Shown here: in pieces, positions 1-64,000 of the stretch
Layout: every line of letters starts with the position of its first letter
How positions within the stretch are numbered: position 1 is the first letter of the stretch
Assembly: GCA_964425075.1 (NCBI GenBank)
Contig: CAYRKM010000001.1
Coordinates: 705,793 to 769,792, forward strand
DNA length: 64,000 nucleotides
Origin: an uncultured Gammaproteobacteria bacterium
GTDB lineage: Bacteria; Patescibacteriota; Microgenomatia; Levybacterales; GWA1-39-11
Reading direction: 5' to 3'
Translations under genes and position numbers: made by a program
The notes under the pieces: model-generated
Told to the model about the DNA's origin: nothing
Seen by the model: only the letters and a program-made list of their open reading frames with translations
Database searches by the model: none

Positions 1-279
1 ATTAAGAAAGCTGGATATGTTGTGATGTATGAGCCAACAGCAATTTTATGGCACAAGAATGCAGTTTCCTCAGGCGGTTCGGGTTCAAAGCTCCAGGACT
101 ATTATATTTCAAGAAATCGAATGTTGTTGGGGATGAGGTATGCTCCGCTAAGAACAAAAGCTGCATTAATTAGAGAAAGCTTAATGATTTTAAAATCCGG
201 AAGAGAATGGCAAAAGTTGGGAATTAGAGATTTTTACCTAAGAAAGTTTGGGAAAGGCACTTTTTTCAGTAAACAGTGA
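1..279 (+). CDS. GT2 glycosyltransferase, C-terminal fragment; the 5' end lies outside the window
   Basis: Frame 1 is open from base 1. The tail IKKAGYVVMYEPTAILWHK... aligns with the C-termini of the GT2 paralogs at 8689..9621 (AQKSGYKISFNSKSVVEHL) and 62347..63261 (ARKAGYETMYLPYATIKHR). Confidence 0.6.
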   Translation: MKKAGYVVMYEPTAILWHKNAVSSGGSGSKLQDYYISRNRMLLGMRYAPLRTKAALIRESLMILKSGREWQKLGIRDFYLRKFGKGTFFSKQ

Positions 280-1931
280 AATTATTTAGAAAACATTTAG
301 GACTCCTTATAATATTGGTAGTAGGTTTTCTGCCTCTGCTTGCTTTGTTTCATGTTGGGCTTCCAATAACTCATGATGGAGTTGATCACGTTGCGCGTAT
401 AGCAAATTTTTATATCTCTCTTCAGGAAGGGGTAGTAATTCCTAGGTGGGGAGCACTTTTAAATTGGGGATATGGACATCCGGTGATGATGTTTCTATAT
501 CCATTTTCTTCTTATGCCTCCTCATTTTTTCATCTTCTCGGAGCATCTTTTACTGATTCCGTAAAGATTGTCTTTGGAATAGGATTTATTGCAAGCGGGA
601 TATCAATGTATCTTTGGGCAAGAAATGCATTTAATGAATATGCTGGAATTGCAGCTGGTGTTCTTTATATGTATGCGCCTTATAGATTTGTTGATCTTTA
701 TGTAAGAGGTGCAATTGGAGAGCATACTGCATTTATTTTTCCTCCTTTGGTTCTATATTTCTTATTTAAGTTTTTTAAAAAGAATAATACTAAAAGTAGT
801 TATTGGTATTTTCTAGGAATAGTTGCTTCGATGGCTTCCTTGCTCCTTTCTCATAACGCAATTAGTATTATGTTCTTGCCGGTTATCGTTTTTTATACTT
901 TATATCTTTATTTCAATACAAATGATAAGAAAAAATTAATATATGCAGTAGGCGGGTTATTATATGGTTTTCTTCTTTCATCGTTCTTTCTTTTGCCAGC
1001 ATTTCTAGAAGGAAAATATACATTAAGAGACATAGTTACAGGAAATGAATATGCTACTCGTTTTGTGGATCCTGCCAGATTTATTTGGGGAAAATGGAAC
1101 TATGGCATAACGGGTGAATTTACAGTTCAACTAGGATTATTGCAATGGCTAGGAATTTTTGCATTCCCAGTTGTTTTATGGAACGAAATCAAACATAAGA
1201 GTAAACACCTGATTTTACTTAATGGTATATTTGTGTTTTTTTTAATTTCGCTATTTATTCAGACGCAATATTCTCAATTTCTTTACGAGATAATAACAAC
1301 TCTTAAGAAATTTCAGTTCCCATGGAGGTTTTTAAGTTTGACTGTATTTACAACAGCAATTATTACTGCCTCATTATTTTTATTAATAAAAAAGGAAAAA
1401 TATAAAAAAATAATTCTTGGAATTCTTGTCGTAACTTCAGTTTTAATAAATTGGGAATACATGCAGGCTAAAAATTATATCCTACATCCTGACAGTTTTT
1501 ATACGAGTATTTATAAAAGCACTACAGACACAGGTGAGAGTAGTCCGATTTGGTCGGTTAGATTTATGGAAAAAGTTCCCAAGGATAAAGTAGAGGTTGT
1601 GGATGGGGAGGCAACAATAACTGAAACAAGACGTTCTACAACAAGGCATTCGTACAGAATCATTTCAAAGGGTGATGCTCGTATTAAAGACAATACCGTA
1701 TATTTCCCCGGGTGGAAAGTATACGTAGATGGAAATCCGATTTTAATCGAATTTCAGGATCCTTCACAAAGAGGCCTTATCACATTTATGATCCCCACAG
1801 GAGAGCACGAGGTTGAAGTTGTCTTTGAGGATACAAAACTTAGAGTATTTGCAAACATAATTTCTATCCTGTCAGCAATTGGTTTAATTGTGTTGGGAAT
1901 ATATTTTCTAAAAAAATATGAAGAAAAATAA
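276..1931 (+). CDS. Polytopic membrane protein, GT-C-like (YfhO/PTPS-related-like superfamily); paralog of 24720..26396
   Basis: 551 aa. An N-terminal TM helix is followed by an HDGVDH acidic/His motif and then many TM segments. The C-terminus (FPGWKVYVDGNPI... plus a terminal TM anchor) resembles YfhO C-termini. ATGA overlap with the downstream gene. Confidence 0.55.
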   Translation: MKLFRKHLGLLIILVVGFLPLLALFHVGLPITHDGVDHVARIANFYISLQEGVVIPRWGALLNWGYGHPVMMFLYPFSSYASSFFHLLGASFTDSVKIVFGIGFIASGISMYLWARNAFNEYAGIAAGVLYMYAPYRFVDLYVRGAIGEHTAFIFPPLVLYFLFKFFKKNNTKSSYWYFLGIVASMASLLLSHNAISIMFLPVIVFYTLYLYFNTNDKKKLIYAVGGLLYGFLLSSFFLLPAFLEGKYTLRDIVTGNEYATRFVDPARFIWGKWNYGITGEFTVQLGLLQWLGIFAFPVVLWNEIKHKSKHLILLNGIFVFFLISLFIQTQYSQFLYEIITTLKKFQFPWRFLSLTVFTTAIITASLFLLIKKEKYKKIILGILVVTSVLINWEYMQAKNYILHPDSFYTSIYKSTTDTGESSPIWSVRFMEKVPKDKVEVVDGEATITETRRSTTRHSYRIISKGDARIKDNTVYFPGWKVYVDGNPILIEFQDPSQRGLITFMIPTGEHEVEVVFEDTKLRVFANIISILSAIGLIVLGIYFLKKYEEK

Positions 1932-4266
1932 ATTTTTTATTAAATTGTTGCCGCTTCTATTTTTAATAATGGTTTGGTTTGGATTTAGTTACCCATTTTT
2001 TATTCAGAGTAAAGTTCCATTTGCATCAAATTACCAGGTAAATTTTTTCTCTCCATGGAGTGGTTACCCTGAATTAGCGGGTCCCGTAAAGAACGATGCA
2101 CAGCCAGACGTTATTACGCAAATTTACCCATGGAGGTTGTTTGCAGTTGAAGAGCTTAAGCAAGGAAGAATTCCATTATGGAATCCATATAGTTTTTCAG
2201 GGACACCACACCTTGCAAACTATCAATCCGCAGCGCTATCTCCACTAAATATCCTTTTCTTTGTGTTCTCAGATATTGATGCCTGGAGCATACTTGTGTT
2301 ACTTCAGCCGTTGCTTGCGGGGATTGGTATTTATCTATTCGCAAGATCTTTAAAAATTTCAGAAATTGGTAGTCTTTTGTCATCCATATCCTTTATGTTT
2401 TGCGGGTTTATTACAACCTGGATGGGATATGCAACTCTTGGTTATGCTATTCTTTTTCTTCCATATTCCTTATATGCAATTCAAAAATATCTATCACAAA
2501 AATCCATTTTTTATCTTATTCTTCTCTCATTAAGCATTGCATTTTCATTTCTTAGTGGACATTTTCAAATCAGCATGTATCTTCTTTTGTGCATTATTGC
2601 ATTTAGTATATATAAATTATTTCCAGTCTATAATAACAAGAATTCTATTTTTGTTAGCCTCTTTATTTTTGTTGGAATTTTACTAGCAATGCCTCAAATT
2701 TTGCCGACCATCGAATTCTATACTTTGTCAGTTCGTAGCGCCTCATTCCAACAAACTGAAATAATTCCTTGGAGTTATCTTCCGACGTTTTTTGCGCCAG
2801 ATTTCTATGGGAATCCTGTAACGCGAAATGGTTGGTTTGGACATTATGCTGAGTGGAATGGATATATTGGAGTTGCTGGGTTAGCTTTTGCGCTTCTTGC
2901 TTTATTCAACTATAAAAAAAGAGACGTACTTTTTTTCGCTGGTGTTTCACTTTTAGCGCTACTTCTATCTTTCAACACCCCTCTGATACCATTATTAATG
3001 GCTTTAAAAATTCCTGTTCTCTCGACTAGTGCAGCAGGTAGAATTATTGTTATTTTGAGTTTTTCTTTGTCAGTACTTGCCGGGTTTGGCTTCGATACTC
3101 TACAGGACTTTAGAGAGAAAAAAAGAAAAAAAATAATCTGGTGGATATCCACACTTACACTCATGTTTATTTGCATAGTTGCATATGCAATGTTTGGTCT
3201 ACCAGATTCTCAAAAGACACCTATTGCGTTAAGTAATCTTAAGTTGCCAATTGGAATTATTGTTATTGTTTTTGCCTACATAGTAGGTATTCTATTAATA
3301 AAATCAAAGAAAATATTAGTATTTTTATCAATTGTGCTTTTAGTAATTGCCTCCTTTGATATGTTACGGTTTGCAAAAAAATGGCAGGCATTTGATCCGA
3401 AAGAACTAGTGTTTAAGGACGTTGCTACAACTGCATTTTATAAAAGTCAAAACACAGAGAAAAGATTCTTAACCGATTCAACAGCGGAAAACAGTGTTTA
3501 TTACAAACTACAAACGTTAGGTGGATATGATCCATTGTATCCTGAGGCTTATGGTGAATTTATTAAGTATGTTAATAGCGAAGAATTAATAAAGCCAGAC
3601 AGGTCCGTTGTGTCTTTTCCTAAAGATGGCATGCATACACCAGAGGCTATAAATTTTTTGGGGGTTTCATATATCATCGAAAAGATTTCTGATGAGGGGC
3701 GCCCTTGGGGTTTTCCATTTAAAAAATATCCATTGGATCAATTCAGTAAAATTTATGATGATAAAGTTTTTAGAGTTTATGAAAATAAAAAAGCATTTCC
3801 GCGTACTTTTCTTGCTTACGACACAATTACATCTGGAGATAAAAAAGAACAACTAATAAATATGTTCTCACAAGATCTTTCCAAAATTGCAGTAACAGGA
3901 GGCTCAATTCAAGGACTTAACAAAAACGGTAGGGGGAATGCAAAAATTGTAGAGTATTTACCTAATAAGATTACAATCGAAACAAATTCCTCAGGAAGCG
4001 GGTTGTTGGTTCTAACGGATAATTACTACCCAGGATGGAAAGCTAATGTAAACAATGTTAGGCAAAAAATATATAAAATAGACTATAATTTTAGAGGAGT
4101 TGTGGTACCAGAGGGTAAAAGCAGAGTGGTAATGGAGTATTTACCTCAATCTTTTTTTGTAGGTATATATCTTAGCTTAATTGGGGTGCTTATAATTGCA
4201 ACAAGTTTTGTTTTGCAAAGAATAAGAAGATTTGAATTTTTAATCAAAAAAACAAACATAAAATGA
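1918..4266 (+). CDS. YfhO-family membrane glycosyltransferase (GT-C)
   Basis: 782 aa. Has the LWNPYSFSGTPHLANYQSA motif near the N-terminus and a C-terminal YYPGWKANVNN...YNFRGVVVPEGK module followed by a terminal TM helix, both typical of YfhO. Confidence 0.7.
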   Translation: MKKNKFFIKLLPLLFLIMVWFGFSYPFFIQSKVPFASNYQVNFFSPWSGYPELAGPVKNDAQPDVITQIYPWRLFAVEELKQGRIPLWNPYSFSGTPHLANYQSAALSPLNILFFVFSDIDAWSILVLLQPLLAGIGIYLFARSLKISEIGSLLSSISFMFCGFITTWMGYATLGYAILFLPYSLYAIQKYLSQKSIFYLILLSLSIAFSFLSGHFQISMYLLLCIIAFSIYKLFPVYNNKNSIFVSLFIFVGILLAMPQILPTIEFYTLSVRSASFQQTEIIPWSYLPTFFAPDFYGNPVTRNGWFGHYAEWNGYIGVAGLAFALLALFNYKKRDVLFFAGVSLLALLLSFNTPLIPLLMALKIPVLSTSAAGRIIVILSFSLSVLAGFGFDTLQDFREKKRKKIIWWISTLTLMFICIVAYAMFGLPDSQKTPIALSNLKLPIGIIVIVFAYIVGILLIKSKKILVFLSIVLLVIASFDMLRFAKKWQAFDPKELVFKDVATTAFYKSQNTEKRFLTDSTAENSVYYKLQTLGGYDPLYPEAYGEFIKYVNSEELIKPDRSVVSFPKDGMHTPEAINFLGVSYIIEKISDEGRPWGFPFKKYPLDQFSKIYDDKVFRVYENKKAFPRTFLAYDTITSGDKKEQLINMFSQDLSKIAVTGGSIQGLNKNGRGNAKIVEYLPNKITIETNSSGSGLLVLTDNYYPGWKANVNNVRQKIYKIDYNFRGVVVPEGKSRVVMEYLPQSFFVGIYLSLIGVLIIATSFVLQRIRRFEFLIKKTNIK

Positions 4267-5018
4267 AGGACATAACCATAATAATCCTCGCCTTAAATGA
4301 GGCAGATGTAATCAAAGATGCAATTCTCTCAGTTAAGGATATTGCAAAGGAAATTTTAGTGATAAATGCTAATTCCACAGACAACACCAAAGAAATTGCT
4401 GAAAAAAATGGCGCTTTAGTAATTTCTCGTCAATTTAAAGATTTTTCAGATCAAAGAAATTTTGCCATTCTACATGCGAAAACACCATGGATAATGTATT
4501 TGGATGCAGATGAAAGATTGACAGATTCTTTTAAGAAAGAACTTAAAGAAAAAATTGAGTCATATGATGAAAAAGGGTCCGTTGGAGGATTTTATGTTAA
4601 CAGAAAAACATTTTATTTCGGTAAAGACTGGAATTTAACGGATAGGGTGCAAAGAGTTTTTTATAAAGAAAAATTCATTGAATGGTATGGAGTAGTGCAT
4701 GAAACACCAAAAATTCACGGTGAATTCAGTGAAATTAATAGTCCAATTCTGCATTTTACTCATAGGAATTTGTCTCAAATGGTAGGAAAAACAAATGAGT
4801 GGTCTGAGTATGAAGCAAGATTACGCCTTAAGTCAAACCACCCCTCTATGACAGCCTGGAGATTTATTAGGGTGATGGGAACGGAATTTATAAATTCATA
4901 CATTAAAAATGGCGGATATAAGAACGGCACTTATGGACTAATTGAAGCAATTTATCAGGCTTTCTCGATGTTTATAACTTATGCAAAGTTGTGGGAGTTG
5001 CAGCAAAAAAAACACTAA
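4263..5018 (+). CDS. GT2 family glycosyltransferase (GT-A fold)
   Basis: 251 aa. N-terminal IIILALNEADVI... and a DADE motif (YLDADERL). Paralog of 19526..20302. Start overlaps the YfhO stop (ATGA). Confidence 0.7.
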   Translation: MKDITIIILALNEADVIKDAILSVKDIAKEILVINANSTDNTKEIAEKNGALVISRQFKDFSDQRNFAILHAKTPWIMYLDADERLTDSFKKELKEKIESYDEKGSVGGFYVNRKTFYFGKDWNLTDRVQRVFYKEKFIEWYGVVHETPKIHGEFSEINSPILHFTHRNLSQMVGKTNEWSEYEARLRLKSNHPSMTAWRFIRVMGTEFINSYIKNGGYKNGTYGLIEAIYQAFSMFITYAKLWELQQKKH

Positions 5019-5272
5019 CTCTTTTTAAACCAAGAACGCACCTCAACAATTGTAAGTCTTTTTTTGCTGAATCTTATTAAGTAAATTAACTCAACAATTC
5101 CTAAATCATTTAGTGGAATAAGTACAAAAAGTACTAAAAACCAATTGCGTTGTTTTTGATTAGAAGCTTTCCATAATGCGACGCCTTTCCAAAAAAGCTG
5201 CCAGACACTTGCTATAAAGACAAGAGCCAAAAGTCCCATGTTATTTTGAATATTAGCGAGTTGGTTATCCAT
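5015..5272 (-). CDS. DUF5652-like small membrane protein
   Basis: 85 aa. Two hydrophobic helices with a WKGVALWKASNQKQRNWFLVLFVLIPLNDLGIVELIYL pattern, recalled as characteristic of DUF5652 proteins common in CPR genomes. Confidence 0.5.
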   Translation of the reverse strand: MDNQLANIQNNMGLLALVFIASVWQLFWKGVALWKASNQKQRNWFLVLFVLIPLNDLGIVELIYLIRFSKKRLTIVEVRSWFKKS

Positions 5273-5358
5273 TTTCCTAACTGTAACATAGCTTCACTTG
5301 ATATTCAATAACTGCTACAATAACCTTAAGGTTTTGGTTTTTTTAGAATTTAAACAAA

Positions 5359-6423
5359 ATGAAAATAGGAATTTATTCTCCATATCTTGACACGATGACT
5401 GGGGGAGAAAAGTATATATTTTCAATTGCCTCATGTCTCTCAAAAAATCATTCAGTAGATATTTTTTGGAATGATAAAGAAATAATTGAAAAGGCAACAC
5501 GAAAATTTAATTTAAATCTTGAGGGGGTAAGGATTGTTCCTAACGTTTTTTCTGAGCAAGTAAACACTTTAAAAAGATTAAAAGGAACATTTGCTTATGA
5601 CAGAATAATTGTTCTTTCAGATGGCAGCATACCGTTAGTTGCAAGCAAACAACTTATACTTCATTTTCAATTTCCAGTAGAGTGGGTGAATGCTAAGTCA
5701 CCATTTATTAAATTTAAAATGAGTAGGGTTAGTAAGGTAATTTGCAATTCTTATTACACAAAAAAATATATTGATAAGAAATTTAATATACAAAGCAATA
5801 TTCTTTTTCCTCCTTCAGACGTTAATACTGGAGATATACCTGAAAAAAAGAATCTGATTCTAACAGTTGGAAGATTCAATCCATTATCAGATGGAACAGA
5901 CTTTAAAAAGTTAACAGTAATGGTTGATGCTTTTAAAGACTTTCAGAAAAAAAGATTAAAAGGTTGGAGATTTGCAATAGTAACCAACGTATTGCCGGAG
6001 AATGATAAGGAGTTCGAAGAATTTAAAAGTAAAATTGGAAGTCAATACATCGAGATACATAAAAATGTCCCATTTGATGACATAGCAAAATTGTATAAAG
6101 AAGCAAAGATTTATTGGCACGCTGCAGGATTTGGAGTTGATATAGAAAAGAGGCCAGAATGGTTGGAGCATTTTGGTATGGCAACAGTTGAGGCGATGTC
6201 ATATGGAGCAGTGCCGGTTGTTATCAATGCGGGTGGTCAGAGGGAGATTGTGAGTAATGGGAAAAATGGTTTTTTATGGAATACAACTGAAGAGTTGGTT
6301 AACTATACACACAAAATTGCAACCGAACCAAAATTATATGAGGAATTATCTGTGAGCGCTAATGAATCTTCAAAACAATTTAGTAAAGGAAGGTTTTGCG
6401 AGGAGCTTAATCAGGTAATATGA
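5359..6423 (+). CDS. GT4 family glycosyltransferase (GT-B fold)
   Basis: 354 aa. C-terminal-domain motif EHFGMATVEAMSYGAVPVVINAGGQREIV matches the GT4 E-x7-E region. Confidence 0.7.
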   Translation: MKIGIYSPYLDTMTGGEKYIFSIASCLSKNHSVDIFWNDKEIIEKATRKFNLNLEGVRIVPNVFSEQVNTLKRLKGTFAYDRIIVLSDGSIPLVASKQLILHFQFPVEWVNAKSPFIKFKMSRVSKVICNSYYTKKYIDKKFNIQSNILFPPSDVNTGDIPEKKNLILTVGRFNPLSDGTDFKKLTVMVDAFKDFQKKRLKGWRFAIVTNVLPENDKEFEEFKSKIGSQYIEIHKNVPFDDIAKLYKEAKIYWHAAGFGVDIEKRPEWLEHFGMATVEAMSYGAVPVVINAGGQREIVSNGKNGFLWNTTEELVNYTHKIATEPKLYEELSVSANESSKQFSKGRFCEELNQVI

Positions 6424-8687
6424 TACAAAAAATATTTAAGTTCTACCTTCATATTAAAACATTTCTTTTTCCGCTTTTTTTGTTAATCCTTGTAGTTATT
6501 TTTTATTATCCAACATTTCTCCAAAACAAATTGCCAATTCCATCGGATACTATAGTTGGTTTGTATCACCCATACAGAGACTTATATGACAGAGAATATC
6601 CTCGAGGAATTCCATATAAAAACTTTTTAATCACAGATCCAGTTCGTCAAACTTTTGTATGGAAAGAATTAGCAACTAGTTCATTCAAAAAAATGGAATT
6701 ACCACTTTGGAATCCATACGAAATGGCAGGAAAACCTTTGTTAGCTAATTTCCAGTCAGGAGTGTTTTATCCCTTAAATATTTTGTTTGTTGTTCTGCCT
6801 TTTACAACTGCATGGACAGTTTTTATTGTTTTACAAAGTGTTTTTATGGGTTTATTCATGTATTTGTATTTAAGAAATTTAAGGCTATCTTTTATATCAT
6901 CTTTTCTGGGATCAATAGCTCTCATATTTTCATCATTTTCAGTTGTATGGCTTGAATGGGGGAATATTATACATGCTTTTTTGTGGCTTCCATTAATACT
7001 ACTTGCAGTCGACAAATTATTTCAGAAAAAGGATAGGTATTTATTTTTTTGGGGCATATTATACGTTCTAGCTTTATTGTCTGCTTTTTTTGCAGGATAT
7101 CTTCAGACCTTTTTCTACATGTTTGTTATTTCAATATTTTATTTTGTTCTTCGCTTAGGAACAAAAAATGCTAGGCGCCTTTTACACTTCATATTACTTA
7201 ATACAATTTTTGTTCTATTGTCTTTCATACAATGGTATCCAACATATAAATTTATTCTTTTATCTGCTCGAAGTATTGACCAGAATTATTTAGTCACTGA
7301 AGGATGGTTTATTCCCTTTAAGCATCTAATACAATTTGTAGCACCAGATTTTTTTGGAAATCCTACAACCCTTAATTATTGGGGAATGTGGAATTATGCT
7401 GAGCTTGGGGGATATATAGGCATAGTTTCTCTGATGCTCGTTCCCTTCGCTTTTTTTATAAGAAGAAAACTTGTGATGTTCTTTACTGCAATTGTTTTCA
7501 GCGGATTATTATTTGCAACTGACAATTTAATTGCAAGGATTCCCTTTCAATTAGATATTCCACTTATTTCCTCCTCCCAACCTACTCGTCTGCTATCAAT
7601 TATTTTATTCTCACTTGCTGTTCTTGCGTCATTTGGCATGGAATATGTACTTAATATAAAAAGAAAATTTTCAACCTTATTCCCGTTAGCAATATGGTTA
7701 GGTGTTGTCTTGCTATTATGGTCTGCGGTTTTTCTAAAAAGCCCATTATTATTTGACGATCAGAACGTAATAGCTATAGCAAAAAGAAATTTATTTCTTC
7801 CAACAGCGCTTATTTTAAGTAGTTCCCTTTTATTTTTTGCCTTAGCCTTTTTTAAGAATAAAACCTTTAGAGCGGGAATTATAATTTTAATTTTTGTTTT
7901 TCTTTCTTTCGATCTTCTTCGCTATTCATGGAAATTTACACCCTTCACTAAGTCTGAATATCTTTTTCCACAAACTAAAATAATAAGTTTTTTACAAAAT
8001 GATAAAAGCATTTTTAGAGTCGCAGCTACTGACCAGCGTATTATGCCTCCTAATTTTCTTACACATTATAGAATTCAAACTTTAGAAGGATATGACCCAT
8101 TATATTTAAGATCTTATGCTGAATTCATAGCTTCAATGGAAAGAGGAAAGCCAGATATTAATCCTCCCTTTGGATTTAATAGAATAATTACACCACATAA
8201 TGTTAATTCTTCCTTGATGGACTCTCTAAACGTTAAATATATTCTTTCTTTTGATGAGCTAACGGATAGTAAATTTAAAAAAATAATGGTAGAGGGTAGG
8301 ACTAAACTTTATGAAAATACCCAATCATTCCCACGTGCATATTTTGTAAAAAGTATAGATACTGGTAGTAATAATCAAATTGAAATTGAGAAAATACATA
8401 AAGTAGATCTTGAAAATGTGGCTATATTATCGCAATTCAGTGCACCAGGAGAAAAAGACTACACCAAAGGAGAGGCGAGAATAAAGTTATATTCAGAGAA
8501 TAAAGTTGTTATAGAAACTCAAAATATTGGTACGGGATTTCTTGTGCTTGCAGATTCTTTCTATCCTTCCTGGAAAGCAACAATTGATGGGAGTAAAACA
8601 ACAATTTATCCTACAAACTATATATTCAGAGGAGTTGTTGTGCCGGCTGGCAAGCATACTGTAGAATTTAGTATTACGCTTTTCTAA
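6420..8687 (+). CDS. YfhO-family membrane glycosyltransferase (GT-C); paralog of 1918..4266
   Basis: 755 aa. LPLWNPYEMAGKPLLANFQSGVFYPLNILF motif and C-terminal LVLADSFYPSWKATIDG...YIFRGVVVPAGKH module. Confidence 0.7.
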   Translation: MIQKIFKFYLHIKTFLFPLFLLILVVIFYYPTFLQNKLPIPSDTIVGLYHPYRDLYDREYPRGIPYKNFLITDPVRQTFVWKELATSSFKKMELPLWNPYEMAGKPLLANFQSGVFYPLNILFVVLPFTTAWTVFIVLQSVFMGLFMYLYLRNLRLSFISSFLGSIALIFSSFSVVWLEWGNIIHAFLWLPLILLAVDKLFQKKDRYLFFWGILYVLALLSAFFAGYLQTFFYMFVISIFYFVLRLGTKNARRLLHFILLNTIFVLLSFIQWYPTYKFILLSARSIDQNYLVTEGWFIPFKHLIQFVAPDFFGNPTTLNYWGMWNYAELGGYIGIVSLMLVPFAFFIRRKLVMFFTAIVFSGLLFATDNLIARIPFQLDIPLISSSQPTRLLSIILFSLAVLASFGMEYVLNIKRKFSTLFPLAIWLGVVLLLWSAVFLKSPLLFDDQNVIAIAKRNLFLPTALILSSSLLFFALAFFKNKTFRAGIIILIFVFLSFDLLRYSWKFTPFTKSEYLFPQTKIISFLQNDKSIFRVAATDQRIMPPNFLTHYRIQTLEGYDPLYLRSYAEFIASMERGKPDINPPFGFNRIITPHNVNSSLMDSLNVKYILSFDELTDSKFKKIMVEGRTKLYENTQSFPRAYFVKSIDTGSNNQIEIEKIHKVDLENVAILSQFSAPGEKDYTKGEARIKLYSENKVVIETQNIGTGFLVLADSFYPSWKATIDGSKTTIYPTNYIFRGVVVPAGKHTVEFSITLF

Positions 8688-8688
8688 T

Positions 8689-9621
8689 ATGCGAGTAGAT
8701 ATTATTATTCCGAATTACAACGGATCACATTTGATACGCGAAAACCTTCCAAAAGTACTCAATACTCTTAAGCCTTATAAAGGCAAAGTGATAATTGTTG
8801 ATGATGGTTCAAAACCTGAAGATAGGGTATCTTTACGAGAGGTTGTAAAAGGGTATTCAGGTAGTGAGGTTGAGTTGATTGAACACACCGTAAATAAAGG
8901 TTTTTCATCAGCAGTTAACACTGGAGTTAGGGCCTCTACGGCTGATTATGTTGTTCTTTTAAATTCGGATGTAATTCCTAATAAGGATTTTCTAAAACCT
9001 CTTCTTGAAGAAATTGAGAAGGACCCCTTAATTTTTGGAATAGGTTGCATGGACGAGAGTATTGAGGGCGAAAAAACAACACTAAGAGGGAGAGGTCAAG
9101 CAAAATGGAGTAGGGGGATGCTTATACATGAAAGGGGAGACGTTAGTAGTAGTGATACATTTTGGATATCGGGGGGTAGCAGCATCTTCAGAAGAGAATT
9201 ATATATGAAGCTTGGTGGGATGGATGAGATATATAACCCTTTTTACTGGGAGGATATAGACCTTTCATATAGGGCCCAAAAATCTGGATATAAAATTTCT
9301 TTTAATAGTAAATCAGTTGTTGAACATCTTCACGAAAAAGGTGCGATAAAGAAAAACTTTCGTAAGAACAAAGTAACAACAATTGTCTATCGAAATCAAT
9401 TTACTTTTCATTGGAAAAATATTAGTGAGCAACGACTATTAATAAGTCACATCCTGTGTCTTCCATACCACGCGCTAGGTGCACTAAAAAGAGGTGATAG
9501 TGAATTTTTTAAAGGATTATTCCTTGCCCTATTAAGGCTTTCTGCTATAATAAAAAAGCGAAGTATTCAAAAGAAAAATTACAAACTTTTGGATTCGGAA
9601 ATTATTAAAAAATTTGAATGA
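8689..9621 (+). CDS. GT2 family glycosyltransferase
   Basis: 310 aa. N-terminal VDIIIPNYNG and VDDGS motifs; C-terminal region paralogous to 1..279 and 62347..63261. Confidence 0.7.
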   Translation: MRVDIIIPNYNGSHLIRENLPKVLNTLKPYKGKVIIVDDGSKPEDRVSLREVVKGYSGSEVELIEHTVNKGFSSAVNTGVRASTADYVVLLNSDVIPNKDFLKPLLEEIEKDPLIFGIGCMDESIEGEKTTLRGRGQAKWSRGMLIHERGDVSSSDTFWISGGSSIFRRELYMKLGGMDEIYNPFYWEDIDLSYRAQKSGYKISFNSKSVVEHLHEKGAIKKNFRKNKVTTIVYRNQFTFHWKNISEQRLLISHILCLPYHALGALKRGDSEFFKGLFLALLRLSAIIKKRSIQKKNYKLLDSEIIKKFE

Positions 9622-10349
9622 AAAATAGCTCGTCACCAACATTGTCAATTATAATTCCTGCATATAACGAAGAAAATACAATAGGTGAGGTGCTTGATAA
9701 TCTTAAGAAGCTCGATTTTCTTTCAGGTTCTAGAGAATTTATCGTCGTAGACGATGGATCAAAAGATAATACTGCAAAAATTATTAAAGAGAAGAGCAAA
9801 AAAATATCTGAGATTAATTTTATCCAACACGAAAAAAATAAGGGAAAGGGTGCTGCCGTAAGAACAGGTATCCAAGCTTCAAAAGGGAAAGTTCTTATAG
9901 TTCAAGATGCTGATTTGGAGTACAGTCCAAGTGACATTCCTCGTTTGATTGAACCTATTCTTAAAAACAAAACTAAGGTTGTTTATGGGACAAGACTTCG
10001 TCAAAAACCTGTATTTTTTGGAAAAGACAAGACTCCTTTATTGTTAAATTTCTTTGGAAATAAATTTTTAAGTCTTGTAACCTCAGCGCTCTACGGTTCT
10101 TCAATTACCGATATGGAAACTGGATATAAGGCATTCTTAAGAACAGTTATTGAAGATATGAAGTTAAAGTCTCGTTCTTTTGATTTTGAACCTGAAATTA
10201 CTGCAAAAATACTTAAAAAAGGGATAAAAATTTTGGAACTTGATATAAAAGTGAATCCAAGAGGGTACGATGAGGGAAAAAAGATTGATGTTAGAAAAGA
10301 TGGTGCTATCGCCCTTTGGACGCTTATTAAATATAGATTTATAAATTAA
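9618..10349 (+). CDS. GT2, polyprenyl-phosphate sugar synthase type (Ppm/DPM1/GtrB/ArnC-like)
   Basis: 243 aa. LSIIIPAYNEENTIGEVL...VVDDGSKDNT...VQDADLEY is the signature of Dpm1-like enzymes that load sugars onto polyprenyl phosphate. Confidence 0.7.
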   Translation: MKNSSSPTLSIIIPAYNEENTIGEVLDNLKKLDFLSGSREFIVVDDGSKDNTAKIIKEKSKKISEINFIQHEKNKGKGAAVRTGIQASKGKVLIVQDADLEYSPSDIPRLIEPILKNKTKVVYGTRLRQKPVFFGKDKTPLLLNFFGNKFLSLVTSALYGSSITDMETGYKAFLRTVIEDMKLKSRSFDFEPEITAKILKKGIKILELDIKVNPRGYDEGKKIDVRKDGAIALWTLIKYRFIN

Positions 10350-10352
10350 TGC

Positions 10353-11855
10353 ATGTCGCGTCCTACTTCTTCATGGACAGTTGCCTTTATTAGAAATAAT
10401 TTACCGCTTATTGCTATTCTTTTTTTGGGAGCAATACTTCGTTTTTATAATTACCCCGACAGATGGGGAATTGCATATGACCAGGCTTGGTTTGCCACTA
10501 TTGCCCACTATGCATTAGATACTTATCAATTACCATTACTTGGACCTTTCGCCTCTGGTGGGCCTTTCCAAACTGGCGGTGAGTGGTTTTGGGTTTTAAT
10601 GCTAGGGATTGCCCCTTTCCCTTACGTAGTAAATGCCCCCTGGATTTTTTTAACGGTACTTTCAGTAGTCCAAATTTTTGTTAGCTATGTTTTGGGTGTT
10701 GTTTACAAAAATAAATCATTTGGGCTTCTTCTCGCATTTCTTTGTGCAATTTCCTCCACACTAGTTTTGCAGTCAACAAATCTTACGAACCAAATGCTTA
10801 TATCAATGATTTCAACTGTATTTCTCATATTCTCCATTTTATACTTAAGAATCCCAAAAATATCCACACTTTTTTATGCAAGTTTATGTGTTGGTTTAGC
10901 TTCGGCAATGCATTTTCAGGGGGTTATTCTTCTTCCCGCGCTTTTTTTATTAATTTTAGTTAGTAAGTCTTTTCAATTTAAAAGAATTGTTACAGTAATT
11001 TTGGGAGTTGTTGTGCCCTGGTTGCCGGTGCTATACGTTGATACGCAAAATAATTTTTTTAACACAATAAATATTCTTACATATTATAAAAATCCCCAGA
11101 GCCAAGCTTCATATGAAGTTTTAGGAAGAAGATGGCTAACATTTATTTTCGACTATATACCGACATCGTGGGGATATGTAGTGGGGGGGAATAGGTGGAT
11201 GGGGTATTTAGAGGTTACTCTTGTAAGTTTATTAGTTTTAAAAAAATTCATAAAAAGGAAGATTACTAAGGAGTTTCTTTTTGTAATTTCAACAATTGCA
11301 ACTCTAACTATAGTTCTTAGATATCTAAAAATTCCTCTTTACGAAAATTACATAAACTTCCTGCACCCATTTATATTTCTTGTGGTTGCATTAAGTGTCT
11401 TTTTTATATTTAGATTTAGCAAGATTTTAGGTATAGGATTTATTTGTCTTATTGCAATTTTCAGTTTTCAAAGGATTAATGAAAACGTCTCAATAAGTAC
11501 GAATACAACAGCAACTCAAAGCGCAGAGCTTGCAAAGATCCTAAAGGGAAAATATCCAGGCGAGAAATTTGCCATTTATGACTTTGGAGATTCTCAAGGT
11601 CATCGTTCTATGCCGCTTTCATATTACTTATTGGTTGATGGACTTGCAGATAGCTCTGGAAGAAAAATAGGTTTGGCAGCAGCAACTATTGGAGGACAAC
11701 TAGAATTTCAGTCACACAAATTAATATTTGGTGAGTTTGGCAAGAGTCAAATATTTGATTTATCCAGTTCATCAGAGGCAGAGCTCCTTCATTCTGGATG
11801 GAATGATAGGAGTCCTGAGCATGTTTATAATTCTGTTCAAAATTGGTATAAATAA
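10353..11855 (+). CDS. Polytopic membrane protein, GT-C-like; distant paralog of 15181, 16687 and 17969
   Basis: 500 aa, at least 10 predicted TM segments. A WGIAYDQAW acidic motif follows TM1 and is shared with the downstream paralogs. Confidence 0.5.
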   Translation: MSRPTSSWTVAFIRNNLPLIAILFLGAILRFYNYPDRWGIAYDQAWFATIAHYALDTYQLPLLGPFASGGPFQTGGEWFWVLMLGIAPFPYVVNAPWIFLTVLSVVQIFVSYVLGVVYKNKSFGLLLAFLCAISSTLVLQSTNLTNQMLISMISTVFLIFSILYLRIPKISTLFYASLCVGLASAMHFQGVILLPALFLLILVSKSFQFKRIVTVILGVVVPWLPVLYVDTQNNFFNTINILTYYKNPQSQASYEVLGRRWLTFIFDYIPTSWGYVVGGNRWMGYLEVTLVSLLVLKKFIKRKITKEFLFVISTIATLTIVLRYLKIPLYENYINFLHPFIFLVVALSVFFIFRFSKILGIGFICLIAIFSFQRINENVSISTNTTATQSAELAKILKGKYPGEKFAIYDFGDSQGHRSMPLSYYLLVDGLADSSGRKIGLAAATIGGQLEFQSHKLIFGEFGKSQIFDLSSSSEAELLHSGWNDRSPEHVYNSVQNWYK

Positions 11856-11880
11856 TCAATAAGATTTATTCTGCAAGACT

Positions 11881-13524
11881 ATGTTTAAAAAAGTTTTTGG
11901 CTCTACAAAGTATTTGCTTGTGTTAATTTTTCTTCTTGCAGGAGTTCTACGAATATGGGGAATTGGACACCTTCCCCCTTCGCTTACTTGGGATGAGGTA
12001 GCATGGGGCTACAATGCTTATACATTAGGAATTGATGGAAAGGATGAGTTTGGACGATTACTGCCATATGAATACTTAGAGTCATTTGGCGATTTCAAGC
12101 CACCTTTATATGCGTATTTAGATATTATTCCTATAAAAATATTTGGGCTGACTGAATTTGCCGTCAGACTACCTTCAGCAATATTTGGAACTTTGACTGT
12201 ACTTTTAACATATTTTCTAGTCAGAGAAATTTTTTACTCTTCTAAAAGAAGAGAGTTTTATGCATTGCTTTCAACAGTAATCATGGCATTTTCTCCCTGG
12301 CATATAAATTTGTCCAGGGCTGCATTTGAAGCAAATGTTGCCTCTTTCTTCCTAATTTTTGGTGTTTTTGCATTCCTAATAGCTACCAGACGAAATATTT
12401 GGCTTCTAATTCTATCATCAACCTCTTTTGCTCTTTCTTTTTATGTTTTTAATACATCCCGTATAGTAGCTCCACTTTTGGTGATTGTGCTTGCTCTTTT
12501 TTTCTTTAAAAAACTTACAAAAAATCTGTTACCAACAATTGTAGCAATTGTTGTTGGTGTAGCATTGTTGTTGCCATTGGTGAATTTTCTCCTTTCACCT
12601 CAAGCAAGTCTTAGGTTTAGAGAGGTGAATATTTTTACAGATGAAAATGTAGTCAAGACTGCAAACCAGGAAATACTAAACGACAATAATTCTCCGTTTA
12701 GTAAGATACTGCATAATAGAAGGCTTAAATATGCTATTTCATTTACTACACATTATTTAGACAATCTTAATCCTTCATTCCTATTTATCAAGGGAGACGG
12801 TAACCCAAAGTTTTCAACGAGAGATGTCGGTCAGTTGTACCTTTGGTGTCTTCCTTTTCTTCTTATTGGGTCTGTTATGTTGTTTAGGAAACGTGAAGGT
12901 AGGTGGTGGATTGTACCTTTTTGGTTATTTCTTGGAATAATTCCTGCAGCAACTGCAAGGGAAACGCCCCACGCACTTCGTATAGAGACAGTTCTTCCCA
13001 CCTTGCAAATAGTTGTTGCCTATGGGGCAGTGACAGCATATTTTTATCTGAAAGAGCACCTTAAGAAAAATATCTTTAGAGCAGTTATTTTCATTTTAGT
13101 ATTTTCATATCTTCTTAATGTGACTTATTATCTTTATGGATATTATGTGCATTATGCACGCGAACAATCTGGTGAATGGCAGTATGGATATAAAGAAGCA
13201 TTAAGTTTTACAAGAGAAAATGAAAACAATTTTAATGATATTTACTTTACTACAGTTTTAGGTAGACCCTACATCTACTATCTTTTTTATGGAAAAATCG
13301 AGCCGACTTATTTTAGAGAAAATTCGACAGTTGAACGAGACGCTTTCGGTTTTGTAAATGTTTCAAGAGTTGGGAAATACCATTTTTTAAGTGATGCAAA
13401 AATGAGAGAACACAAGAATGCCCTTTATGTTGGGCAAACGACTGATATTCCTAAGAATGCAATTATTTTAAAAACAATTTATAAATTAAATAGTGAGAGC
13501 GCACTTGTTATCTATAAGTTCTAA
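11881..13524 (+). CDS. ArnT/PMT_2-like glycosyltransferase (GT39/GT83-type GT-C)
   Basis: 547 aa. LTWDEVAWGYNAY (the DE motif of the first loop) and DFKPPLYAYL (the xPPL motif) resemble PMT_2/ArnT-family proteins. Confidence 0.65.
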   Translation: MFKKVFGSTKYLLVLIFLLAGVLRIWGIGHLPPSLTWDEVAWGYNAYTLGIDGKDEFGRLLPYEYLESFGDFKPPLYAYLDIIPIKIFGLTEFAVRLPSAIFGTLTVLLTYFLVREIFYSSKRREFYALLSTVIMAFSPWHINLSRAAFEANVASFFLIFGVFAFLIATRRNIWLLILSSTSFALSFYVFNTSRIVAPLLVIVLALFFFKKLTKNLLPTIVAIVVGVALLLPLVNFLLSPQASLRFREVNIFTDENVVKTANQEILNDNNSPFSKILHNRRLKYAISFTTHYLDNLNPSFLFIKGDGNPKFSTRDVGQLYLWCLPFLLIGSVMLFRKREGRWWIVPFWLFLGIIPAATARETPHALRIETVLPTLQIVVAYGAVTAYFYLKEHLKKNIFRAVIFILVFSYLLNVTYYLYGYYVHYAREQSGEWQYGYKEALSFTRENENNFNDIYFTTVLGRPYIYYLFYGKIEPTYFRENSTVERDAFGFVNVSRVGKYHFLSDAKMREHKNALYVGQTTDIPKNAIILKTIYKLNSESALVIYKF

Positions 13525-13525
13525 T

Positions 13526-15178
13526 ATGATTAAAGATTTAGTTGAAGGAAAAAAAATGACTTTAATAATTTTTGCGATTATTATTCTTTTAGGATCTATA
13601 TTGCGTCTGTGGCAATTGGGAAATACGCCACCATCACTAAATTGGGACGAGGTTGCTTTAGGATATGACGCATACTCTATTTTTGAAACGGGGAGAGATG
13701 AATTTAGTGCAAAGTTCCCAATAATACTTCGTTCATTCGACGATTATAAGCCAGCTCTTTATGCGTATTTAATAATTCCAGCTTATAAAGCTTTTGGACT
13801 CAATGAATTTGCAGTAAGATTGCCTTCAGCTTTCTTTGGAATATTAACTCTAATTAGCGTTTTCTATTTATCAAAGAAACTCTTTAACCGGAATGATTTA
13901 GCGCTTCTAGTTATGCTAATTCTTGCGATATCTCCTTGGCATATTCAGTTTTCACGGGTTGCCTTTGAATCTAATGTGGGTTTAGCTTTCAATGTGTTTG
14001 CCGCAACCCTTTTTCTTTATAGTTTCAAACGTCCTTATCTTTTAATTATTGCGGCCATTATGGCAGGATTGAGTCTTCACACGTATCAAAGTGAAAAAGT
14101 ATTTACTCCTCTTTTTATGCTTGGAATATCAGTTATTTATCTAAAGGATTTGCTGAGAATTCCACGAAAATATCTTATTGGTGCTGTTTTTGCAGGACTT
14201 ATTGTCATACTCCCATTATTAATTTATATAGTTAACGACCAAAATGCACTTCTTAGGGCAAAGGGTACAAGTATTTTTAGCAACAATACCGTTTTATTAA
14301 AGGAGAATGCCAAACGAAACGAATATAACATAACAGCAAATAATCCTTTGGGAAGAATTCTTGATAATAGACGAATTGTTTATGCTAAAAGCATTGCAAA
14401 TGGATATTTATCTCATTTTGACCCGAATTGGCTTTTGAAGGGAGATATTGGTCGTCACCATGCACCAGAAATGGGCCTTATATATCTGTGGGAATTGCCA
14501 ATTATATTGTTTGGTATATACATATTATTATTCTCAAAATTTGATAAAAAGACAAAATACCTCATTTTCTTTTGGTTTGCTCTAGCACCTGTTCCTGCTT
14601 CAGTTACACAAGAAGTTCCACATGCAGTAAGAACCCTTAATTTTTTACCAACATGGCAAATATTTACTGCTCTTGGTTTGTGGGGCGCAATCATATTTTT
14701 ACGAACATTAAATATTTCAAAAATTTACAAAGCGACAATTCTCGGTTTAGTTGGGGCATTTATTGTTTTTAACTTTGTTTATTACCTGAATCAATATTTC
14801 GTTCAGCAGAATTATTTTAGCGCGCAAGATTGGATATATGGACATAAACAGATGATTTCTGAAGTCTTAAAAAGAGAGAAAAAGTTTGAAAAAATTGTTA
14901 TATCAGATGATAGACCCATGGATAAATCATATATGTTTTATTTGTTTTTTTCTAAATATCCTCCCGAAAAGTACCAGCAAACAAAATCTCCATCAGGAAA
15001 TTTCAAGACTCATCAGAAGTTTGGTAAATACGAATTTCGTCCAATTAATTGGGTAGAGGATAGTGGCAAAAAGAACGTATTGTTTGTTGGTAACCCTTGG
15101 GAGATTGATAAAAGAGATGTTGTATTTACAGTTTATTATCCAAATGGCGAACCTGCGATGGTTATGGCCGAAAATTAA
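13526..15178 (+). CDS. ArnT/PMT_2-like glycosyltransferase; tandem paralog of 11881..13524
   Basis: LNWDEVALGYDAY and DYKPALYAYL motifs. The start was moved to the ATG at 13526, just after the upstream stop; the ORF track gives an upstream-extended 13493. Confidence 0.65.
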   Translation: MIKDLVEGKKMTLIIFAIIILLGSILRLWQLGNTPPSLNWDEVALGYDAYSIFETGRDEFSAKFPIILRSFDDYKPALYAYLIIPAYKAFGLNEFAVRLPSAFFGILTLISVFYLSKKLFNRNDLALLVMLILAISPWHIQFSRVAFESNVGLAFNVFAATLFLYSFKRPYLLIIAAIMAGLSLHTYQSEKVFTPLFMLGISVIYLKDLLRIPRKYLIGAVFAGLIVILPLLIYIVNDQNALLRAKGTSIFSNNTVLLKENAKRNEYNITANNPLGRILDNRRIVYAKSIANGYLSHFDPNWLLKGDIGRHHAPEMGLIYLWELPIILFGIYILLFSKFDKKTKYLIFFWFALAPVPASVTQEVPHAVRTLNFLPTWQIFTALGLWGAIIFLRTLNISKIYKATILGLVGAFIVFNFVYYLNQYFVQQNYFSAQDWIYGHKQMISEVLKREKKFEKIVISDDRPMDKSYMFYLFFSKYPPEKYQQTKSPSGNFKTHQKFGKYEFRPINWVEDSGKKNVLFVGNPWEIDKRDVVFTVYYPNGEPAMVMAEN

Positions 15179-15180
15179 CA

Positions 15181-16686
15181 ATGAAAATAACTCCCTTTTT
15201 AAGTAGTAAGAAATTTGGATATTTAACTTTTTTTGTTATATTGTTTTTTGCTATTTTTTTAAGGTTCCAGGGGGTTATCACCAACTCATTTCCATTTACT
15301 TATGACATTGGGCGAGACCTTATTACGGCTCGTGAAATTGCTACCCTCCAAAAAATCCCTCTGATTGGACAAACGACAGGATTACCCGGATTGTTTTACG
15401 GCCCAAGTTGGCACTATATACTTGCGTTTTTTTACCACCCTCTACAAGGAGACCCGCAATTTTTTACAGGACTAATTAATGCTACTGGAGTTATCATGGT
15501 CTCTTTAGCCTATTTTTTGGGAAAAAAAATTGGAGGAACAGTTTTGGCAATATCTTGGTCCGGTCTTCTTGCAGTCTCTCCTGCTGTTATTGCATTAACA
15601 AGTCAAATATGGAATCCAGACCTTATTCCTATTTTTTGGATAGGAACATACATATCTCTTTATTTTATTTATAAGAATCGAAAACCACAACTTAACTTCT
15701 TTGTTTTGGGGGTATTAATGGCATTAATTATAGATATGGAAATAGTAGTGGGACTTTTATATGCAGCCGGCATATTTTTAAGTGTAATTATTTTAGGAAA
15801 AAAGTTTTTTTCTATTAAAAAAGTATTATTGTGTGTGTTGGGATTTTTAATCATAATGTCTCCTCGTTTTATATTTGACTTTCGTCATGACAATGTACTT
15901 AGTAGGACCTTAATAAATGGCTTATTGCAGATGTTTGTTAGGGGAGGGGATGGAAGCCCAACAACTCCGTTTTCCCAAAAGGCACTTGCTATTTTTTCTA
16001 TTTGGAATGAAACCTTTACCAGTGGGAATGTAATTCTCGGAGGAATAATGTTAGCAACCGTTTTGTTATTGACGATTATTTTGTTTAGAAAAACAAATAG
16101 CACAATTAAATTCTTTTTAACAACAACCATCGTTACAATTAGTATTTCTATAATTGGTTTATTCTTATTTGGACATGAAATTTGGAATCATTATTTAGTT
16201 ATGTTCCCAGTGTTATTTGTTACTTGGCTGGCCGTAGTGATAACAATGGTTGGTTCTGTAAAGAAATACCGAATAAGCGCATTACTGTTTGCCTTTATAC
16301 TTATTGTTCTAAATATAAATTTACCCCAACAATATAAAAATTTGACAACTCCTCTTTGGGAGGGTGATGCTGCTGTTTACAGAAACCAAGTAAAAGTAGT
16401 TGATTACATTTATGAAAAAGCAAATAAAAATCCTTTTAAGTTTATTGTTTACACTCCCCCAGTACACGACTATACTTATGAATACTTATTCAATTGGTAT
16501 GGCCCAAAGAAATATGGATACACGCCAAACGAGTCATCTAAGTTGTTTTTTGTAATTTTAGAACCTGATAACGAACAACCCCAACGTCTTAAAGATTGGT
16601 TAAAGGTGAGAGAAAATGATGGGGAAACAATTGAAGTTTCAAAAGTTACAGGGGGGATTGTTGTTCAGACGAGGAAAGTACAGTAA
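15181..16686 (+). CDS. Polytopic membrane protein, GT-C-like (paralog group B)
   Basis: 501 aa. FTYDIGRDLITAREIA...LIGQTTGLPGLFYGPSWHY aligns with 17969 (FGFDHGREYLMVRDIV...LIGTQLGAGSAGIQGIFHGPGYYY). Confidence 0.5.
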   Translation: MKITPFLSSKKFGYLTFFVILFFAIFLRFQGVITNSFPFTYDIGRDLITAREIATLQKIPLIGQTTGLPGLFYGPSWHYILAFFYHPLQGDPQFFTGLINATGVIMVSLAYFLGKKIGGTVLAISWSGLLAVSPAVIALTSQIWNPDLIPIFWIGTYISLYFIYKNRKPQLNFFVLGVLMALIIDMEIVVGLLYAAGIFLSVIILGKKFFSIKKVLLCVLGFLIIMSPRFIFDFRHDNVLSRTLINGLLQMFVRGGDGSPTTPFSQKALAIFSIWNETFTSGNVILGGIMLATVLLLTIILFRKTNSTIKFFLTTTIVTISISIIGLFLFGHEIWNHYLVMFPVLFVTWLAVVITMVGSVKKYRISALLFAFILIVLNINLPQQYKNLTTPLWEGDAAVYRNQVKVVDYIYEKANKNPFKFIVYTPPVHDYTYEYLFNWYGPKKYGYTPNESSKLFFVILEPDNEQPQRLKDWLKVRENDGETIEVSKVTGGIVVQTRKVQ

Positions 16687-17988
16687 ATGAAAAAAAATAG
16701 GGAAAATTTTTTGGCAAGAATTCATAAATACATAATGGCGAATCCGCTAATAGTCTTGGTTTTGGCTATTTTTATTGTAGCTATATTCCTTCGTTTTTTT
16801 GAGATCAATGAAAGAACACCTTTTGGTTGGGACCAGGTGGATAATGCTTGGGCTGCGGCAAGGCTAATTTCAGAAGGGCAGTTCCCCCTTTTGGGTATGC
16901 AGGCAAAAGGGAATAGTGGGGTATTTATTGGTCCTTTCTATTATTATTTTGTTTCAATTTTCTATTTCATTACCAATCTTGATCCGATTGCCGCAGGAAT
17001 TATTGCTGGAGTAACCAGCATTTTTTCACTTCTCGTCATTTTTTATGTGACAAAAAGGATATTCTCAGTAGGCGTTGCCATTATTGCGATATTTATTAAT
17101 ACTGTTTCTACTACTGCTATTATCTCAGAACGCTCCCAGTGGCCTGTAAATTTCATACCAGTAATTGCACTTCTTACTCTCTATTCTCTTTATGAAATAT
17201 CGAGGGGAAAAAGTAGGTATATTCTACTGCTTGCCCTTGTATTTGGGTTTTCATTTCATATTCATTTTACGTCGCTATATTATCCGATTATTTTTTTGCT
17301 CATGCTACCATTCTTTCCAAGAAATAAAGAAATGGTAAGGTATTCGTTATTTGGGTTACTGATTCTTATTCCCTTTTTTATTCCAACAGCAATTGCTTTT
17401 GCTTCAAGCATTCAAGATTCTGCAAGAATTGCAACTTATGGACAAAGTTATTTTCATGGGTTTCATTTAAGACGCGTAATGCAATTAACTGGTGACGCCG
17501 TTATTCAGTTTGGTCCATATTTAAAGTATGATTTTTTACGACCTTTTCAATTCATTCTTCTACCATTATTTATTTTTGTTTATCTTTACAAAAAATTAAA
17601 ACGTGAAAGAATAATTCTATGCTATCTATTCTTACTTTTTTTCATTGTTCCTTGGTTGGTTCTCTCAACATATAGTGGAGAACTTACAGATTATTATTTT
17701 TCAGTTTCAAAATTTGTTGCTCTTATTATAATTTCTTATCTCATATATAGAGTTTTCTCAATAAGATTAGTTTTTGTAAAAATTATTGTTGTAATTCTGC
17801 TTATTGCATATGGCGTTTTAAATATTAGAGACTATTTTATTAGTGATAAAAGTAATTCGTTAAATGTGCATAGAGCAAGAACGCTAGAAAAAATAGAAAA
17901 AAAGGAATTTGTTGAGTATCAAGATGGGGTTCCCGAAGTATATTTATATTATTATTACATGAGACAAAATGGAAAAAAAGTTTATTAA
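16687..17988 (+). CDS. Polytopic membrane protein, GT-C-like (paralog group B)
   Basis: 433 aa. FGWDQVDNAWAAARLI...PLLGMQAKGNSGVFIGPFYYY. The start codon directly abuts the upstream stop (TAAATG). Confidence 0.5.
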   Translation: MKKNRENFLARIHKYIMANPLIVLVLAIFIVAIFLRFFEINERTPFGWDQVDNAWAAARLISEGQFPLLGMQAKGNSGVFIGPFYYYFVSIFYFITNLDPIAAGIIAGVTSIFSLLVIFYVTKRIFSVGVAIIAIFINTVSTTAIISERSQWPVNFIPVIALLTLYSLYEISRGKSRYILLLALVFGFSFHIHFTSLYYPIIFLLMLPFFPRNKEMVRYSLFGLLILIPFFIPTAIAFASSIQDSARIATYGQSYFHGFHLRRVMQLTGDAVIQFGPYLKYDFLRPFQFILLPLFIFVYLYKKLKRERIILCYLFLLFFIVPWLVLSTYSGELTDYYFSVSKFVALIIISYLIYRVFSIRLVFVKIIVVILLIAYGVLNIRDYFISDKSNSLNVHRARTLEKIEKKEFVEYQDGVPEVYLYYYYMRQNGKKVY

Positions 17989-19513
17989 AAAAGAGTCACG
18001 TTCATTTGAAAAATGGCAAGCTTATGCAAAGCGGGTTATTGTAGTTGTGGGAATTCTTTTAATAGCCTTGGGTATTTTGATGAGGGCAACTGAGGTAATT
18101 AACAAAAATTATGTTTTTGGATTTGATCATGGGAGAGAGTACCTAATGGTAAGAGATATTGTTGAAAACAAAGACCTTCGACTTATTGGAACGCAGCTTG
18201 GGGCAGGGTCTGCTGGCATACAGGGAATTTTCCATGGACCTGGTTACTATTATTTTCTAGCAATCCCCTACATATTGTTTAGTGGTGATCCGTATGGTGG
18301 AGTAGTGTTAATGTTTGTATTTGGACTTGGAGCAATTTTTCTAAGTTTTTTGATTGGTAAAAAGTCATTTGGAACCATAGGTGGAATAATACTCGCTACA
18401 TTCATTGCACTTTCCCCACCAATTATTGCACAGTCCAGATTTTTCTGGAGTCCATTTCCTTCTACTTTTTTTGCCCTCATTGCATTTTACTTTGTTTATC
18501 AAATTAGGAAAAATTACAAATATGCATTTTTTGCTTCTTTTTTCTCTGCTTTTGTTTATCACTTTGAATTCGCAATTGCGGTTCCCCTACTTATCGCATT
18601 GTTTTTTTATTCTTTAGTTGTTCTTAAGATAAATAACATTAAGCATTACGGAGTAATGTTTTTGGGAGCAATAATTGCCGCGTTACCAGCGATTATCTTT
18701 GAAGTAAGGCATAATTTTATGGCAATTAGAGGTGCCTTTAGCTATGTTGCCTCTCCTGTAAGAGATTCTCATGCACCCAGTTTTTTACAAAATCAAATTG
18801 ATCATTTTGGAGCGTTCATTCTTAATTTTTCTGATACATTTCCAAATAGAGAACTTTTTCCGCCTTTATTTCTTTTTGTCTTAATTTCTGTTCCATTATT
18901 TATTTATATAGCTAAAGAAAAAGATAAGAGCATCAGGCAATTCGTCATTTATTTATTAATTCTTACGGCAATAACTTTTGTTTCATTTATGCCCTTAAGA
19001 AACGCTGTTTATCAATACTACCTATTTCATTTAGTTGTTGTGTATTCATTCTTTTGTACATACATTCTTGTAAAATCCTTTAAAAAAGATAAAGCAATTT
19101 TTGCAATATTTTCTGTAGTTATGCTTCTATATATAATTACCTCTGTTCCCAAGTTCATCCAAACATTTAAATACGACATTGATGATTATGGAGGAATTGC
19201 AAAAATAGAGGGCAAGGTGGATGCAATTGATTATATATTTGCTGACGCAAAGGGCGAAAAATTTGGCTTATTAGTATTTTCGCCACCTGTTTATACTTAT
19301 CCCTACGACTATATTATTTTATGGAGACAAAATCGGTATAATTACTTTCCTCACCAATCAAAAAAAGGTGTATTTTATTTATTGATAGAAAAGGATCCCG
19401 ATAAGCCCTGGTCTTATAAAGGTTGGTTGGAAACCGTTATTAAGAGTGGGAGGGTAATAAAAGAAGTGACGCTTCCAAGTGGATTTATTATCCAGAAAAG
19501 AATAGAAGAATGA
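17969..19513 (+). CDS. Polytopic membrane protein, GT-C-like (paralog group B)
   Basis: 514 aa. Its C-terminal soluble tail (FSPPVYTYPYDYII...) mirrors the 15181 tail (YTPPVHDYTYEYLF...). Confidence 0.5.
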   Translation: MEKKFIKKESRSFEKWQAYAKRVIVVVGILLIALGILMRATEVINKNYVFGFDHGREYLMVRDIVENKDLRLIGTQLGAGSAGIQGIFHGPGYYYFLAIPYILFSGDPYGGVVLMFVFGLGAIFLSFLIGKKSFGTIGGIILATFIALSPPIIAQSRFFWSPFPSTFFALIAFYFVYQIRKNYKYAFFASFFSAFVYHFEFAIAVPLLIALFFYSLVVLKINNIKHYGVMFLGAIIAALPAIIFEVRHNFMAIRGAFSYVASPVRDSHAPSFLQNQIDHFGAFILNFSDTFPNRELFPPLFLFVLISVPLFIYIAKEKDKSIRQFVIYLLILTAITFVSFMPLRNAVYQYYLFHLVVVYSFFCTYILVKSFKKDKAIFAIFSVVMLLYIITSVPKFIQTFKYDIDDYGGIAKIEGKVDAIDYIFADAKGEKFGLLVFSPPVYTYPYDYIILWRQNRYNYFPHQSKKGVFYLLIEKDPDKPWSYKGWLETVIKSGRVIKEVTLPSGFIIQKRIEE

Positions 19514-19525
19514 TACAATATAGAT

Positions 19526-20302
19526 ATGAAGAAATTATCTGTGGTTCTAGCTACTTTTAATGAAGAGGAAAATTTGCCTAGGTGTCTTGATGCAGTTAAG
19601 GAATTGGCAGATGAGATAGTAATAGTCGATGGGACATCAAAAGACAAAACAGTAGAAATTGCACGAGGATATGGTGCAAAAGTTATTGTTACTTCAAATC
19701 CACCCAATTTTCACATTAACAAACAAAAAGCAATCGATAAAGCGAGTGGAGAGTGGATTTTACAATTAGATGCTGATGAAGTTGTATCCTCAGAGCTTGC
19801 AAAAGAGATTCAAAAATTAATTGCCCACAATACAGAAGAAAACGGATTTTGGATGCCAAGGAAAAATTATTTTTTGGGGCGCTACTTAATGAAGGGTGGT
19901 CAATATCCTGATTATACAGTGAGACTTTACAAAAATGGAAAAGGAAAGTTGCCACAAAAGGATGTTCACGAGCAGGCTACTATTGAAGGGAAAGTTGGGT
20001 ATCTCAAAGAGGCATTGCTTCATTATCCATACAAAAACTTTAATGTATATTGCAAAAAATGGATGAGATACAATAGGCTAATTGCGGCACAAACTGCAGA
20101 TCAGCTCAAGGGGAAAAATTTATTTTACAAAGTGTATATAGCAGTTGCCGATTTGGTTTTACGTCCATCTCACTGGATGTTAACTACCTACTTTCGCCAC
20201 AAAGGTTTTGTAGATGGATGGCAAGGATTTGTGTTTTCATTAATGTCTTCTCTTCGTTTTCCAGTTTCGTACATACTGTATTTAGCTGGAAAGTATGTTT
20301 AA
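19526..20302 (+). CDS. GT2 family glycosyltransferase; paralog of 4263..5018
   Basis: 258 aa. LSVVLATFNEEENL...IVDGTSKDKT...LQLDADEVV. Confidence 0.7.
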   Translation: MKKLSVVLATFNEEENLPRCLDAVKELADEIVIVDGTSKDKTVEIARGYGAKVIVTSNPPNFHINKQKAIDKASGEWILQLDADEVVSSELAKEIQKLIAHNTEENGFWMPRKNYFLGRYLMKGGQYPDYTVRLYKNGKGKLPQKDVHEQATIEGKVGYLKEALLHYPYKNFNVYCKKWMRYNRLIAAQTADQLKGKNLFYKVYIAVADLVLRPSHWMLTTYFRHKGFVDGWQGFVFSLMSSLRFPVSYILYLAGKYV

Positions 20303-20311
20303 ATAAGTAAT

Positions 20312-21289
20312 ATGGAAAAGAAAATCTTAGTAACAGGGGCAGCCGGATATATAGGTGGTTTCATGTTAAGGGTTTTGCAAGACAGGGGATACGCGCCGAT
20401 AGCACTTGATAATTTGTCACGGGGTAATCGTGATGTTGTGCCTGAAAATGTACCATTCTATCAGGGAAACGTTGGGGATGAGGAGATAGTAAATAAGATT
20501 ACATCTGAGCATCAAATTTTAGGGGTTATTCATTTTGCGGGATACATTTCAATGAAAGAGAGCATGGATAACCCAGAGATTTATTTTGAGAATAATACTT
20601 TCCAAACACTAAAGTTACTTGAAGCACTTAAAAAAAATAATATCCGCGACATAATTTTTTCATCAACCGCTGGAGTTTATGGTAATCCCGAAAGAATACC
20701 AATTGGCGAGGATGATAGGAAAATTCCCACAAATCCTTATGGAGAAAGTAAATTAATGGTAGAAAAAATACTTTCTTGGTATCAGCGTAATTTTGGAATA
20801 AACTTTGCTGCTTTAAGGTATTTCAATGCATGTGGAGCACAGCTTGATGGTAGTTTGGGTGAGGAGCACAAACCCGAGACACATATCTTGCCTCTTGCAA
20901 TACAGGCAGCTATAAATGACGAAGAATTTACTCTTTACGGCACAGATTACAAGACACCTGATGGTACCTGCGTACGGGATTACATTCATGTCCTTGATTT
21001 AGCAGAGGCGCATATTTTAGCACTCGAGAAAATAATTAGTTCTCCCGGTGCATACTACTATAATGTGGGAACTGGCAAAGGACTTTCAAATAAAGAGGTT
21101 GTAGAAAAATTAAAAGAGGTTTCAGGAAAAGATCTTCGTGTTAAATTTGCAGAAAGAAGGCCTGGGGATGCGGATGAATTAGTTGCAGATGTTACAAAAA
21201 TAAAGACGGAATTAGGATTTGAGCCAAAATATTCAGATCTTCAGACAATTATTGAGAGTGCTTGGAAGTGGCATAGTCGAAATTCTTAA
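20312..21289 (+). CDS. galE: UDP-glucose 4-epimerase
   Basis: 325 aa. VTGAAGYIGG Rossmann motif, catalytic YGESK, and the ALRYFNACGA motif found in GalE. Confidence 0.8.
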   Translation: MEKKILVTGAAGYIGGFMLRVLQDRGYAPIALDNLSRGNRDVVPENVPFYQGNVGDEEIVNKITSEHQILGVIHFAGYISMKESMDNPEIYFENNTFQTLKLLEALKKNNIRDIIFSSTAGVYGNPERIPIGEDDRKIPTNPYGESKLMVEKILSWYQRNFGINFAALRYFNACGAQLDGSLGEEHKPETHILPLAIQAAINDEEFTLYGTDYKTPDGTCVRDYIHVLDLAEAHILALEKIISSPGAYYYNVGTGKGLSNKEVVEKLKEVSGKDLRVKFAERRPGDADELVADVTKIKTELGFEPKYSDLQTIIESAWKWHSRNS

Positions 21290-21291
21290 GT

Positions 21292-21816
21292 ATGTTTCGA
21301 TATTATTTTATTTTTGCTACTGCTTTTTTACTATTTCTTTTCTTCACTACCCCAACATTTGCCCAGTCTACATATGTTTTACCTTATCCGTCAGCCATGC
21401 CGGGAAGCGTATGGTATAAAGTAAGCTTGGTAAAAGAAATGTTGTCAAAATATTGGCAATATGGGGATTTTGGGCAGTTTGATTACAATCTTAAACAGTC
21501 TGATAAATATCTTGTTGAGGCAAAAATCCTATTTGACTACAAACAATATCTTCTTGGTTATAGCGCTCTTCTCAAATCGGACAAATATTTTATCCAAATT
21601 CCTAAGCATCTTGAAAGTGCCTCAAAAAATGGCAAAATCATAAATGACAAGAAAAAAATCTTTATTGAAGCGTCACTTAAGCACACAGAAGAGTTGAAAA
21701 AAATGAAGGATAGTGTTCCTGAAGTTTTTACTTGGACGCCAGAAAAAAACGAACCGACAGTTTTAATGCTTTCAAAAACAATAAATTCATCAATTGAAAA
21801 AAGGAGTATTAAGTGA
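21292..21816 (+). CDS. Secreted DUF5667-like protein
   Basis: 174 aa. Signal peptide (…TPTFAQS) followed by LPYPSAMPGSVWYKVSLVKE, resembling the LPYPG.LP..P.Y..K..E start of DUF5667 proteins typical of CPR. Confidence 0.45.
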   Translation: MFRYYFIFATAFLLFLFFTTPTFAQSTYVLPYPSAMPGSVWYKVSLVKEMLSKYWQYGDFGQFDYNLKQSDKYLVEAKILFDYKQYLLGYSALLKSDKYFIQIPKHLESASKNGKIINDKKKIFIEASLKHTEELKKMKDSVPEVFTWTPEKNEPTVLMLSKTINSSIEKRSIK

Positions 21817-22925
21817 TTTTATATATTTATTCAATTTCTTTAATTCTATTTTCCTTTTTTACTTATCTTTTTGTAGATATTAATTTCATTTATCTTAAAA
21901 ATTTTATTACACGAATAGCTCTTGATAACAGGATTATTGTAAGTACTATTTATTTCGTTTTTATATCTTCTTTTTTCATACTTTATGCTTTAATTCTTAA
22001 TAAAAACAAAATTGAGACTATTTTTAAGCACAAATTTACATTGTGTATTGTTGCAATACTTTTGCTTTTGGCATATCCTGCATATGTTTCTTATGATATT
22101 TTTAATTACATAGCAACGGCAAAAGTTACTTTTTTCTATTTCGAGAATCCTTATGTTGTTATGCCCATTGAATTCACCAAAGATCCAGTTTTGCTTTTTA
22201 CCCACGCTGCCAACAAATTGGCGCTTTATGGCCCATTTTGGATTATATTATCGGGTATTCCATTCATGCTTTCGTTTGGAAACTATTTAGTTGCTATTTT
22301 TCTATTCAAGTTGATTTCTGCAGGGTTTTTTGTAGGATTATGTTATTTAATATTAAAAATAACTAACAGTAAATTTAGCCTCGTATTATTTTCTTTAAGT
22401 CCTTTAGTTCTTTTGGAAACCTTTGTGAGTGGGCATAATGATACGGCAATGATGTTTCTGGCACTATTCTCATTTTATCTGATACAAAAGAAAAAAATTA
22501 TTTTGGCAATTGTTTTTATTATGCTTTCCATTTTGATTAAATTCGCAACAGCCATTCTTTTACCAGTTATTTTTTATTGTGTTTACAAAAAATTTAAAAA
22601 GCAAAATTTAAATTGGAACAACGTATGGCTAATATCATTTTTGCTAATGCTTATTATATTTTTTCTTTCTTTCCTGCGTGAAGAAATTTATCCTTGGTAT
22701 GCTATTTGGCCACTGACGTTTCTTGTACTTATGCCTCAAAAGAAAAATATAATTATACTTTTCTCGGTATTTACTTATGGATTAATGTTGAGATATCTAC
22801 CCTATATGCTATTGGGAGATCATTTTGGAATAACGCCCATTCTTAAAATTATTTTTATGACAATTCCGGTTGTGGTCACTTTTTTCTTTTTGTATATAAA
22901 CAAAAAAATTAGAGCAAAATTTTAA
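21813..22925 (+). CDS. Polytopic membrane protein, possible GT-C (unassigned family)
   Basis: 370 aa, about 10 TM segments. Contains a conserved-looking SGHNDTAMMF motif. Confidence 0.4.
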   Translation: MILYIYSISLILFSFFTYLFVDINFIYLKNFITRIALDNRIIVSTIYFVFISSFFILYALILNKNKIETIFKHKFTLCIVAILLLLAYPAYVSYDIFNYIATAKVTFFYFENPYVVMPIEFTKDPVLLFTHAANKLALYGPFWIILSGIPFMLSFGNYLVAIFLFKLISAGFFVGLCYLILKITNSKFSLVLFSLSPLVLLETFVSGHNDTAMMFLALFSFYLIQKKKIILAIVFIMLSILIKFATAILLPVIFYCVYKKFKKQNLNWNNVWLISFLLMLIIFFLSFLREEIYPWYAIWPLTFLVLMPQKKNIIILFSVFTYGLMLRYLPYMLLGDHFGITPILKIIFMTIPVVVTFFFLYINKKIRAKF

Positions 22926-24754
22926 TGTTAGTACTTATTTTTCTCCTAGCAGTTTTGTTTTTTGGATATTCAATATGTGCAAACTTAATTTTGCATACAA
23001 AACTGCCAATTGTTGTATCAACATTTTTTGTTGGAAGTCTATTCTCTATCCCGTTAGTTTTTGTCTTGCTATTCGCGTTTAAAAATCTTGAAGGAGCTAT
23101 CATTATATTTATTTTTCTTGTATCTTTATTTGTTGGGCTTTCTGTAAAAAATTTTGTTCGGGAACTTAAGAAAGAGGTGCTAAACTTTAGAGAGACAATT
23201 TTAAACATTCTCCTTTTTACTTTATTTTTTCTTCTTTTCGAACGTTCATTCGCATATGATGGAAAAGTTAATTCTATCTTAATACAAACTAATCTTTTTC
23301 AGGATTTCGGGGCACATATTCCCTTCATTAGGGCATTTTCAATGGGAAACGCAACAACACCTGAAGTGCCATTTTTTGCAGGAATGGGATTACTGTACCA
23401 CTTTATGTTTGATTTTTACGCTGCAATTCTTGAAAAACTCGGCTTAAGAATTGATTATGCCATGAATTTACTGAGTGCACTATCTTTATTGGGATTATTT
23501 AATGTGTTCAAGTATTTATCTCAAATATTGTTTAAGAGTAAAATACCGGGAATATTTGCGCTTGTATTTTTATTGTTTAGTACTGATTTGTCGATTTTAC
23601 AATTATTTAACCAATATGGTTTTTCATTTTCAGAGTGGTACAACCACAATACATATTTCCCAGTTAACTCTTTAGGCATAAATATAGAGAAATATTTTTT
23701 GAACATAAACACATTCCTTAACCAAAGACATTTGCTTTTTGGACTTCTGATCTTTTTTTCTTTCTTCTATATATTATTAGCGGAGAAAGTAAAATCTTTA
23801 AAAAAAATAATTTTTCTCTCATTACTTATTGGATTTTCTCCTTTTTGGCATGTTCAGGTTACTGCTGCGTTGTATATTTTTTTAATAAGTCTTTTTGTCT
23901 TGTTTAGAGAAAGAAGAGGAGAGTTACTAAAAATAATTGTAATTTCTCTTATTTTTTCTTTTCCTCAGTTGCTTCTAATAAAATCATCCTCAGTTAATAG
24001 AATTGTAATTAATCCTGGTTTCCTTCTCCACAATACTTTTACGTTTAAAAACTTTCTACTATTTTGGATTTGGAATTTTGGCCTACTATTACCACTTGGG
24101 ATTTGGGGGTTCATTCGATCCAACACTTTTCAAAGAAAAATTCTATTTAGTTCGCTACCAATTTTTATAATTCCAAATATATTTCAATTTTCTCAGGATA
24201 TTTTCGATAATCATAAGTTTTTTAATATATGGATTGTTTTTTTGGGTCTTTTTGCAGGTGTTGCTGTTAAGCTTGTTTTAAATAGAAGTGTTCCTCTTAA
24301 AATAGTAGCAAGCGCTATCGTTATTGTTACTATTTCTTCAGGTATTTTCCATATGCTTGTTGTCAAAAATGATATATATGCCTCGGTTGTAGATATCGCC
24401 TCAACTCCACTCGGGAAATATGTAAATAACAACATAGGTTCGGGTGATATAGTGTTAACGAACGGACAAATTTATGACCCAGTTTCGCTAATTGGGGTGA
24501 GGACATTTATTGGACGAGCACATTATATTTATTTGTACGGTGGCAATCCCGACAGTAGGGTAATTGAGAAAGATATAATATTAAAGGGATTTAGCGATAG
24601 TATTTTTAGAATACTTTCGTCAAATAAGATAACCTACGTAATAATATACAAGGAAGGAGAAGTATTTAACCCTGAGAAGGCAAATATGCAGTATTTAAAT
24701 AAAAGTTTTAAAAAGGTATATGAAGACGATACAGCAATTATTTATAAAATTTAG
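22925..24754 (+). CDS. Polytopic membrane protein, possible GT-C (unassigned family)
   Basis: 609 aa. Mostly hydrophobic, with one loop carrying DFGAHIPFIRAFSMG and a soluble C-terminal domain. Confidence 0.4.
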   Translation: MLVLIFLLAVLFFGYSICANLILHTKLPIVVSTFFVGSLFSIPLVFVLLFAFKNLEGAIIIFIFLVSLFVGLSVKNFVRELKKEVLNFRETILNILLFTLFFLLFERSFAYDGKVNSILIQTNLFQDFGAHIPFIRAFSMGNATTPEVPFFAGMGLLYHFMFDFYAAILEKLGLRIDYAMNLLSALSLLGLFNVFKYLSQILFKSKIPGIFALVFLLFSTDLSILQLFNQYGFSFSEWYNHNTYFPVNSLGINIEKYFLNINTFLNQRHLLFGLLIFFSFFYILLAEKVKSLKKIIFLSLLIGFSPFWHVQVTAALYIFLISLFVLFRERRGELLKIIVISLIFSFPQLLLIKSSSVNRIVINPGFLLHNTFTFKNFLLFWIWNFGLLLPLGIWGFIRSNTFQRKILFSSLPIFIIPNIFQFSQDIFDNHKFFNIWIVFLGLFAGVAVKLVLNRSVPLKIVASAIVIVTISSGIFHMLVVKNDIYASVVDIASTPLGKYVNNNIGSGDIVLTNGQIYDPVSLIGVRTFIGRAHYIYLYGGNPDSRVIEKDIILKGFSDSIFRILSSNKITYVIIYKEGEVFNPEKANMQYLNKSFKKVYEDDTAIIYKI

Positions 24755-26396
24755 TGGTTTAACAGTAGTAATTCTTATAGCTTTACTTGCTGTTTTTGAT
24801 CTTTCGCATTATGGTATTCCGCCTACCCATGATGGCGAATATCACATTATGCGCTTTTGGCAATTCTACAAGAATCTCGAGGGTGGAATTATTTATCCTC
24901 GATGGGCACCAGATTTTAATAATGGTTTTGGAATTCCGCTATTTAATTATGTTTATCCCTTGCCTAATTACGTTGCTTCCCTTTTTCATTTATTTGGGTT
25001 TGGTTTTATTGAAAGCTTAAAGCTTAATTTTGCTTTTGCAACAATTACTGGTAGCATTTTTTTCTACTTGTGGACAAAAAAATATTGGGGCAATTTGGGT
25101 GGGGTTGTATCAAGTGTTTTTTATACTTTTTCGCCATATCATTTTCTAGACATATATGTACGAGGATCTGTTGGTGAAGTTTGGAGTTTAGCGTTGTTTC
25201 CAGGTTTATTATGGGCATATTATAATTACGTTTATTCTAGGAAATATAAATATTTTGTATTATCCGCAGTTTTTCTTGCATTACTGATCCTGGCGCACAA
25301 TATCCTGGCAGTAATTTTTTTCTCACTTTTCCTCTTGTATGCTTTATCATTTCTCAATATTAAAAAGAATGTAGATGTTAATTTAATTGGCTTAATTTGC
25401 CTTACGTTAATAGGATTTGGATTAGCAGCTCCTTTTTGGCTCCCTGCGATTCTTGAGACAAAATATGTTTCAGGACTCCAAATATTTAATCCCACAGACC
25501 ATTTCCCCAAACTATATCAACTTATATATTCTTCGTGGGGATACGGATTTTCTGGTGTTAAGCCGTCAGGGGCAGAAGGACAAATGTCTTTTCAAATTGG
25601 TATTGCCAACCTTCTTGCTGTGGTCGTTTCATCTGTAATAGTTTTTCTAAATAGAAAAAGGATAGTTTTCTTATCTATTCTAGCTTTTTTTGTTTTTGTT
25701 TTTCTAATAACGCCCCTGTCTGGTTGGCTGTGGGATGTTATTCCTGGCGTGTCCTACGTGCAGTTTCCATGGAGACTTCTTAGTGCGGTAATAGTTTTAG
25801 CATCTTTTTTGGCAGGTAGTGTTGTTTCAGACGATTTATTTAAGAAAAAAAGAAAAATTCAAATATTAATGGCAGCTGGGGCAATATGTATTTCGATAAT
25901 CTTGGGCATAAAGTACGCCAAAGCCCCTTTTTACCATGAACGAGCAGATGAACACTATTTAACCAGAAGTAATTTCACCGATGGAACAAATAGTCCGGGA
26001 AATTTATTTAATACAAAATGGCTTAAGAATGTTCCAGAGAAAAAAAGCAAAAAAGTAGAAATCATTAGAGGAAGGGGAAATATTGCTATTGCGAAGCAAG
26101 CAACTGATGGTTTGTTATTTTCTGTTAAAACGAACGAGAATCTTCTAATTCAGGTTAATACTGCTTTCTTTCCAGGTTGGGTAGCTTTGGTTGATAATTC
26201 TTCGACCGAGATAATAAATAACTCAGGAATAGTAAATTTAGTAGTACCTAGTGGGAAGCATAGTGTTAGAATATTTCTCAAAAATACAGTAATTCAAGAG
26301 ATATCCTACATGTATTTTTTATTTTCGATTTTACTTATAATATTAATGCCTAAAAATAAATTTTTTGAAAGAAAAAAATATGAGAATTGGAATTGA
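24720..26396 (+). CDS. Polytopic membrane protein, GT-C-like; paralog of 276..1931
   Basis: 558 aa. GIPPTHDGEYHIMRF...YPRWAPDFNNGFGIPLFNYVYP parallels the N-terminus of 276..1931. C-terminus FFPGWVALVDNSS. Confidence 0.55.
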   Translation: MKTIQQLFIKFSGLTVVILIALLAVFDLSHYGIPPTHDGEYHIMRFWQFYKNLEGGIIYPRWAPDFNNGFGIPLFNYVYPLPNYVASLFHLFGFGFIESLKLNFAFATITGSIFFYLWTKKYWGNLGGVVSSVFYTFSPYHFLDIYVRGSVGEVWSLALFPGLLWAYYNYVYSRKYKYFVLSAVFLALLILAHNILAVIFFSLFLLYALSFLNIKKNVDVNLIGLICLTLIGFGLAAPFWLPAILETKYVSGLQIFNPTDHFPKLYQLIYSSWGYGFSGVKPSGAEGQMSFQIGIANLLAVVVSSVIVFLNRKRIVFLSILAFFVFVFLITPLSGWLWDVIPGVSYVQFPWRLLSAVIVLASFLAGSVVSDDLFKKKRKIQILMAAGAICISIILGIKYAKAPFYHERADEHYLTRSNFTDGTNSPGNLFNTKWLKNVPEKKSKKVEIIRGRGNIAIAKQATDGLLFSVKTNENLLIQVNTAFFPGWVALVDNSSTEIINNSGIVNLVVPSGKHSVRIFLKNTVIQEISYMYFLFSILLIILMPKNKFFERKKYENWN

Positions 26397-27447
26397 TATA
26401 TCGCCAATTAGCACAAAATCGACTTCACAGCACAAAGTACGTGGTGTTGGAGCATATATCAATTTATTAAAAGAACATCTACCAGTCGAGGACAAAAAAA
26501 ATGAATATTTATTTATCGAAGACAAGAAAATTCCAAAGGACATAGACTTACTCCATTTTCCGTATTTTGACCCTTTTTTCTTAACTTTTCCCTTAATTAA
26601 AAAAAAGAAAACAGTCATAACGATTCACGATATTATTCCGCTTGCTCATGGGAAGGAGTTTCCTGCAGGAATTAAAGGGAATTTAAAATGGCAAATTAAT
26701 AAAAGAATTTTATTGTCTGCAGATGGGATTATTACTGATTCAAAGGCTTCTAGAAATGCTTTAAATAAGCTCTTAAATTATCCTAACGAGAAAACATACG
26801 TTGTTCCTCTTGGTGTTAGTAGTGACTTTAAAAAAATAAAGCTTTCTAATTTTGATATTAAGACAATCAAGGAAAAATATTCGCTGCCGGATCGTTTCCT
26901 GATGTATGTTGGCGATGTTACATGGAATAAAAATTTGCCAAGGCTTATTGAGGCCATTAATTTAATACATAACATTCCTCTTGTTATGGTAGGAAGAGCT
27001 ATAACAGAAAAAGAATTCGATAAGTCTAATTCTTGGAATAGAGATAGAAATTATTTGATTAAGAATACAGAGAATAAGTTATTTCACAAACTAGGATTTG
27101 TTCCTACAACTGACCTAATAATGCTTTATAACCTTGCTGATGCTTTGGTCATGCCTTCCCTTGATGAAGGGTTTGGGTTACCGGCATTGGAAGCGATGAG
27201 CTGTGGTTGCCCAGTGATTATATCTCATGAAGGAAGTCTTCCTGAGGTAGGGGGAGAGGCTGCATTATATGTAGATGCTTATTCTACAGAGAACATAAAA
27301 AAAACACTAGAAAAAGTTTGGACCGATTCAGAATTAAGAAAGAGATTATCAACTAAGTCGATTGAACAATCTAGAAAATTTTCTATTGAAAAAATGATAA
27401 GAGATACAGTAAGTGCTTACGAAATAATAAATGAAAAAGCACATTAA
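26365..27447 (+). CDS. GT4 family glycosyltransferase
   Basis: 360 aa. DEGFGLPALEAMSCGCPVIISHEGSLPEVGG matches the GT4 C-terminal domain. An alternative start at 26380 (MRIGIDI) is possible. Confidence 0.7.
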   Translation: MKEKNMRIGIDISPISTKSTSQHKVRGVGAYINLLKEHLPVEDKKNEYLFIEDKKIPKDIDLLHFPYFDPFFLTFPLIKKKKTVITIHDIIPLAHGKEFPAGIKGNLKWQINKRILLSADGIITDSKASRNALNKLLNYPNEKTYVVPLGVSSDFKKIKLSNFDIKTIKEKYSLPDRFLMYVGDVTWNKNLPRLIEAINLIHNIPLVMVGRAITEKEFDKSNSWNRDRNYLIKNTENKLFHKLGFVPTTDLIMLYNLADALVMPSLDEGFGLPALEAMSCGCPVIISHEGSLPEVGGEAALYVDAYSTENIKKTLEKVWTDSELRKRLSTKSIEQSRKFSIEKMIRDTVSAYEIINEKAH

Positions 27448-28699
27448 TAAAATTATTTCAAATCCTCTCATTTCGGGAAGCAGCATCATTTTTCTGGGAA
27501 CTTTTTTTGCGAATATTTTTAACTATGGATTTAGTCTAATTCTTGGTAGATTATTGCCAGTTTCAGAATATGGATTGGTTGTTTCTCTTGCATCAATAAT
27601 TGCGATATTTACACTTTTTCAAGCATCTTTTTCAAGTATTTTTGCAAAATTTACTGCTCAATATTATGCAAGCGGGGACAGCAAAAAACTAAAACTCTTG
27701 ATAAGTGGTGGGATGCAAGCTGTATTATTGTGTGGAGCAATTGTTTTCTGTCTTTTTTTAATAGGGATACCATTTCTTTCCTCATTTCTACATCTGAATA
27801 ATTTTTTTCTACTTTTAGTTATTGGCGTTTATATTTTTGTATCCTTTTTATACTCATTGCCATATGGTGTGTTGCAGGGAGAACTTCGATTCTTTTCTCT
27901 TTCAGGTTTAAATATTGCAAGCTCTGCTGTAAAAATAATTGTTGGAACTTTTCTAGTTTTATTGGGTTGGGGTGTTTTGGGAGCATTGGGAGGATATCTT
28001 TTCTCAATGATTGTGCCATTTATTATTGGTGTTGCTCTTATCTTTTCAAAAGTTGGATTTTCATGGGGAAAATCAAAACAGCTGGGAATATTCTTTTATG
28101 AATTTAGAAAATATAGTTTTTATTTTTTCCTTGCTTCTCTTGGAATAACCATTTTTAATACTTTGGACGTTGTTTTGGTGAGAAACATTTTTGATGAAGT
28201 AACATCTGGGCAATATGCTGCACTATCATTAATTGGAAAATCAATTTTCTATCTCACCTCTCCAATTTATTTTGTATTTTTTCCACTAATTTCAAAAAAG
28301 AATGAATTAAAAGAGAAACTTACCCCAACCCTTCTCCTTGCGTCCATTATTGTACTTGCAGTTTCAGGTAGTGCTTCTGTTTTCTATTTTCTTTTTCCGC
28401 ATTTAGTTGTTAACATCTTTTTTCCGGCAAAGGAATACGCAATGTTATCGCAATATGTAGGACTGTATTCAGTATTTATTACGGTGTTCTCATTGGCTTT
28501 TCTTTTAAATAATTTTTTCCTTTCTGTCGGGAAAACAGCAGTTTATAAAATAAATATTACATGTGGAGTTTTATTGGTAGGACTTATTTTTATGTTTAGT
28601 AAAAACCTTTATGATGTGATTTGGACCTTGTTAGTAATGTCTCTTGTGCTTTTTACTTCGCTTCTTATATACTACTTTTATTCTTATGCAAGGAATTAA
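27431..28699 (+). CDS. Wzx-like polysaccharide/oligosaccharide flippase (MOP superfamily)
   Basis: 422 aa, about 12 TM segments, with the helix-pair architecture typical of polysaccharide biosynthesis (Wzx) proteins. Confidence 0.5.
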   Translation: MKKHINKIISNPLISGSSIIFLGTFFANIFNYGFSLILGRLLPVSEYGLVVSLASIIAIFTLFQASFSSIFAKFTAQYYASGDSKKLKLLISGGMQAVLLCGAIVFCLFLIGIPFLSSFLHLNNFFLLLVIGVYIFVSFLYSLPYGVLQGELRFFSLSGLNIASSAVKIIVGTFLVLLGWGVLGALGGYLFSMIVPFIIGVALIFSKVGFSWGKSKQLGIFFYEFRKYSFYFFLASLGITIFNTLDVVLVRNIFDEVTSGQYAALSLIGKSIFYLTSPIYFVFFPLISKKNELKEKLTPTLLLASIIVLAVSGSASVFYFLFPHLVVNIFFPAKEYAMLSQYVGLYSVFITVFSLAFLLNNFFLSVGKTAVYKINITCGVLLVGLIFMFSKNLYDVIWTLLVMSLVLFTSLLIYYFYSYARN

Positions 28700-29462
28700 A
28701 TCCCTCTCTCTGATTATCCCAGCATATAAAGAGGAAAAAAACATATCAAAAAGTATTGTTGCTGTTGAGAACATTTTGAAAAAAATGGGAGTGAAATACG
28801 AACTAATTATAGTTGTTGATGGATTTGTTGATAATACATTTAAAAATGCCTCAAAGAAAATATCGAAAAAGGTTAAGGTTTTGGGATATAAAAAAAACAA
28901 GGGTAAAGGATATGCTATTCGGTATGGAATAATTAAGTCAAAGGGAGATGTTGTAGGATTTATTGACGCTGGCCTGGATATAGATCCCGCAGCAATACCA
29001 TTGCTTCTTGAGTATTTAAAAATAAATAGTGCTGATATTGTGTTGGGAAGCAAACTCCATCCTGATTCAATAATTAATTATCCACTTCCAAGAAAGCTGT
29101 TGTCATGGTGTTATCGAAAGTGTTCCCAAGTACTTTTTGGATTTGATATTAAAGACACGCAGGTTGGACTGAAATTATATAGAGGAGATGTTGCGAGAGA
29201 TATTTTTTCAAAGTTAGTCATCAATGGTTTTGCATTTGACATTGAGGTTTTGGCTTTAGCGCATGCATTGGGTTACAGGAAAATTATCGAGGCACCTATT
29301 AAGTTGAGATTTAATAATTTCAGCACAATTACCTCTTATAATTTTTGGCAAATATCCTTAGCAACACTCCTTGACACTTTATCCGTGTTTTACAGGCTAA
29401 AAATAGCAAAGAGCTATGGTAAAATTGAAAAAAATAAAGTTAGGAAAAAACAAAAAAAATGA
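28686..29462 (+). CDS. GT2, polyprenyl-phosphate sugar synthase type (Ppm/DPM1-like)
   Basis: LSLIIPAYKEEKNI...IVVDGFVDNT...GFIDAGLDIDP. The start was moved to ATG 28686, overlapping the upstream stop; the ORF track gives 28644. Confidence 0.65.
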   Translation: MQGIKSLSLIIPAYKEEKNISKSIVAVENILKKMGVKYELIIVVDGFVDNTFKNASKKISKKVKVLGYKKNKGKGYAIRYGIIKSKGDVVGFIDAGLDIDPAAIPLLLEYLKINSADIVLGSKLHPDSIINYPLPRKLLSWCYRKCSQVLFGFDIKDTQVGLKLYRGDVARDIFSKLVINGFAFDIEVLALAHALGYRKIIEAPIKLRFNNFSTITSYNFWQISLATLLDTLSVFYRLKIAKSYGKIEKNKVRKKQKK

Positions 29463-30574
29463 AAATTCTTATTTATAACTGGCGTGATTTAAAACATGAA
29501 TGGGCTGGGGGTAGTGAAGTATACATTTTTGAGTTGGCTAAAAGGTGGGTAGATATGGGTCATGAAGTAACTCTGTTTTGCGGACAAAATGTTAGAAATA
29601 ATCTTAAGGAAGAAGAAATGGTTGGAAAAATAAAAATTTATAGAAAGGGGAACAAATTTACACTTTATTTCTGGGGAGCATATTATTATCTAACAAAATT
29701 TCATGGACAATTTGATGTGATTGTTGATGTTGAAAACGGTACACCATTCTTTACGCCATTGTTTTCAAGAACTCCAAAGGTGTGTCTGGTGCACCATGTG
29801 CATGGGAGTCAATTTTTTTACGAATTCCCTTTTCCACTAAGTTATGTCGGATTTTTTATAGAAAGATATTTTTTTCCGCTTTTTTACAAAAATATTCCCA
29901 TTATTGCTGTTTCTAATACAACAAAAAACAAATTGGTTAAATTGGGATTTCGAAAAAACAACATTAGTGTTGTTTATAATGCTGTCAAAAGTATAAAAAA
30001 ATCAAGCTTTACCCAAGCAAGATTTTCTCATCCCACTTTTGTTTATTTGGGAAGGATTAAGAAATATAAAAGAGTGGATATGTTGGTTAGAATTATGCCA
30101 GAAATTTTGAAAAAAGTGCCAAATGCAAGCCTTATTATTGCAGGCTGGGGAACAGAAGCATCGACAATTGCTGATATCTCAATGCGAAGCGCGGTTAGAA
30201 AAAAGGTAAAAATAATGGGTCCTGTCTCTGAAAGTGAAAAAAAACATCTTCTTGCAAAATCATGGGTTTTTGTGAACCCTTCAATAGGAGAGGGTTGGGG
30301 CCTTTCCGTTATTGAGGCCAATCTTTATGGAACACCGGCAATCGCTTTTAGGGTGCCTGGTTTGTCAGAGTCTATTAGAGATAAAGAAACTGGACTTCTT
30401 GTGGACAGTGAAAAAGATTTAGTAAACAAAATATTGTTTGTTCTAATGAATTCAAAAGAAAGGGAAAGGTTGAGTAAGAACGCGCTTGCATGGGCAAAGC
30501 AATTTAATTGGGACGAGTCTGCTGTTAAGAGTAGCCATATTCTTAGGAATGCTCTGAAAAGACAAAATGCTTAA
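29459..30574 (+). CDS. GT4 family glycosyltransferase
   Basis: 371 aa. GEGWGLSVIEANLYGTPAIAFRVPGLSESI motif. Confidence 0.7.
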   Translation: MKILIYNWRDLKHEWAGGSEVYIFELAKRWVDMGHEVTLFCGQNVRNNLKEEEMVGKIKIYRKGNKFTLYFWGAYYYLTKFHGQFDVIVDVENGTPFFTPLFSRTPKVCLVHHVHGSQFFYEFPFPLSYVGFFIERYFFPLFYKNIPIIAVSNTTKNKLVKLGFRKNNISVVYNAVKSIKKSSFTQARFSHPTFVYLGRIKKYKRVDMLVRIMPEILKKVPNASLIIAGWGTEASTIADISMRSAVRKKVKIMGPVSESEKKHLLAKSWVFVNPSIGEGWGLSVIEANLYGTPAIAFRVPGLSESIRDKETGLLVDSEKDLVNKILFVLMNSKERERLSKNALAWAKQFNWDESAVKSSHILRNALKRQNA

Positions 30575-31898
30575 AAATATATTTAAATCACCTCAAATAT
30601 TATTTATTTTTCTCTTAATTTTAATTGTTGGATTACATCTTAGAGCTCACAATTTAATTACCTGGCCACGTCTTGGTGCAACTTTCGATGAATATGCTTG
30701 GACATGGCAAGGGGTAAGTCTTATTCAGGATGGAATGCCTCAATCTTGGTCATATCATCCACAATACAAAAACCGCAAAGAAATTAAATATCAAAAAGCA
30801 ACATTCATATTGGTAAAGCCCTACCTTGAGCACCCTCCGCTATTTGGTTTGGTTGCGGGTTCCTACGCATTGCTTACTGGTTCTAATAATATGTTTGACA
30901 TCAACATTCCTACCATGCGTGGTCTTGCATTAATTTTGGGGGCATTAAGCATTACCATGGTGTTTTTTGTTGCAGGTAAAATTTATGGACCCGGTATTGG
31001 ATTGCTGTCTTCTCTCCTTTATGCAGTGATTCCTACGATTGCTGTTGGTTCGAGAATTGTTCAGAATGAAAACTTTTTTATTCCCATGTGGCTTTTATCC
31101 ATCTATTTCGCAATTTTGTATCTAGAAAAAAATAAGTCGATTTTTCGAAATATAGCAATAATAATCGCGTCCCTCCTAATTCTTTCTAAAATTCCTTGGA
31201 TTGCTGCCCCTTTTTCTATAGGCATCATCTTTCTTTTTAGTAAAAAATATAAGGATATAACTATTCTTTTAATTAGCGTGCTAGCGGTTTTTTTGGCTTA
31301 TTTTCTTTACGGATTTTATTACGATAGAGAAGTTTTTTTGGGTTTGTGGGGGCTTCAGCTTAATCGCTATGATTTAGCTTTTGATAGTATTTATGCACTT
31401 TTTCAAAAGCCATATCTTGCTGATAGATATTATACGGATGGGTGGATTTTTTGGGGATGGATATCCTTTGTTCTTTTATTAATTAAAGACTTTAGGAAAA
31501 ACTTTATTTTAATTTCAGTACTTCTTTCTTATTTTCTGGTTTTCTTAGCTGGTATCCCTGATGAATCAGGTCATGGGTGGTATAGATACCCCTTCTATCC
31601 ATTTCTTGCGATTTCAATTGCGCTTTTCATAAAGGAATATTTTGCAAAAAATTGGGTTTTGACATTTCTTTTTTTGGTTTTTGTTGGAACAACGCTTATG
31701 AATTTAGTATGGACTCCAAAATTTGGATTCTCTTATCCAATATTTAGGTTAAGTATTATTAGTTGGGCACTAGTTCTTGTCCCATTGTACATAAGCGATA
31801 AAAAGATAATTTTATTTGGAAAAATTGTTAGTTATTCTTGGTTAATAATTTTAATAATGATGAGTATCAGGGCAATTATTTATTATAACGAGATGTAG
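30567..31898 (+). CDS. ArnT/PMT_2-like membrane glycosyltransferase (GT-C)
   Basis: 443 aa. ATFDEYAWTWQG acidic motif after TM1 and YLEHPPLFGLV (the xPPL motif). Confidence 0.55.
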   Translation: MLKNIFKSPQILFIFLLILIVGLHLRAHNLITWPRLGATFDEYAWTWQGVSLIQDGMPQSWSYHPQYKNRKEIKYQKATFILVKPYLEHPPLFGLVAGSYALLTGSNNMFDINIPTMRGLALILGALSITMVFFVAGKIYGPGIGLLSSLLYAVIPTIAVGSRIVQNENFFIPMWLLSIYFAILYLEKNKSIFRNIAIIIASLLILSKIPWIAAPFSIGIIFLFSKKYKDITILLISVLAVFLAYFLYGFYYDREVFLGLWGLQLNRYDLAFDSIYALFQKPYLADRYYTDGWIFWGWISFVLLLIKDFRKNFILISVLLSYFLVFLAGIPDESGHGWYRYPFYPFLAISIALFIKEYFAKNWVLTFLFLVFVGTTLMNLVWTPKFGFSYPIFRLSIISWALVLVPLYISDKKIILFGKIVSYSWLIILIMMSIRAIIYYNEM

Positions 31899-31915
31899 TA
31901 TAATGTACTCATAAA

Positions 31916-32809
31916 ATGCGCAAAGCTTGCGGACAATATCCTAAAGCGCAAGCGAAATACAATTTTAAATTTATGTTTGGAAGAGAATATTCTAATTACC
32001 CCGAAATCCTTCTTTCCTCTTTTCGGCAAATGAATTCAAAATATAAAAAAATAGGCAAGAAAAGCAATAATAATTTGCTTCAAAAAATTTATATCTACTT
32101 GTTTGGAATTCCCGAAATAGGGTTTCAAATCAGGAGCATGTATTTTAATTCTATAATAGAAAAAAAATTGGGTAGGAAGAACCTTAAAAATATTCTTGAT
32201 GCTGGAAGTGGAATAGGAACATATGCTTTTTGGCTTTCAAAAAAATATCCTAAAGCAAAAGTCACAGGTGGAGAAGTTGACGCTGAGAAAATAGAGTTTA
32301 GTAAAAGGTTTGCAAAAGAAAGAAAAATAGAAAACACAGAATTTAAGAAAATGGATATTACTAAACTTACTGGAAAGAAAGATGGATTTGATTTAATAGT
32401 AAATATTGACGTTCTAGAACATATTGATGATTATAAAAAAGTTATAGCAAATTTTAAAAAAATACTTAGTCCAAGGGGTTATCTTTTTATACACACACCC
32501 CAGCCCAACCAAAAAAGAATTTTTAAAAGCACTAGAAATTGGTCGCATGAAGACCATAAGCACGAAGGATATGAGCCGTCTGAGTTAAGAAAAACACTTG
32601 AAGACAATGGTTTTAAGGTGTTAGTTATGAAAGAGACGTTTGGATATTTTGGAAAACTTGCATGGGAACTGAATCATATGAGTTTTAAAAAAGGATTTAT
32701 AGTTGCAGGCCTTCTTTACCCGATAACTTATGTGGTCTCAAAAGCAGATCTTTTAGTTAATAATAAGGGTGGATTGGGAACAGCTCTTCTTGTTCAGAAA
32801 AAGAATTAA
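31916..32809 (+). CDS. Class I SAM-dependent methyltransferase
   Basis: 297 aa. ILDAGSGIGTYAFWL (motif I) and DLIVNIDVLEHI (motif II/III). The true start may be a downstream Met. Confidence 0.65.
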   Translation: MRKACGQYPKAQAKYNFKFMFGREYSNYPEILLSSFRQMNSKYKKIGKKSNNNLLQKIYIYLFGIPEIGFQIRSMYFNSIIEKKLGRKNLKNILDAGSGIGTYAFWLSKKYPKAKVTGGEVDAEKIEFSKRFAKERKIENTEFKKMDITKLTGKKDGFDLIVNIDVLEHIDDYKKVIANFKKILSPRGYLFIHTPQPNQKRIFKSTRNWSHEDHKHEGYEPSELRKTLEDNGFKVLVMKETFGYFGKLAWELNHMSFKKGFIVAGLLYPITYVVSKADLLVNNKGGLGTALLVQKKN

Positions 32810-34008
32810 ATATACTTTTTAAGGAAAGCTTCGAATAATTCTTCAAGTCTCTTTATGTGTTTCTTTTCCAGTCCATGATGACATCCAATAACAAATGCAT
32901 TTTTCATTATCTCATCAGTAACGGGAAACTTTTCTTTTCCACTTGCTAAACCTTTGAATGCAGGCTGGCGCAAAATATTTCCCGTAAAAACGGGTCTTGT
33001 TTGTACATTATTTTTTTCAAGGTAGGTGGTAATTTCCTTTCTGGTAAATCCAGCACCACTTTTAATTGTAAGTGGATATGCAAGCCACTGTGTTTTTATT
33101 GTTTTATCTTGTATTGGCAAAACAAATAATTTTTGGTATTTCGTGAAGAATTTGCTAAGCTCCGCAAAATTTTCCTCTCTTATTTTTCTAAATTTAGGCA
33201 ATTTTGCTAATTGTACGTTTCCAAAAGCAGAACACATCTCGTTAGGGAGTAAATTATAAGCGATTTCATCAAATATAAATTTCGCATCATAATCAATTGG
33301 TCCAATTTTGTATTTAAATCGTTTGTTAATATCTTCTGATTCGCTAAAGAGAGAAGAACTTCTTCCCCAACCTCTTAATACCTTAGCTCTGTCAGCCCAT
33401 TTTGGATTATTCACCATCAGCATTCCGCCATTACCCCCTGCTGTTATGATATGAGATCCGAAGAATGACGTTGTAGTAATGTCTGAATATTTTCCCGTTG
33501 GGTCTCCATTAATTTTGGCCCCGAGAGTATCGCAAGAATCTTCTATCAAAAAGAGTTTATATTTATTTGCAATCATTCTTAATTTTTTCATATCCGGGAC
33601 ATTTCCTAGCAAAAGCGGAATCATTAATGCTTTTGTTTTTTTTGTAATTTTTTTCTCTATGTCATCAACATTAATGATATATTTTCCAGGGACTACATCG
33701 ACAAAAACTGGCTTTAATCCGTGTTGAAGTAATGGTGCTACGGTTGTTGAAAAGGTTAGGACTGGAGTTATAACCTCAGAACCTGGTGGAAGCGAAAGCA
33801 GGGAAATGGCAATAAAATTTGCAGAAGAGCCTGAATTTACCATAATTCCATATTTTTTTGAATTGATTGCAGCTACCTTTTTTTCAAAAGTCTTAGTTTC
33901 AATTCCCATGTTGGAGCGATGCTCTTTAAGGACATTTACTACAGCTTTTATTTCTTTTTCATCGTAAACAGAAAGAGCGTAAGGAACTCGAAGTGGTGTT
34001 TGTTTCAT
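32806..34008 (-). CDS. DegT/DnrJ/EryC1-family PLP/PMP enzyme with His in place of the Schiff-base Lys: sugar 3-dehydratase type (ColD/E1-like)
   Basis: 400 aa. EDSCDTLGA and TTSFFGSHIITAGGNGG align with the SFxxxKxIT...EGG motif of sugar aminotransferases, but the Lys position is H. Confidence 0.55.
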   Translation of the reverse strand: MKQTPLRVPYALSVYDEKEIKAVVNVLKEHRSNMGIETKTFEKKVAAINSKKYGIMVNSGSSANFIAISLLSLPPGSEVITPVLTFSTTVAPLLQHGLKPVFVDVVPGKYIINVDDIEKKITKKTKALMIPLLLGNVPDMKKLRMIANKYKLFLIEDSCDTLGAKINGDPTGKYSDITTTSFFGSHIITAGGNGGMLMVNNPKWADRAKVLRGWGRSSSLFSESEDINKRFKYKIGPIDYDAKFIFDEIAYNLLPNEMCSAFGNVQLAKLPKFRKIREENFAELSKFFTKYQKLFVLPIQDKTIKTQWLAYPLTIKSGAGFTRKEITTYLEKNNVQTRPVFTGNILRQPAFKGLASGKEKFPVTDEIMKNAFVIGCHHGLEKKHIKRLEELFEAFLKKYI

Positions 34009-34089
34009 ATTGCAATTATATTAATCTTTTCCTGTAATAACAAGACATTTTACATATTTTAGAGTTTAAATATATTAGCAATTTACCTA

Positions 34090-34098
34090 TGATAAAAT
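34090..34098 (+). promoter_or_regulatory. Extended -10 element TGaTAAAAT, 7 nt upstream of ATG 34105 (possible leaderless start)
   Basis: TGnTAAAAT at 34090..34098 places the predicted TSS at the A of the ATG. The region is AT-rich, so specificity is low. Confidence 0.2.
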
Positions 34099-34104
34099 TA
34101 CACA

Positions 34105-35115
34105 ATGAAAACCCACCCCCCATTATCCATTATTATTGTTGCCCTTAACGCAGAAAGGACAATTAAGGACTGTCTTAAATATATTGAAAATCAAACATAC
34201 AAAAACATAGCGGAAGTTTTAATAGTTGATGGGGGAAGTACAGACAATACGCTTACAATAGCCAATAATTCAAACCTTCCAATCAAAATTATTAAGGGTG
34301 GGTACAAGAATAATCAGGAAGCAAGAAGATCGGTCGGATTAAAAAAGGCAAAGAATGAACTTTGTGTCTATCTAGACACCGATAATTTTATTCTTGACAA
34401 ATCGTGGCTTGAGAAAATGGTCGAACCATTAATTACTCATAAAGAAGTTATCGCTTCACAAACACTTCGATATGCGGTTCCGAAGAACACCACGTTACTA
34501 AATAGGTATTTTGGGTTGATTGGTGCAAGTGACCCAGTTGCATATTATTTAGGAAAAGACGATAGATTGAGTTGGGCGTTTGATAAGTGGAATTTAAGGG
34601 GGAAGGTTTTAAAGGATTATAAAAAATACATAATTGTAGATTTTAGACCGGACATGTATCCCACAGTAGGTTGTAATGGTATAGTTTTTAGACGCTCGAA
34701 TCTCCTTAAATCAAATTGGGGTAATCCTGAAAATTATATACACACTGACGTATTTGTTGATGTTGCAAAATTGGGATATACAAAATTTGCAATTGTAAAA
34801 AATGAGATATTTCATAATACGGCTGAGAATATTTTTACTTTTTTTCAAAAGAGGAGGAGGTACATGGGTATATATCATGGAAATCTTAATAAAAAAAGAC
34901 GCCATCTCACATTTGACCCAAAAAGTCGCAGCGATGTTTTTAGGCTTTTCCTTTTTTTGATTTTTTCCTTAACCCTTATTGAGCCTTTAGCAGAGTCAAT
35001 AAGAGGATTTATAAAAAAAAGAGACATTGCGTGGTTTCTTCATCCAATTATTTGTCTTGGTATAATGCTTGTATATTCAGAAGTAACCTTAAGGAGAGCT
35101 ATTTTTAAAAAATAA
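34105..35115 (+). CDS. GT2 family glycosyltransferase with a C-terminal TM segment; paralog of 50332..51396
   Basis: 336 aa. LSIIIVALNAERTI...IVDGGSTDNT. The C-terminal AWFLHPIICLGIMLV is shared with 50332 (AWFLHPLMCLLMVV). Confidence 0.65.
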   Translation: MKTHPPLSIIIVALNAERTIKDCLKYIENQTYKNIAEVLIVDGGSTDNTLTIANNSNLPIKIIKGGYKNNQEARRSVGLKKAKNELCVYLDTDNFILDKSWLEKMVEPLITHKEVIASQTLRYAVPKNTTLLNRYFGLIGASDPVAYYLGKDDRLSWAFDKWNLRGKVLKDYKKYIIVDFRPDMYPTVGCNGIVFRRSNLLKSNWGNPENYIHTDVFVDVAKLGYTKFAIVKNEIFHNTAENIFTFFQKRRRYMGIYHGNLNKKRRHLTFDPKSRSDVFRLFLFLIFSLTLIEPLAESIRGFIKKRDIAWFLHPIICLGIMLVYSEVTLRRAIFKK

Positions 35116-35116
35116 T

Positions 35117-35989
35117 ATGACAAAAATTTTAATTTTTGGTGGACATGGTTTTATTGGTTTGAATATTCGAGATATCTTTATGGAAAATAGTGATTTTAAA
35201 ATCATTTCACCAACATCAAAAGAATGTGATCTTTTGAATCTGAATGATGTTAAAAGGATTATTAGGAAAGAGAAACCTGAAATTATTATTAATGCCGCAT
35301 TTGTTGGTGTTAGTGCTCGCATAAAATTTTCTGCGGATTATATTTTTACCAATACAACTTTAATAACAAATATTTTGCAATCATGCATTAATCAAAAAAA
35401 CATAAAAAAAATCATTCATTTTGGTTCAGCAGCGGAGTATGGTGATTCTGAAAAATTGATTGACGAGAATTTTTCAATTGCTCCCAAAAATATTTACGCT
35501 ACGGCAAAAGCAATTTCATCTCTTGCTGCACTGCAAATGCAAAGAGAATATGATCTTCCACTAATAATAATAAGACCATTCTATCTTTATGGCCCACATA
35601 ATAATAAAGGAGTTTTGTTAGACGTAGTCAGTGCAGTTGTAAAAAACGAGACACTATCAGTAACGAAGGGGGAGCAAGCAAGAGATTATATGTACGTGAA
35701 GGATCTAGCAAAAATAATTCTTAGGATTTGCCAACAACCTGAGTTGTTTAAAAATGGAGAGATTTACAATGTTGGCACGGGTAAGGGAGTAAGGCTTAAT
35801 CAAGTCTTTAAAATAATATTTGAATTATTTAAGAAAAAACCGTCATATTCCTATAGACCTTATAATAAATATGAATATTTTCATCAAGTCGCTGATAATA
35901 AAAAAATAAATAAGATATTAAAAATGAAATATACACCAATTGCCAAAGGTATGAAAGAGACGATTAGACTATTGCAGCAAGAAAAATAG
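35117..35989 (+). CDS. NAD(P)-dependent sugar epimerase/reductase (SDR); candidate CDP-dideoxyhexose 4-reductase (RfbJ/RfbS-like) or fucose-synthase-like
   Basis: 290 aa. IFGGHGFIG Rossmann motif and catalytic YATAK. Lies directly upstream of rfbF/rfbG. Confidence 0.5.
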   Translation: MTKILIFGGHGFIGLNIRDIFMENSDFKIISPTSKECDLLNLNDVKRIIRKEKPEIIINAAFVGVSARIKFSADYIFTNTTLITNILQSCINQKNIKKIIHFGSAAEYGDSEKLIDENFSIAPKNIYATAKAISSLAALQMQREYDLPLIIIRPFYLYGPHNNKGVLLDVVSAVVKNETLSVTKGEQARDYMYVKDLAKIILRICQQPELFKNGEIYNVGTGKGVRLNQVFKIIFELFKKKPSYSYRPYNKYEYFHQVADNKKINKILKMKYTPIAKGMKETIRLLQQEK

Positions 35990-36028
35990 CGTTGCAATTA
36001 CCCTTCTTAAAGGGTATATTAAACCCAT

Positions 36029-36808
36029 ATGAAAACAGTAATATTGGCAGGTGGCTTAGGATATAGATTAAAGGAAGAAACGGAATTTAAGCCAAAACCA
36101 ATGGTCCTAATAGGTGGTAAGCCAATGCTTTGGCATATAATGAAAATATATTCTCACTATGGTTTCAATGAATTTATAATAGCACTTGGTTATAAAGGAG
36201 ACTACATAAAGCAATATTTTCTAAATCAACAACATTACGCTAACAACTTCACAATAAACACAAAAACAGGTGTCACAAAATTTCATAAAAAGGATGAAAG
36301 CATAGATAATTTCAAGATAACCTTTGTTAATACAGGTGAGGAGACACAGCCAGGAGAAAGAATATTAAAAATAAAAAAGTTTATTCCTAAAGAGGATAAG
36401 TATTTTATGGTTACATATGGTGATGGAGTGGCAGACATTAACATAAAGGAGCTTGTTAAGTTTCACAAAAAACAAAAAACAATAGGTACTGTTACGGGAG
36501 TCCACCCAGGTTCTAGCAGATATGGTCTTTTGAAAGAGAATAGTAAAAATATAGTTACAGAGTTTGCAGAAAAGCCTATGGTGAAAGAAACAGTGAATGG
36601 AGGTTTTATGGTTTTTGATAAAAAAATATTTAATTTCATAAAAGAGGGGGAATTGGAACATGAAGCTCTTAAAAGACTCATCAAAATATCTCAACTTTCT
36701 GTTTTTAAGCACAGTGGATTTTGGCATTGCATGGATACATATCGCGATGTAGACGATCTTAACAAGTTATGGATTGAAGACCCCAAGTGGAAGTTATGGC
36801 GGGATTAA
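36029..36808 (+). CDS. rfbF: Glucose-1-phosphate cytidylyltransferase
   Basis: 259 aa. ILAGGLGYRLKEETEFKPKPMVLIGGKPMLWHIMKIYSHYG closely matches RfbF/DdhA. Confidence 0.8.
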   Translation: MKTVILAGGLGYRLKEETEFKPKPMVLIGGKPMLWHIMKIYSHYGFNEFIIALGYKGDYIKQYFLNQQHYANNFTINTKTGVTKFHKKDESIDNFKITFVNTGEETQPGERILKIKKFIPKEDKYFMVTYGDGVADINIKELVKFHKKQKTIGTVTGVHPGSSRYGLLKENSKNIVTEFAEKPMVKETVNGGFMVFDKKIFNFIKEGELEHEALKRLIKISQLSVFKHSGFWHCMDTYRDVDDLNKLWIEDPKWKLWRD

Positions 36809-37749
36809 CAAAACAAACTGTCCTTGTTACCGGTGGAACCGGATTTATTGGAAGTCATTTATCTTTAGCTTTAGCCAAAGCTGGATTTTCTGTAGTTGTA
36901 TTGGATATTGCAGTTAATCCTAATTCCTTTTTCTCGGTTGAAAAAATATATAGCTCCGTAATATTTGAGCTTTGTGATATTCGTGATAAAGATGCTGTCT
37001 TTAATATAGTACAAAAACACTCTCCAGACTATATTTTTCATCTTGCTGCAGAACCCATTGTGGAGAAAGCATTCGAGAATCCCTATTCTGCATTTGAGAC
37101 TAACATAATGGGTACGGTCAATGTCTTGGAGGCAGCACGTGGAAATGAAAATATAAAAGGTATTATCGTGACCTCCTCAGATAAAGCATACGGCAAAACT
37201 TTAAAAGCTTACACAGAAAACTCTGCTCTAAAGGGAGACCATCCATACGATGTTTCAAAATCAGCGCAGGATTTGATATCTCAAACATATTTTAAGACAT
37301 ACAATATGCCAATTGTAATAACACGCTTCGGTAATGTATATGGAGAGGGAGACATTCACCTAAACAGAATAATTCCTGGAATTTGTGAAGCGGTCATTAA
37401 AAATAAAACGCTTCAAATTAGAAGTAATGGAAAATATGTAAGAGATTATTTGTATGTTGGGGATGTTATTGCTGGATGTTTAGTGCTTTTAGAAAAATTT
37501 GAGAACAATATTGGGGAAGCATTTAATTTTTCATCAAGTGAGGGAATGAATGTCATTCAGGTCGTAAGATTAGCAGAAAAAGTTCTTGACAGAAAAATTC
37601 CTTTTAAAATTCTTGATATTGCCAAAAATGAAATTCCATATCAGCATCTTGATGACAAAAAAATTCGTAGGTTGGGTTTTAAGAATAAAGATAATTTTGC
37701 AAGCACTTTCCCAAAAATTATTACCTGGTACAGAAAAATTATTACTTAA
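36787..37749 (+). CDS. rfbG: CDP-glucose 4,6-dehydratase
   Basis: VTGGTGFIGSHLSLAL, CDIRD, IFHLAAEPIVEKAFENPYSAFETNIMGTVNVLEAAR and NIKGIIVTSSDKAYG align with RfbG/DdhB. The likely start is Met at 36796. Confidence 0.7.
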   Translation: MEVMAGLTKQTVLVTGGTGFIGSHLSLALAKAGFSVVVLDIAVNPNSFFSVEKIYSSVIFELCDIRDKDAVFNIVQKHSPDYIFHLAAEPIVEKAFENPYSAFETNIMGTVNVLEAARGNENIKGIIVTSSDKAYGKTLKAYTENSALKGDHPYDVSKSAQDLISQTYFKTYNMPIVITRFGNVYGEGDIHLNRIIPGICEAVIKNKTLQIRSNGKYVRDYLYVGDVIAGCLVLLEKFENNIGEAFNFSSSEGMNVIQVVRLAEKVLDRKIPFKILDIAKNEIPYQHLDDKKIRRLGFKNKDNFASTFPKIITWYRKIIT

Positions 37750-37813
37750 AAAGCTTTGTGGTATTCTTTAGCTGTTGAAATTAATTCAAAATGTGTTAAA
37801 TTAGATTTACAAA

Positions 37814-38836
37814 ATGGCAAAAAACGGATTAGTTAAAAATGGTTTGAAAGGACAAAAAAAGACAGCCTTAGTCTTGGGTGCAGGAGGTTTTATAGGAGGT
37901 CATTTAGTAAAAAGACTTAAGAAAGAAGGATTTTGGGTTAGGGGAGTTGATATTAAAAAACCAGAATATAGTGAGACTTTGGCTGACGAGTTTTATCTTG
38001 GAGACTTAAGAGATCAAGTTGTTTTTGCAAAAATAATGGATAAGCCATTTGATGAAGTTTATCAACTTGCAGCAGATATGGGAGGGGCTGGATATATTTT
38101 TTCAGGAGAACACGATGCAGACGTAATGCATAATTCTGCACAAATTAATTTAAACGCACTTCATTATGGTAGAAAGGCAAAAATCAAAAAAATATTCTTT
38201 TCCTCATCAGCCTGTATCTATCCAGAGCATAACCAATTAGATCCTGACAATCCAACAACCTCTGAGGAATCTGCATATCCTGCAGCTCCAGATAGTGAGT
38301 ATGGGTGGGAAAAATTATTCACAGAACGAATGTTTCTTGCGTACCACAGAAACTACGGAATGGAAGTTCGCATAGCAAGGTTCCACAACATTTTTGGTCC
38401 TGAAGGGGCATGGAATAATGGGAAAGAGAAGTCGCCTGCAGCAATTTGTAGAAAAATTGCACAAGCATCAAACGGAGGAACAATTGAAATGTGGGGGGAC
38501 GGAGAACAAACTAGGTCTTATCTTTATATAGATGAATGTTTGGAGGGAGTAAGGCGACTTATGAACTCGAATTTTACAGGACCCGTCAATATTGGGTCTG
38601 AGGAAATGGTAAGTATCAATAAGCTTGCCGAAACTGTTATGAAAATAGCCGGGAAGAAATTAAAAATAAAACACATAGAAGGCCCTCTGGGGGTTAGAGG
38701 TAGAAATTCAGACAATAAATTAATTGAAGAAAAATTGAAATGGAAACCAACAGCTCCACTTGCTGATGGTTTGAAGGAGACTTACGCCTGGATTGCTGCA
38801 CAAGTTGCGAAATCTGCGAAGTACATTCAAATATGA
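37814..38836 (+). CDS. GDP-mannose 3,5-epimerase homolog (GME family SDR)
   Basis: 340 aa. AADMGGAGYIFSGEHDADVMHNSAQINLNAL...FFSSSACIYPE, ARFHNIFGPEGAWNNGKEKSPAAICRK, MWGDGEQTRSYLYIDECLEGVRRLM and GPLGVRGRNSDNKLIEEKLKW are near-identical in pattern to plant GME. Confidence 0.7.
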   Translation: MAKNGLVKNGLKGQKKTALVLGAGGFIGGHLVKRLKKEGFWVRGVDIKKPEYSETLADEFYLGDLRDQVVFAKIMDKPFDEVYQLAADMGGAGYIFSGEHDADVMHNSAQINLNALHYGRKAKIKKIFFSSSACIYPEHNQLDPDNPTTSEESAYPAAPDSEYGWEKLFTERMFLAYHRNYGMEVRIARFHNIFGPEGAWNNGKEKSPAAICRKIAQASNGGTIEMWGDGEQTRSYLYIDECLEGVRRLMNSNFTGPVNIGSEEMVSINKLAETVMKIAGKKLKIKHIEGPLGVRGRNSDNKLIEEKLKWKPTAPLADGLKETYAWIAAQVAKSAKYIQI

Positions 38837-39657
38837 TAAGGAATCTGGTTATTGGATCTGCCGGATTCATAGGTAGGCCTTTTTGTAGGTACCTTGAGTA
38901 TAAAGGTGAAGAAGTAGTAACTTTCGACATCAAGAGCGAAAAATCACAGGACGGTAGAATATTTAATTTTGATTTCACAGAAATTGATAGGATATATTTC
39001 CTCGCATGGGATGTAGGAGGTTCTAAATATCTATACGAGTCAAAGCTCCAATTGTCACAGCTGAAATGGAATTTACAGTTGATGACTAACATTTTTGAAC
39101 ATCTTGAGAAACAAAAAAAGGATTTCCTTTTTGTTTCCAGTCAATTAGCCGAGGAAACAGATACTGTTTATGGGGTTACTAAAAAATTAGGGGAAGTTTG
39201 GACGAAAGAGTTAGGTGGGGCATGTATTAGAGTTTGGAATGCCTATGGATATATGGAACCATCAGACATCAAGAGCCATGTTATTTCCGATTTTATTTAT
39301 CAAGCGCTTGAAACCGGGAAAATAAAAATGATGACTGATGGAAGTGAATGGCGACAATTTACGCATATTGAAGATTTATCTCGTGCTTTTCATGGGGCAC
39401 TAACTTTGAAAAACCGAAAACGAACGATTTATGATGCGAGTAGCTATGAATGGGTAAGAATAATTGATGTTGCACAAATTATTGCAGATATAACTGGTGC
39501 AAAAATTATTCCAGGAGATAAAAAGGGGCATGATCCTCTTCCGTCTCAAAATTGCGGAAGAGTTCCCGGTTGGCTTCCTGAAATATCATTAGCGGACGGA
39601 ATTTCTCAAATGATTGATGAGGCAAAAGGAAAAATAAAGAATGCCAGAAAAAAGTAA
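38833..39657 (+). CDS. Short SDR-family NDP-sugar epimerase/reductase, translationally coupled to the GME homolog
   Basis: 274 aa. GSAGFIG Rossmann motif and YGVTK catalytic dyad. ATGA overlap with 37814..38836. Confidence 0.45.
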   Translation: MIRNLVIGSAGFIGRPFCRYLEYKGEEVVTFDIKSEKSQDGRIFNFDFTEIDRIYFLAWDVGGSKYLYESKLQLSQLKWNLQLMTNIFEHLEKQKKDFLFVSSQLAEETDTVYGVTKKLGEVWTKELGGACIRVWNAYGYMEPSDIKSHVISDFIYQALETGKIKMMTDGSEWRQFTHIEDLSRAFHGALTLKNRKRTIYDASSYEWVRIIDVAQIIADITGAKIIPGDKKGHDPLPSQNCGRVPGWLPEISLADGISQMIDEAKGKIKNARKK

Positions 39658-40891
39658 ATTCTCCCTTAACAAGAATTCCTCAGTATTATTTGTAACCTTT
39701 TCTAGGTGGGATGGTGATGTGCGTTCTCCAACTACTGGAAGTCTTGATCCGCTTAGAGATTTTTTGGTCCCAAAAATTAGAAAACTTTCAATAATTGACC
39801 AAGTACATCCAAGTGGAGATGGAGTGATGCCTGTTATTGAAGAATATAAAAACCAAAAAATAAAGGGCAAACAATATCACTCATCGTGGTGGATGTATAT
39901 TTTAAAGCCATGGTTATCTTTGCCTCATACTAACCCAAACGGGACATACGTGAGATTTAAGATCAGAGACTTCTTGTCAGTAATTGATTGGTCCTTTAGG
40001 GAAAAAACTCCTTACGACTACTGTATTTGCCTTGAAAGCATTAATACTCTTGCTGCAATACTTTTAAAAAAAATGGGTAGAGTGAAGTGTGTTGTGTATT
40101 ATGTTTCTGACTATTCTCCAAGCAGGTATCCACAAAAATGGTTTAATAATTTATACCTTGCGCTTGATAGATTTTGCGCAACACATGCAGACTTTATTTG
40201 GGATGTTTCTCCCGCAATGCAAAAGGCTAGAATTAGTGAGGGAGGGCTTGATTCAGCAAAATCAGCGCCAGTTATTCATGTTCCAAATGGTTTACACCCA
40301 GGGCAAATCAAGGCAGAACCAATTTCAAAAATTGATAAACAAGCACTTGTATATATGGGAACAGTTGGAGCAGAAAATGGTCCGGATGTGGCAATAAAGT
40401 CTTTAGCAATAGTTAAGAAAAGTTTTCCGAAGGCAAATCTTCATTTGGTTGGAGGAACAGAGAAAGATTTAGTTTGGTTAAAAAGGATTGCTAAAAAGCT
40501 GGGAATTGAAAAGTCAGTGACATTCCATGGTTTTGTTAAGGATGGATTCGAAATGTCAAAAATTATAAGAAAGTGCGCTGTGGGATTAGCACCCTACAGA
40601 GCAATACCAGGTTCTATTCGCTATTATGCAGATGCAGGAAAAATAAGAAATTATTGCGCTGCTGGTCTTCCAACAGTAAGTTCGCAAGTCCCACCCCTGG
40701 GACTTTTTGTTGCTGAAAAAGGGGCAGCAGTGATTGCTAAAGATAACGCTCAGAGTTTTGCTAAAGCCATAATAAATATTTTTAAAAATAAGAAGACTTA
40801 CGAGAGCTTAAGGAGAAATGCTATAATTTTGGCTAGGAATAACACATGGGAAAATTCATTTAAAAATGCATTTAAAATTATGTCAAAGTAA
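39641..40891 (+). CDS. GT-B glycosyltransferase (GT4-like)
   Basis: 416 aa. N-terminal domain followed by a LHLVGGTEKD...GFVKDG...GLAPYRAIPGS C-terminal Rossmann domain. Confidence 0.5.
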   Translation: MPEKSKFSLNKNSSVLFVTFSRWDGDVRSPTTGSLDPLRDFLVPKIRKLSIIDQVHPSGDGVMPVIEEYKNQKIKGKQYHSSWWMYILKPWLSLPHTNPNGTYVRFKIRDFLSVIDWSFREKTPYDYCICLESINTLAAILLKKMGRVKCVVYYVSDYSPSRYPQKWFNNLYLALDRFCATHADFIWDVSPAMQKARISEGGLDSAKSAPVIHVPNGLHPGQIKAEPISKIDKQALVYMGTVGAENGPDVAIKSLAIVKKSFPKANLHLVGGTEKDLVWLKRIAKKLGIEKSVTFHGFVKDGFEMSKIIRKCAVGLAPYRAIPGSIRYYADAGKIRNYCAAGLPTVSSQVPPLGLFVAEKGAAVIAKDNAQSFAKAIINIFKNKKTYESLRRNAIILARNNTWENSFKNAFKIMSK

Positions 40892-41787
40892 TGAATAAAA
40901 ATAACAAAAAAAGCAAGCAACATTTTGATTATGATGAAGTCTTTATGGGTGTCTTTAAAGATAGACCTAAGGGATTTCATAAAAATATTTATAATCAGAA
41001 ACCAGAACTGAGGCGAGTTGTTGAAATGGTTAAAGTGAAAAAAGGTAAAATCCTAGATATTGGCTGTGGAGGAGGACTAATTACAGAATGTTTGCCTTTT
41101 TATTACCCGAAAGCCAACATCTATGGGTGTGATGTAAGCACTACGGCCATAAAATATGCAAAAGAATACGGAGTTGGAAAAGTAAGTTACAAAGTAATGC
41201 AAAAAAGATTGCCCTACCCATCAAACTATTTTGAAGCAGCAGTTTGTCTTGATGTTATGGAACATATTCCAGACGTAGACTTTTTCTTAAGGGAAGTAAG
41301 GAGGGTTCTAAAGAAAGATGGAGTGTTTTTTGCCGCAATTCCATGTGAAGGGCAACCATTCACTTTTACATGGCTTTTTGAAAAACTTGGATTTTGGCAG
41401 AATTTAACATTTAAACACGTGGGGCATATACATCCAGAATTTACACACAAATATATAGTGGATTTATTTCAGAAGCATGGTTTTACCGTTCTTAGAAAAA
41501 GTTTTAGTGAAAGAATCGTAGTTCAACTGCTTAGATATACGCAATTTATGTTGCCAAAAGAGTTGCTAGAGGTTTTTGTTGGAAAAAAGAAGGCAGAAAA
41601 ATATTATGATAGAAGCGTTTTAAAACAAAAAGAAAATGCAAAAAAAGATCTTATAATGCTTTTGCGAATTATTTGGTTTAAAATCTGTAAGATAACTAAA
41701 TTCATTGATGATTTTGATGCCGAAAAATTGAGAAATATTAGTTTTACGGCATGGAAAATAAATATTCTAGTTAAAAATAAGAAGTAA
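40891..41787 (+). CDS. Class I SAM-dependent methyltransferase
   Basis: 298 aa. ILDIGCGGGLITECL (motif I) and CLDVMEHIPDVD. Confidence 0.65.
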   Translation: MNKNNKKSKQHFDYDEVFMGVFKDRPKGFHKNIYNQKPELRRVVEMVKVKKGKILDIGCGGGLITECLPFYYPKANIYGCDVSTTAIKYAKEYGVGKVSYKVMQKRLPYPSNYFEAAVCLDVMEHIPDVDFFLREVRRVLKKDGVFFAAIPCEGQPFTFTWLFEKLGFWQNLTFKHVGHIHPEFTHKYIVDLFQKHGFTVLRKSFSERIVVQLLRYTQFMLPKELLEVFVGKKKAEKYYDRSVLKQKENAKKDLIMLLRIIWFKICKITKFIDDFDAEKLRNISFTAWKINILVKNKK

Positions 41788-41798
41788 AGTAAAATGAT

Positions 41799-44700
41799 AT
41801 GCAGTTTATTAAAAAAAACCACTTTTTCTTTGAGATTGCATTTATTGTTCTTTTAAGTCTTATACCCCTCATCTGGTTCTCTCCACAACATATGATTTTT
41901 GGTAGTGATTCGGGTTATCCATTGGATTATGTTCAGTATTTTATTCAAAGAACCTATACTTGGACATCTGCCCAGAGCTTCGGTGAAGACATGTCGACAT
42001 TTATGGGAGCATTGCCACTCCATGGAATTCAGTTCGTTCTATCCATTCTAGGAATACCGTATTTTGATATCCAAAAAGTAACTTTAGTGTTTTGGTTTGC
42101 TTCGATCGCCTTTGCAATGTATTTCTGTGTAAAGTATTTTTTTAACAAACCTGAGCATTGGCCGATAAGACTAATATCTGTTGTTCTTTACTCTATCAAT
42201 TTTTACATCTTCCTTTTTTGGACAATAGGTTCTCAAACTACTTTAAGCGCTTATGTATTGTTACCGCTCAGTTTTCTTATTGTATTCATGTTTATAGATA
42301 AGAAAATCTCTCCCATACTTGCCGCAGTTTGTTTTAACTTATCCTACTTAGTTTTTAATGCAGGAGGAATAGGTGGAGTACCGCTTTTAGGTCCTGTTGC
42401 CGTAACCATTTTGAGTGGAATAATTTACCAGTCTATATTCACATTCAACAAAGAGTTCTTTGTGAGAGTACTAAGTCTTCTATTTTTTTCATTTATAATC
42501 TTTCTTGGATTAAATGCCTACTTTCTTTTTCCTTTTCTTTCTTCATTTGCTCAGCAGTTTAATACCCTGGTCGTAAAAAGTGGTGGTATTGATGGAGTTA
42601 TCGAATGGACAAATTTTATAAGCAAGTACGATAGTTATGCAAATCTGTTTAGACTACAGGGGGATAATATTTGGTATACGACGGAAAAAACATATGCTAC
42701 GCCGTATCTTAATAACCCAATCCTTATTTTAGCTAGTTTCAGTTTTCCAATACTTGCTTATTTTGTTCTATTTTTTAAATTAGAATATCGGATAAAAAAA
42801 CTTGTTTATTTTTTAATTACCATTTCATTGGTTGGGATTTTTTTATCAGCAGGTTCTCATGATCCATTGGGCTTTTTATATGAGTTAATGCTTAGGTTTA
42901 TCCCTGGATTTGCAGCATTTAGATCAGCTTTCTATAAATTTATGCCGTTGGTTCTTCTGCCCTTTTCAATCCTTATTGCAATGTCAATTTACATGATTTC
43001 ACAAAAAATTAGAATGTCTTATAGATTTTTAATCCCTATTATATTTATTTCATCTATTTTCGTTTATCACTATCCATTTTTTAATGTAGGAAATTTTTTG
43101 ACAAATAACACATTCAGCACAATGATTAAGATTCCAAATTACGTTACCAAATTTGTTGAAGAAAAACCTCCGCCAAATGATCAGTATCGAACTTTGGTTT
43201 TACCTCCATTTGACGATAACTATGCTATTGAGGCATACAAATGGAGTTATTTTAGTGGATATCCAATATTTCCGGGCGTTAGTAATAAGTCATTTATAGA
43301 GAACAATGCTTATTTAAATACTAATGAAGGAATTTTGGTGAACAGGCTTTACAAATTATTACGCAACGAAGAATATGATTTGTTTGTCGAAGAAGCATCA
43401 AGATTAAGTATTAGATATGTCCTTTTAACATCAGATGTCCATACCGAGATTACACCTCGTGAGGATCCTAAATTTTATCAAAGTAAATTGAAAACTAGCT
43501 ATTTTAAACCCGTTTGGAGCAATGGCCCATGGAGTATTTATGAAATTAACAGACCAACTAATTCAAAATTTCATGCATTTAGTGCCCTTACGTCATTTAA
43601 TGGAGAAAATCTTGAGGTACTTCCAATTCTCCCAGCCGGCAATAACAAATTTATTGAAAAAACAAAACAACATCCATCAAGTTCTTTAAATAGTGCAATA
43701 GATTCTATCAAATGTTCGTCTTGTATTTCTGTTGACAATGAGGACTTAGTTGCGGAACCACCAATTATTTTACCCAACTCCATATTTTACTCAATAAAGC
43801 TTTCTCGTGAAAGCAAAATAAATCCAAACCCATCAACAAATCAAGCAATTTACGATTTATTGGGAAGATCTCAAATAAGACTTTCTGAATTAAGAGGATT
43901 ATCTCAAATTCCAGAGATAAACGATGAAAATTGGTTTAAATCTATAGGTTTATTGACATCTAACTGGGCAACGATTTCAAGGATTCAAGATGAAAATACA
44001 GCAAATGATCTTTATCTTTTTAATAAATTAGAGAATTATAGTCATTTTCAGATAACCAATCTTAAGGAAATTTATTTTTACGAACCAGTTGGCAAAAGTA
44101 AAAAAATGGGAGGCTTGATAAGAGAGGCAATTGCAATGATCGAGAAAGTTCAGATAAAAAATGAAAGTAATATACAGAAAACAGAGAGTGGAAATATGTT
44201 TACATATAATATTGATTCTTTAACTCTTTTACAGAAGTCAAATCTAATTGTTGATCATGTTAGCCTTATGAAAAATGAGAATGGCGGTGTGATTTATCCG
44301 AATGCAATTAAATTTGATAATAACGAACCATTAAGTATTTATGCACAAAATGACACTAAGGACATTGTTATTCCAATACCCAAGATAAATCCAATCAAGA
44401 AAATCACTTTGTTTTTTCCGGAGAAAGAAAATAAATTTGTCTTTCCACGAGAAAAAGTTATCAACTCATCCTTTTTCAAGAAGGAAAGCTGCATTACTGG
44501 AGACATTAAAGACTTCAAATGGTATAAGACGTATCGCGTTACTTCAAAAATTGTTGGTAGTCCCGATAACCTGCATGTTTATATTACAAATATTTCAGCG
44601 GAAAAGCCCGATGCTGAAATATTTAAACCCGACAGGATAATTGACATTGATAAAGCAAGCATTAGGTATTTACATGTTGACATTCAAGGACGAGAAAACA

Positions 44701-45179
44701 CAACAGCTGTTCAGATTTATTTTTGTGCTGATCCTGGTAGAAATCCTTTTGGAGCATATCTAGATACAAGGGTAGAGGAAGTTTACACACCAATTATGTA
44801 TATAAAAAGTGATTTAAGAGAGAGCAACAAAATTGTTCCCAAGATTAGTTACAAAACAGTTACTCCAACAGAATACAGAATCAAAATTAATAATGCATCA
44901 ACACCGTATTTTCTTGGATTTTCAGAAAGATATTCTGACTTTTGGGAATTAAAAGATTTATCAACGGGTAAGGTAATAGAGGCTAAACATTTTACTCTTA
45001 ATGGTTATGCGAATGGATGGCTAATAACAAGAAAGGGCACATATGAGCTTGTATTAAAATTCACTCAACAGAGTATATTTAATACTGGATTTAAAATAAG
45101 CATAATATCTATATTATTAGTTGTTTTTTACTTAATAAGTAAGATTAGGAGTAAAAAAAATAAAAATGGAAAAATTTAA
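41799..45179 (+). CDS. Giant polytopic membrane protein (1126 aa): N-terminal multi-TM GT-C-like domain, extracytoplasmic domain of about 600 aa, C-terminal TM anchor
   Basis: SDSGYPLDY acidic motif after TM1, then 12 or more TM segments to about residue 440, then a long hydrophilic region. The C-terminus FSERYSDFWELKD...GTYELVLKF plus a TM helix is paralogous to the C-terminus of 52621..54612. Confidence 0.5.
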   Translation: MQFIKKNHFFFEIAFIVLLSLIPLIWFSPQHMIFGSDSGYPLDYVQYFIQRTYTWTSAQSFGEDMSTFMGALPLHGIQFVLSILGIPYFDIQKVTLVFWFASIAFAMYFCVKYFFNKPEHWPIRLISVVLYSINFYIFLFWTIGSQTTLSAYVLLPLSFLIVFMFIDKKISPILAAVCFNLSYLVFNAGGIGGVPLLGPVAVTILSGIIYQSIFTFNKEFFVRVLSLLFFSFIIFLGLNAYFLFPFLSSFAQQFNTLVVKSGGIDGVIEWTNFISKYDSYANLFRLQGDNIWYTTEKTYATPYLNNPILILASFSFPILAYFVLFFKLEYRIKKLVYFLITISLVGIFLSAGSHDPLGFLYELMLRFIPGFAAFRSAFYKFMPLVLLPFSILIAMSIYMISQKIRMSYRFLIPIIFISSIFVYHYPFFNVGNFLTNNTFSTMIKIPNYVTKFVEEKPPPNDQYRTLVLPPFDDNYAIEAYKWSYFSGYPIFPGVSNKSFIENNAYLNTNEGILVNRLYKLLRNEEYDLFVEEASRLSIRYVLLTSDVHTEITPREDPKFYQSKLKTSYFKPVWSNGPWSIYEINRPTNSKFHAFSALTSFNGENLEVLPILPAGNNKFIEKTKQHPSSSLNSAIDSIKCSSCISVDNEDLVAEPPIILPNSIFYSIKLSRESKINPNPSTNQAIYDLLGRSQIRLSELRGLSQIPEINDENWFKSIGLLTSNWATISRIQDENTANDLYLFNKLENYSHFQITNLKEIYFYEPVGKSKKMGGLIREAIAMIEKVQIKNESNIQKTESGNMFTYNIDSLTLLQKSNLIVDHVSLMKNENGGVIYPNAIKFDNNEPLSIYAQNDTKDIVIPIPKINPIKKITLFFPEKENKFVFPREKVINSSFFKKESCITGDIKDFKWYKTYRVTSKIVGSPDNLHVYITNISAEKPDAEIFKPDRIIDIDKASIRYLHVDIQGRENTTAVQIYFCADPGRNPFGAYLDTRVEEVYTPIMYIKSDLRESNKIVPKISYKTVTPTEYRIKINNASTPYFLGFSERYSDFWELKDLSTGKVIEAKHFTLNGYANGWLITRKGTYELVLKFTQQSIFNTGFKISIISILLVVFYLISKIRSKKNKNGKI

Positions 45180-45564
45180 AAAAAAATATACACAATTTGA
45201 TACCTTTGTCAAAAAGTCAATGCCTCTTTATCTTGTTAACAACAGTCAGAGAATATATATATCATTATTTATAATAATAGGAGGATTTGTAATTGTTAGA
45301 ATTCCTTATTTGGTTTTAATTTTTAAGCCTGAACTTTTATATCCAATTACCATTGCTCTTGCTTTTTTTATACTCAGGGTTAACGAGCGAATAATGCTTT
45401 ACACAATAATTCTGATTTTTGGCTTTGCTCCAATTTTGGTGATATTCAATAATTCTAATTCAGCTGATCGAATCATTAATATAGCCTTTTTTCTTATACT
45501 GCTTCTTTCTATAAAACTAATTAATAATCTCCGGCAAAAAAAATATGAAAAAAGAAAAAGTTAG
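45166..45564 (+). CDS. Small 4-TM membrane protein (possible GtrA/GtcA-like polyprenyl-P-sugar flippase)
   Basis: 132 aa with four hydrophobic helices. Function is inferred only from size, topology and context. Confidence 0.3.
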   Translation: MEKFKKKYTQFDTFVKKSMPLYLVNNSQRIYISLFIIIGGFVIVRIPYLVLIFKPELLYPITIALAFFILRVNERIMLYTIILIFGFAPILVIFNNSNSADRIINIAFFLILLLSIKLINNLRQKKYEKRKS

Positions 45565-46159
45565 CATAACAAGAAAAATTAAGCAGAGCGGGATATTCGA
45601 AAGTTGTTATTTTATTTTAAGTTTTTTTATTTTTAAAGTAATTTCAACCGCGAAAATTTTTATTTTGAATTTAAGATTATTCAAAGTAAGTTATCAAGCC
45701 GAAATTGGAAAGGGAGTTGTTTTTTTTCAAAGTATTAAATATTCAATCGAGATTAATGATTATTCACGAATTGGTGTAGGGGTAAGAATAAAGTCTGGAT
45801 TTGGAGGGAAAATAAAAATTGGAAAAAAAGTACTGGTTGATGATTATTCTTTTATTAGTGCACATGAAAGCATTGAGATTGGAGATGAGACAATGATTGC
45901 TGCTAATTGCTATATTGTGGATTTCAACCACGCTCTTCCTCTTTCAAAATCTAAGAAATTATTGTTATCCAAAAGGGGTTATGTATCAAAGCCAGTAAAA
46001 ATAGGCAAATATGTATGGATTGGAGCGAATGTCGTGATTTTGCCTGGTGTTACAATCGGGGACAATGCTGTAATTGGAGCAGGAGCGGTAGTAACAAAGA
46101 GTATTCCTGCTAATACTATTGCGGTCGGAAACCCGGCAAAAGTAATTAGAAAAATTTGA
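45545..46159 (+). CDS. Hexapeptide-repeat (LbH) acetyltransferase
   Basis: C-terminal IGANVVILPGVTIGDNAVIGAGAVVTKSIPANTIAVGNPAKVIRK is typical of the maltose/galactoside O-acetyltransferase family. The real start may lie downstream. Confidence 0.65.
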   Translation: MKKEKVSITRKIKQSGIFESCYFILSFFIFKVISTAKIFILNLRLFKVSYQAEIGKGVVFFQSIKYSIEINDYSRIGVGVRIKSGFGGKIKIGKKVLVDDYSFISAHESIEIGDETMIAANCYIVDFNHALPLSKSKKLLLSKRGYVSKPVKIGKYVWIGANVVILPGVTIGDNAVIGAGAVVTKSIPANTIAVGNPAKVIRKI

Positions 46160-46162
46160 AAA

Positions 46163-47137
46163 TTATTCTAGTGTCTTTTTAATTGCTTCCTTAAATTTTT
46201 CTGATATTTTTTCTTGTGAATTAATACTTGGATGTATTGCATCTGAAAAATCATTTTCTTCTAGCCAGTTGGTAGTATCGATTAGATAAACATTTGATTC
46301 TTTTGCGACCCTACTAATAACATTGTTATAAATATTTAAATTTTCATTGCTTATGTCCTTTCTTGTAAATAATAATGGTATAAATATTTTCCCCTTAGGG
46401 TTCCATTTCTTAATATCGTTGATAATTTCTAGATAATCTTTCTCAAACGCTTCAACTGAAACATTATTTGCTGCGTCATTTGAGCCAAGAAAAATAACAA
46501 CGATATCGGACTTATATTCCATAAGGTCTTTTTCATATCTTTTTACAGCGTTATCAATTCCTTTGACTTCGGTCAAAGAGGAGCCCAAAATACTTGCATT
46601 ATGAAGCTCGTAATCAAGTTTGTTTGCCAATAAATGTGAGTAATTATTCTTTCCATATATTGTGGAGATGGAATCACCCAATAGGGAGATGGTTTTTTCG
46701 TGTAATTTGAATGGTTGGATTTTTGATGCTTTATTAACATTAATACTATTTAGAGTAATGTCGCATGGTTCATAAAAGTATGTGCAGAAATGGCGAATGG
46801 TTATATGATGCTGCTTGTTTTTATCTACAAGAATTGTGAGTTTTTGCTTGCTAATATTAGGAGAACTAATAATATATTTTTCATCATCAACTAAAATCTC
46901 CACTCCTTGATCAGCTTTAGAGTTTGTCGAAAATTGAAAACTAATATTTTCGGTATTGTTTATTCTAAAGCCAAGTTCCCCTCCTGCATAAAGACTTTTA
47001 TTATTCTTCCATCCCATACCTCGAACTAATTTCGAGCTTTGTGAGATATCCTTTTCCCTGTAGGAATTCATGAAAAAGTTTGTAAGAAAAAAGCCAAGTG
47101 CCGCCAAACAAATAATTAAAAGTAGGGTGTGTTTCAT
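46163..47137 (-). CDS. SGNH/GDSL-family hydrolase with N-terminal TM anchor
   Basis: 324 aa. ISLLGDSIS (block I, with Ser) and IVVIFLGSNDA (block III) motifs; N-terminal hydrophobic helix. Confidence 0.6.
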   Translation of the reverse strand: MKHTLLLIICLAALGFFLTNFFMNSYREKDISQSSKLVRGMGWKNNKSLYAGGELGFRINNTENISFQFSTNSKADQGVEILVDDEKYIISSPNISKQKLTILVDKNKQHHITIRHFCTYFYEPCDITLNSINVNKASKIQPFKLHEKTISLLGDSISTIYGKNNYSHLLANKLDYELHNASILGSSLTEVKGIDNAVKRYEKDLMEYKSDIVVIFLGSNDAANNVSVEAFEKDYLEIINDIKKWNPKGKIFIPLLFTRKDISNENLNIYNNVISRVAKESNVYLIDTTNWLEENDFSDAIHPSINSQEKISEKFKEAIKKTLE

Positions 47138-47156
47138 ATGGTAATACTTATTTGAA

Positions 47157-47185
47157 TTGTATTATATTTCCATTTTGCTATAATT
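47157..47185 (+). promoter_or_regulatory. Candidate sigma70-like promoter for 47219 (TTGTAT, 17 nt spacer, TATAAT)
   Basis: Exact TATAAT at 47180..47185 with TTGTAT 17 nt upstream, about 34 nt before the ATG. The region is AT-rich, so specificity is low. Confidence 0.3.
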
Positions 47186-47218
47186 ACCAATATCAAACCG
47201 AACTCTTTTAGTAAAATA

Positions 47219-48901
47219 ATGCCTTTTAAAACCCTACTTACTTTTCTCAAAATTTTCTCCATTTTCTTCATAGTTATTTTTATATCGACATTTGGTGTAA
47301 TGAATGGTTATTTCGAGCAGGATGAATGGATGGGGATTGCCAATACAATGAAGTTTTTAAATGATCCTTGGTGGAGAGTTTTTATTCCAACCAATCTTCA
47401 CTTTTCTCCCATCGGAATCTCATTTTGGAATAGCATGTATTATATTTTTAAACTTCATGCTGAGTATTACCACCTGGTCCAACTTATTGTTCATGCTTCT
47501 GTCTCCACTTTAGTTTGTATTCTAGCTTTTCGCTTGACTAAAAATAAGACAATTGCAGTTTTAACTGGAATGATGTTTCTACTAAATGGAAGAGCACATC
47601 AGGGATTTACACATCTAGCAATTTTTCATTCAACTGATACTGCAATGTTTTTTATACTTCTCTTTTTCATTTATTTTACAAGTATTAAAGAAAAGGTTGT
47701 AAATATAAAAAAGGCTTGCATTTTGCTTTTGATTTTTCTTGGAGCGGTTTTTACTCGTGAAGAGGGTTTTATTATTCTCCCACTTTTGGCAGTATACGTT
47801 GTACTCTTGGATAAAAATAAAATAAGCAAAAAAAACATAAGACCTGCAGCGCTTTTTGTCATGGGTGTTGCGCTTTTTGTAATATTTAGGTTCTTTACTC
47901 AATCTCTTTATACAGAACCTATACCAGTTCAATATCAAATCACTGGAGTAGGTGCAGAATATAATCTAGCAACAATTCCGATTAAGTTTGTTGTCCAAAA
48001 TCTCATTTGGTCAGAAAGAATCGCCCAATTTTTTGTGGTAAATACGCCTGGCCTATACCCAGACATAGAAGGTTTTTTTACCAGTCATGCGCCAATTATG
48101 GATGCAGCCTTTTTCTACATATTTGGATTACTTTCCTTTTCTTTTGCTGTATGGATTTGGTTGATAAAGCCAAAGAACTTTGCTCCAATATTTACCTTTC
48201 TTCTTACTTGGATTTTTGCAAACGCCTTCATGTTAGCATTTGTTGGTAGACATATATCGGTTGTTGAACCAAGGTATTTATATTATTCTGCATTTCCAGT
48301 CCTTTGCCTTATTTCTATATTTGTATATTTTTTGTATGTGTCTAATTCAAGTATAAAACTCATCAATATGGTCAAGAAAGGTATAGCAGTTTTAATAATT
48401 TTGATTTTACTTGGAACATCTGTGCAGGAGATTAGATTCGCCGTCAATCGTACAGAAAGAGATGGTTTAGTGAAAAGAAAAGTATTTGAGAATTTATTAA
48501 AGGTTCATCCAAAGCTTGCTAAAAACACAATATTTTTTGTTAAGTGCAAAACTGAATGCTACAGAAATTCAGAGCTTGGTATAAGTCCTAAGAATGTATT
48601 ACCTTTTTCCTCAGGACCCGGAATGAATATTCTAATTACCTATGCTTCTCTTCAAAAAGAAGAGAAAGAATGGGGGCCATTCTTTAGTGAGTTTTTTATA
48701 TTTTATACCTTTTCAGAAGACTATAAGAAAATAGGAGATAGAAGTTTTGGTTATTTTGTAACAAAGGATAAATTAGAAGAAGCATTGATAAAGAATAAAT
48801 TACCGAAGGAAACTGTAATAGCATTAGAGCTTAATGAAAGAGATTATACATTTCGCAACATAACGCCTGAATTTATTAAAAGCCTAAATATAAATAGATG
48901 A
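47219..48901 (+). CDS. Polytopic membrane protein, GT-C-like (unassigned)
   Basis: 560 aa. EQDEWMGIANTMKF acidic motif after TM1, then multiple TM segments and a C-terminal soluble domain. Confidence 0.45.
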   Translation: MPFKTLLTFLKIFSIFFIVIFISTFGVMNGYFEQDEWMGIANTMKFLNDPWWRVFIPTNLHFSPIGISFWNSMYYIFKLHAEYYHLVQLIVHASVSTLVCILAFRLTKNKTIAVLTGMMFLLNGRAHQGFTHLAIFHSTDTAMFFILLFFIYFTSIKEKVVNIKKACILLLIFLGAVFTREEGFIILPLLAVYVVLLDKNKISKKNIRPAALFVMGVALFVIFRFFTQSLYTEPIPVQYQITGVGAEYNLATIPIKFVVQNLIWSERIAQFFVVNTPGLYPDIEGFFTSHAPIMDAAFFYIFGLLSFSFAVWIWLIKPKNFAPIFTFLLTWIFANAFMLAFVGRHISVVEPRYLYYSAFPVLCLISIFVYFLYVSNSSIKLINMVKKGIAVLIILILLGTSVQEIRFAVNRTERDGLVKRKVFENLLKVHPKLAKNTIFFVKCKTECYRNSELGISPKNVLPFSSGPGMNILITYASLQKEEKEWGPFFSEFFIFYTFSEDYKKIGDRSFGYFVTKDKLEEALIKNKLPKETVIALELNERDYTFRNITPEFIKSLNINR

Positions 48902-49653
48902 ATACAAAGGCTATAATTAAACAATTTACTTCAATTTATAGAAATCAGGGGCCATTGTCTCTTTTTGTTTACCTTTTTAAGGCATTCAATGATGGATATA
49001 TAAACAAATATTTTCGAGGATCCTTTAGTCAAAAAGGAGAAGATTTGGTTATTGAAAAATTTATTGGTACAAAAAAGAGGGGTTTTTATATTGATGTTGG
49101 AGCGCATAATCCAAACGTTTTTAATAATACAAAAAAATTTTATTCGAAAGGCTGGAGGGGGATAAACATTGAACCAAATCCAGTTTTGTTCGAAGCTTTT
49201 ACTAGAGAACGCAAGCGAGATATCAATTTAAACATAGGGATTGGTAGAACAGAGGGTACAGCTTTATTTTACGAATTGGAACCAGACAGTCTTTCAACGT
49301 TTTCGGAAAAAGAAATGAAGGATAAATTGAAATTGGGATATGAATTAAGAAAGAAATATAAAATAAAAGTTACTAGCTTAAAAGAAATAATTTCTAAATA
49401 CTGCAAAACCAGGATAGATTTTTTATCAATTGATACTGAGGGTTTGGATTACGAAGTCCTGCAAAGTAACGATTGGAAAAGATTTAGACCCACATTGGTT
49501 TGCGTAGAGACAGCCGACTTTAATTCAAAAATAACTGGAACGAAAAAATCTAATAAAGAAAATCTTATCAATGCTTTTATGAAGAATAATGGCTATGAGG
49601 AAGTTTTCAGTAATGGCCTAAACTCACTTTATAAAGATTTGAAGAAAAATTAG
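48898..49653 (+). CDS. FkbM-family methyltransferase
   Basis: 251 aa. GFYIDVGAHNPNVFNNTKKF...GINIEPNP...IDFLSIDTEG matches the FkbM-family pattern. Confidence 0.6.
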   Translation: MNTKAIIKQFTSIYRNQGPLSLFVYLFKAFNDGYINKYFRGSFSQKGEDLVIEKFIGTKKRGFYIDVGAHNPNVFNNTKKFYSKGWRGINIEPNPVLFEAFTRERKRDINLNIGIGRTEGTALFYELEPDSLSTFSEKEMKDKLKLGYELRKKYKIKVTSLKEIISKYCKTRIDFLSIDTEGLDYEVLQSNDWKRFRPTLVCVETADFNSKITGTKKSNKENLINAFMKNNGYEEVFSNGLNSLYKDLKKN

Positions 49654-50324
49654 GTTAATTGTTGTCTTTTGGCTTCTTTAGTTTTTTTTGCGACTACATA
49701 CATGCCCATTGAGACGGGCTTAAATCTTCCATACTGTCCATAATCCACAATAGTAAATCCATATTTTTTCAAAAGGTTTGTTAGGCTTTTCTTGCTAAAA
49801 AATCTTATATGTTGGGCTGTAGGATTAAATGAAATTTCAAATCCGATAAGCGCAATTATTAAGTTTTTGATAGTCCCATGATATGGTGTACTAATAAATA
49901 TTTTGCCTCCTCTTTTCAAAACCCTATTCATTTCACTCACAAAGTTAGGAGTGTCGAATATATGCTCTATAACATCTGCAGCTAAGATAAAATCTACACT
50001 TTTATCATTCAAGGGAACTCTGTCGTCTCCTGATACAACATGAAACTTACCTTTTGGAAAATTCTTTTTTGCGCGGTTAATTGCATAAGAAGAGATATCT
50101 GTTCCAATTATCTTATATGGATTTACTTTCAAAAATTCCTCAATATACCTTCCTTCGCCGCAACCGAAATCAAGTATTGTGCTATTCTTTGGTGGAAGAA
50201 CCTCTTTTATTTTTGGCCACTTCCATTTAAAGTCATGTCCCTCCCAATGTCTATCTTCCTTCCACCAATAGTCGTAAAATTTTTTCATGAATAATATGCT
50301 ATCACATTTTGGCAAGTAATGCAT
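49650..50324 (-). CDS. Class I SAM-dependent methyltransferase
   Basis: 224 aa. ILDFGCGEGRY (motif I) and FILAADVIEHI. Confidence 0.65.
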   Translation of the reverse strand: MHYLPKCDSILFMKKFYDYWWKEDRHWEGHDFKWKWPKIKEVLPPKNSTILDFGCGEGRYIEEFLKVNPYKIIGTDISSYAINRAKKNFPKGKFHVVSGDDRVPLNDKSVDFILAADVIEHIFDTPNFVSEMNRVLKRGGKIFISTPYHGTIKNLIIALIGFEISFNPTAQHIRFFSKKSLTNLLKKYGFTIVDYGQYGRFKPVSMGMYVVAKKTKEAKRQQLT

Positions 50325-50331
50325 AGGTATT

Positions 50332-51396
50332 TTGAATGCTTATGTTTTTTTTGATAAGATACGAAAGATGAAAAAAAGAAAAAAAGAAGAACTGCCCTTC
50401 ATATCAATTGTTACAAATACTTACAATCCCGATCCTGTTTTATTTAAAGAGGTATTAAAGGCCTTAGCTATTCAAACTTACCCTAAAAAATTGGTTGAGC
50501 ATTTGGTAATTGATGGTGGTTCTACAAATGAAACTGTAAAACTTGCCCGCTCTTTTAAATGCCGTGTTGTTGTAAGAGCCGATCTTAAAGAACAAGAACA
50601 AATGCGTTCTAGTATGGGTTTTAAAATGGCGAAAGGAAAAATTATCGCTGTAATTCAATCAGATAATATTGTAACTTCAAAAAACTGGTTGTTAAAGATG
50701 GTGCAACCATTTATTGATAATCCAGATGTGTTTTGCGCATTCAGTCAAAAAAATAGTTATAGGAAAAATATGGATGTTCTAACTCGATATTGTGCACTGT
50801 TTGGTGTTAATGATCCAACGATTTATTATCTTAATAAGACGGAAAAATTAAGAATGGATGAGACAAAATATAATAAAGGCACGATTCTTGAGGAGAGGAA
50901 AGATTATTATATTGTGAAGTTTGACAGAAGTAATTTACCACCTCTTGGTGATAATGGCCATATGTTCTTGAAAAGCGCTATCAGAAAAGTTGCCAAGGAT
51001 ACTAAAAACTACATGCACACTGATGCTTTTGGTGCACTTCTTGATATGGGATATGACACTGTTGGAGTTGTGAAAAATTCAATTATTCATGCACAAAAAC
51101 CAAATATAATTAAGACTATAAAAAGAAGAGTAGAGCTAAAAGAAAAGTTTTACGATACTTATAGAGGAAAAAGGAAATATTTGGTTTACGATCCCGGTTC
51201 TGTGCGAGACAGAATAAATCTTGTCAAATATATAATTTTCTCTTTAACTATTGTAATTCCTTTGCTTGAAAGCATAAGAGGATATATGAGAATTCGAGAC
51301 AAAGCTTGGTTTCTGCATCCCCTAATGTGTTTGCTTATGGTTGTAGGATTTGGAGTATCGGAAATAAAGCATTCTTTTAACAAACTTCTTCGTTAA
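50332..51396 (+). CDS. GT2 family glycosyltransferase with C-terminal TM segment; paralog of 34105..35115
   Basis: ISIVTNTYNPDPVLF...VIDGGSTNET. A possible alternative start is Met 50368. Confidence 0.65.
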   Translation: MNAYVFFDKIRKMKKRKKEELPFISIVTNTYNPDPVLFKEVLKALAIQTYPKKLVEHLVIDGGSTNETVKLARSFKCRVVVRADLKEQEQMRSSMGFKMAKGKIIAVIQSDNIVTSKNWLLKMVQPFIDNPDVFCAFSQKNSYRKNMDVLTRYCALFGVNDPTIYYLNKTEKLRMDETKYNKGTILEERKDYYIVKFDRSNLPPLGDNGHMFLKSAIRKVAKDTKNYMHTDAFGALLDMGYDTVGVVKNSIIHAQKPNIIKTIKRRVELKEKFYDTYRGKRKYLVYDPGSVRDRINLVKYIIFSLTIVIPLLESIRGYMRIRDKAWFLHPLMCLLMVVGFGVSEIKHSFNKLLR

Positions 51397-51417
51397 ATTA
51401 AACCTTCCTAAAATACG

Positions 51418-51445
51418 TTGCTAGTGTTATTTTTCTTGTTATGAT
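51418..51445 (+). promoter_or_regulatory. Candidate promoter for 51461: TTGCTA, 16 nt spacer, TGtTATGAT (extended -10)
   Basis: The -35-like TTGCTA at 51418 and TATGAT at 51440, preceded by TG, sit 16 nt before the ATG, implying a very short leader. Confidence 0.3.
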
Positions 51446-51460
51446 AATATCGTAAAGATA

Positions 51461-52621
51461 ATGAAAAGCACCGCCAAATCAATAATATATGTAAATTATT
51501 CCCCCTACGAAAATTCTGGAAAAATATTAGATTATCTGTTAGAGAATTTCAAAATTGTGTGTCTTTTTTCAATCGGGTTCCACAGTTTGGAGAACAAAAA
51601 AAATTATAATATCCTCTCAATTTACAAAAAAGGTAAATTAATTGAAACTTATTCCTTGTTTCAATTACCCATTCCGCAAAATTTAGTTTTTATTCTTATT
51701 CCAATAAGGTCTGCAATTTCTTTTATAGAAATTATTATTTATTCAATATGGTTAAAGAATAAGTTTAAGAAAATTGACATTTATTTCACTGCAAATGCAT
51801 TCACTGCCTGGATAGGAAAAATTTTGAAGTCATTTCGAATTGTTAATAGGACTGTATTTTGGGTGTGGGATTATTACCCTCCAATTCATGAGAATAAATT
51901 GATAATGCTAATGCGCTATGTTTATTGGCAGTTTGATAAGATGAGTTCTCACTCTGATACGGTAGCATTTGTTAATCAAAGGTTACTTGATTTGAGAAAA
52001 GATATTGGAATTTATCCTAAGGACTCAGAATACCCTATTGTGCCAATTGGAACAGATAAAATTAAAATCAAAAATGAAAAAAAAGTGCGCAAGAAATTGA
52101 AATTTGGATTTATTGGTGTATTAAAGAAGAGTCAGGGGGTTGACATAATATTTAAGAATGCAAATGACTTAACCAAGAAATTTGGGGAAGTGAAGTACGA
52201 GATAGTTGGCTCTGGACCTGATGAAAAGTATTTTAAAGGTAGAGCTAGAAAATCTGGTATAAAAACAACCTTTTATGGATATCTTGAAGGGGATTCGTTT
52301 AACGACGTTTTAAAAGATTGCACTATTGGAATTGCAACATACACTTCTGAGGCTAGTAATGTTTCTCAGTATGGAGATCCAGGTAAAATTAAGAGATATT
52401 TGAGTTTGGGGATCCCGGTGATTACAACTGATATAATTGAATTTGCAGAAGAAATTGAAAAGTCTGGCGCAGGTGTTATTGTAAAATATAATGATAAGAA
52501 ATCTTTAATGGAGGCAGTTGAAAAAATTATGAATAAGCAGGAGGAGTATAGGAAGAATGCATATAAGCTTGGCCAAAAATTTTATTATAGAAAAATTTAT
52601 CCGCAGATGTTTGCAATTTAA
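51461..52621 (+). CDS. GT-B glycosyltransferase (GT4-like)
   Basis: 386 aa. C-terminal Rossmann domain with FGFIGVLKKSQG...GDPGKIKRYLSLGIPVITTD. Confidence 0.5.
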   Translation: MKSTAKSIIYVNYSPYENSGKILDYLLENFKIVCLFSIGFHSLENKKNYNILSIYKKGKLIETYSLFQLPIPQNLVFILIPIRSAISFIEIIIYSIWLKNKFKKIDIYFTANAFTAWIGKILKSFRIVNRTVFWVWDYYPPIHENKLIMLMRYVYWQFDKMSSHSDTVAFVNQRLLDLRKDIGIYPKDSEYPIVPIGTDKIKIKNEKKVRKKLKFGFIGVLKKSQGVDIIFKNANDLTKKFGEVKYEIVGSGPDEKYFKGRARKSGIKTTFYGYLEGDSFNDVLKDCTIGIATYTSEASNVSQYGDPGKIKRYLSLGIPVITTDIIEFAEEIEKSGAGVIVKYNDKKSLMEAVEKIMNKQEEYRKNAYKLGQKFYYRKIYPQMFAI

Positions 52622-54612
52622 TGACAAATAGACTAGACAAGATTACTGTACCTACCCTCGTTTTTTTATTAATTCTCTCGATTTTTTATAGGTGGTTTTG
52701 GGGTGGTGTTCTTGCGGGTGGAGACTGGCCATATCTATATCCTCAGGGTGTTCTTGAAGTTGTCCCTTTGTCTTCATGGGATCTTCTTTTTAATAATGGT
52801 ATGGGGCAGAGTGCTTTTCCTAAAATCTGGTTTGACGCGTATTCTCTTTTAATAGTAAAACTTGCCCAATTTTTGCCTTGGGGAGTCTTTGAAAGACTTG
52901 TGTGGTTTTTCCCGTATATTGTGGTTTCTTTTTTTGCTTCTTATTTTCTTGGGAAAAAGATGAATTTGTCCTCAAATTTTGCCTGTCTTGCCGGAGTAAT
53001 TTATTCGCTTAATACCTACATTTTTATGGTTGTTTCAGGGGGGCAGGCTGGTGTCTTTACTGCATATGCTTTTATGCCGGTAGTTTTTTATGGAGTTCTT
53101 AGTTTATTTGAAAATTTTACGTTTAGGCGATCTTTAATCCTCTCCCTTTGCTTCTCGATTCTTATGCTGCTCGATTTAAGAGTGGGATATATGTTTTTGT
53201 TTGCTTTGTTTTTATTTACTATTGTTAATCTCACTTTTTATCCTAAAGGTTTTATTAAAAAAGTAATGTTAATATTTACAGTTCCGGGAGTTGTTGCATT
53301 TCTCTTGCATATTTTTTGGATAGGTCCAATTTTAATAATGAGAAGAAATCCAGCCGTAGAACTTACGGATGTTTATACATCCTCATCAACTTTAGATTTT
53401 TTTAGTTTTGCCAGACTTGAAAATGCAATAAGCCTTCTGCATCCCAACTGGCCTGATAATATTTTTGGGAAAGTAGCATTCCTAAGACCCGAATTTTTAA
53501 TAACCCCAATAATAGTATTTGTGTCACTTCTCTTTGTTGAAAAAGAGAAAAAATCTAGAAAGTTGTATTTATTGTCATTCATGCTGTTGGCATTATTTGG
53601 AATTTTCCTGGCAAAAGGTACCAATGATCCTTTTGGGGAAATATACAGAACCGCTTTTAACGTCATTCCAGGTTTTGTAATGTTTCGCGACCCAACAAAG
53701 TGGTACATGCTAATTGCTGTCTCTTTTTCAGTTTTAATTCCTTACTCACTTTCTAAGCTGACAGAAATTTTTGTAAACTTGAAATTTAAAAAGGCGGAAT
53801 TAATAGTATGTGCTGTGTTTCTTATTTTTTGGGCATTTATTATGCAGGATGCTGTTTCTGGAAAGGTTAAGGGAACTTTTTATCCTCGGCAGATTCCTTC
53901 AGAATTTAGTAGTCTTGCTGAGAAAATTTCCAATGATAAAGAATTTTATCGAACACTTTGGGTGCCAACATATCCTACGCTTGCTTATGTTTCCAATACG
54001 CATCCGGCAATTCCTGGAATCGAATTTTTTAAGGCAACTTCACTCGACAACCTATTAAATAATCTTGAAAAAGGAAATAATATAACTCAACTACAATATG
54101 CATCTGTTAAATATGTAATTTTACCTGAAGACATTTATGGAAGGATTTTTGTAAATGATAGAAAATACGATGACAACGTATACAAAAGAGCTCTTGATAA
54201 ATTGGAAAAAAATTCAAATATAAAAGAGGTAGGTAGATACGGTAAAAATGTTGTTTTTGAAATCAAAAACCCAAAACAGCATTTTTGGTTGGAGAACAAC
54301 TCTGCTAAAGTGAACTACAAATATGTCTCTCCCACCGAATACATCTTGGATATCTCAAACGTAAAGAAGGGTGACAGGCTTATTTTTTCAGAAACTTTTG
54401 ATAAATTTTGGGAGGCAAAAAACGATAAATTTGTTGTGGGTAGTGCTCAATTTGGCAGGTTTAATAGTTTTAGTCTGCCAAAAGAAGGAACTTATCAATT
54501 TAGGGTTATTTACAAACCTCAGGCATGGCTAAATATGGGTTTATTTATAAGTGGAGCATGCTTATTAATTGTCGCGATTTTAATTATCAAGATTAAGGAT
54601 AAAAAAATATGA
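52621..54612 (+). CDS. Polytopic membrane protein, GT-C-like, with extracytoplasmic C-terminal domain and terminal TM anchor; related to 41799
   Basis: 663 aa. GGDWPYLYPQ motif after TM1. The C-terminus FSETFDKFWEAKND...EGTYQFRVIYKP plus a TM helix parallels the C-terminus of 41799. Confidence 0.5.
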   Translation: MTNRLDKITVPTLVFLLILSIFYRWFWGGVLAGGDWPYLYPQGVLEVVPLSSWDLLFNNGMGQSAFPKIWFDAYSLLIVKLAQFLPWGVFERLVWFFPYIVVSFFASYFLGKKMNLSSNFACLAGVIYSLNTYIFMVVSGGQAGVFTAYAFMPVVFYGVLSLFENFTFRRSLILSLCFSILMLLDLRVGYMFLFALFLFTIVNLTFYPKGFIKKVMLIFTVPGVVAFLLHIFWIGPILIMRRNPAVELTDVYTSSSTLDFFSFARLENAISLLHPNWPDNIFGKVAFLRPEFLITPIIVFVSLLFVEKEKKSRKLYLLSFMLLALFGIFLAKGTNDPFGEIYRTAFNVIPGFVMFRDPTKWYMLIAVSFSVLIPYSLSKLTEIFVNLKFKKAELIVCAVFLIFWAFIMQDAVSGKVKGTFYPRQIPSEFSSLAEKISNDKEFYRTLWVPTYPTLAYVSNTHPAIPGIEFFKATSLDNLLNNLEKGNNITQLQYASVKYVILPEDIYGRIFVNDRKYDDNVYKRALDKLEKNSNIKEVGRYGKNVVFEIKNPKQHFWLENNSAKVNYKYVSPTEYILDISNVKKGDRLIFSETFDKFWEAKNDKFVVGSAQFGRFNSFSLPKEGTYQFRVIYKPQAWLNMGLFISGACLLIVAILIIKIKDKKI

Positions 54613-54836
54613 AACCACAGGACTTAGTATTTATTGCAATAATTATAATATTATTTTTTCTAAAAAAACCAAGAGCGATGGTAGTAGCTGGTTTAGTTTG
54701 TCTTTTGCTTGCTATTCCATTGTTTGGCTTCTGGATATTTTTTACTGCACAAAGATTAACTTATTATGCAGCAGGTTTTTTTCTTGCCGCGAGTATTCTA
54801 TATTTGTGGTTTCTAAGGATAAAAAATACTAAATGA
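54609..54836 (+). CDS. Small 2-TM membrane protein
   Basis: 75 aa with two hydrophobic helices. ATGA-coupled to both neighbouring genes. Confidence 0.35.
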   Translation: MKPQDLVFIAIIIILFFLKKPRAMVVAGLVCLLLAIPLFGFWIFFTAQRLTYYAAGFFLAASILYLWFLRIKNTK

Positions 54837-56008
54837 TAAATTTAATTAAATCAACATTCTATAATGAGGAATTAACTAAGAAAAAATTAGCCTCTTTTAT
54901 CAAGCGCTCTACTAAATTAAGCTTTGGAAATTACTGTCAGAAATTTGAGAAACAATTCGCAAAGTACCAGGGCAGAAAATATTGCATATTTGTAAATAGT
55001 GGAAGTTCGGCAAATTTAGCTTTGATTCAGTCTCTTCTTAACCTTAGGAAAATTAAGAAAGGGGATAGAGTAGGATTCTCTGCTTTAACATGGTCTACAA
55101 ATGTTATGCCACTTATCCAGTTGGGTCTTGAACCTGTACCAATTGATGTGGAGCTTTCGACCCTTAATATTTCAAGCAAGACGCTTCAGTTAACACTTAA
55201 AAAAAATAAAATAAAAATGTTGTTTCTTACCAATCTTTTGGGATTTTGTAGCGACATTGACGAAATTCAAAAAATTTGCAAGCAAGAAAGAATAATTTTA
55301 ATCGAGGACACATGCGAATCATTGGGAACTGTTTATAAAGGAAAAAAACTCGGAAATTTTGGTGTCGCTTCTACCTTCTCCTTTTATGTAGGACATCACA
55401 TGTCAACAATTGAAGGAGGAGCAATAGTAACAGATAGTTTGGAGCTTGCAAATCAATTAAGAATTGTAAGAGCGCATGGGTGGGATAGGAATCTTACATT
55501 AAAGCGGCAGGAAAAAATGAGAAGCAATTTTAAAGTGAATTCAACATTTTATTCTCGATACACATTTTATGATTTGGGTTTTAATTTAAGGCCTACAGAA
55601 ATTAATGGATATATAGGTTGCTTGCAAATTCAGTATATCAATGAAATTACAAGAACCAGAAACAAAAATTTTTTTGAGTTTGCAAAGAAAATATATTCTC
55701 GTACAGATAAATATTATCCGATTAGCTTTTCGCATATTGATTTTGTATCAAACTTTGCAGTTCCAGTTATTTGTAAGACTAAAAAAATCAGAGATGAATT
55801 AGTTGAAAAGTGTGATAATAAGGTTGAGATACGTCCAATTGTGGGAGGGAATATTGTTTCTCAGCCCTTTTTTGCAAAATATTTTTCATACTCAAAAAAA
55901 GATAATCCAAACGCTTCTCTTGTCCATGAACAGGGATTATACTTTGGTAACAATCCTGAATTAACAAAAAGAGAAAAGAGCGAGATTATTAAGATTTTTG
56001 CGGATTAG
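54833..56008 (+). CDS. DegT-family PLP/PMP-dependent sugar 3-dehydratase (ColD/E1 (RfbH)-like; His replaces the catalytic Lys)
   Basis: 391 aa. EDTCESLG, TFSFYVGHHMSTIEGGAIVTD and RAHGWDRNL match the ColD/E1 3-dehydratase pattern, in which His replaces the PLP-binding Lys. Confidence 0.6.
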   Translation: MINLIKSTFYNEELTKKKLASFIKRSTKLSFGNYCQKFEKQFAKYQGRKYCIFVNSGSSANLALIQSLLNLRKIKKGDRVGFSALTWSTNVMPLIQLGLEPVPIDVELSTLNISSKTLQLTLKKNKIKMLFLTNLLGFCSDIDEIQKICKQERIILIEDTCESLGTVYKGKKLGNFGVASTFSFYVGHHMSTIEGGAIVTDSLELANQLRIVRAHGWDRNLTLKRQEKMRSNFKVNSTFYSRYTFYDLGFNLRPTEINGYIGCLQIQYINEITRTRNKNFFEFAKKIYSRTDKYYPISFSHIDFVSNFAVPVICKTKKIRDELVEKCDNKVEIRPIVGGNIVSQPFFAKYFSYSKKDNPNASLVHEQGLYFGNNPELTKREKSEIIKIFAD

Positions 56009-56714
56009 TTGAAGGTGCATTTTTTACTCCATACAAAAACCACTTAAAATAACTTGGAAGCCACTTCAAAAGTTTGAATTTTGATGTTCCATGTATTCTT
56101 TCTTTCCAAACAGTGGGAACTTCATCAATTTTGTAACCCAATCTATATGCCTTAACAGTTAACTCAAGAGGGAGTTCGAACCCGCCAGTGCTTTCAATTT
56201 TTATATCTTTAAGAATTTCTCTTCTAAAACATTTAAACGCATTTGTTGCGTCTAATGTATTAATTCCTGAAAAGCGATTTAGAAGAGTACTTCCTATCCT
56301 TGAAAGCCCGCCTTTTATTTTCGGACCGCCAACTCTTTTCCCTCCACGGCTATATCGAGAACCTGAAACAAAATCTGCACCAGAATCAAGTTTTTTTACC
56401 ATTTTATCTACGTCTTTTGGATTATCTGAAAGATCTGCCATCATAATACAAACATATTCAGTTTGGGATTCTTCAAGACCCGTTTTTAGAGCCTTAATAA
56501 CACCAATCCCATACTTATTTTTAACAAGTCTTATATCTTTGTTCCCTTTGCCCCATTTCTTAATAGCATTAATTGTTGGGTCAGTATTTGTGTCATAGAT
56601 AAAATTTATAATGTAGGGCGTTTTGACATAAGAAGTAATACCCTTTAGCAAAGGAGGAATATTTGCTGCCTCATTGAAGACAGGTATAACGAATGTAAGT
56701 TTCTTTTTTTTCAC
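55989..56714 (-). CDS. GT2, polyprenyl-phosphate sugar synthase type (Ppm/ArnC-like)
   Basis: 241 aa. LTFVIPVFNEAANIPPLL...MMADLSDNP. Last gene of a three-gene minus-strand operon. Confidence 0.65.
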   Translation of the reverse strand: MKKKKLTFVIPVFNEAANIPPLLKGITSYVKTPYIINFIYDTNTDPTINAIKKWGKGNKDIRLVKNKYGIGVIKALKTGLEESQTEYVCIMMADLSDNPKDVDKMVKKLDSGADFVSGSRYSRGGKRVGGPKIKGGLSRIGSTLLNRFSGINTLDATNAFKCFRREILKDIKIESTGGFELPLELTVKAYRLGYKIDEVPTVWKERIHGTSKFKLLKWLPSYFKWFLYGVKNAPSTNPQKS

Positions 56715-57970
56715 TAGTCAGAATTAATTCGATATATAATTTTATTTTTCCCTAAAACATTCCAAATATCACACACTAAGCAATTTTTTTTGACCAACCT
56801 TTTAATTTTATTAATATTTAACTTTCTATAGTCCTTATGATTTGTAGCAATAAAGATTAAATCAGCGTCTTTAAGTGCTTCATATGGGTCTTGAATAATT
56901 TCCTGATTTGCATAGCTTTTGACATATGGGTCATGAAGAGTTAATTTTGCTCTTTCGCGAAGCAGTGCTTTTCTAACTTTAAAGCTTAATGACTCTCTAA
57001 TATCATCAATCTCCGATTTGAATGAGAGCCCCAAGATTACAGCTTTTTTGCCATCTAGCTTCATGCGTTCACGTATAAGTTTTACTAGGAGAAGTGGAAT
57101 TGATTCATTGATTTTCCAACTTGTTGTAATCAAGTCAATATATGGAATATCTGAGATTAAAAAGAATCCATCTTTAAAAAGGCAAGGTCCACCAGTAAGC
57201 CCTGGCACGGTTAGTCCTCCGCGTTTGTACTTATAATTTACAAGATTCACAATTTCATAGATATCCCGATGGTAATTTTGTGCAAGCAGCATAAATTCAT
57301 TTGCAATCGCAAAATTAATATAGCGATACATATTCGTAAAAAGTTTTGCAAGTTCTGCAGATGTGTCATCAGTAAGTAGGGTTTGAACGCCCATTTTTTT
57401 AAAAATTTCCTCTGCCTTTTTTGCGCTTTTCTTATCAACTCCACCAATAATTTGTGGGATTTCACGCATTTCGTCCAAAGAATTTCCTTCGGCAATTCTT
57501 TCGGGGCAGAATGCAATATAAAAGTTTTTTCCGGCAATTAAATTTGCTTTTTCTTCTATTAAAGATTTAACAAATTGAGTTGTTCTTGGAGAGACAGTAC
57601 TTCTTAGAATGAGTGTTTGATTCGGTTGTAAGTAGCTCATTGCAGAGGTCAGTGCTTGATTGATTTGGTCAAGAATTGGGTTCATATTCTCATCAACGGG
57701 CGTTCCAAGGGTTAGTATAACGTAGCTACATTCTGAAATTACCGAATAATCTGTTGTAAAATTCAAACTTTTTTTTATATTTTTGCGAAGTAATTGGGTT
57801 GCGCCTTTTTCCATAAAGGGCATTTTTCCACGCAATAGATTACTTATCTTTTCCTCATTCTTACCAACTCCATATACCATGTATCCTAATTCCGACAAGA
57901 ATAAAGCCAGCGGAAGCCCAACTCTCCCAATCCCTATAACTGCAATTGATTCTTTTTGTTTACTCTCCAT
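56714..57970 (-). CDS. Nucleotide-sugar 6-dehydrogenase (UDP-glucose/UDP-ManNAc/UDP-GlcNAc dehydrogenase family)
   Basis: 418 aa. N-terminal IAVIGIGRVGLPLALFL Rossmann motif, central GGPCLFKD catalytic-Cys motif and a C-terminal UDP-binding domain. Confidence 0.7.
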   Translation of the reverse strand: MESKQKESIAVIGIGRVGLPLALFLSELGYMVYGVGKNEEKISNLLRGKMPFMEKGATQLLRKNIKKSLNFTTDYSVISECSYVILTLGTPVDENMNPILDQINQALTSAMSYLQPNQTLILRSTVSPRTTQFVKSLIEEKANLIAGKNFYIAFCPERIAEGNSLDEMREIPQIIGGVDKKSAKKAEEIFKKMGVQTLLTDDTSAELAKLFTNMYRYINFAIANEFMLLAQNYHRDIYEIVNLVNYKYKRGGLTVPGLTGGPCLFKDGFFLISDIPYIDLITTSWKINESIPLLLVKLIRERMKLDGKKAVILGLSFKSEIDDIRESLSFKVRKALLRERAKLTLHDPYVKSYANQEIIQDPYEALKDADLIFIATNHKDYRKLNINKIKRLVKKNCLVCDIWNVLGKNKIIYRINSD

Positions 57971-57971
57971 T

Positions 57972-58919
57972 TTAAAGTTTTGTTAGCCAATTTATCGTTT
58001 CTGGTAGTCCTTCATCTAGCTTAATTTTGGCGCTCCAGCCTAGCATCTCTTTCATTTTTGAAACATCAGGAATTCTATTTTTTACATCAGACCTAAATGG
58101 CTTAACGTGCTTTACCTTAAATGTTTTTGTATTGCCTGAAATTTCCCAAATTTTCTTTGCAAGTTCAAGCATTGTAATGGGTTCATTGTTTGCTATGTTA
58201 AAGTCGTTATTTAATGCTTTTTCACTTTCCATCGTCTTGATTATGCCCTCAGCAAGGTCTTTTACATGAGTAAAACATCTGACTTGATTTCCGTCCCCCA
58301 AAAGCTCAAGAGGATATTGGTCTGATAAAATTTTTTTTGCGAGATCTGGAATTACATGGGCATAGCCTATTTCCTTTTCGGGATATTCATTTATTCCATA
58401 AGCGTTAAATGGTCTACAAATGGTGTAATTTAAGCCAAATTCTTCAAAAAAAGCTTTGCAATATTGCTCACCAATAAGTTTGGAAAAACCATACGAGGTA
58501 ATAGGAGGAAGAGTGGTGTTAATATCTTTTTCAGCTGATGGAAATTTGGTTGCACTCTCAAAAACCATTGATGAGGAAATATATATTATTCTTTCAATCT
58601 TATTTTTGACTGATGCCTCAAAGACTGCAGAATACATTTTGTTGTTTTCGGAGAGAATCGTTGCGGGGTATTTATGAAAATATCCAATCCCCCCAATTTT
58701 CGCAGCCAAATGGATGCAGATATCCATTCCTTCAAGTGCCTTGTTGGCATTCAACTTATCCGTTAAGTCCAAATTTATAAACTCAGACGAATATAGTGGC
58801 TTTTTGTTGTGTTTGCTTAAGTTGTCTACAACTCTTACAAAATATCCTTTTTCAAGAAGTTGCCTTACAATTTCTTGTCCAATGAAGCCTGCACCCCCTG
58901 TTACGACAATCTTTTTCAT
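57972..58919 (-). CDS. NAD-dependent NDP-sugar epimerase/dehydratase (SDR)
   Basis: 315 aa. VTGGAGFIG and catalytic YGFSK. The HLAAKIGGIGY motif is reminiscent of the GME AADMGG motif. Confidence 0.6.
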   Translation of the reverse strand: MKKIVVTGGAGFIGQEIVRQLLEKGYFVRVVDNLSKHNKKPLYSSEFINLDLTDKLNANKALEGMDICIHLAAKIGGIGYFHKYPATILSENNKMYSAVFEASVKNKIERIIYISSSMVFESATKFPSAEKDINTTLPPITSYGFSKLIGEQYCKAFFEEFGLNYTICRPFNAYGINEYPEKEIGYAHVIPDLAKKILSDQYPLELLGDGNQVRCFTHVKDLAEGIIKTMESEKALNNDFNIANNEPITMLELAKKIWEISGNTKTFKVKHVKPFRSDVKNRIPDVSKMKEMLGWSAKIKLDEGLPETINWLTKL

Positions 58920-59039
58920 TGAGTCTGATTATAACAAAAACATTAAAAAATGAGTTTATCAATACTATAACAAGTTGCCGGTATTATATACTCTTGTCAA
59001 AGTCTTCTTTTCTTACTTAAAAAACGGTAATATAAATAC

Positions 59040-59933
59040 ATGAGTCATATAAATCCTTCAGAGATTGCGATTATTGGTATAGTTTATGAACCAAAATGGT
59101 ATGCAGGGAGGCTTAAAAGCATAAAGCATATAGAGAAAATACGAGGCGACCTTATTTTATATAGCCTTAGATATGCTTCCTCAGTTGGCTATAAAATATC
59201 AATTGTAGACGGTGGGAGCACTAAAACTTTTCAAAAAGAGATAAAAAAAATAAATGGTGTAAATATTGTATTTTCAAAAATCCACAAACGTTCTCCAAAT
59301 AGAAGACGAGCAGTTTTGGAAGGTTCAAAAATTCCTGGTGTAAAAGCAATAGTAATGACTGAGATTGAAAAGGTCACCTTTATTACAGATTGTATTGAAA
59401 AAAGCGTGAAGCCAGTACTTATGGACGAAGCAGATATTGTAGTTCCGAAAAGGGAGGACAAGTTGTTTAAGAAATCATATCCGTTGTATATGTATGAATC
59501 TGAAAGTGAGGGAAATTTACTTTATAATGAGGGGCTTCGGTCTGTGGGTCTTTTATCTCCCCATCAGGAAGATTTAGATGTGTTTTTTGGAACACGAGTT
59601 TTTAAAAATGATAAGAAAATGCTAAAACAGATATTTTCTCACTATGAGGCACATATGTTTGATTCTCTTATCGCACATAATTTATTTGATTTGGAAGAAT
59701 ATTCAAATGGACAATTTTTTCCTGTGGTAAAGGCGCTCGAGAAGGGATATAGGGTAATTTCAGTTACTGTTCCTTTTCAATATCCCGAAAAACAGAAGGA
59801 AAATGAGGATAATGGTGAGAGAGAGCAATTTATTTACAAAAGAAGATTTCAGAAGTTAACTATTGTAATTGAACTTATGCATTTCTTAGGACATATTAAT
59901 AGGAAGAAAACGAGAGCAATACATAAAGTTTAA
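59040..59933 (+). CDS. Hypothetical protein; possible GT-A-like fold
   Basis: 297 aa. ISIVDGGSTKTF recalls the GT2 DGGS motif and MDEADIVV is a possible DxD. No confident family assignment. Confidence 0.3.
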   Translation: MSHINPSEIAIIGIVYEPKWYAGRLKSIKHIEKIRGDLILYSLRYASSVGYKISIVDGGSTKTFQKEIKKINGVNIVFSKIHKRSPNRRRAVLEGSKIPGVKAIVMTEIEKVTFITDCIEKSVKPVLMDEADIVVPKREDKLFKKSYPLYMYESESEGNLLYNEGLRSVGLLSPHQEDLDVFFGTRVFKNDKKMLKQIFSHYEAHMFDSLIAHNLFDLEEYSNGQFFPVVKALEKGYRVISVTVPFQYPEKQKENEDNGEREQFIYKRRFQKLTIVIELMHFLGHINRKKTRAIHKV

Positions 59934-59989
59934 CCATTGTGAGAAACATCATCGGTTAGATTGCCTAAATTTTAACTAAAAAACAGAAT

Positions 59990-60535
59990 ATGAGCAAAAT
60001 TATTGGTATCGATATCAGCCAACTCGCGTACGAAAACACTGGAGTTGCCAATTACTTAGAAAATTTAGTTATAAACCTTATTGAGCAAGATGAGAAAAAT
60101 GAATACGTATTGTTTTTCTCTTCACTAAGAGGAAAAGTTTCCAAAAAGATTGCTTTACTTTCTGCAAAGCAAAATGTGCGGATAAAAACATTTCGATTTC
60201 CACCTTATGCGCTTAATTTTTTATGGAATCAAGTTCACACACTTCCAATTGACACATTAATCGGAAAAGTGGATTTTTTTCTTACCTCAGACTGGACTGA
60301 GCCACCCTTAAGGTCAGGAATTAAAGCAACTATTTTATATGACTTAATTGTTTATAAATACCCTCAAGAGACTGCTGCAAAAATTGTTGACGTTCAAAAA
60401 AAGAAACTTAAATGGGTGAAGAAAGAAAGTAATTTTGTTTTTTGCATTTCAGAGGCTACAAAAAAGGATGCTGAGGATTTGCTTAAAATTGATCCCAAAA
60501 AACTTCATGTAATTTATCCCGGTTTAACTTTGTAA
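59990..60535 (+). pseudogene. GT4 N-terminal-domain-only ORF (181 aa); probable truncated paralog of 60617..61738
   Basis: Starts MSKIIGIDIS like the downstream MSKIIAIDAN gene and the GT4 at 26365. Ends right after the VIYPGLTL N-domain boundary, with no C-terminal Rossmann domain. Confidence 0.4.
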
Positions 60536-60616
60536 AGATATGAACATATCATCAACTCATCCTTCGACAAGCTCAGGACGAGCCCCAAGATATGTTTTTT
60601 CAATTATAAATAGGAT

Positions 60617-61738
60617 ATGTCAAAAATCATAGCAATTGATGCAAATGAGGCAAATGTTGAAAGGCGTGTAGGAATATCGGAATACGCCTATCAAGTAATT
60701 AGTGAATTATATAAAATGCGTGAGGAGGGTAAGATTTCGCACAACTTTATAATTTACTTAAAGTCCACTCCCTTAACGTTTCTTCCAGAAGAAACTTCTT
60801 GGTGGAAATATAAAGTTGTAAAGCCGGCAAGACTATGGACACAAATAGGCTTGCCCTTGAATTTATTTTTATCTCCAAAAAAACCCGATGTTTTTTACAC
60901 AACAAGTCATTATGCACCTCGTTTTTCCCCAGTTCCAACAGTGGTTTCGGTAATGGATGTGTCTTATCTGAGATTTCCAGAGACTTTTAAGAAGAATGAT
61001 TTGTACCAATTAACAGAATGGACAAAGTATTCGGTTAATAAAGCAAAGGCAATAATTACCATAAGTGAAAGCTCCAAAAGTGATATAATAAAATTCTATA
61101 AAACACCAAAGGACAAGATAAAAGTTGTGCATTTGGGATTAAAAGATCTACCTAATTCTATGGCTTCATCAAAATCTCCCCAAGAATATGGAGTTGAAAA
61201 AAACTTCGTACTATTTGTTGGAACACTTCAACCAAGAAAAAATATTTCTCGACTTATTGAGGCTTTTTCTCTTCTGCCAAAGGAACTACAAGACAAAAAT
61301 GACCTTGTAATAATTGGTAAAAAAGGATGGCTATATGAGGAAATTCTTACAGCTCCAAAGAAATATGGAATTGAGGATAGGGTGAGGTTTTTAGATTTTG
61401 TAACTGACGAGGACTTGCCAGGATTTTATAAGAAGGCAGAAGTTTATGTGCTTCCAAGCCTTTATGAGGGTTTTGGATTGCCTGTTCTTGAAGCCATGAG
61501 ATATGGATGCCCAGTTATAACAAGTGATGTTTCAAGTCTTCCAGAAGCCGGAGGAGATGCCGCCTTGTATTTTAACCCAGAAAGCGCTAATGATATAAAA
61601 GATAAGATTGAAAAAGTTTTGACAGACAGGGAATTACGCGAGAAAATGATAGAGAAGGGACGAGTTCATTACAAAAAATTTACATGGGAAAAAGCGGCTA
61701 AAGAAGTATTGGAAGTAATTGAGTCAGCGGTAAAATAA
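60617..61738 (+). CDS. GT4 family glycosyltransferase
   Basis: 373 aa. FVGTLQPRKN and YEGFGLPVLEAMRYGCPVITSDVSSLPEAGG. Confidence 0.7.
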   Translation: MSKIIAIDANEANVERRVGISEYAYQVISELYKMREEGKISHNFIIYLKSTPLTFLPEETSWWKYKVVKPARLWTQIGLPLNLFLSPKKPDVFYTTSHYAPRFSPVPTVVSVMDVSYLRFPETFKKNDLYQLTEWTKYSVNKAKAIITISESSKSDIIKFYKTPKDKIKVVHLGLKDLPNSMASSKSPQEYGVEKNFVLFVGTLQPRKNISRLIEAFSLLPKELQDKNDLVIIGKKGWLYEEILTAPKKYGIEDRVRFLDFVTDEDLPGFYKKAEVYVLPSLYEGFGLPVLEAMRYGCPVITSDVSSLPEAGGDAALYFNPESANDIKDKIEKVLTDRELREKMIEKGRVHYKKFTWEKAAKEVLEVIESAVK

Positions 61739-61739
61739 T

Positions 61740-62342
61740 ATGCAAAAAATAAGAACCTTTCACTTCGCTCAAGAACCTTCCTTTTTGAGGCAAAAAGTAG
61801 AAAGAAGAATTGGGGCGATATTTAACGAGCTTATTTGCGCGAAATTAAGAACAGTTGGGTACATTCCTTTTCATCACATAAGGCGGTTTTTCTATAGAAT
61901 TTGCGGCATAAAAATTGGAAGAGGTTCAGCCGTTCATATGTTTGCGACATTTTATAAGCCAAACAATATCCGTATCGGAAAAGACACCATTATTGGTGAA
62001 TGGGCAGTTTTAGATGGAAGAGACACCCTTGTGATTGGAAATCATGTCGATATAGCTTCACAGGTTATGATTTATAATGCCGAACATGATATTCATTCGA
62101 CTGATTTTAGAAAAGCAAAGACAGGGAAAGTTGAAATAGGAGACTATGTATTTATTGGACCAAGGGCAATTATTTTGCCTGGCGTAACAATTGGAAGGGG
62201 AGCAGTCGTAGCTGCGGGAGCAGTTGTAACGAAAAACGTGGAAGCACTTACGATAGTTGGTGGCATACCTGCCAAGGAGATCGGAAAAAGAGAAGAGGAA
62301 AGCCTTAATTACACTTTGGGTCGCGCTGCATGGTTTAGGTAA
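61740..62342 (+). CDS. Hexapeptide-repeat acetyltransferase
   Basis: IGPRAIILPGVTIGRGAVVAAGAVVTKNVEALTIVGGIPAKEIGKR; homolog of 45545..46159. Confidence 0.65.
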   Translation: MQKIRTFHFAQEPSFLRQKVERRIGAIFNELICAKLRTVGYIPFHHIRRFFYRICGIKIGRGSAVHMFATFYKPNNIRIGKDTIIGEWAVLDGRDTLVIGNHVDIASQVMIYNAEHDIHSTDFRKAKTGKVEIGDYVFIGPRAIILPGVTIGRGAVVAAGAVVTKNVEALTIVGGIPAKEIGKREEESLNYTLGRAAWFR

Positions 62343-62346
62343 TTTT

Positions 62347-63261
62347 ATGCTTACATTCTCCTTCCTAATATTAACGTATAAGTCGTCAGGAGTTATATCT
62401 AAATTTATAAGTACATTCTTGGAGGAAATATTACCAAGCATTAGAAAAGGTGAAAGTGAGGTTATTTTTGTTGACAACATGTCTCCAGATGATACCTACA
62501 AGGAAACATTAAAGAGCCTTTCAAAGTACAAAGAATTAGTGACAGAAGATGGAAAATCATCAAAACCTATTAAAGTAATTCAGAATACAGAAAATGCAGG
62601 TTACGCTAAAGGAATTAATTTTGCCTCCACTTTTGCAAAAGGAGAAATTCTAATTATTGTAAATCCAGATGCTGAGCTTGTAAGTCAGGATTTTAGTAAA
62701 GTTAAGGATAAATTCGACGAGGAAAAAAAACTTGCAATTGCAGGATTAAGACTTGAAACATATGAGCGACAGACAGAGAAAACCGCAGGAAGATTTTTTA
62801 ACCCGCTAACACTTTTTCTTTATGCAATTGGGCTTGAGAATACTTTTTCTTTACGATTTACCCCCGCAAACGAGCAAAAGGTTGATTTTGTAAGTGGAGG
62901 TTTTACTGCAGTAAGACGTGAAATGTTTGAGAAGCTTAAGGGGTATGATATTGACTACTTCATGTATGTAGAAGATATGGATTTGTGTTATAGGGCAAGA
63001 AAAGCAGGATACGAAACGATGTATTTGCCCTATGCTACAATTAAACATCGAGGTCAAGGCAGTTCAAGTAAAGAGTTTGCTATTGTAAATATTTATAAAG
63101 GACTTCAAACTTTTTTTAGAAAACACTCAAGCATGGTTTTTCAATGGTATGTTGGGTGCTTGCTTGCTTTAAAAGCAGTATCTATAATTTTTATAGCCAC
63201 GCTTTTTGGTAAACAAGATGTTGCTAGCACTTATAAAAAGGCATTGCAAACAATTATATGA
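62347..63261 (+). CDS. GT2 family glycosyltransferase
   Basis: FSFLILTYKSSG...IFVDNMSPDDT...NPDAEL. The C-terminus is paralogous to 1..279 and 8689..9621. The start was moved to the ATG immediately after the upstream stop. Confidence 0.65.
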   Translation: MLTFSFLILTYKSSGVISKFISTFLEEILPSIRKGESEVIFVDNMSPDDTYKETLKSLSKYKELVTEDGKSSKPIKVIQNTENAGYAKGINFASTFAKGEILIIVNPDAELVSQDFSKVKDKFDEEKKLAIAGLRLETYERQTEKTAGRFFNPLTLFLYAIGLENTFSLRFTPANEQKVDFVSGGFTAVRREMFEKLKGYDIDYFMYVEDMDLCYRARKAGYETMYLPYATIKHRGQGSSSKEFAIVNIYKGLQTFFRKHSSMVFQWYVGCLLALKAVSIIFIATLFGKQDVASTYKKALQTII

Positions 63262-64000
63262 ATCTATTTAAAAAAATAATTGATAATTCACTTCTTGGAA
63301 TAACACTGTTTTTCATTGCATTCATACCACTTTATCCAAAACTTCCATTGCTCGACATCAAGAATACTTGGGTTTATATAAGAGTAGAAGATTTTTTGGT
63401 TTTAGGCGTGCTTTTGATATGGACAGTGCTTTTTATAAGAAAAAAGGTAAGCCTAAAAACCCCACTCACACTTCCAATTCTTGCCTTTTGGCTAATAGGA
63501 GCAATTGCAACCATTCATGGGGTTTTAATTATTTTTCCTGAACTTGCAAATATTTTTCCGAATGTTGCTTTCTTGTCTTATGTTCGGCACATAGAATACA
63601 TGAGTCTTTTTTTTGTTGCGTATTCTGGAATGAGAGATAAAAACTCCATTCACCCAGTTATTTGGACCGTTGTTGTTACATTTGTTATTGTTTGTCTGTA
63701 TGGTTTGGGGCAAAAATATCTAGGATTTCCGGCCTTTCTTACAATGAATGAGGAATTTGCCAAGGGAGTTCCAATTCAGCTTTCCCAGCTTTCTCGCGTT
63801 CCTTCAACTTTTGCTGGACATTATGATTTTGCAGCATATCTTGTTCTTATAATCCCAATTATTGCAAGTCTCTTTTTTGCTTTTAAAAACGTATTTGCAA
63901 AACTTTTTTTTGTAGCGCTTGTTGGACTAGGGTGTGTTTTATTGTTTATGACAGTTTCAAGGGTTTCCTTCTTTGTGCTTTTTATTGCTCTTTTCTTTGT
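63258..64000 (+). CDS. Polytopic membrane protein, O-antigen ligase/polymerase-like (Wzy_C-like); 3' end outside the window
   Basis: Open frame from ATG 63258 (ATGA overlap) to the window end. At least 8 TM helices; the loop RVPSTFAGHYDFAAYLVL and MTVSRVSFFVLF resemble O-antigen-ligase-family proteins. Confidence 0.4.
   Translation, partial: MNLFKKIIDNSLLGITLFFIAFIPLYPKLPLLDIKNTWVYIRVEDFLVLGVLLIWTVLFIRKKVSLKTPLTLPILAFWLIGAIATIHGVLIIFPELANIFPNVAFLSYVRHIEYMSLFFVAYSGMRDKNSIHPVIWTVVVTFVIVCLYGLGQKYLGFPAFLTMNEEFAKGVPIQLSQLSRVPSTFAGHYDFAAYLVLIIPIIASLFFAFKNVFAKLFFVALVGLGCVLLFMTVSRVSFFVLFIALFF

Follow-up and report, generated by a model that had tools for sequence, protein, structure and literature searches.

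The 64-kb stretch of DNA analyzed here, referred to as the window, carries a group of nucleotide-sugar genes beside a DegT-family gene whose product has a histidine in place of the expected Schiff-base lysine (Table 1). The positions of the open reading frames are exactly those of an earlier, sequence-only reading of the same DNA.

Table 1. Genes of the module, its flanks and the second DegT-family gene in the window
Feature	Position	Strand	Basis
Class I SAM methyltransferase	31916-32809	+	Pfam Methyltransf_31/23/11
DegT-family dehydratase homolog, 400 aa (His186 protein)	32806-34008	-	Pfam, NCBIfam, PDB, AF2 model
Family-2 glycosyltransferase (GT2)	34105-35115	+	Pfam Glycos_transf_2, 75 bits
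Extended SDR, 290 aa	35117-35989	+	Pfam Epimerase, 143 bits
RfbF, glucose-1-phosphate cytidylyltransferase	36029-36808	+	TIGR02623, PDB 1tzf
RfbG-like NDP-glucose 4,6-dehydratase	36787-37749	+	TIGR02622, PDB 1rkx
GDP-mannose 3,5-epimerase homolog	37814-38836	+	PDB 2c59, 331 bits
SDR overlapping the epimerase homolog	38833-39657	+	
Second DegT homolog, His-type, ColD-like	54833-56008		FSFYVGHH; 222 bits to ColD

Both RfbF and RfbG had been called clearly recognizable. For RfbF this holds: TIGR02623 matches at 275.8 bits over its full length (1-255 of 255; cut-off 300) and the best PDB match, 1tzf, scores 197 bits, making a solid homology-based case for a cytidylyltransferase that produces CDP-glucose. 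RfbG fares less well. A CDP-glucose-type 4,6-dehydratase with an Asp-Lys dyad can be recognized, but the TIGR02622 score of 196 bits falls short of the cut-off of 278; the dTDP-glucose dehydratase model reaches 177 bits, and among PDB entries 1rkx leads at 126 bits, with GalE and RmlB at about 120. The dyad lies in SSDKAYG, accompanied by a YDVSK motif, and is present in 59/61 RfbG proteins encoded beside canonical E1 and in 49/56 beside the cluster-free homologs described below. The protein is probably a CDP-glucose 4,6-dehydratase.

The remaining neighbors are more generic. The 290-aa SDR bears GxxGxxG and YATAK motifs, and family and PDB searches returned no specific relative. Weak homologs sit directly beside the cluster-free dehydratase gene in six of the loci compared and beside canonical E1 in none; we infer a candidate CDP-4-keto-3,6-dideoxyhexose 4-reductase, as a generic assignment. 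The GT2 gene is divergent from the dehydratase gene and is a candidate deoxysugar transferase; in four loci its homologs (213-450 bits) adjoin the dehydratase gene and are encoded on the strand opposite to it. The SAM methyltransferase gene converges on the dehydratase gene with a 4-bp overlap, a pairing repeated in two of those four loci (309-331 bits), and this conserved neighbor may modify the sugar or glycan. The epimerase homolog and its overlapping SDR also occur as a pair near cluster-free dehydratase genes in two loci, and the epimerase homolog alone in two others; the pair is probably a separate GDP-sugar branch, though syntenic in some relatives. Family profiles found no RmlA or Gmd in the module, and no Gmd anywhere in the 64-kb window.

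The His186 protein belongs to the DegT_DnrJ_EryC1 family (PF01041, 268.9 bits), and its best NCBIfam match is RfbH (NF011936; 339 bits, cut-off 423), with PseC as runner-up at 184. The histidine proposed in SFFGSH (residues 181-186) is borne out by phmmer comparison with 3bcx and 3bb8 and by MAFFT multiple alignments with ColD and E1, which place His186 opposite E1 His220 and ColD His188; a pairwise phmmer alignment to ColD is off by one residue. His186 follows the conserved Ser by five residues, the spacing of the Lys in SFxxxK aminotransferases, and forms a Ser185-His186 dyad. E1 is the nearest solved relative both by sequence (3bcx, 216 bits, versus 160 bits for ColD) and by fold: the AF2 model (pLDDT 92.5) gives a Foldseek TM of 0.90 to E1, as opposed to 0.85-0.86. 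In a neighbor-joining tree, ColD and its relatives form a separate basal group apart from the His186 protein. The earlier assignment to PMP-dependent sugar 3-dehydratases is supported, the protein being a homolog of the E1/RfbH type and not an aminotransferase.

What the protein lacks is the iron-sulfur site. E1 binds its [2Fe-2S] cluster through C193-X57-C251-X-C253-X7-C261, four ligands conserved without exception in 17 canonical sequences and at 79/79 canonical loci. As the sequence-only reading had surmised, the His186 protein has too few cysteines for such a site: there are three in all (159, 259 and 376), not clustered, and only C159 coincides with a ligand (C193). In the alignment E1 C251, C253 and C261 become Ser, a gap or Leu, and Ile, and the Cys-bearing loop of E1 is replaced by RGWGRSSSLFSESEDINKRF. 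Positions 251, 253 and 261 are likewise without Cys in 80/80 cluster-free loci, and position 193 is Cys or Ala. The dyad differs as well: Ser-His in 79/80 cluster-free loci, matching ColD S187-H188, versus Ala-His in canonical E1.

This combination is widespread. All 120 close homologs carry the Ser-His signature without the cluster cysteines, and the top 150 representatives of 50%-identity sequence clusters include 58 cluster-free and 59 canonical proteins, so the sequence diversity of the cluster-free clade is about equal to that of canonical E1. The histidine is kept in 120/120 close homologs and 149/150 representatives, the sole exception being a fragment. Three independent assemblies encode the very same His186 protein; given this and the retention of His in homologs, neither chance nor sequencing error accounts for the His186 and Cys pattern. 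Fifty-three positions do not vary across the cluster-free and canonical sets, among them SGS, Asp157, Ser181, His186, WGR and Arg338, while about 35 are specific to the cluster-free clade. The clade is found, among others, in Patescibacteria, Ensifer, Novosphingobium, Ruegeria, Coxiellaceae, Chlamydiae, Bacteroidota and archaea, and some members are fused with 4,6-dehydratase, RmlC-like or RmlD-like domains, in favor of a part in deoxysugar synthesis. The E3-independent mechanism suggested by the sequence-only reading had been called unusual, which is apt insofar as the clade is biochemically uncharacterized—we found neither a paper describing it nor biochemical data for any member in the searchable literature—but not as regards its abundance.

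The window has no E3, as previously stated: Pfam detected no Fer2, FAD_binding_6 or NAD_binding_1 protein among 50 of the 52 ORFs of at least 150 aa, the two left out being membrane-protein-like (443 aa, 30567-31898; 1126 aa, 41799-45179), and an HMM built from E3 genes adjoining canonical E1 matched none of the window ORFs of at least 80 aa, those two included. Across 80 loci of each type, this HMM matched in 11/80 canonical and 0/80 cluster-free loci. Where flanks were complete (at least 4 kb on both sides; 62 cluster-free and 26 canonical loci), an adjacent E3 was seen in 0/62 cluster-free versus 7/26 canonical four-Cys loci (Fisher p=1.0e-4). With only 7/26 canonical loci so equipped, absence at the level of a locus is weak evidence on its own. 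Full-flank cluster-free loci contain rfbF in 44/62 and rfbG in 46/62 cases (about 70%); the order rfbF-rfbG-dehydratase, usual in Proteobacteria, is conserved across phyla. Because the cluster-free clade is conserved, syntenic with rfbF-rfbG and never near an E3, these comparisons strengthen an E3-independent reading of the putative dehydratase.

How, then, does the protein relate to characterized systems? E1 (also DdhC, AscC or RfbH), the CDP-6-deoxy-L-threo-D-glycero-4-hexulose 3-dehydrase of Yersinia and Salmonella, shares 33% identity with it, along with the histidine, the common invariant positions and the upstream rfbF-rfbG context, and hence the same presumed substrate. Beyond the missing ligands, the altered dyad, the score below the RfbH cut-off and a clade never near E3, the His186 protein departs from E1 in lacking an 8-residue insert at E1 100-107. 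ColD, the GDP-4-keto-6-deoxy-D-mannose 3-dehydratase of E. coli O55 (PDB 2gms), and the C. jejuni HS:5/HS:11 C3-dehydratases are likewise cluster-free with a Ser-His dyad, and by analogy the His186 protein is predicted to share their use of PLP and an amino acid, without a reductase. It differs from ColD in clade (28% identity), in having His-Ile for His-His, in replacement of the Glu of the family-wide GEGG (GGNGG here), and in a CDP-glucose context rather than one of GDP-mannose (gmd, colC) or GDP-heptose. SpnQ, the TDP-4-keto-2,6-dideoxyglucose 3-dehydratase of the spinosyn forosamine pathway, is another His-type PMP enzyme without a dedicated E3, but retains the [2Fe-2S] motif, depends on ferredoxin/flavodoxin reductase pairs, and acts on a TDP-sugar in actinomycete secondary metabolism. 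With the DegT/DnrJ/EryC1/StrS aminotransferases (GDP-perosamine synthase, ArnB, PseC) there is a common fold-type I scaffold with PLP/PMP-binding residues, but exchange of the catalytic Lys for His makes their ordinary internal-aldimine cycle unavailable.

On these comparisons we consider it probable that the module carries out CDP-hexose deoxygenation, with the C-3 step catalyzed by an enzyme of the E1 lineage that lacks a [2Fe-2S] cluster and does not depend on E3. RfbF would make CDP-glucose, as its strong homology indicates, and homology, dyad and synteny suggest that the RfbG-like SDR would convert this to CDP-4-keto-6-deoxy-D-glucose. The His186 enzyme, charged with PMP, would form a C4 ketimine; His186 would then take the C4' proton and the 3-OH would be expelled to give PMP-delta3,4-glucoseen. 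This glucoseen-forming step is common to E1, ColD and SpnQ, and the residues for it are conserved in the His186 protein. With no cluster to deliver electrons, release would be hydrolytic as in ColD, the enamine passing through a ketimine to yield CDP-4-keto-3,6-dideoxyglucose and ammonia. An amino acid, probably L-glutamate, would re-aminate PLP to PMP, and so serve as net reductant. The 290-aa SDR might reduce C4 to a paratose- or abequose-type CDP-3,6-dideoxyhexose, which the divergent GT2 might transfer. Both the ColD-like chemistry and the abequose/paratose-type end product are predictions. The chemistry has a precedent: ColD and the C. jejuni enzymes turn over with PLP and L-glutamate, free of a reductase (PMC8987622, PMC10440746). 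As the His186 protein lies outside the ColD clade, such turnover would be convergent or ancestral rather than inherited from ColD. According to a 2022 review (PMC8987622), E1 displayed no glutamate/PLP transamination, which counts against this reading, as do the replaced GEGG Glu, the sub-threshold RfbG and the generic 4-reductase assignment.

Other sources of reductant deserve consideration. C-3 dehydration could proceed with the glucoseen reduced by another electron or hydride donor and released non-hydrolytically; candidate donors are a neighboring SDR and, as for SpnQ, a ferredoxin/flavodoxin system of general function. An SDR is very often adjacent to or fused with the cluster-free dehydratase, the protein is of E1 rather than ColD lineage, and SpnQ works with general cellular reductases (PMC8987622). 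Yet SpnQ cannot take up electrons without a cluster of its own, and the His186 protein has no possible site for one; across loci no conserved redox partner is seen besides ordinary sugar SDRs, which are expected beside deoxysugar genes as 4-ketoreductases. We regard this alternative as unlikely. A dTDP- or GDP-sugar substrate, with rfbF and rfbG serving another pathway, seems similarly unlikely. It gains from an RfbG that matches dTDP-glucose dehydratase and GalE nearly as well, from the epimerase homolog and ColD-like gene in the same window, and from the roughly 30% of cluster-free loci without rfbF or rfbG within 10 kb; it is opposed by full-length cytidylyltransferase homology in RfbF, by cross-phylum gene order, by a dyad like that of RfbG beside canonical E1, and by a module devoid of RmlA and Gmd.

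It is quite doubtful that the enzyme acts in vivo other than as a 3-dehydratase, for instance as an aminotransferase of the His type or as some other PMP enzyme yielding a 4-amino or otherwise modified CDP-sugar. Reductase-free SpnQ does show C4 aminotransferase activity, but all characterized His-for-Lys members are 3-dehydratases (PMC8987622). Similarly, the GEGG replacement and the clade-specific positions would allow altered chemistry, but turning ColD into an aminotransferase takes S187N plus H188K (PDB 3gr9 title), and the clade holds to Ser-His. ThDP and C-methyl enzymes encoded next to the gene in relatives suit a 4-keto-3-deoxy product. Last, an ordinary E1/E3 (ddh/asc) pathway, with a [2Fe-2S] cluster and E3 encoded elsewhere in the genome, would fit the RfbH match, the rfbF-rfbG context and the 19/26 canonical loci that also have no adjacent E3, but is very improbable given three unclustered cysteines, the loss of three of four invariant ligands from this protein and at each of the 80 related loci, and the skewed co-localization of E3.

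More broadly, cluster-free Ser-His-[I/V] proteins may constitute a third mechanistic class of 3-dehydratase: E1-lineage enzymes acting on CDP-4-keto-6-deoxyglucose by ColD-type, amino-acid-driven chemistry, arisen by cluster loss or as a cluster-free ancestor, and the principal source of CDP-3,6-dideoxy and C-branched hexoses in the groups that carry them. We give this proposal an even chance. Were it true, those groups would span Patescibacteria, many Alphaproteobacteria, Legionellales, Chlamydiae, Bacteroidota and some archaea, and the E1/E3 radical system would be a special case, not the rule. Downstream of the cluster-free gene lie a sugar C-methyltransferase gene in Ensifer, and genes for a ThDP enzyme and an SDR in Coxiellaceae. 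The substrate of YerE is CDP-4-keto-3,6-dideoxyglucose (PMC9306805), and relatives seem to divert this 4-keto-3,6-dideoxy intermediate to C-methylated or ThDP-branched (yersiniose-like) sugars. The second DegT-family protein of the window also has His, not Lys, and is, by its alignment score, genuinely ColD-like, unlike the His186 protein.

The E1 dehydrase (RfbH) and its reductase partner E3 define the accepted origin of the CDP-3,6-dideoxyhexoses: abequose, paratose, tyvelose, ascarylose and yersiniose. E1/E3 remains, to our knowledge, the one textbook example of a sugar hydroxyl being removed by a PMP enzyme with the aid of an iron-sulfur cluster and radical chemistry. The 400-residue DegT-family protein of the window is a relative of E1 by descent, but lacks the cluster motif of E1 and scores below the curated cut-off. 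It matches Pfam DegT_DnrJ_EryC1 at 268.9 bits and the NCBIfam RfbH model at 339 bits, below that model's 423-bit cut-off, with PseC next at 184. Among solved structures, the Yersinia E1 dehydrase (3bcx/3bb8, 216/212 bits) scores highest, with ColD at 160 bits. An AlphaFold2 model (pLDDT 92.5, pTM 0.91) likewise matches E1 most closely (TM 0.90, 33% identity), followed by ColD (TM 0.85-0.86, 28%).

The sequence-only reading had proposed that the Schiff-base Lys of this protein is replaced by His, and alignment bears this out. Within SFFGSH (residues 181-186), His186 lies opposite E1 His220 in a phmmer alignment as well as three MAFFT alignments. It also lies opposite ColD His188, both in multiple alignments and by a fixed five-residue spacing from a conserved Ser, the pairwise ColD alignment being off by one residue. 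A one-residue insertion follows the catalytic His, and the family-wide GEGG motif appears as GGNGG at residues 190-195, the Glu giving way to Asn, Thr, Gly or Ser across the cluster-free clade.

The same reading held that the protein has too few Cys for an E1-type cluster, and the sequence agrees. E1 has Cys at positions 192, 193, 251, 253, 257, 261, 298 and 327, of which C193, C251, C253 and C261 are the invariant ones when E1 is aligned with 16 diverse canonical (four-Cys) homologs. Agnihotri et al. 2004 reportedly gave the E1 cluster motif as C-X57-C-X-C-X7-C, which we take to be C193/C251/C253/C261. The window protein contains only three Cys (159, 259 and 376). With C159 as the sole residue matching a ligand (C193), and with the 21-residue E1 loop replaced by RGWGRSSSLFSESEDINKRF, an E1-type [2Fe-2S] site cannot form, to judge from the sequence.

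Within the E1 lineage, this cluster-free form makes up a widespread, conserved branch associated with CDP-glucose genes. An identical protein occurs in three independent assemblies, and the closest 120 database clusters (65-78% identity) all read SF[FY]G[SA]H...GGxGG and contain 1-6 Cys. When 1.8 billion 50%-identity representatives were searched exhaustively, 890 clusters scored E<=1e-30. Among the best 150 of these 890, His occupies the Schiff-base column in 149; 58 are cluster-free like the query and carry I/V/L/M/A after the His, the canonical Cys are found in 59, and 32 are other cluster-free types, ColD-like included. In an indicative neighbour-joining tree, star-like and without bootstrap, the query falls within a coherent cluster-free group that stands apart from the basal ColD group and adjoins canonical E1 lineages. 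Not only do 79 canonical and 80 cluster-free sequences have 53 invariant positions in common (SGS, Asp157, Ser181, His186, WGR and Arg338 among them), they are also separated by about 35 consistent differences, which include C192S, C251S, C298F, P218G and A219S as well as an 8-residue insert that the cluster-free form has lost. That the gene is a pseudo-enzyme or decaying copy is ruled out by 65-78% identity over more than 100 clusters, the invariant active-site residues and the confident AlphaFold2 model.

Scanning one genome per GTDB species with the cluster-free alignment yielded 80 loci at 49-71% identity. Many come from Patescibacteria (Levybacteria, Saccharibacteria, Parcubacteria and others); cultured sources are Ensifer/Sinorhizobium, Ruegeria, Aliiroseovarius, Leisingera, Novosphingobium, Sphingobium, Kaistia and a Chitinophagaceae isolate, and further examples derive from Coxiellaceae/Legionellales, Chlamydiae, Verrucomicrobiota, Gemmatimonadota and archaeal MAGs. 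The His is present in 80/80 and preceded by Ser in 79/80—a Ser-His dyad like the S187-H188 arrangement of ColD—and none of the 80 has a Cys at E1 positions 251, 253 or 261. As a control, metagenomes were searched with the canonical alignment, and all 79 recovered proteins had Ala-His and all four Cys. Database labels are inconsistent, with JGI using 'CDP-6-deoxy-D-xylo-4-hexulose-3-dehydrase' or 'E1' and NCBI generic aminotransferase names. No paper on the cluster-free, CDP-linked form was found in a search that covered subscription journals thinly, and an earlier mention may exist; full-text searches for RfbH-like enzymes without a cluster, or for dideoxyhexoses of Patescibacteria, likewise came back empty.

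E3 is an RfbI-like Fe-S flavoprotein reductase, and its absence from the window, also noted from sequence alone, was confirmed in two ways. Pfam was applied to 50 of the 52 window ORFs of at least 150 aa and returned glycosyltransferases, GT-C-type membrane proteins, SDRs, methyl- and acetyltransferases and a sugar dehydrogenase, with no Fer2, FAD_binding_6 or NAD_binding_1 protein among them. An E3 HMM, built from ten E3 genes found by a relaxed motif 2.8-2.9 kb upstream of canonical E1, matched no window ORF of at least 80 aa, the two ORFs outside the Pfam scan included. For loci whose flanks each extend at least 4 kb, E3 accompanies 7 of 26 canonical genes (rfbF 26, rfbG 24) and none of 62 cluster-free genes (rfbF 44, rfbG 46; Fisher p=1.0e-4 for E3). 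Where present, E3 lies about 2.8-2.9 kb upstream, always in the order E3-rfbF-rfbG-rfbH. Because most canonical loci also have no adjacent E3, its absence from one locus is weak evidence; at canonical loci (L084-L163) E3 may often be encoded elsewhere, or general reductases may serve, as for SpnQ. The missing ligands weigh heavily and the co-localisation statistic lends support, and together they favour the earlier proposal of an E3-independent CDP-sugar 3-dehydratase.

The module region (31.9-39.7 kb, in a window of 33% GC) surrounds the dehydratase gene with the remaining parts of a CDP-sugar pathway. RfbF is, as previously recognized, homologous over its full length to glucose-1-phosphate cytidylyltransferase (TIGR02623 275.8 bits; PDB 1tzf 197 bits). 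RfbG had been called equally clear, which holds in part: the protein has the Asp-Lys dyad (SSDKAYG) also present in 59/61 RfbG genes that lie between rfbF and canonical E1 in metagenomic loci, but scores 196 bits against a TIGR02622 cut-off of 278, with dTDP-glucose dehydratase close behind at 177, and the PDB gives 1rkx at 126 bits and GalE/RmlB at about 120. The GDP-mannose 3,5-epimerase homolog was set aside as a member of the CDP pathway; since it scores 331 bits to plant GME (PDB 2c59), it more likely belongs to a separate GDP-sugar branch. Together with the 274-aa SDR, it lies within 10 kb of cluster-free dehydratase genes at two further loci (L005, L019); without that SDR, it occurs near cluster-free genes at L026 and L067, and at L118 next to a canonical E1. 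The convergent methyltransferase and dehydratase genes share 4 bp where their 3' ends meet (32806-32809), and L004 and L010 have these two genes in convergent orientation too.

Coordinates of the module genes and other features within the window
Feature	Position	Strand	Remark
GalE	20312-21289
Wzx-like flippase	27431-28699
Membrane-protein-like ORF	30567-31898		outside Pfam scan
Class I methyltransferase	31916-32809	+
DegT-family gene (cluster-free dehydratase)	32806-34008	-
GT2 glycosyltransferase	34105-35115	+	divergent from dehydratase gene
Extended SDR, 290 aa	35117-35989	+
RfbF	36029-36808	+
RfbG-like SDR	36787-37749	+
SDR, 340 aa (GDP-mannose 3,5-epimerase homolog)	37814-38836	+
SDR, 274 aa	38833-39657	+	overlaps epimerase homolog
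Membrane-protein-like ORF	41799-45179		outside Pfam scan
Second DegT homolog	54833-56008	+
NDP-sugar dehydrogenase	56714-57970

Homology and synteny suggest that the first two steps would give CDP-glucose and then CDP-4-keto-6-deoxyglucose. In the third, a PMP ketimine would form, the His would take a proton and the 3-OH would be lost, events common to E1, ColD and SpnQ (PMC8987622) and for which the residues are conserved in the dehydratase. With no cluster, the glucoseen adduct would have to leave without electron transfer, presumably in the fashion of ColD, whose type of release is the only one documented that dispenses with such transfer (PMC8987622; PMC10440746). The ColD route proceeds by hydrolysis to an enamine, tautomerisation and a further hydrolysis to yield the 4-keto-3,6-dideoxy sugar and ammonia, with L-glutamate re-aminating PLP (PMC8987622; PMC10440746 for the C. 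jejuni enzymes). In the C. jejuni enzymes, one 18O from H2(18)O is incorporated at C4 (PMC10440746). A plausible but generic final step would have the 290-aa SDR reduce C4 and the GT2 transfer an abequose- or paratose-type product; no specific family or structural relative of this SDR was found. We consider it very probable that the protein is a 3-dehydratase, and nearly as probable that it works without cluster or E3, while the full ColD-like scheme on a CDP-sugar is the version towards which we lean with less assurance.

The predicted mechanism of the dehydratase is like that of ColD; clade and context both place the enzyme outside the ColD family. Only E1, ColD and SpnQ were listed as characterised 3-dehydratases in a 2022 review, with clusters in E1 and SpnQ (PMC8987622); the C. 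jejuni enzymes described since then share 62-67% identity with ColD and use GDP-heptoses as substrates (PMC10440746). The window's second DegT homolog is also His-type (FSFYVGHHMSTIEGG), has no cluster Cys, and scores 222 bits to ColD/WbdK in the PDB versus 155 to E1. By its sequence it is a genuine ColD relative, so two distinct cluster-free sugar 3-dehydratases are predicted in the window, where no GDP-mannose 4,6-dehydratase was found.

The cluster-free clade is a sister to E1 of comparable diversity, in the same CDP-glucose context and unable to bind the cluster; it extends known chemistry rather than presenting a new kind of system. Should the proposed activity hold, pathway predictors that require E3 will miscall such pathways, and the surfaces of Patescibacteria and many cultivable environmental bacteria may commonly carry 3,6-dideoxy and branched sugars. 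E1 and its cluster-free counterpart would then constitute a natural experiment in the gain or loss of a redox cofactor on a PLP scaffold.

In the closest Patescibacteria-type loci (L004, L005, L006, L010), GT2 and rfbF-rfbG are syntenic with the dehydratase gene, as in the window. The methyltransferase recurs beside it in L004 and L010; the 290-aa SDR is strong only in L005 (262 bits), L010 having a 60-bit match at 5.6 kb. Farther afield, Ensifer adhaerens L18 (L041 8014-14547) has rfbF-rfbG-dehydratase-sugar C-methyltransferase-SDR-GT2, and a Coxiellaceae MAG (L040 8150-15889) has rfbF-rfbG-dehydratase-SDR-ThDP enzyme-SDR-DHQS-like. The latter order recalls yersiniose synthesis, in which YerE puts a two-carbon branch on CDP-4-keto-3,6-dideoxyglucose (PMC9306805). 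Both contexts are consistent with a 4-keto-3-deoxy product, and both are candidate routes by which cultivable or host-associated bacteria might make branched 3,6-dideoxy sugars. Other cluster-free members are naturally fused to 4,6-dehydratase, RmlC-like cupin (3,5-epimerase), RmlD-like reductase or other SDR domains (P0122, P0123, P0131, P0132, P0144, P0147, P0174), which suggests ascarylose-like L-sugar pathways in some lineages.

The window itself is an unusually large glycosylation island for an apparently small Patescibacteria-type genome. Nearly all of its genes are glycan-related, with many GT2 and GT4 transferases, at least eight large GT-C-like membrane proteins (YfhO, PMT/PMT_2, PTPS_related), acetyltransferases and several methyltransferases. 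Outside it, one cluster-free E1-like family member, P0124, is interrupted by an intein (Intein_splicing/Hint_2) next to the conserved active-site motif IEDSC, at a point that corresponds roughly to the junction of query residues 154 and 155.

Follow-up and report, generated by a model that had tools for sequence, protein, structure and literature searches.

ORF1 (positions 37814..38836, + strand, 340 aa) lies in a 64-kb window, the whole stretch of DNA that was analysed, and codes for a predicted enzyme of the GDP-mannose 3,5-epimerase (GM35E/GME) family. It is followed on the same strand by ORF2 (38833..39657, 274 aa), the gene of an uncharacterised NAD-type extended SDR referred to below as the mini-SDR, and by genes for a GT4-family glycosyltransferase (39641..40891; Glycos_transf_1, 66 bits), a SAM-dependent methyltransferase (40891..41787; Pfam Methyltransf_11/23/25) and a 1126-aa protein of unknown family with a hydrophobic N-terminal region (41799..45179). 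At the ORF1/ORF2 junction, AAATATGATAAG, the ATG of ORF2 overlaps the TGA of ORF1 by 4 nt; the GT4 gene overlaps the end of ORF2 by 17 nt, the methyltransferase gene abuts the GT4 gene with an overlap of 1 nt, and an 11-nt gap precedes the last gene. No terminator-like site was found between the genes of this module, the sole match on the + strand (40686-40705) being located inside the GT4 gene, and shuffled sequence gave promoter-like and terminator-like matches at least as often. The five genes are probably co-transcribed. The N-terminal region of the 1126-aa protein looks polytopic when its sequence is inspected by eye; this protein had no match in Pfam and none in the PDB by sequence, and a sequence search of the PDB likewise found no relative of the GT4 enzyme. 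A horizontal origin of ORF1 and ORF2 was also weighed; the GC3 of both is typical for the locus.

The ORF1 product was compared with proteins of solved structure using phmmer. Its best PDB match was the GME of Arabidopsis thaliana, AtGME (2c59; E=6.3e-98, 331.6 bits, query residues 19-334), and the Myrciaria GME (8sg0) was also retrieved, with E=1.2e-95. The top match outside the GME class was UDP-glucuronate decarboxylase (E=6.4e-29); none of the non-GME classes scored above 104.8 bits, and GalE-type structures gave E-values of 1e-23 or higher, so AtGME is separated from the next SDR class by 70 orders of magnitude in E. The identity of ORF1 to AtGME is 51-52% over 311 aligned residues, the third highest value among 38 diverse representatives of the family. 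The Pfam family PF01370 matched residues 18-261 with 151 bits and the Gly-rich NAD-binding motif GAGGFIG occupies residues 22-28, as expected for an extended-SDR fold. Conservation was also calculated separately for the two halves of the protein, as an indirect indication on recognition of the guanine nucleotide: identity to AtGME was 58% in the substrate-binding half and 45% in the NAD-binding half.

A preliminary description of this DNA had proposed a GME homologue on the basis of short motifs, and all of them can be located in ORF1: AADMGG at residue 86, SSSACIYPE at 130, RFHNIFGP at 189, (S)PAAICRK at 208, MWGDGEQTRS at 226, IDECLEGV at 239 and GVRGRNSDN at 293. The catalytic residues, too, align formally. 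Eight residues that define GM35E are listed in a 2022 review (PMC8787198), and alignment to AtGME revealed every one of them in ORF1: the triad S132/Y163/K167 (S143/Y174/K178 in AtGME), the acid-base pair C134/K206 (C145/K217) and N192/R234/R297 (N203/R243/R306). In AtGME, Arg306 acidifies the catalytic Cys, a position taken by Lys in GMER, and Arg243 contacts the diphosphate; the Cys145/Lys217 pair sets GM35E apart from GalE and CPa2E, which have no such pair, and from GMER, which has Cys/His (PMC8787198). Among the 38 family representatives the exact SCYKNKRR signature is present in 26, Cys and the catalytic Lys are each present in 34, and the triad Tyr and Lys are invariant.

These data bear on the simplest alternative, namely that the GME motifs are superficial and ORF1 belongs to the GDP-fucose synthases, the CDP-paratose 2-epimerases or the generic UDP-sugar 4-epimerases. 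The public names of its homologues are indeed mostly generic, and the top NCBIfam match is GDP-L-fucose synthase (Fcl, NF047922). NCBIfam has no GM35E model, and therefore offers no curated cut-off that could be applied to ORF1; the Fcl match reached 106 bits where the cutoff is 500, the GalE model TIGR01179 78 bits where it is 262. GDP-L-fucose synthase (GMER/Fcl) was further rejected since Lys206 and Arg297 replace its Cys/His set with Lys, and CDP-paratose 2-epimerase and UDP-glucose 4-epimerase were rejected since the Cys/Lys pair is present. We consider this alternative refuted by the PDB scores together with the residue alignment, and its probability is negligible. The proposal of a GME homologue thus holds, with E=6e-98 for AtGME against 1e-28 for the next SDR class in round figures; the best matches were neither CDP-paratose 2-epimerases nor generic UDP-sugar epimerases. 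As far as its sequence can tell, ORF1 truly belongs to the GM35E family, of which it is an unremarkable bacterial example.

Several characterised enzymes can be set beside ORF1. AtGM35E (PDB 2C54, 2C59, 2C5A, 2C5E) shares with it the extended-SDR architecture, the S/Y/K triad, the Cys/Lys pair, both Arg and the Asn. The Gly motif is a canonical GxxGxxG (GAGGFIG) in ORF1 and GxxGxxA in AtGME, and at 340 aa ORF1 is shorter at both ends than the 377-aa plant enzyme, which operates in the ascorbate and cell-wall pathway, whereas the setting of ORF1 is a surface-glycan operon of a bacterium. MfGM35E of Methylacidiphilum fumariolicum, reported in 2019, is the sole GM35E from bacteria with a biochemical characterisation (PMC6678494). 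It and ORF1 are equally close to AtGME, MfGM35E being 50.5% identical to the plant enzyme (PMC6678494). Like ORF1, MfGM35E has a methyltransferase gene nearby, it adjoins a glycosyltransferase gene, and a role in supplying surface polysaccharide synthesis was proposed for it; its source, however, is a verrucomicrobial thermophile, and no partner SDR of the ORF2 type was reported beside it (PMC6678494). Other bacterial GM35Es are implicated in the biosynthesis of bleomycin and A201A (PMC6678494, PMC8787198). These actinomycete homologues, BlmG and the GME of the A201A pathway, supply a dedicated glycosyltransferase with L-gulose or L-galactose, and the identity of BlmG to AtGME is just 42% (PMC6678494). 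Both serve secondary-metabolite clusters, in contrast to ORF1, which is part of a cell-surface locus. The enzyme that follows GME in the A201A pathway is a GDP-L-galactose mutase and not an SDR.

The view, expressed earlier, that GME homologues are uncommon in bacteria did not survive database searches. Relatives of ORF1 with 67-82% identity are present in at least 423 species-representative genomes from many phyla, Patescibacteria above all; more than 8000 database proteins match ORF1 at E<1e-20, and about 992 clusters at 50% identity were obtained at E<=1e-30. The close homologues mostly carry public names such as "NAD-dependent epimerase/dehydratase" or "nucleoside-diphosphate-sugar epimerase", and GM35Es are known to be often mis-annotated in this manner (PMC8787198).

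A second observation of the preliminary description, that the window contains no GDP-mannose pyrophosphorylase gene, was borne out. A Pfam scan of the 53 ORFs of at least 120 aa in the 64-kb window, chosen from 58 listed by setting aside five antisense or embedded ones, found neither manC nor manB, and the single nucleotidyltransferase among the scanned ORFs was an RfbF-like glucose-1-phosphate cytidylyltransferase (36029-36808). Ten of the window ORFs had no Pfam match; most of these are putatively hydrophobic membrane proteins, as judged by eye from their sequences. The missing manC carries no weight, since such linkage is rare at GME loci generally: of roughly 72 loci that can be compared, no more than about 5 have even a candidate guanylyltransferase within 10 kb of GME.

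NCBIfam matches identified genes directly upstream of ORF1 and on the same strand as RfbF-like and CDP-glucose 4,6-dehydratase-like. One can therefore ask whether ORF1 is a 3,5-epimerase of the GME fold that acts on some other nucleotide sugar, be it a CDP-hexose from such an RfbF-like/RfbG-like cassette, a GDP-heptose or GDP-mannuronate. Besides these upstream genes and the lack of manC in the window, RfbF-like genes within 3 kb of GME at two other loci (L006 and L008) speak for this possibility, as do two GME homologues (P0243, P0331) fused to UDP-Glc/GDP-Man dehydrogenase-like domains and a locus (L086) with GmhA-like SIS and HAD phosphatase genes ahead of GME. However, the GME-ORF2 unit occurs without an RfbF or RfbG neighbour at L002, L003, L004, L022, L024, L028 and L082-L084, and the CDP-glucose/deoxyhexose neighbours are outside the conserved unit. 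The high identity of the substrate-binding half, the retention of the diphosphate Arg and of the sugar-side catalytic residues, and a closeness to AtGME equal to that of MfGM35E, an enzyme acting on GDP-mannose, also argue against another substrate, and the 4-keto-6-deoxy product of RfbG needs no C4-oxidising enzyme. We regard a different substrate as improbable. In a further homologue (P0241) the GME domain is fused to a NodZ-like fucosyltransferase domain, which fits the use of L-Gal because fucosyltransferases accept GDP-L-Gal (PMC8787198).

The ORF2 product matches PF01370 with 76 bits and belongs to a family of proteins of about 270-275 aa with 62-80% identity. Searches of the PDB with the sequence and with a profile, and of Pfam and NCBIfam, yielded generic SDR matches and no characterised homologue; the best PDB E-values were 7e-7 for the single sequence and 3e-9 for the profile. 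Profile-profile comparison by hhalign gave E=7e-25 and 26% identity to the GME family, with a deletion in ORF2 of approximately 21 residues corresponding to the Cys-bearing loop of GME. In the AF2 model of ORF2 (pLDDT 88.5) the two-domain fold is apparent, and the top Foldseek matches were all nucleotide-sugar SDRs (E about 1e-17, TM 0.7-0.8, about 20% identity). Its closest relatives of solved structure are of several kinds: decarboxylases, 4-epimerases, dehydratases and epimerase-reductases.

Residues invariant across the ORF2 family include the Gly-rich motif G8-S-x-G11-x-I13-G14, S103, Y113, K117, N136, K147-S-H149, R174 and, at the end of beta-2, D32, which is of the NAD type. ORF2 thus shows the marks of a nucleotide-sugar extended SDR, with the two-domain fold, the Gly-rich motif, the Ser/Tyr/Lys triad and an Arg that binds the diphosphate. 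What it lacks are the features of a GM35E: the catalytic Cys loop is deleted, and the position equivalent to the acidifying R297, L236 in the window protein, is not among the invariant or near-invariant columns of the family. Because the catalytic Cys is absent, ORF2 is not a GM35E, and thus not a second 3,5-epimerase. On the profile alignment, it is a distant GME relative, apparently a GME-derived paralogue minus the catalytic-Cys loop. The deletion of this loop of GME/GMER accounts for the short spacing between the triad Ser and Tyr, about 10 residues in ORF2 compared with 31 in ORF1 (S132 to Y163). With GMER/Fcl, UXS, UDP-GlcA 4-epimerase, MoeE5, TunA and GalE, ORF2 shares the fold, Gly-rich motif, triad and diphosphate Arg; it is 17-24% identical to these enzymes (Fcl included) and 30-60 residues shorter. 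GMER uses NADPH; ORF2, by contrast, carries the NAD-type Asp32. Its invariant His149 aligns with the catalytic His of GMER and with the Lys of GME (PMC8787198).

We next consider the genomic association of the two genes. The metagenome scan for ORF2 supplied four loci, and contig look-ups with exact proteins were added to widen the set. In all 12 independent loci GME was located directly upstream of ORF2, and a GT4 gene usually came next. GT4 orthologues (470-630 bits) were detected directly 3' of ORF2 at L002, L003, L004, L022, L024, L028, L084, L085 and on the P0238 contig. The slot after GT4 is occupied by a methyltransferase orthologue (471 bits) at L002 and by other methyltransferases at L022, L028, L084, L086 and on the P0238 contig; orthologues of the 1126-aa protein, itself a conserved downstream member of the module, are 1154-1171 aa long, score 447-528 bits and follow the module at L003, L004, L022 and L028. 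No fusion of ORF2 with GME was seen among 23 long GME-containing proteins. The ATGA coupling pointed out previously is a real 4-nt overlap, and the gene order kept in 12 of 12 loci speaks for ORF1 and ORF2 being functionally connected.

Two other roles for ORF2 were weighed against this pattern. The first, a 4-reductase (RfbS/RfbJ-like) of the neighbouring CDP-deoxyhexose cassette, was rejected: across genomes ORF2 tracks GME and not RfbF/RfbG, and the NAD-type Asp ending beta-2 also opposes such an identity. The second would place ORF2 upstream of ORF1 in the pathway, as an NDP-glucose 2-epimerase resembling CDP-tyvelose 2-epimerase that uses the triad only and supplies a manno-configured substrate in an organism of reduced central metabolism. 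In agreement with this, ORF2 retains the triad alone, with no Cys/Lys pair, the window is devoid of manC and manB, and CDP-paratose 2-epimerase can turn GDP-Glc into GDP-Man (PMC8787198). Yet ORF2 is always positioned between GME and GT4, most GME-ORF2 loci have no nucleotidyltransferase for GDP- or CDP-glucose, and no specific similarity to CDP-paratose 2-epimerase was detected in the PDB or NCBIfam. We find this role highly unlikely.

The explanation we favour, which we consider quite probable as a whole, is that ORF1 is a functional GME heading a module in a surface-glycan locus and that ORF2 acts on the GME product. By homology, the tightly bound NAD+ of ORF1 would oxidise C4 of GDP-D-mannose, the Cys134/Lys206 pair would invert C5 and C3, with Arg297 acidifying the Cys, and C4 would be reduced back after epimerisation, giving GDP-L-Gal or GDP-L-Gul. 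The GDP-mannose presumably originates from enzymes encoded elsewhere in the genome. ORF2 would receive the product of GME; the reaction it catalyses is entirely conjectural. Most likely it would be another redox-neutral step initiated by C4 oxidation, for example, one that epimerises GDP-L-Gal or GDP-L-Gul once more, and it would drain away the products of GME, which are disfavoured thermodynamically, ahead of sugar transfer by GT4. The GT4 enzyme is the probable transferase for the GDP-L-sugar, and the methyltransferase may be responsible for O-methylation of the glycan. The module sits in a very large cell-surface glycan locus of a low-GC bacterium, which to judge by its relatives is probably one of the Patescibacteria (CPR), and in this context the incorporation of L-galactose or L-gulose into a surface glycan is plausible. 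A search of the literature for GDP-L-galactose together with Patescibacteria returned nothing.

A bolder and decidedly more tentative proposal is that GME and the mini-SDR constitute a dedicated two-enzyme route, so far mainly of Patescibacteria (CPR), to an undescribed activated L-hexose that GT4 and the 1126-aa protein install. ORF2 would then represent a new functional class of minimal nucleotide-sugar SDR that arose from GME when the Cys loop was lost, and its products would be, e.g., GDP-L-glucose, GDP-L-talose or GDP-L-idose (C4/C2 epimers), or a 4-keto/deoxy derivative.

ORF1 matters chiefly for annotation: a high-confidence GM35E, unnamed or generically labelled in public sources, is encoded in hundreds of bacterial genomes, of which many are CPR. 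Because only one bacterial GM35E has been characterised, L-galactose or L-gulose may be commoner as a building block of bacterial surface sugars than the literature suggests. GM35Es are also sought as biocatalysts for L-sugars. The less ordinary part, and the more useful lead, is ORF2, a compact SDR strictly linked to GME. Should it convert GDP-L-Gal or GDP-L-Gul to a different GDP-L-hexose, this would be a new nucleotide-sugar activity and a new route to a rare sugar, and such a conversion, if true, would inform the cell-envelope chemistry of uncultivated Patescibacteria.

In the preliminary description, ORF1 (37814-38836, + strand, 340 aa) was proposed to be a homologue of plant GDP-mannose 3,5-epimerase (GM35E or GME) on the basis of short motifs; all of these were found in the protein, and the positions of the ORFs were exactly as claimed. 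When all PDB chains were searched with ORF1 using phmmer, the best matches were GMEs and not CDP-paratose 2-epimerases or generic UDP-sugar epimerases. Four Arabidopsis GME entries scored about 330 bits over query residues 19-334 (E between 6e-98 and 4e-97) and the Myrciaria dubia enzyme was retrieved with E=1e-95, while the next class, UDP-glucuronate decarboxylase, reached just E=6e-29. A generic epimerase is effectively excluded.

GM35Es are set apart from GalE, CDP-paratose 2-epimerase and GDP-fucose synthase by eight residues: S143, Y174 and K178 as the triad, C145 and K217 as an acid-base pair, an Arg that acidifies this Cys (R306), another that lies on the diphosphate (R243), and N203 (PMC8787198). 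In the HMMER alignment of ORF1 to the Arabidopsis thaliana enzyme, AtGME (52% identity over 311 columns), S132, Y163 and K167 occupy the triad positions, C134 and K206 form the acid-base pair, and R297, R234 and N192 correspond to R306, R243 and N203, so that all eight defining residues are kept. The exact signature is present in 26 of 38 aligned diverse representatives of the family (the Cys and the catalytic Lys in 34 each), among which ORF1 ranks third by identity to AtGME (51%; median 43%). MfGM35E of Methylacidiphilum fumariolicum, the sole biochemically characterised bacterial GM35E, is 50.5% identical to AtGME (PMC6678494). NCBIfam contains no GM35E model, and the top match of ORF1 there is GDP-fucose synthase (106 bits, cutoff 500); the labels GalE and GMER are routinely given to GM35Es in error (PMC8787198). 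Judged by its sequence, ORF1 belongs to the GM35E family as a genuine and unremarkable bacterial member.

The earlier view that such enzymes are uncommon in bacteria proved wrong. A word-indexed search retrieved at least 8000 proteins related to ORF1 at E<1e-20, the best 120 of which are all 74-82% identical to it, several being from Patescibacteria. When 1.84 billion cluster representatives were searched exhaustively with HMMER, 992 clusters (50% identity) scored E<=1e-30, and with one genome scanned for each species, a close relative turned up in at least 423 genomes. In the best 80 of these, the relatives are 67-82% identical to ORF1, and the genomes are labelled Gottesman-, Magasanik-, Roizman- and Nomurabacteria, Saccharibacteria, Paceibacterota, Planctomycetota, Bacteroidota, Nitrospinota, Acidobacteriota, Omnitrophota and Marinimicrobia, with the cultured Proteobacteria Kordiimonas aestuarii, Phaeovulum vinaykumarii and Geomesophilobacter sediminis also present. 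The kind of enzyme that ORF1 represents is already known in bacteria, where MfGM35E, BlmG (bleomycin L-gulose) and the A201A pathway are established cases (PMC6678494). Six GME homologues (P0252, P0287, P0293, P0305, P0307 and P0381) are split by internal insertions of ~300-380 aa at differing sites, with both flanks matching ORF1; the insertions look like inteins in a sugar epimerase.

The ATG of ORF2 (38833-39657, + strand), which encodes a 274-aa SDR, overlaps the TGA of ORF1 within ATGA, as originally noted. From ORF1 through the GT4 gene (39641-40891), the methyltransferase gene (40891-41787) and the 1126-aa ORF (41799-45179), all on the + strand, genes overlap or abut; no terminator-like site was found between module genes, the single + strand match lying inside the GT4 gene, and ORF1 and ORF2 have a GC3 in keeping with the rest of the locus. 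In each of the six closest loci (L002, L003, L004, L022, L024 and L028), GME is followed by orthologues of ORF2 (>420 bits) and GT4 (470-630 bits). The 1126-aa protein, whose N-terminal region reads as hydrophobic, has no match in Pfam or PDB; its orthologues (1154-1171 aa) follow the module in four of the six loci, L003, L004, L022 and L028.

Searches with ORF2 independently retrieved L082, L083 (identical to L087 and L088), L084, L086 and the P0238 contig. A GME gene lies immediately upstream in each, often with the 4-nt overlap kept. The upstream genes of L082, L083/L087/L088, L084 and L086 were checked against the GME profile and score 511-524 bits with the full catalytic signature; the 329-aa gene on the P0238 contig was taken as the JGI-named GME homologue P0103, which is recorded on a contig of equal length. 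Thus, GME directly precedes ORF2 in 12 of 12 independent informative loci. L083 lacks GT4, and the minimal unit is therefore GME with ORF2. A more distant clade of the ORF2-type mini-SDR (about 287 aa, 176-190 bits against the ORF2 profile, SSQ and K-x-H-V-I motifs in common) is found 0.5-3 kb from GME in L008, L012 and L013.

Records labelled uncultured Gammaproteobacteria bacterium (L002, L004, L024, L028) share the GME/ORF2/GT4 module with the window and with L003, a MAG of Gottesmanbacteria; in L004 and L028 the 1150-aa protein is present as well. Either the bin taxonomy of the four records is wrong or the module was recently transferred; GME identities of 67-82% across many phyla raise the same question.

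The ORF2 family is tight (549 matches, the top 120 at 62-80% identity and nearly all with 264-286 aa), and its public names are generic throughout. PDB matches by sequence are remote (E=7e-7 with the single sequence, 3e-9 with a profile) and scattered among UXS, UDP-GlcA 4-epimerases, MoeE5 and GME. The AlphaFold model (pLDDT 88.5, pTM 0.86) superimposes on nucleotide-sugar extended SDRs with TM 0.7-0.8 at 17-24% identity, and profile-profile comparison matched ORF2 to the GME family over 271 columns (probability 99.6%, E=7e-25, 26% identity). ORF2 keeps the Gly motif, S103, Y113, K117, N136 (AtGME N203) and R174 (AtGME R243). A deletion of about 21 residues has removed the catalytic-Cys loop and the Cys-acidifying Arg is also absent, which rules out a 3,5-epimerase. 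The invariant His149 (in K147-S-H149) aligns with the catalytic Lys of GME; GDP-fucose synthase likewise has His at this position. Asp32, also invariant, lies at the end of beta-2, where an Asp denotes preference for NAD over NADP in the established SDR classification. From these features, ORF2 would appear to be an NAD-dependent enzyme of nucleotide-sugar metabolism, redox-neutral in its reaction and descended from a GME-like ancestor.

According to a Pfam scan of 53 ORFs of at least 120 aa, the 64-kb window is from end to end one region of glycan assembly, with almost all genes on the + strand. Membrane glycosyltransferases are represented by two YfhO-family and at least five PMT_2-like GT-C proteins, next to some ten GT2 and some eight GT4 enzymes; the window also encodes one Polysacc_synt flippase, hexapeptide acyltransferases, several methyltransferases, several SDRs and one member of the UDP-Glc/GDP-Man dehydrogenase family. 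Ten large ORFs have no Pfam match. The dehydrogenase gene and a 315-aa SDR that follows it (56714-58919, - strand) lie 18 kb from ORF1; the SDR is the next closest to GME-domain proteins among window SDRs (about 90-120 bits), and together they may form a system for UDP-GlcA decarboxylation or 4-epimerisation. At 59990-61738, a full-length GT4 gene lies 81 bp from a 181-aa ORF that matches the N-terminal GT4 domain (Glyco_transf_4) alone; a glycosyltransferase may have been split here or have degenerated.

The same scan bore out the absence of GDP-mannose pyrophosphorylase from the window: neither manC nor manB was found. Among roughly 72 comparable loci surveyed 10 kb either side of GME, nucleotidyltransferases were limited to RmlA (four loci), RfbF-like enzymes (two), ambiguous short enzymes (three) and a nucleotidyltransferase-exosortase fusion (two). 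Since GME loci rarely show such genes, the lack of manC is uninformative, and the genes that supply GDP-mannose normally lie elsewhere. The fusion in L041, labelled Planctomycetota (11930-13915, 661 aa, ~1 kb downstream of GME), joins an N-terminus resembling mannose-1-P guanylyltransferase to an XrtD/EpsH-like exosortase; L047 has an ORF of the same size and position (12350-14335), the NCBIfam resemblance resting on L041.

The sole nucleotidyltransferase in the window is RfbF-like glucose-1-phosphate cytidylyltransferase (276 bits, cutoff 300), part of a CDP-hexose cassette (32806-37749) immediately upstream of the GME module. A GT2 gene also belongs to it; a 290-aa SDR gene and a divergent, - strand RfbH-like gene (339 bits, cutoff 423) precede the RfbF-like gene, and a CDP-glucose 4,6-dehydratase-like gene (196 bits, cutoff 278) follows. 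The RfbH-like protein reads SFFGSHIITAGG, with a His at the position of the PLP-binding Lys in DegT-type aminotransferases, which would be in keeping with an E1/ColD-type 3-dehydrase. The window showed no RfbI-like (E3) reductase. Because module genes overlap or abut and RfbF/RfbG-like genes adjoin the module in none of the six closest loci, the cassette is a neighbour of the module, not a partner.

RfbF neighbours of GME (the window, L006 and L008) nevertheless raise the prospect that ORF1 acts on a CDP-hexose of the cassette, and GDP-heptose or GDP-ManA come into view elsewhere. In P0243 and P0331, an N-terminal UDP-Glc/GDP-Man dehydrogenase-like domain is joined to GME, a hint of possible GDP-uronic acid metabolism in some clades; in L086 (1688-4869), split transketolase-like genes, a GmhA-like SIS-domain isomerase and a GmhB-like HAD phosphatase directly precede GME-ORF2, suggesting a possible link to a heptose or other phosphosugar pathway. 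We consider a substrate other than GDP-mannose improbable for ORF1, given the synteny of GME loci and its sequence conservation. The substrate-binding half is better conserved relative to AtGME (58% identity) than the NAD-binding half (45%), and thus there is no sign of altered nucleotide specificity; the predicted recognition of a guanine nucleotide has indirect support only.

With GDP-mannose as substrate, ORF1 would draw on the general cell pool. Characterised GM35Es give about 80:15:5, an unfavourable equilibrium, so that a coupled consumer would be needed. Up to this point the pathway follows from homology; the roles of ORF2, GT4 and later proteins we infer. ORF2, translationally coupled to GME and never found apart from it, would act on one L-sugar nucleotide via C4 oxidation. 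Further epimerisation is our best, if tentative, guess at its reaction, and a dehydratase- or decarboxylase-type reaction is possible; that ORF2 acts upstream of ORF1, as a 2-epimerase, seems very improbable. Transfer of the sugar would then fall to GT4, possibly with decoration by the methyltransferase, and a later step of assembly to the 1126-aa membrane protein. In P0241, a natural fusion, a GME domain is followed by a C-terminal NodZ-like fucosyltransferase domain, and fucosyltransferases accept GDP-L-Gal (PMC8787198), which independently supports the feeding of GME products to fucosyltransferase-like enzymes. The mini-SDR family is strictly GME-linked and has no characterised member; it is in this family, rather than in ORF1, that the remaining interest lies.

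Follow-up and report, generated by a model that had tools for sequence, protein, structure and literature searches.

Here we report that T1126, a 1126-residue membrane protein encoded in the tiny genome of a Patescibacteria bacterium, is distantly related to AftD (arabinofuranosyltransferase D), a cell-wall glycosyltransferase of Mycobacterium and Corynebacterium. The gene lies in a 64,000-nucleotide stretch of DNA (the window), within a very large cell-surface glycan locus, and we place T1126, with good confidence, in the AftD lineage (PF11847, GT-C_AftD, formerly DUF3367) of integral-membrane glycosyltransferases with a GT-C fold. It is the kinship with AftD, in both profile and fold, that argues for a GT-C glycosyltransferase, the sugar donor of which is most likely lipid-phosphate-linked. 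What was computed here for T1126 is its fold, its family ties, the homology of its module and the conservation of its residues; donor type, catalysis, acceptor and module role we infer. A sequence-only reading had taken YfhO as the reference relative, a choice that does not stand, as the nearest characterised relative is AftD by profile, by Foldseek and by the PF11847 matches of the relatives.

AftD as the nearest relative of T1126

The outline of the protein drawn by the sequence-only reading held up well. The ORF listing bears out both its length and its rank as the largest ORF in the window (the runner-up has 782 aa), the SDSGYPLDY motif is present at residues 36-44, and the hydrophobic, multi-TM N-terminal region (~1-430) is followed by a hydrophilic stretch of ~660 residues. 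An aromatic-rich segment (~1026-1088) then runs directly into a single TM helix (1089-1116), after which only a basic tail of 10 residues remains. The AF2 model of the whole chain (pLDDT 87.1, pTM 0.84) was used to delimit the domains given in Table 1.

Table 1. Coordinates of T1126, its domains and related features of the window
Feature	Positions	Strand	Basis or remark
T1126, full ORF	41799..45179	+	1126 aa; AftD-like GT-C membrane glycosyltransferase (probable)
GT-C transmembrane core, residues ~1-430, ~11 TM helices	41799..43088	+	AF2 helices; hhalign to YfhO (over 125-458), P663 family and PTPS_related pair
Asp37 codon (GSD37SGYP, first extracytoplasmic loop)	41907..41909	+	candidate catalytic residue; invariant in 53 sequences
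Extracytoplasmic alpha/beta domain of GT-C super-domain, residues ~440-640	43116..43718	+	AF2 secondary structure
DUF5667-like long-helix bundle, residues ~660-795	43776..44183	+	AF2 helices 664-795
Larger beta domain, residues ~800-1005, possible carbohydrate-binding module	44196..44813	+	all-beta in AF2 model
C-terminal 7-strand beta-sandwich module, residues ~1012-1088	44832..45062	+	stand-alone AF2 model; AftD match; HMM; hhalign
Terminal TM anchor, residues 1089-1116, AftD TM12 equivalent	45063..45146	+	AF2 helix 1089-1125; hydropathy; AftD architecture
Conserved 4-TM ORF, 132 aa, candidate partner subunit	45166..45564	+	overlaps T1126 stop by 14 nt
P663, short T1126 paralog	52621..54612	+	BLASTP, two collinear HSPs; hhalign 100%, E 2e-42
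P663 C-terminal beta-module, residues ~562-637	54304..54531	+	BLASTP, hhalign, module HMMs
YfhO782 C-terminal beta-module, residues ~673-746, then TM anchor	3934..4155	+	T_mod E 5e-4, P_mod E 2e-4 (66 ORFs); hhalign
YfhO755 C-terminal beta-module, residues ~683-752, without TM anchor	8466..8675	+	module HMMs
PTPS_related 551-aa protein, beta-module (approximate), then TM anchor	1653..1835	+	Y_mod E 4e-7; BLASTP to YfhO C-termini E 1e-4
PTPS_related 558-aa protein, beta-module, then TM anchor	26076..26276	+	Y_mod E 1e-9; BLASTP E 1.5e-4
GT2 polyprenyl-phosphate sugar synthase-like enzyme, candidate lipid-linked donor maker	55989..56714	-	PDB matches only DPMS 5MLZ (E 2e-15), GtrB, ArnC; Pfam GT2

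Because Pfam and NCBIfam scans of T1126 itself gave no match even at E 0.1, the family was placed through its homologs and profiles. There are 67 word-indexed homologs, and the family extends to at least 3495 representative clusters (E<=1e-3), its members all being named "hypothetical protein" in the databases. PF11847, to which T1126 has no match at E<=0.1, is matched at E<0.01 by 18 of 41 relatives, and five of the eight relatives tested (25-35% identity) exceed its curated 26-bit cutoff with 28.7-36.2 bits. These matches span the GT-C TM core and reach into the alpha/beta domain, in one relative covering profile positions 23-544 of 661. Furthermore, the T1126 family profile matches only AftD among PDB entries (6W98/6WBX), in three collinear stretches (E 4e-5), one of which aligns residues 451-585, in the alpha/beta domain, with AftD 439-569.

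The AF2 model and Foldseek give the multi-pass N-terminal core a GT-C fold, and AftD is the closest solved structure along the whole chain (E 4e-17, probability 1.00, TM ~0.45), with 1429-1461 aligned columns at ~9% identity. The set at E<=0.001 consists of three AftD entries, STT3 (E 1.5e-5) and two Cry-toxin entries, with PglB (E 7e-3), DPY19 and ArnT among the weaker matches. The Cry-toxin matches (E ~4e-4) were judged to be spurious pairings of a helix bundle plus beta-sandwich because their TM-scores are only ~0.09.

Like AftD, T1126 begins with a GT-C TM core, to which a soluble alpha/beta domain is joined, and it has an extensive extracytoplasmic part with beta-sandwich domains and a small beta-sandwich just before a single re-entering TM helix (TM12 in AftD); the first loop has an acidic residue and W/G positions in common with AftD. 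The two differ in what lies between and beyond these elements. In place of the three periplasmic carbohydrate-binding modules CBM1-3 of AftD, the AF2 model of T1126 has the helix bundle and one beta domain, and the chain ends 10 residues past the TM12 equivalent, without TM13-16 and their acyl carrier protein-binding site. The bundle is DUF5667-like: PF18915 matches 15 of 41 relatives in this stretch (residues ~670-768), and P0047, scoring 28.9 bits, passes the 27-bit cutoff. The same relative has a marginal CBM_4_9 match (residues 904-978, 24.6 bits against a cutoff of 25.9) in the larger beta domain, where T1126 carries a nearly invariant cysteine pair, C898/C976. AftD homologs have been described in Actinobacteria only, whereas the host of T1126 belongs to the Patescibacteria; literature searches on Patescibacteria GT-C enzymes and on DUF3367 returned nothing relevant. 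Among the window ORFs scanned (up to 59 kb), no families of the pathway to decaprenyl-phospho-arabinose were seen, the donor from which AftD transfers arabinofuranose to arabinan.

A C-terminal beta-module in six proteins of the window

The window also encodes P663, a short paralog with the TM core, alpha/beta domain, C-terminal module and anchor of T1126 and without its ~430-residue insert; at least 670 P663 homologs occur in Patescibacteria. BLASTP aligned T1126 and P663 at 37% identity over 106 residues (E 7e-11). With the modules cropped to leave out the TM anchor, hhalign gave 99.5% (E 2e-22) for T1126 against P663, 92.6% (E 5e-7, score 36.5) for T1126 against YfhO, and 94.6% for P663 against YfhO; with the anchor included, the T1126-YfhO value was 97.1%. 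Module HMMs run against all 66 window ORFs found exactly six proteins, always at the extreme C-terminus. The modules of the two PTPS_related proteins have no direct match to the T1126 module profile and are detected by the YfhO module HMM (Y_mod), making their link to T1126 transitive via YfhO. In the T1126 module Y1026, W1049, N1072 and W1074 are invariant and H1064 is conserved, and the alignments have one Trp conserved across T1126, P663, YfhO, PTPS_related and AftD modules.

Could the resemblance be merely compositional, as the sequence-only reading itself had allowed? Pairwise identity between T1126 and YfhO is only ~15%, and BLAST finds no direct match between them. Against this, the profile-profile comparisons score roughly double what the best of 20 column-shuffled controls reached (36.5 vs 18.3 for the T1126-YfhO module; 40.9 vs 16.2), the matches fall at the same C-terminal position and in the six proteins only, the P663-YfhO global alignment is collinear through the module, and the module has a defined fold that matches AftD. 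The compositional explanation, to which we give a negligible chance, is already refuted. Judged from these sequence comparisons, the module is a genuine homologous domain common to T1126, P663, both YfhO proteins and both PTPS_related proteins. Thus the proposal of a shared module plus anchor stands for the module in all six of the proteins named and fails for the anchor in one, since the second YfhO (YfhO755, 6420..8687) ends right after its beta-module. The PMT-type GT-Cs and the 500-, 560- and 609-aa membrane proteins were rejected as module carriers or close relatives by the module HMMs and hhalign, the PMT-type GT-Cs of the window reaching <=6% against the T1126 family.

YfhO (PF09586) is a GT-C of Bacillus, Staphylococcus and Listeria that decorates lipoteichoic or wall teichoic acid with GlcNAc, and it acts in a three-component system (CsbB, GtcA, YfhO). 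T1126 resembles it in having a related TM core and, by hhalign and module HMMs, the same C-terminal beta-module plus TM anchor; both probably depend on a GT2 enzyme to make their polyprenyl-phosphate sugar donor. It differs in having ~350 more ectodomain residues, and the PF09586 scan matched neither T1126 nor P663, the window YfhO proteins scoring 95.8 and 64.1 bits. The profile-profile comparison suggested for the N-terminal TM domains did find the T1126 family related to YfhO (96.6%) and to the PTPS_related pair (PF10131; 92.6%), the latter being proteins about half the length of T1126 whose C-terminal module and anchor are linked through YfhO. A "broader YfhO-like superfamily" is therefore borne out as to related TM cores and module, but it amounts to a subgroup of the established GT-C superfamily, and a review (PMC8035078) already connects YfhO-type enzymes with AftD through HHpred. 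The module-plus-anchor is ancestral to this GT-C subgroup of AftD-like, P663-like, YfhO and PTPS_related proteins.

The stand-alone AF2 model of the T1126 module (pLDDT 93.7) has as its best PDB match the pre-TM12 beta-sandwich of AftD (6W98/6WBY; 73 columns, rmsd 1.9 A, probability 1.00), and the HMM aligns it to AftD 1197-1269, just ahead of TM12. An acceptor-binding role, as the sequence-only reading had suggested, found no support here. If the module were a miniature CBM presenting the acceptor glycan to the active site in all of these GT-Cs, its conserved aromatic and polar residues, including the Trp common to all five groups, would suit sugar binding, and the fold matches next after AftD are C-terminal beta-sandwiches of glycoside hydrolases. 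Those sandwiches match far worse, however (rmsd 3-4 A). They are mostly non-binding structural domains. A review (PMC8035078) speculates on binding of the acceptor polymer by the extracellular domains of YfhO. The AftD authors, in contrast, call the pre-TM12 beta-sandwich structural and set it apart from the three CBMs, whose sugar-binding sites they describe along with glycan-array data; moreover, the module always sits beside the membrane anchor whatever the predicted acceptor, which fits scaffolding better. We regard acceptor binding by the module as unlikely. By analogy with AftD, the module and its TM helix most likely act as a strut between the end of the ectodomain and the membrane close to the catalytic core, and a better candidate for acceptor binding in T1126 is the larger beta domain with its marginal CBM_4_9 match in one relative.

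Candidate active site and proposed reaction

Across 53 T1126-family sequences, D37, K380 and other residues are invariant. D37, located after TM1 in the AF2 model, thus supplies the acidic residue of the GT-C first loop; it aligns with D35 of the P663 family by hhalign, as R375/K380 align with R356/K360. The essential residues of AftD are K39, D41, E251, K361 and D474. Extrapolation of the HMM alignment, in approximate register, puts D37 within 1-2 positions of K39/D41, and K380 is a candidate counterpart of K361. The AftD D474/E475 pair, on the other hand, is not conserved, being G487/Y488 in T1126 and falling at a position that varies across the family.

On the model of AftD, YfhO, ArnT and PglB, a sugar would be loaded onto polyprenyl phosphate by a GT2 enzyme in the cytoplasm, and the lipid-linked sugar would be flipped to the outer leaflet and bound by the ~11-TM core of T1126. 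The donor/catalytic site there would be made up of Asp37, which lies in the first outer loop, and the basic residues R375 and K380. The sugar would then be passed to an acceptor glycan outside the cytoplasm, held in place by the large ectodomain, which would comprise the alpha/beta domain, the DUF5667-like helix bundle and the CBM-like beta domain.

Two other functions have to be weighed. T1126 might be a non-catalytic scaffold of GT-C fold, or a factor handling lipids or glycolipids, in the manner of MmpA or of the non-enzymatic role proposed for AftD in mycomembrane assembly. That the D474/E475 equivalents are not conserved would suit such a role, as would a weak match of P663 to the NCBIfam "MmpA family trehalose lipid delivery protein" (30.5 bits vs a cutoff of 210). 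MmpA of Corynebacterineae is a short AftD-like membrane protein encoded near aftD and reported in a preprint to be homologous to the first 11 TM helices of AftD, so that a long and a short AftD-like paralog share one locus, as T1126 and P663 do; the P663 match is far under the curated cutoff, however, and the parallel may reflect independent duplication. The near-invariance of D37, R375 and K380 over a very diverged family is what a working GT-C site predicts, the locus encodes polyprenyl-phosphate sugar synthases along with many enzymes that modify sugars, and the preprint itself says that Foldseek suggests MmpA may be a glycosyltransferase. We find a non-catalytic T1126 highly improbable, and hardly more probable that an active T1126 works as an oligosaccharyl- or O-glycosyl-transferase on a protein acceptor such as an S-layer protein or pilin instead of building a polysaccharide. 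STT3 and PglB are among its fold matches and several PMT-type GT-Cs are encoded in the window, but the AftD match is ~12 orders of magnitude better than that of STT3, the Pfam scan of T1126 gives no STT3 or PMT, no WWD motif is seen in its sequence, and its ectodomain has the CBM-like beta domain.

The glycan locus and a small membrane partner

The host genome is of the Microgenomates type, and more than 60 kb of its ~835 kb are surface-glycan genes, a region in which ~16 multi-TM proteins are GT-C or candidate GT-C. The neighbourhood of T1126 is full of sugar-nucleotide and glycan genes, and its gene order recurs in a locus where the homolog of T1126 has just 35% identity to it. As in the three-component systems, GT2 synthases are encoded along with the GT-C: the candidate donor maker of Table 1 is ~11 kb from T1126 and non-adjacent, and a second DPMS/GtrB/ArnC-like GT2 gene lies at 9618-10349. 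No GtrA/GtcA-family small flippase was recognised beside T1126, which sets it apart from the YfhO system.

A four-TM ORF of ~120 aa lies immediately downstream of the T1126-family gene in 39 of 42 loci. These small proteins have a PY(I/L/V/F)N motif in common and an N-in/C-in topology. Pfam and PDB searches with the small ORF found no relative. In size and topology it is GtrA-like, with none of 31 members matching GtrA-family Pfam models at E<=1. The idea that it is a split-off AftD TM13-16 has no sequence support, though the topology is congruent: a profile built from 31 of the small ORFs, searched against the PDB up to E<=10, did not retrieve AftD. None of the six loci with over-long matches encodes a fusion; they hold separate genes, either a T1126-like gene with a P663-like paralog downstream (the small ORF lying between in four) or tandem paralogs. 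AftD is likewise encoded beside an integral-membrane neighbour, TmaT (preprint), just as T1126 adjoins a gene for a conserved integral-membrane protein. Tentatively, T1126-family proteins could be obligate two-subunit GT-Cs with this translationally coupled four-TM protein, either a counterpart of AftD TM13-16 or a new lipid-carrier/flippase subunit, in a Microgenomates-specific envelope-glycan machine. If true, such a two-subunit machine would have a helix-bundle ectodomain not seen in characterised GT-Cs; in any case this conserved small membrane protein offers a new and concrete starting point.

These findings overturn nothing in current understanding and are interesting, yet largely expected given the known enzyme families. 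The beta-sandwich-plus-anchor module unites AftD-like, YfhO and PTPS_related enzymes apart from PMT-type GT-Cs, offering a classification marker and pointing to a shared architectural solution among them. Little is known of the envelopes of Patescibacteria (CPR), whose genomes are very small, and here one of them gives over more than 60 kb to glycan genes. Finally, the AftD-like identity gives a large "hypothetical" family a testable function, and the AftD lineage reaches well past Actinobacteria.

Domain architecture and relation to AftD

As the sequence-only reading had stated, T1126, a 1126-residue membrane protein, is the product of the largest ORF in the window. Its described layout, a multi-TM N-terminus followed by a long hydrophilic stretch and a terminal TM helix, was borne out by a hydropathy sketch and by a confident AlphaFold model (pLDDT 87.1, pTM 0.84), with the TM region at ~1-430 and the hydrophilic stretch measuring ~660 residues, and the quoted SDSGYPLDY motif and aromatic-rich segment were both located. 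The resulting map is given in the table, together with the other features discussed here.

Features of T1126 and associated genes (window coordinates unless another locus is named)
Feature	Coordinates (strand)	T1126 residues or length	Remarks
T1126	41799-45179 (+)	1126 aa
GT-C TM core		~1-430
SDSGYPLDY motif		36-44
α/β soluble domain		~440-640	with TM core, the PF11847 region
CxxC, C639/C642	43713-43724	639-642	invariant; low-confidence linker after α/β domain
Long-helix bundle		~660-795	DUF5667-like
β domain		~800-1005	marginal CBM_4_9 match in one relative
Cysteine pair C898/C976	44490-44726	898 and 976	nearly invariant; within β domain
Seven-strand β-sandwich (C-terminal module)		~1012-1088
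Aromatic-rich segment		~1026-1088
TM anchor		1089-1116	followed by 10-residue basic tail
Small ORF	45166-45564 (+)	132 aa	14-nt overlap with T1126 stop codon
GDSL/SGNH hydrolase	46163-47137 (-)		N-terminal TM segment; opposite strand, between acetyltransferase and 560-aa protein
Multi-TM protein	47219-48901 (+)	560 aa	~150-residue soluble tail
P663, paralog of T1126	52621-54612 (+)	663 aa
YfhO755	6420-8687 (+)		755 aa; second YfhO paralog; stops right after β-module
GT2 protein	9618-10349 (+)	~240 aa
GT2 protein	55989-56714 (-)	~240 aa	no TM helix in hydropathy sketch
Paralog of the PMT/PMT_2-type proteins	17969-19513		no Pfam match
Stand-alone DUF5667 protein	L004, 11828-12316 (+)	162 aa	~2 kb downstream of T1126 homolog

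Direct scans of T1126 itself gave no Pfam and no NCBIfam match. The family is large: 67 homologs, mostly of 1100-1170 aa, are word-indexed, and an exhaustive search at E ≤ 1e-3 yielded 3495 representative clusters. The named relatives are all "hypothetical protein" entries from Patescibacteria, and the 55 genome loci of homologs belong almost entirely to Levy-, Gottesman-, Davies-, Roizman- and Woesebacteria. Many of these records (L006, L010-L012, L014, L015 and others) are titled "uncultured Gammaproteobacteria bacterium" despite carrying the same Patescibacteria-type gene clusters; the titles suggest that the taxonomy entered with these MAGs is a placeholder or wrong.

The only real PDB relative of the family profile was AftD, a mycobacterial cell-wall glycosyltransferase (6W98/6WBX, E 4e-5), aligned over three collinear stretches: the N-terminal TM region, the soluble domain that follows it and the C-terminal module (AftD 1197-1269). 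PF11847 (GT-C_AftD) was matched by 18 of 41 relatives and DUF5667 by 15 of 41; the curated PF11847 cutoff was exceeded by five of the eight relatives tested, one of which spans profile positions 23-544 of 661. Foldseek placed three AftD entries at the head of the matches to the T1126 model (E 4e-17, probability 1.00, TM ~0.45), followed by STT3, PglB, DPY19 and ArnT. From the profile, PF11847 and Foldseek results together, T1126 can be assigned to the AftD lineage of GT-C-fold enzymes, and it is AftD, rather than the YfhO taken as reference in the sequence-only reading, that is its nearest characterised relative. Foldseek also returned the Cry1Ac, Cry1Ca and Cry4Ba toxins (E 4e-4 to 4e-3), but with TM-scores of only 0.09-0.16; these were rejected as homologs and probably reflect the combination of a helix bundle with a β-sandwich.

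The AftD structure (bioRxiv 10.1101/2019.12.22.885152) shows a GT-C core of 11 TM helices, an α/β domain, three CBMs, a single "structural β-sandwich" and one further helix, TM12; acyl carrier protein binds to a separate bundle formed by TM13-16. When the T1126 module was predicted on its own (pLDDT 93.7), AftD matched it best among solved structures (73 columns, rmsd 1.9 Å, probability 1.00), ahead of glycoside hydrolase C-terminal sandwiches at 3-4 Å; thus the module is the counterpart of the AftD structural β-sandwich, and the anchor that of TM12. Unlike AftD, T1126 lacks CBM1-3, in whose place stand the helix bundle and one β domain, and has no TM13-16. The two cysteine pairs in its ectodomain probably form extracytoplasmic disulfides or bind a metal. 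The occurrence of a stand-alone DUF5667 protein in L004, a locus of another genome, indicates that these loci can also encode the helix-bundle domain on its own.

The shared C-terminal module and the GT-C subgroup

In BLASTP comparisons inside the window, T1126 and P663 gave two collinear matches, one between the TM domains (E 4e-12) and one between the C-termini (37% identity, E 7e-11), so that T1126 equals P663 plus an insert of ~430 residues. Family alignments of T1126 (53 sequences), P663 (52) and the window's YfhO proteins (42) were cropped to the β-module, leaving out the TM anchor, and compared by hhalign with 20 column shuffles as controls. T1126 matched P663 at 99.5% (E 2e-22; best shuffled control score 20.7) and YfhO at 92.6% (E 5e-7, score 36.5; control 18.3), and P663 matched YfhO at 94.6% (E 7e-8; control 16.2). 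The full-length P663-YfhO alignment is collinear from TM core through module to anchor. Furthermore, module HMMs detected only six of the 66 window ORFs (T1126, P663, both YfhO proteins and both members of the 551/558-aa PTPS_related pair), always at the extreme C-terminus and linked as a chain from T1126/P663 through YfhO to PTPS_related. The proposed sharing of a C-terminal module is thus real and reflects homology. In one detail the sequence-only reading needs correction: the accompanying anchor is present in five of the six proteins but absent from YfhO755. An acceptor-binding role for the module found no support and is judged unlikely.

Comparison of the TM cores gave the same grouping: the T1126 family matched YfhO at 96.6% and the PTPS_related pair at 92.6%, versus 6% or less for the window's PMT-type GT-Cs (hhalign). 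Judged from these profiles, a subgroup of T1126-, YfhO- and PTPS_related-type proteins does exist and coincides with possession of the module. The suggested "broader YfhO-like superfamily" holds to this extent, but it forms part of the long-established GT-C superfamily; YfhO, PTPS_related, PMT and STT3 are placed by Pfam in one GT-C clan. AftD has already been reported as a top HHpred hit of YfhO-type enzymes in a 2021 review (PMC8035078).

Candidate active site and sugar donor

An invariant Asp, D37, lies in the first outer loop of the T1126 family, where GT-Cs characteristically carry an acidic residue for catalysis or donor binding; D37 is a candidate for such a role, and the P663 family has D35 at the aligned position. 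R375 (nearly invariant) and K380 (invariant) correspond to R356/K360 in the P663 family and to R375 in YfhO. In the HMM alignment, the essential AftD residues D474/E475 fall on T1126 G487/Y488, and D37 can be placed against AftD K39/D41 only to within one or two residues.

The PDB matches of the two GT2 proteins are polyprenyl-phosphate sugar synthases of the DPMS, GtrB and ArnC types, exclusively so for the minus-strand gene and as the leading matches for the plus-strand gene. Both proteins are much shorter than these synthases (322-374 residues) and the minus-strand protein shows no TM helix in the hydropathy sketch, so the C-terminal TM helices typical of the synthases seem to be missing. 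We propose that, on the outer face of the membrane, T1126 would accept a sugar linked to polyprenyl phosphate and hand it to a surface glycan that its ectodomain holds in place; the C-terminal sandwich and anchor may tie this ectodomain back to the membrane as a strut.

Gene neighbourhood and the glycan locus

T1126 lies in a conserved gene order: methyltransferase, large GT-C, small ORF, hexapeptide acetyltransferase, ~555-aa membrane protein, further genes, DegT and a P663-like protein. The whole order recurs in a locus where T1126 and its homolog share 35% identity. T1126 and P663 are 7.4 kb apart in the window; in L010, L019, L034 and L049, loci of other genomes, the T1126-like gene, small ORF and P663-like gene stand in direct tandem, and L022 carries two adjacent T1126-like paralogs with no small ORF between them. 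The 560-aa protein of the window gave no Pfam or NCBIfam match, nor did hhalign link it to the profiles of T1126, P663 or YfhO; it has a syntenic counterpart in L001 (36% identity, E 7e-92). The GDSL gene of L001 is placed elsewhere in the cluster.

A homologous ORF of ~107-144 aa follows T1126 homologs directly in 39 of 42 loci, even where these are only 22-26% identical. The small ORF product is very hydrophobic, with four predicted TM helices and both ends inside; its first outer loop contains a conserved PY(I/L/V/F)N motif. It has no Pfam or PDB relative, and we regard it as a candidate obligate partner of T1126-like proteins. A detached AftD TM13-16 bundle would be expected to show this topology, and in size the protein matches GtrA-type flippases; sequence supports neither link, and no fusion proteins were found in the loci searched. 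AftD has recently been shown to act as part of a complex that includes TmaT, a membrane protein with a gene of its own, and shares its locus with MmpA, a short AftD-like protein (bioRxiv 10.64898/2026.07.31.741767). This long and short pair parallels T1126 and P663, and P663 weakly matches the MmpA NCBIfam model.

The 64-kb window (~33% GC) is almost entirely one glycan-biosynthesis locus, rich in GT2/GT4 enzymes, methyltransferases, DegT aminotransferases and epimerases. About 16 of its multi-TM proteins are GT-Cs or candidates: the six module-bearing proteins, five of PMT/PMT_2 type (one below the Pfam cutoff) with a further paralog, one weak GT87-like match and three with no Pfam match. Since the source contig measures only ~835 kb, the locus occupies a strikingly large part of a tiny CPR genome. 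As an AftD-like GT-C, T1126 departs from AftD in its ectodomain and has no bundle for ACP binding, and it is encoded beside a conserved small membrane protein; its interest is moderate and lies mainly in CPR envelope annotation and in the lead to a partner protein.

Follow-up and report, generated by a model that had tools for sequence, protein, structure and literature searches.

A DegT-family gene within a glycosylation island

The window, by which we mean the whole 64-kb stretch of DNA analyzed, is a glycosylation island that carries GT2 and GT4 transferases, a flippase, and methyl- and acetyltransferases, together with membrane proteins related to YfhO, PMT and PTPS. The gene under study (the target) lies on the plus strand at 54833..56008, where an ORF with an ATG start encodes 391 aa and is predicted to specify a ColD-type NDP-4-keto-6-deoxyhexose 3-dehydratase of the DegT family. 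Inspection of this frame locates both motifs that an earlier, sequence-only reading had assigned to it, namely TFSFYVGHHMSTIEGG at 55373..55420 (plus strand, residues 181-196) and RAHGWDRNL at 55469..55495 (plus strand, residues 213-221). Within the first motif, the codons for Gly187-His188-His189 occupy 55391..55399 on the plus strand, with His188 at the position of the Schiff-base lysine of aminotransferases. Pfam PF01041 (DegT_DnrJ_EryC1) matches residues 23-388 with E = 3.5e-64 (217.7 bits, cutoff 19.8), which rules out chance as the origin of the 1.2-kb frame in DNA of 33% GC. The start codon is correctly placed, given that the N-terminus MIxLIKST is invariant among homologs of the target. 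A 75-aa hydrophobic ORF lies directly upstream (54609..54836, plus strand), and its stop overlaps the start of the target as ATGA; this pairing is kept in the related locus L004, where the small ORF has 74 aa.

Facing the target is a minus-strand operon. Its last gene, at 55989..56714, encodes a 241-aa GT2 protein (PF00535, E = 4e-23) that, from weak NCBIfam matches, is similar to ArnC/AglJ/PpgS-type polyprenyl-phosphate sugar synthases and that has a 93% ortholog in L004. The same operon contains a 418-aa nucleotide-sugar dehydrogenase (56714..57970, minus strand; TIGR03026, 341 bits, above cutoff) and, 2 kb from the target, a 315-aa extended SDR (57972..58919, minus strand) that is a candidate partner of the target.

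A second member of the family is encoded on the minus strand at 32806..34008. This E1-like His-variant paralog has 400 aa, carries the motif FFGSHIITAGGNGG and is ~30% identical to the target; it scores 216 bits against 3BCX and 339 bits with the RfbH model versus a cutoff of 423, and the cysteines of the E1 Fe-S cluster are replaced in it. The window therefore does hold two His-variant dehydratases, as the sequence-only reading had proposed, and their lineages differ, the target being ColD-like and the paralog E1-like. Adjoining the paralog is a putative CDP-glucose entry pair, formed by a glucose-1-phosphate cytidylyltransferase-like gene (36029..36808, plus strand; TIGR02623, 276 bits, cutoff 300) and a CDP-glucose 4,6-dehydratase-like SDR (36787..37749, plus strand; TIGR02622, 196 bits, cutoff 278) whose best PDB match is the CDP-glucose 4,6-dehydratase 1rkx. 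The window has no sugar nucleotidyltransferase besides the former, which has no paralog there, and the latter is the only clear 4,6-dehydratase candidate, such that the two genes make up the only sugar-activation pair of the window, 18 kb from the target. Neither gmd, manC nor a true colC was found within the 64 kb, and the Fcl-like SDRs that the window contains are distant (131 and 106 bits versus a cutoff of 500).

Histidine 188 and placement among the 3-dehydratases

To place the target among enzymes of known structure, we ranked it against all solved structures by sequence. ColD (WbdK) of E. coli O55:H7 comes first (222 bits), followed by Yersinia E1 (155 bits), a putative NDP-4-keto-6-deoxyglucose 3-dehydratase (124 bits) and aminotransferases, none of which exceeds 108 bits. 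By BLASTP, the target is 36.9% identical to ColD, 30.7% to E1, 29.7% to the window paralog and 25.7% to QdtB, an aminotransferase. An AlphaFold2 model of the target (pLDDT 81, pTM 0.83; active-site loops of low confidence) was compared using Foldseek, where ColD chains rank at the top (TM 0.81-0.83), E1 and GDP-perosamine synthase rank next, and DegT-family structures span TM 0.74-0.83.

Replacement of the Schiff-base lysine by histidine is a hallmark of 3-dehydratases (PMC8987622; bioRxiv 10.1101/2021.09.04.459008). The sequence-only reading had assigned the target to this group and had named a misaligned histidine and a tree placement among true aminotransferases as the outcomes that would speak against it. 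An ordinary sugar aminotransferase is indeed what the family name in Pfam and NCBI, 'aminotransferase', would suggest, with the histidine an artefact of alignment. Three independent alignments nevertheless concur in setting His188 of the target against His188 of ColD, and it also aligns with His220 of E1. The catalytic histidine can moreover be read from the alignment itself, since the PDB holds ColD H188N and H188K mutant chains; aligned with the target by HMMER, these identify it as the first H of the ColD 'SHH', opposite which stands the first H of the target 'GHH', residue 188. No lysine is present inside TFSFYVGHHMSTIEGG or in the segment ASTFSFYVGHHMSTIEGGAIV of the target, and true aminotransferases from related loci and the PDB present SFYPGKN at the columns that match the histidine motif. 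GDP-perosamine synthase (Per; PDB 3BN1, 3DR4), the closest true aminotransferase in both sequence and fold, transfers an amino group and has the Schiff-base lysine (a K186A mutant has been crystallised) where the target has histidine.

Phylogenetic placement was examined by neighbour joining on 121 sequences, with five aminotransferases as the root and 50 bootstraps. In this distance tree, whose sampling is biased toward the best matches of the target, the target joins ColD, to the exclusion of E1 and the window paralog, in 50/50 bootstraps, the subfamily of the target separates from ColD in 50/50, and E1 pairs with the window paralog in 27/50. The aminotransferases fall outside. Neither of the two adverse outcomes was thus observed, and an aminotransferase with a misplaced histidine is extremely improbable. 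Sequence comparison instead supports the assignment of the target, as a His-variant, to the DegT-family branch that comprises the 3-dehydratases, and the tree groupings mark out a distinct subfamily on the ColD side of that branch.

The family to which the target belongs is very large, with at least 7,985 matches at E <= 1e-20 among 8,000 scored candidates and 772 clusters at E <= 1e-30 when 1.84 billion representatives were searched exhaustively with HMMER. Approximately 95 representative clusters are nearer to the target than ColD is, and histidine occupies the catalytic column in 112/112 full-length sequences drawn from the best 150 representatives. The best 120 homologs are 68-92% identical to the target, and the few that bear a name belong to Patescibacteria, Levybacteria or Microgenomates. 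The subfamily is a large one from metagenomes of the Patescibacteria/Microgenomates type, with a mutual identity of ~70%. Across the best 120 homologs, 121 positions are invariant, including Gly187, His188, His189, D159, E162, S183, R213, H215, W217, R219, N251, R253 and R334. ColD has the same residue at each of these listed sites except Gly187, where it has serine, and across the clade the ColD residue is retained at D159, E162, S183, R213, H215, N251, R253 and R334. A literature search returned nothing specific on 3-dehydratases in Patescibacteria.

Members of the 3-dehydratase branch differ in their need for iron and sulfur. E1 and SpnQ hold a [2Fe-2S] cluster on four cysteines and require a reductase, whereas ColD has no cluster, its enamine intermediate being hydrolysed and its PMP regenerated from glutamate (PMC8987622). 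The region of the target that aligns with the CxCx7C segment of E1 contains no cysteine, and no E3-like, ferredoxin-like or flavin-reductase-like (Fer2/FAD) gene was found in the 64-kb window. From these two results, we infer a ColD-type mechanism for the target. The close family has five invariant cysteines, and a new metal site built from them was considered and rejected; Cys35, Cys314 and Cys327 are absent beyond the close family, and ColD also has Cys161.

Comparison with characterized enzymes delimits the assignment. ColD (PDB 2GMS, 2R0T, 3B8X, 3GR9), a GDP-4-keto-6-deoxy-D-mannose 3-dehydratase, resembles the target in fold, length (390 versus 391 aa), catalytic His188, the HH dipeptide, residues D159/E162/S183/N251/R253/R334, the lack of an Fe-S motif and membership in the same tree clade, and its RAHGWTRNL corresponds to RAHGWDRNL of the target. 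The two differ in that the target is 37% identical, belongs to a separate, Patescibacteria-rich subfamily, lacks gmd/manC/colC neighbours and has Gly187, invariant in its close family, in place of Ser187. This last difference carries little weight. The residue before the catalytic histidine is G in 56, S in 43 and A in 13 of the 112 representatives, and the site is described as variable among dehydratases (bioRxiv 10.1101/2021.09.04.459008); because it is not conserved among them, Ser187 is a weak criterion for ColD. A ColD S187N/H188K double mutant has been crystallised (PDB 3GR9). Judged on sequence and neighbours, the target would still fall outside ColD sensu stricto, with GDP-mannose neighbours absent, 37% identity and Gly187.

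E1 (DdhC/RfbH/AscC; PDB 3BCX), the Yersinia CDP-6-deoxy-L-threo-D-glycero-4-hexulose 3-dehydrase, shares with the target the replacement of lysine by histidine, and its PMP-dependent C3 deoxygenation is the chemistry predicted for the target. Its model is also the best NCBIfam match of the target, and relatives of the target are automatically annotated with the E1 name. However, the score with that RfbH equivalog (NF011936) is 225.3 bits, below the cutoff of 423, and the target is 31% identical to E1, lacks the cluster cysteines and the ~40 extra residues of E1, and has no E3 reductase in the window. The score and the missing cysteines place it outside E1/RfbH. Comparable in predicted chemistry are the C3-dehydratases of C. 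jejuni HS:5/HS:11, ColD-type enzymes that use L-glutamate, act on GDP-6-deoxy-4-keto-heptose and are 62-67% identical to ColD (PMC10440746). Separate epimerase and C4-reductase genes follow them, much as in the cassettes of relatives L007 and L012, although the locus described here has no heptose pathway genes. By its fold, histidine for lysine, tree position and lack of an Fe-S motif, the target would nonetheless qualify as a nucleotide-sugar 3-dehydratase in the general sense. Such an assignment would correct the generic 'aminotransferase' label on thousands of Patescibacteria proteins. It would also indicate that bacteria of reduced genome invest in 3,6-dideoxy sugars for surface glycans, with an enzyme that is unusually conserved (~70% identity).

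The convergent overlap with the GT2 gene

The target and GT2 ORFs converge and share 20 nt on both strands (55989..56008), an overlap already reported by the sequence-only reading. The GT2 stop codon lies at 55989-55991, and the shared stretch encodes KIFAD* at the end of the dehydratase and NPQKS* in the GT2 tail. That reading had also suggested that paired mRNA 3' ends might bring about transcriptional interference or coupling. On such a view, selection would maintain the overlap so that the antisense 3' ends couple the expression of the two genes or set one against the other. The ORFs do overlap, and no terminator-like site was found near their junction; lacking an intrinsic terminator between them, the convergent transcripts probably overlap, and they probably read into each other here as must happen throughout this genome.

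Comparison with relatives argues against such a device. The dehydratase ortholog in L004 is 92% identical and sits in the same synteny, with the convergent GT2 gene, the nucleotide-sugar dehydrogenase and the SDR, yet the dehydratase and GT2 ORFs there are separated by a 12-nt gap and do not overlap. Alignment of the window with L004 DNA reveals a 38-nt indel directly after the dehydratase stop, as a result of which the window GT2 frame extends into the dehydratase gene. The GT2 residues involved belong to a non-conserved tail, since the two proteins part after a shared ...FKWFLYG, continuing as VKNAPSTNPQKS in the window and as the unrelated ITPAPRKDILLEKE in L004. The dehydratase C-terminus IIKIFAD/N is conserved, with Phe389 invariant. 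In ten other distinct contexts, the dehydratase has no convergent neighbour.

The window itself is compact, with ~97% coding DNA and overlaps in 26/44 co-directional pairs. Its four convergent pairs are spaced by -4, +3, -4 and -20 nt, so other convergent pairs are as tight as this one. Structured RNA is likewise lacking, in that shuffled versions of the dehydratase and GT2 3' regions fold as well as the originals (z = 0.68 and -0.72). A selected antisense role for the overlap is thus very unlikely, and we attach no special significance to the 20 nt. We consider it highly probable that the target is a ColD-type PLP/PMP-dependent nucleotide-sugar 3-dehydratase and that its overlap with the GT2 gene arose from extreme compaction of the genome and a recent indel.

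Predicted pathway and nucleotide carrier

By homology, catalysis by the target would begin at the C4 keto group of an NDP-4-keto-6-deoxyhexose, with which PMP would form a ketimine. His188, in the place of the aminotransferase lysine, would then act as general base and take the C4' proton, leading to expulsion of the 3-OH. Hydrolysis of the resulting enamine is predicted to release an NDP-4-keto-3,6-dideoxyhexose and ammonia, after which L-glutamate would regenerate PMP from PLP, with neither an iron-sulfur cluster nor an E3 reductase taking part. An SDR epimerase/reductase, either that at 57972..58919 or one of the SDRs at 35-39 kb, could complete the 3,6-dideoxyhexose, and nearby glycosyltransferases may place it into a surface glycan. 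Several observations count against the ColD-type reading: identity to ColD is just 37%, the RfbH equivalog score falls short of its cutoff, the target has Gly187 where ColD has serine, the model is of low confidence in its active-site loops, no 4,6-dehydratase or nucleotidyltransferase gene adjoins the target in the window, and SDR partners vary among relatives.

Gene contexts in relatives, obtained from exact-protein look-ups, provide further information about the SDR step. (A single-protein contig scan, whose patterns were too specific, gave one true ortholog, L007.) Orthologs of the target lie in co-directional glycan clusters, repeatedly beside SDR genes. Three of these loci, L005, L021 and L022, encode dehydratases with 76-83% identity to the target, each followed directly downstream by a translationally coupled (TAATG) SDR of 352-353 aa; in L012-14 and L007, the same SDR lies one to three genes off. 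Among solved structures, this SDR is closest to CDP-tyvelose 2-epimerase (138/128 bits), with dTDP-glucose 4,6-dehydratase at 75 bits. A different, GDP-fucose-synthase-like SDR is directly downstream in L017 and present in L007 (183 bits in the PDB, 218-222 bits with the Fcl model). For the SDR type represented by L007_311/L012_302, both a 4,6-dehydratase and a 4-reductase were considered. No single conserved SDR partner emerged, as partners vary between relatives (TyvE-like, Fcl-like and others). The TyvE-like and Fcl-like types both finish known 3,6-dideoxyhexose pathways, those of tyvelose and colitose, which supports the dehydratase function; however, the two types speak for different nucleotide carriers. 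In the window, the SDR at 57972..58919 is 33-34% identical to the Fcl-like SDRs of L017 and L007, and on this identity we infer that it is a candidate epimerase/4-reductase partner.

The nucleotide that carries the substrate may be approached from either type of partner. A strict ortholog of ColD would act on GDP-4-keto-6-deoxy-D-mannose on the way to GDP-L-colitose, with a ColC/Fcl-like SDR, for example that at 57972..58919, completing the pathway. ColD is the closest characterized and solved relative of the target, the closest aminotransferase, GDP-perosamine synthase, uses the same GDP substrate, and the Fcl-like SDRs that follow orthologs in L017 and L007 along with the similarity of the window SDR to them point in the same direction. 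Against this, the 64 kb lack gmd and manC, and the 37% identity to ColD compares with 62-67% between characterized ColD-type enzymes (PMC10440746). ColD lies outside the subfamily of the target in 50/50 bootstraps, the most frequent coupled partner is CDP-tyvelose 2-epimerase-like, and the SDR at 57972..58919 is about equally similar to GalE, GDP-mannose 3,5-epimerase and Fcl. A GDP-colitose enzyme in this strict sense is, in our estimation, unlikely.

Alternatively, an enzyme of ColD mechanism could act on CDP-4-keto-6-deoxy-D-glucose and so yield paratose/tyvelose-type CDP-3,6-dideoxyhexoses by a route that does not depend on E1/E3. Consistent with such a route, the window's single sugar-activation pair is of the CDP-glucose type, the gene coupled downstream of the orthologs in L005, L021 and L022 is nearest to CDP-tyvelose 2-epimerase, and the target has no Fe-S ligands in a window that has no E3. 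However, the CDP genes adjoin the other, E1-like dehydratase, 18 kb off, two enzymes at one step would be redundant, and no tyvelose-epimerase-like gene is present in the window. TyvE-like enzymes are, in addition, promiscuous for nucleotides, which further weakens the case for CDP. We advance the CDP-4-keto-6-deoxy-D-glucose route only tentatively.

The sequence-only reading had raised the idea that the two dehydratases of the window serve CDP and GDP scaffolds. Such a division is possible, and it is no likelier than a ColD-type target that acts on a CDP-sugar. For the target itself, CDP is a plausible carrier, short of being a probable one; GDP is a weaker possibility, as is, to a similar degree, a nucleotide other than these two. 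Were the carrier CDP, the target would show that sugars for which the E1/E3 pathway is the sole route known to date can also be made without a reductase. It is conceivable, at the lower end of likelihood, that enzymes of the Microgenomates subfamily deoxygenate C3 of a CDP-hexose in this ColD-style, reductase-independent manner and thus reach paratose/tyvelose-type sugars without the Fe-S enzymes E1/E3. If this CDP reading were true, Patescibacteria would widely share a 3,6-dideoxy sugar as a conserved component of their cell surface, and the cysteine-less E1-like paralog at 32806..34008 would represent another independent loss of the Fe-S requirement.

Partner genes in related loci

Inspection of the junction downstream of the dehydratase in its next-closest relatives (76-83% identity) reveals a shared TAATG in contigs L005 (9173..9179), L021 (3506..3512) and L022 (3075..3081), where the dehydratase stop overlaps the start of an SDR resembling CDP-tyvelose 2-epimerase (TyvE-like). 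Both the window and L004, the contig carrying the 92%-identical ortholog, have lost the TyvE-like partner from that position and gained a facing operon instead; their arrangement is therefore derived.

A compact cassette surrounds the 70%-identical ortholog in L007 (CAYIXE010000001.1), comprising an SDR, the 3-dehydratase, a 127-aa ORF, an SDR resembling GDP-fucose synthase and a TyvE-like SDR. By its appearance, the 127-aa ORF lying between these enzymes may encode a small DNA-binding protein. L007 comes from a MAG labeled 'uncultured Gammaproteobacteria', yet the cassette is typical of Microgenomates loci, so either this assignment or the binning could be in error.

The E1-like paralog

The window encodes a second His-variant dehydratase at 32806..34008 (-), which scores 216 bits to the Yersinia Fe-S-dependent 3-dehydratase E1 (PDB 3BCX). 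In the region corresponding to the CxCx7C cluster of E1, every cysteine is substituted (RGWGRSSSLFSESEDINKRF versus a 21-residue segment), and no E3 reductase, the partner of E1, was found within the 64-kb window. Together, these two features suggest that the paralog belongs to the E1 lineage but no longer depends on an Fe-S cluster. Its 3' end has a 4-nt convergent overlap with a methyltransferase gene (31916..32809).

Composition of the glycosylation island

The window is a single glycosylation island over its whole length (1..64000), encoding at least nine GT2 and approximately seven GT1/GT4-type glycosyltransferases, several GT-C-like membrane proteins (two YfhO, three PMT/PMT_2 and two PTPS_related), a flippase, methyltransferases and acetyltransferases. 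Genes are tightly packed: coding sequence makes up ~97% of the window, and overlaps occur in 26 of the 44 co-directional gene pairs.

Of the enzymes seen in the window, just two exceed an NCBIfam cutoff. The nucleotide-sugar dehydrogenase at 56714..57970 does so with a subfamily model (TIGR03026, 341 versus 190), and the UDP-glucose 4-epimerase at 20312..21289 (+), a bona fide GalE, with the sole equivalog model of the pair (TIGR01179, 399 bits versus 262). For many large ORFs, the longest of 1126 aa, there are no Pfam or NCBIfam matches at the thresholds used; these lie in 15181..19513, 21292..24754, 41799..45179, 47219..48901, 52621..54612 and 59040..60535. Proteins weakly related to the product of 52621..54612 (25-26% identity) are encoded downstream of the dehydratase in two other contigs, L001 and L017. 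A TTG-started ORF at 62257..63261 (+) shares 86 nt with the acetyltransferase gene before it, and the true start of this ORF is probably further downstream.
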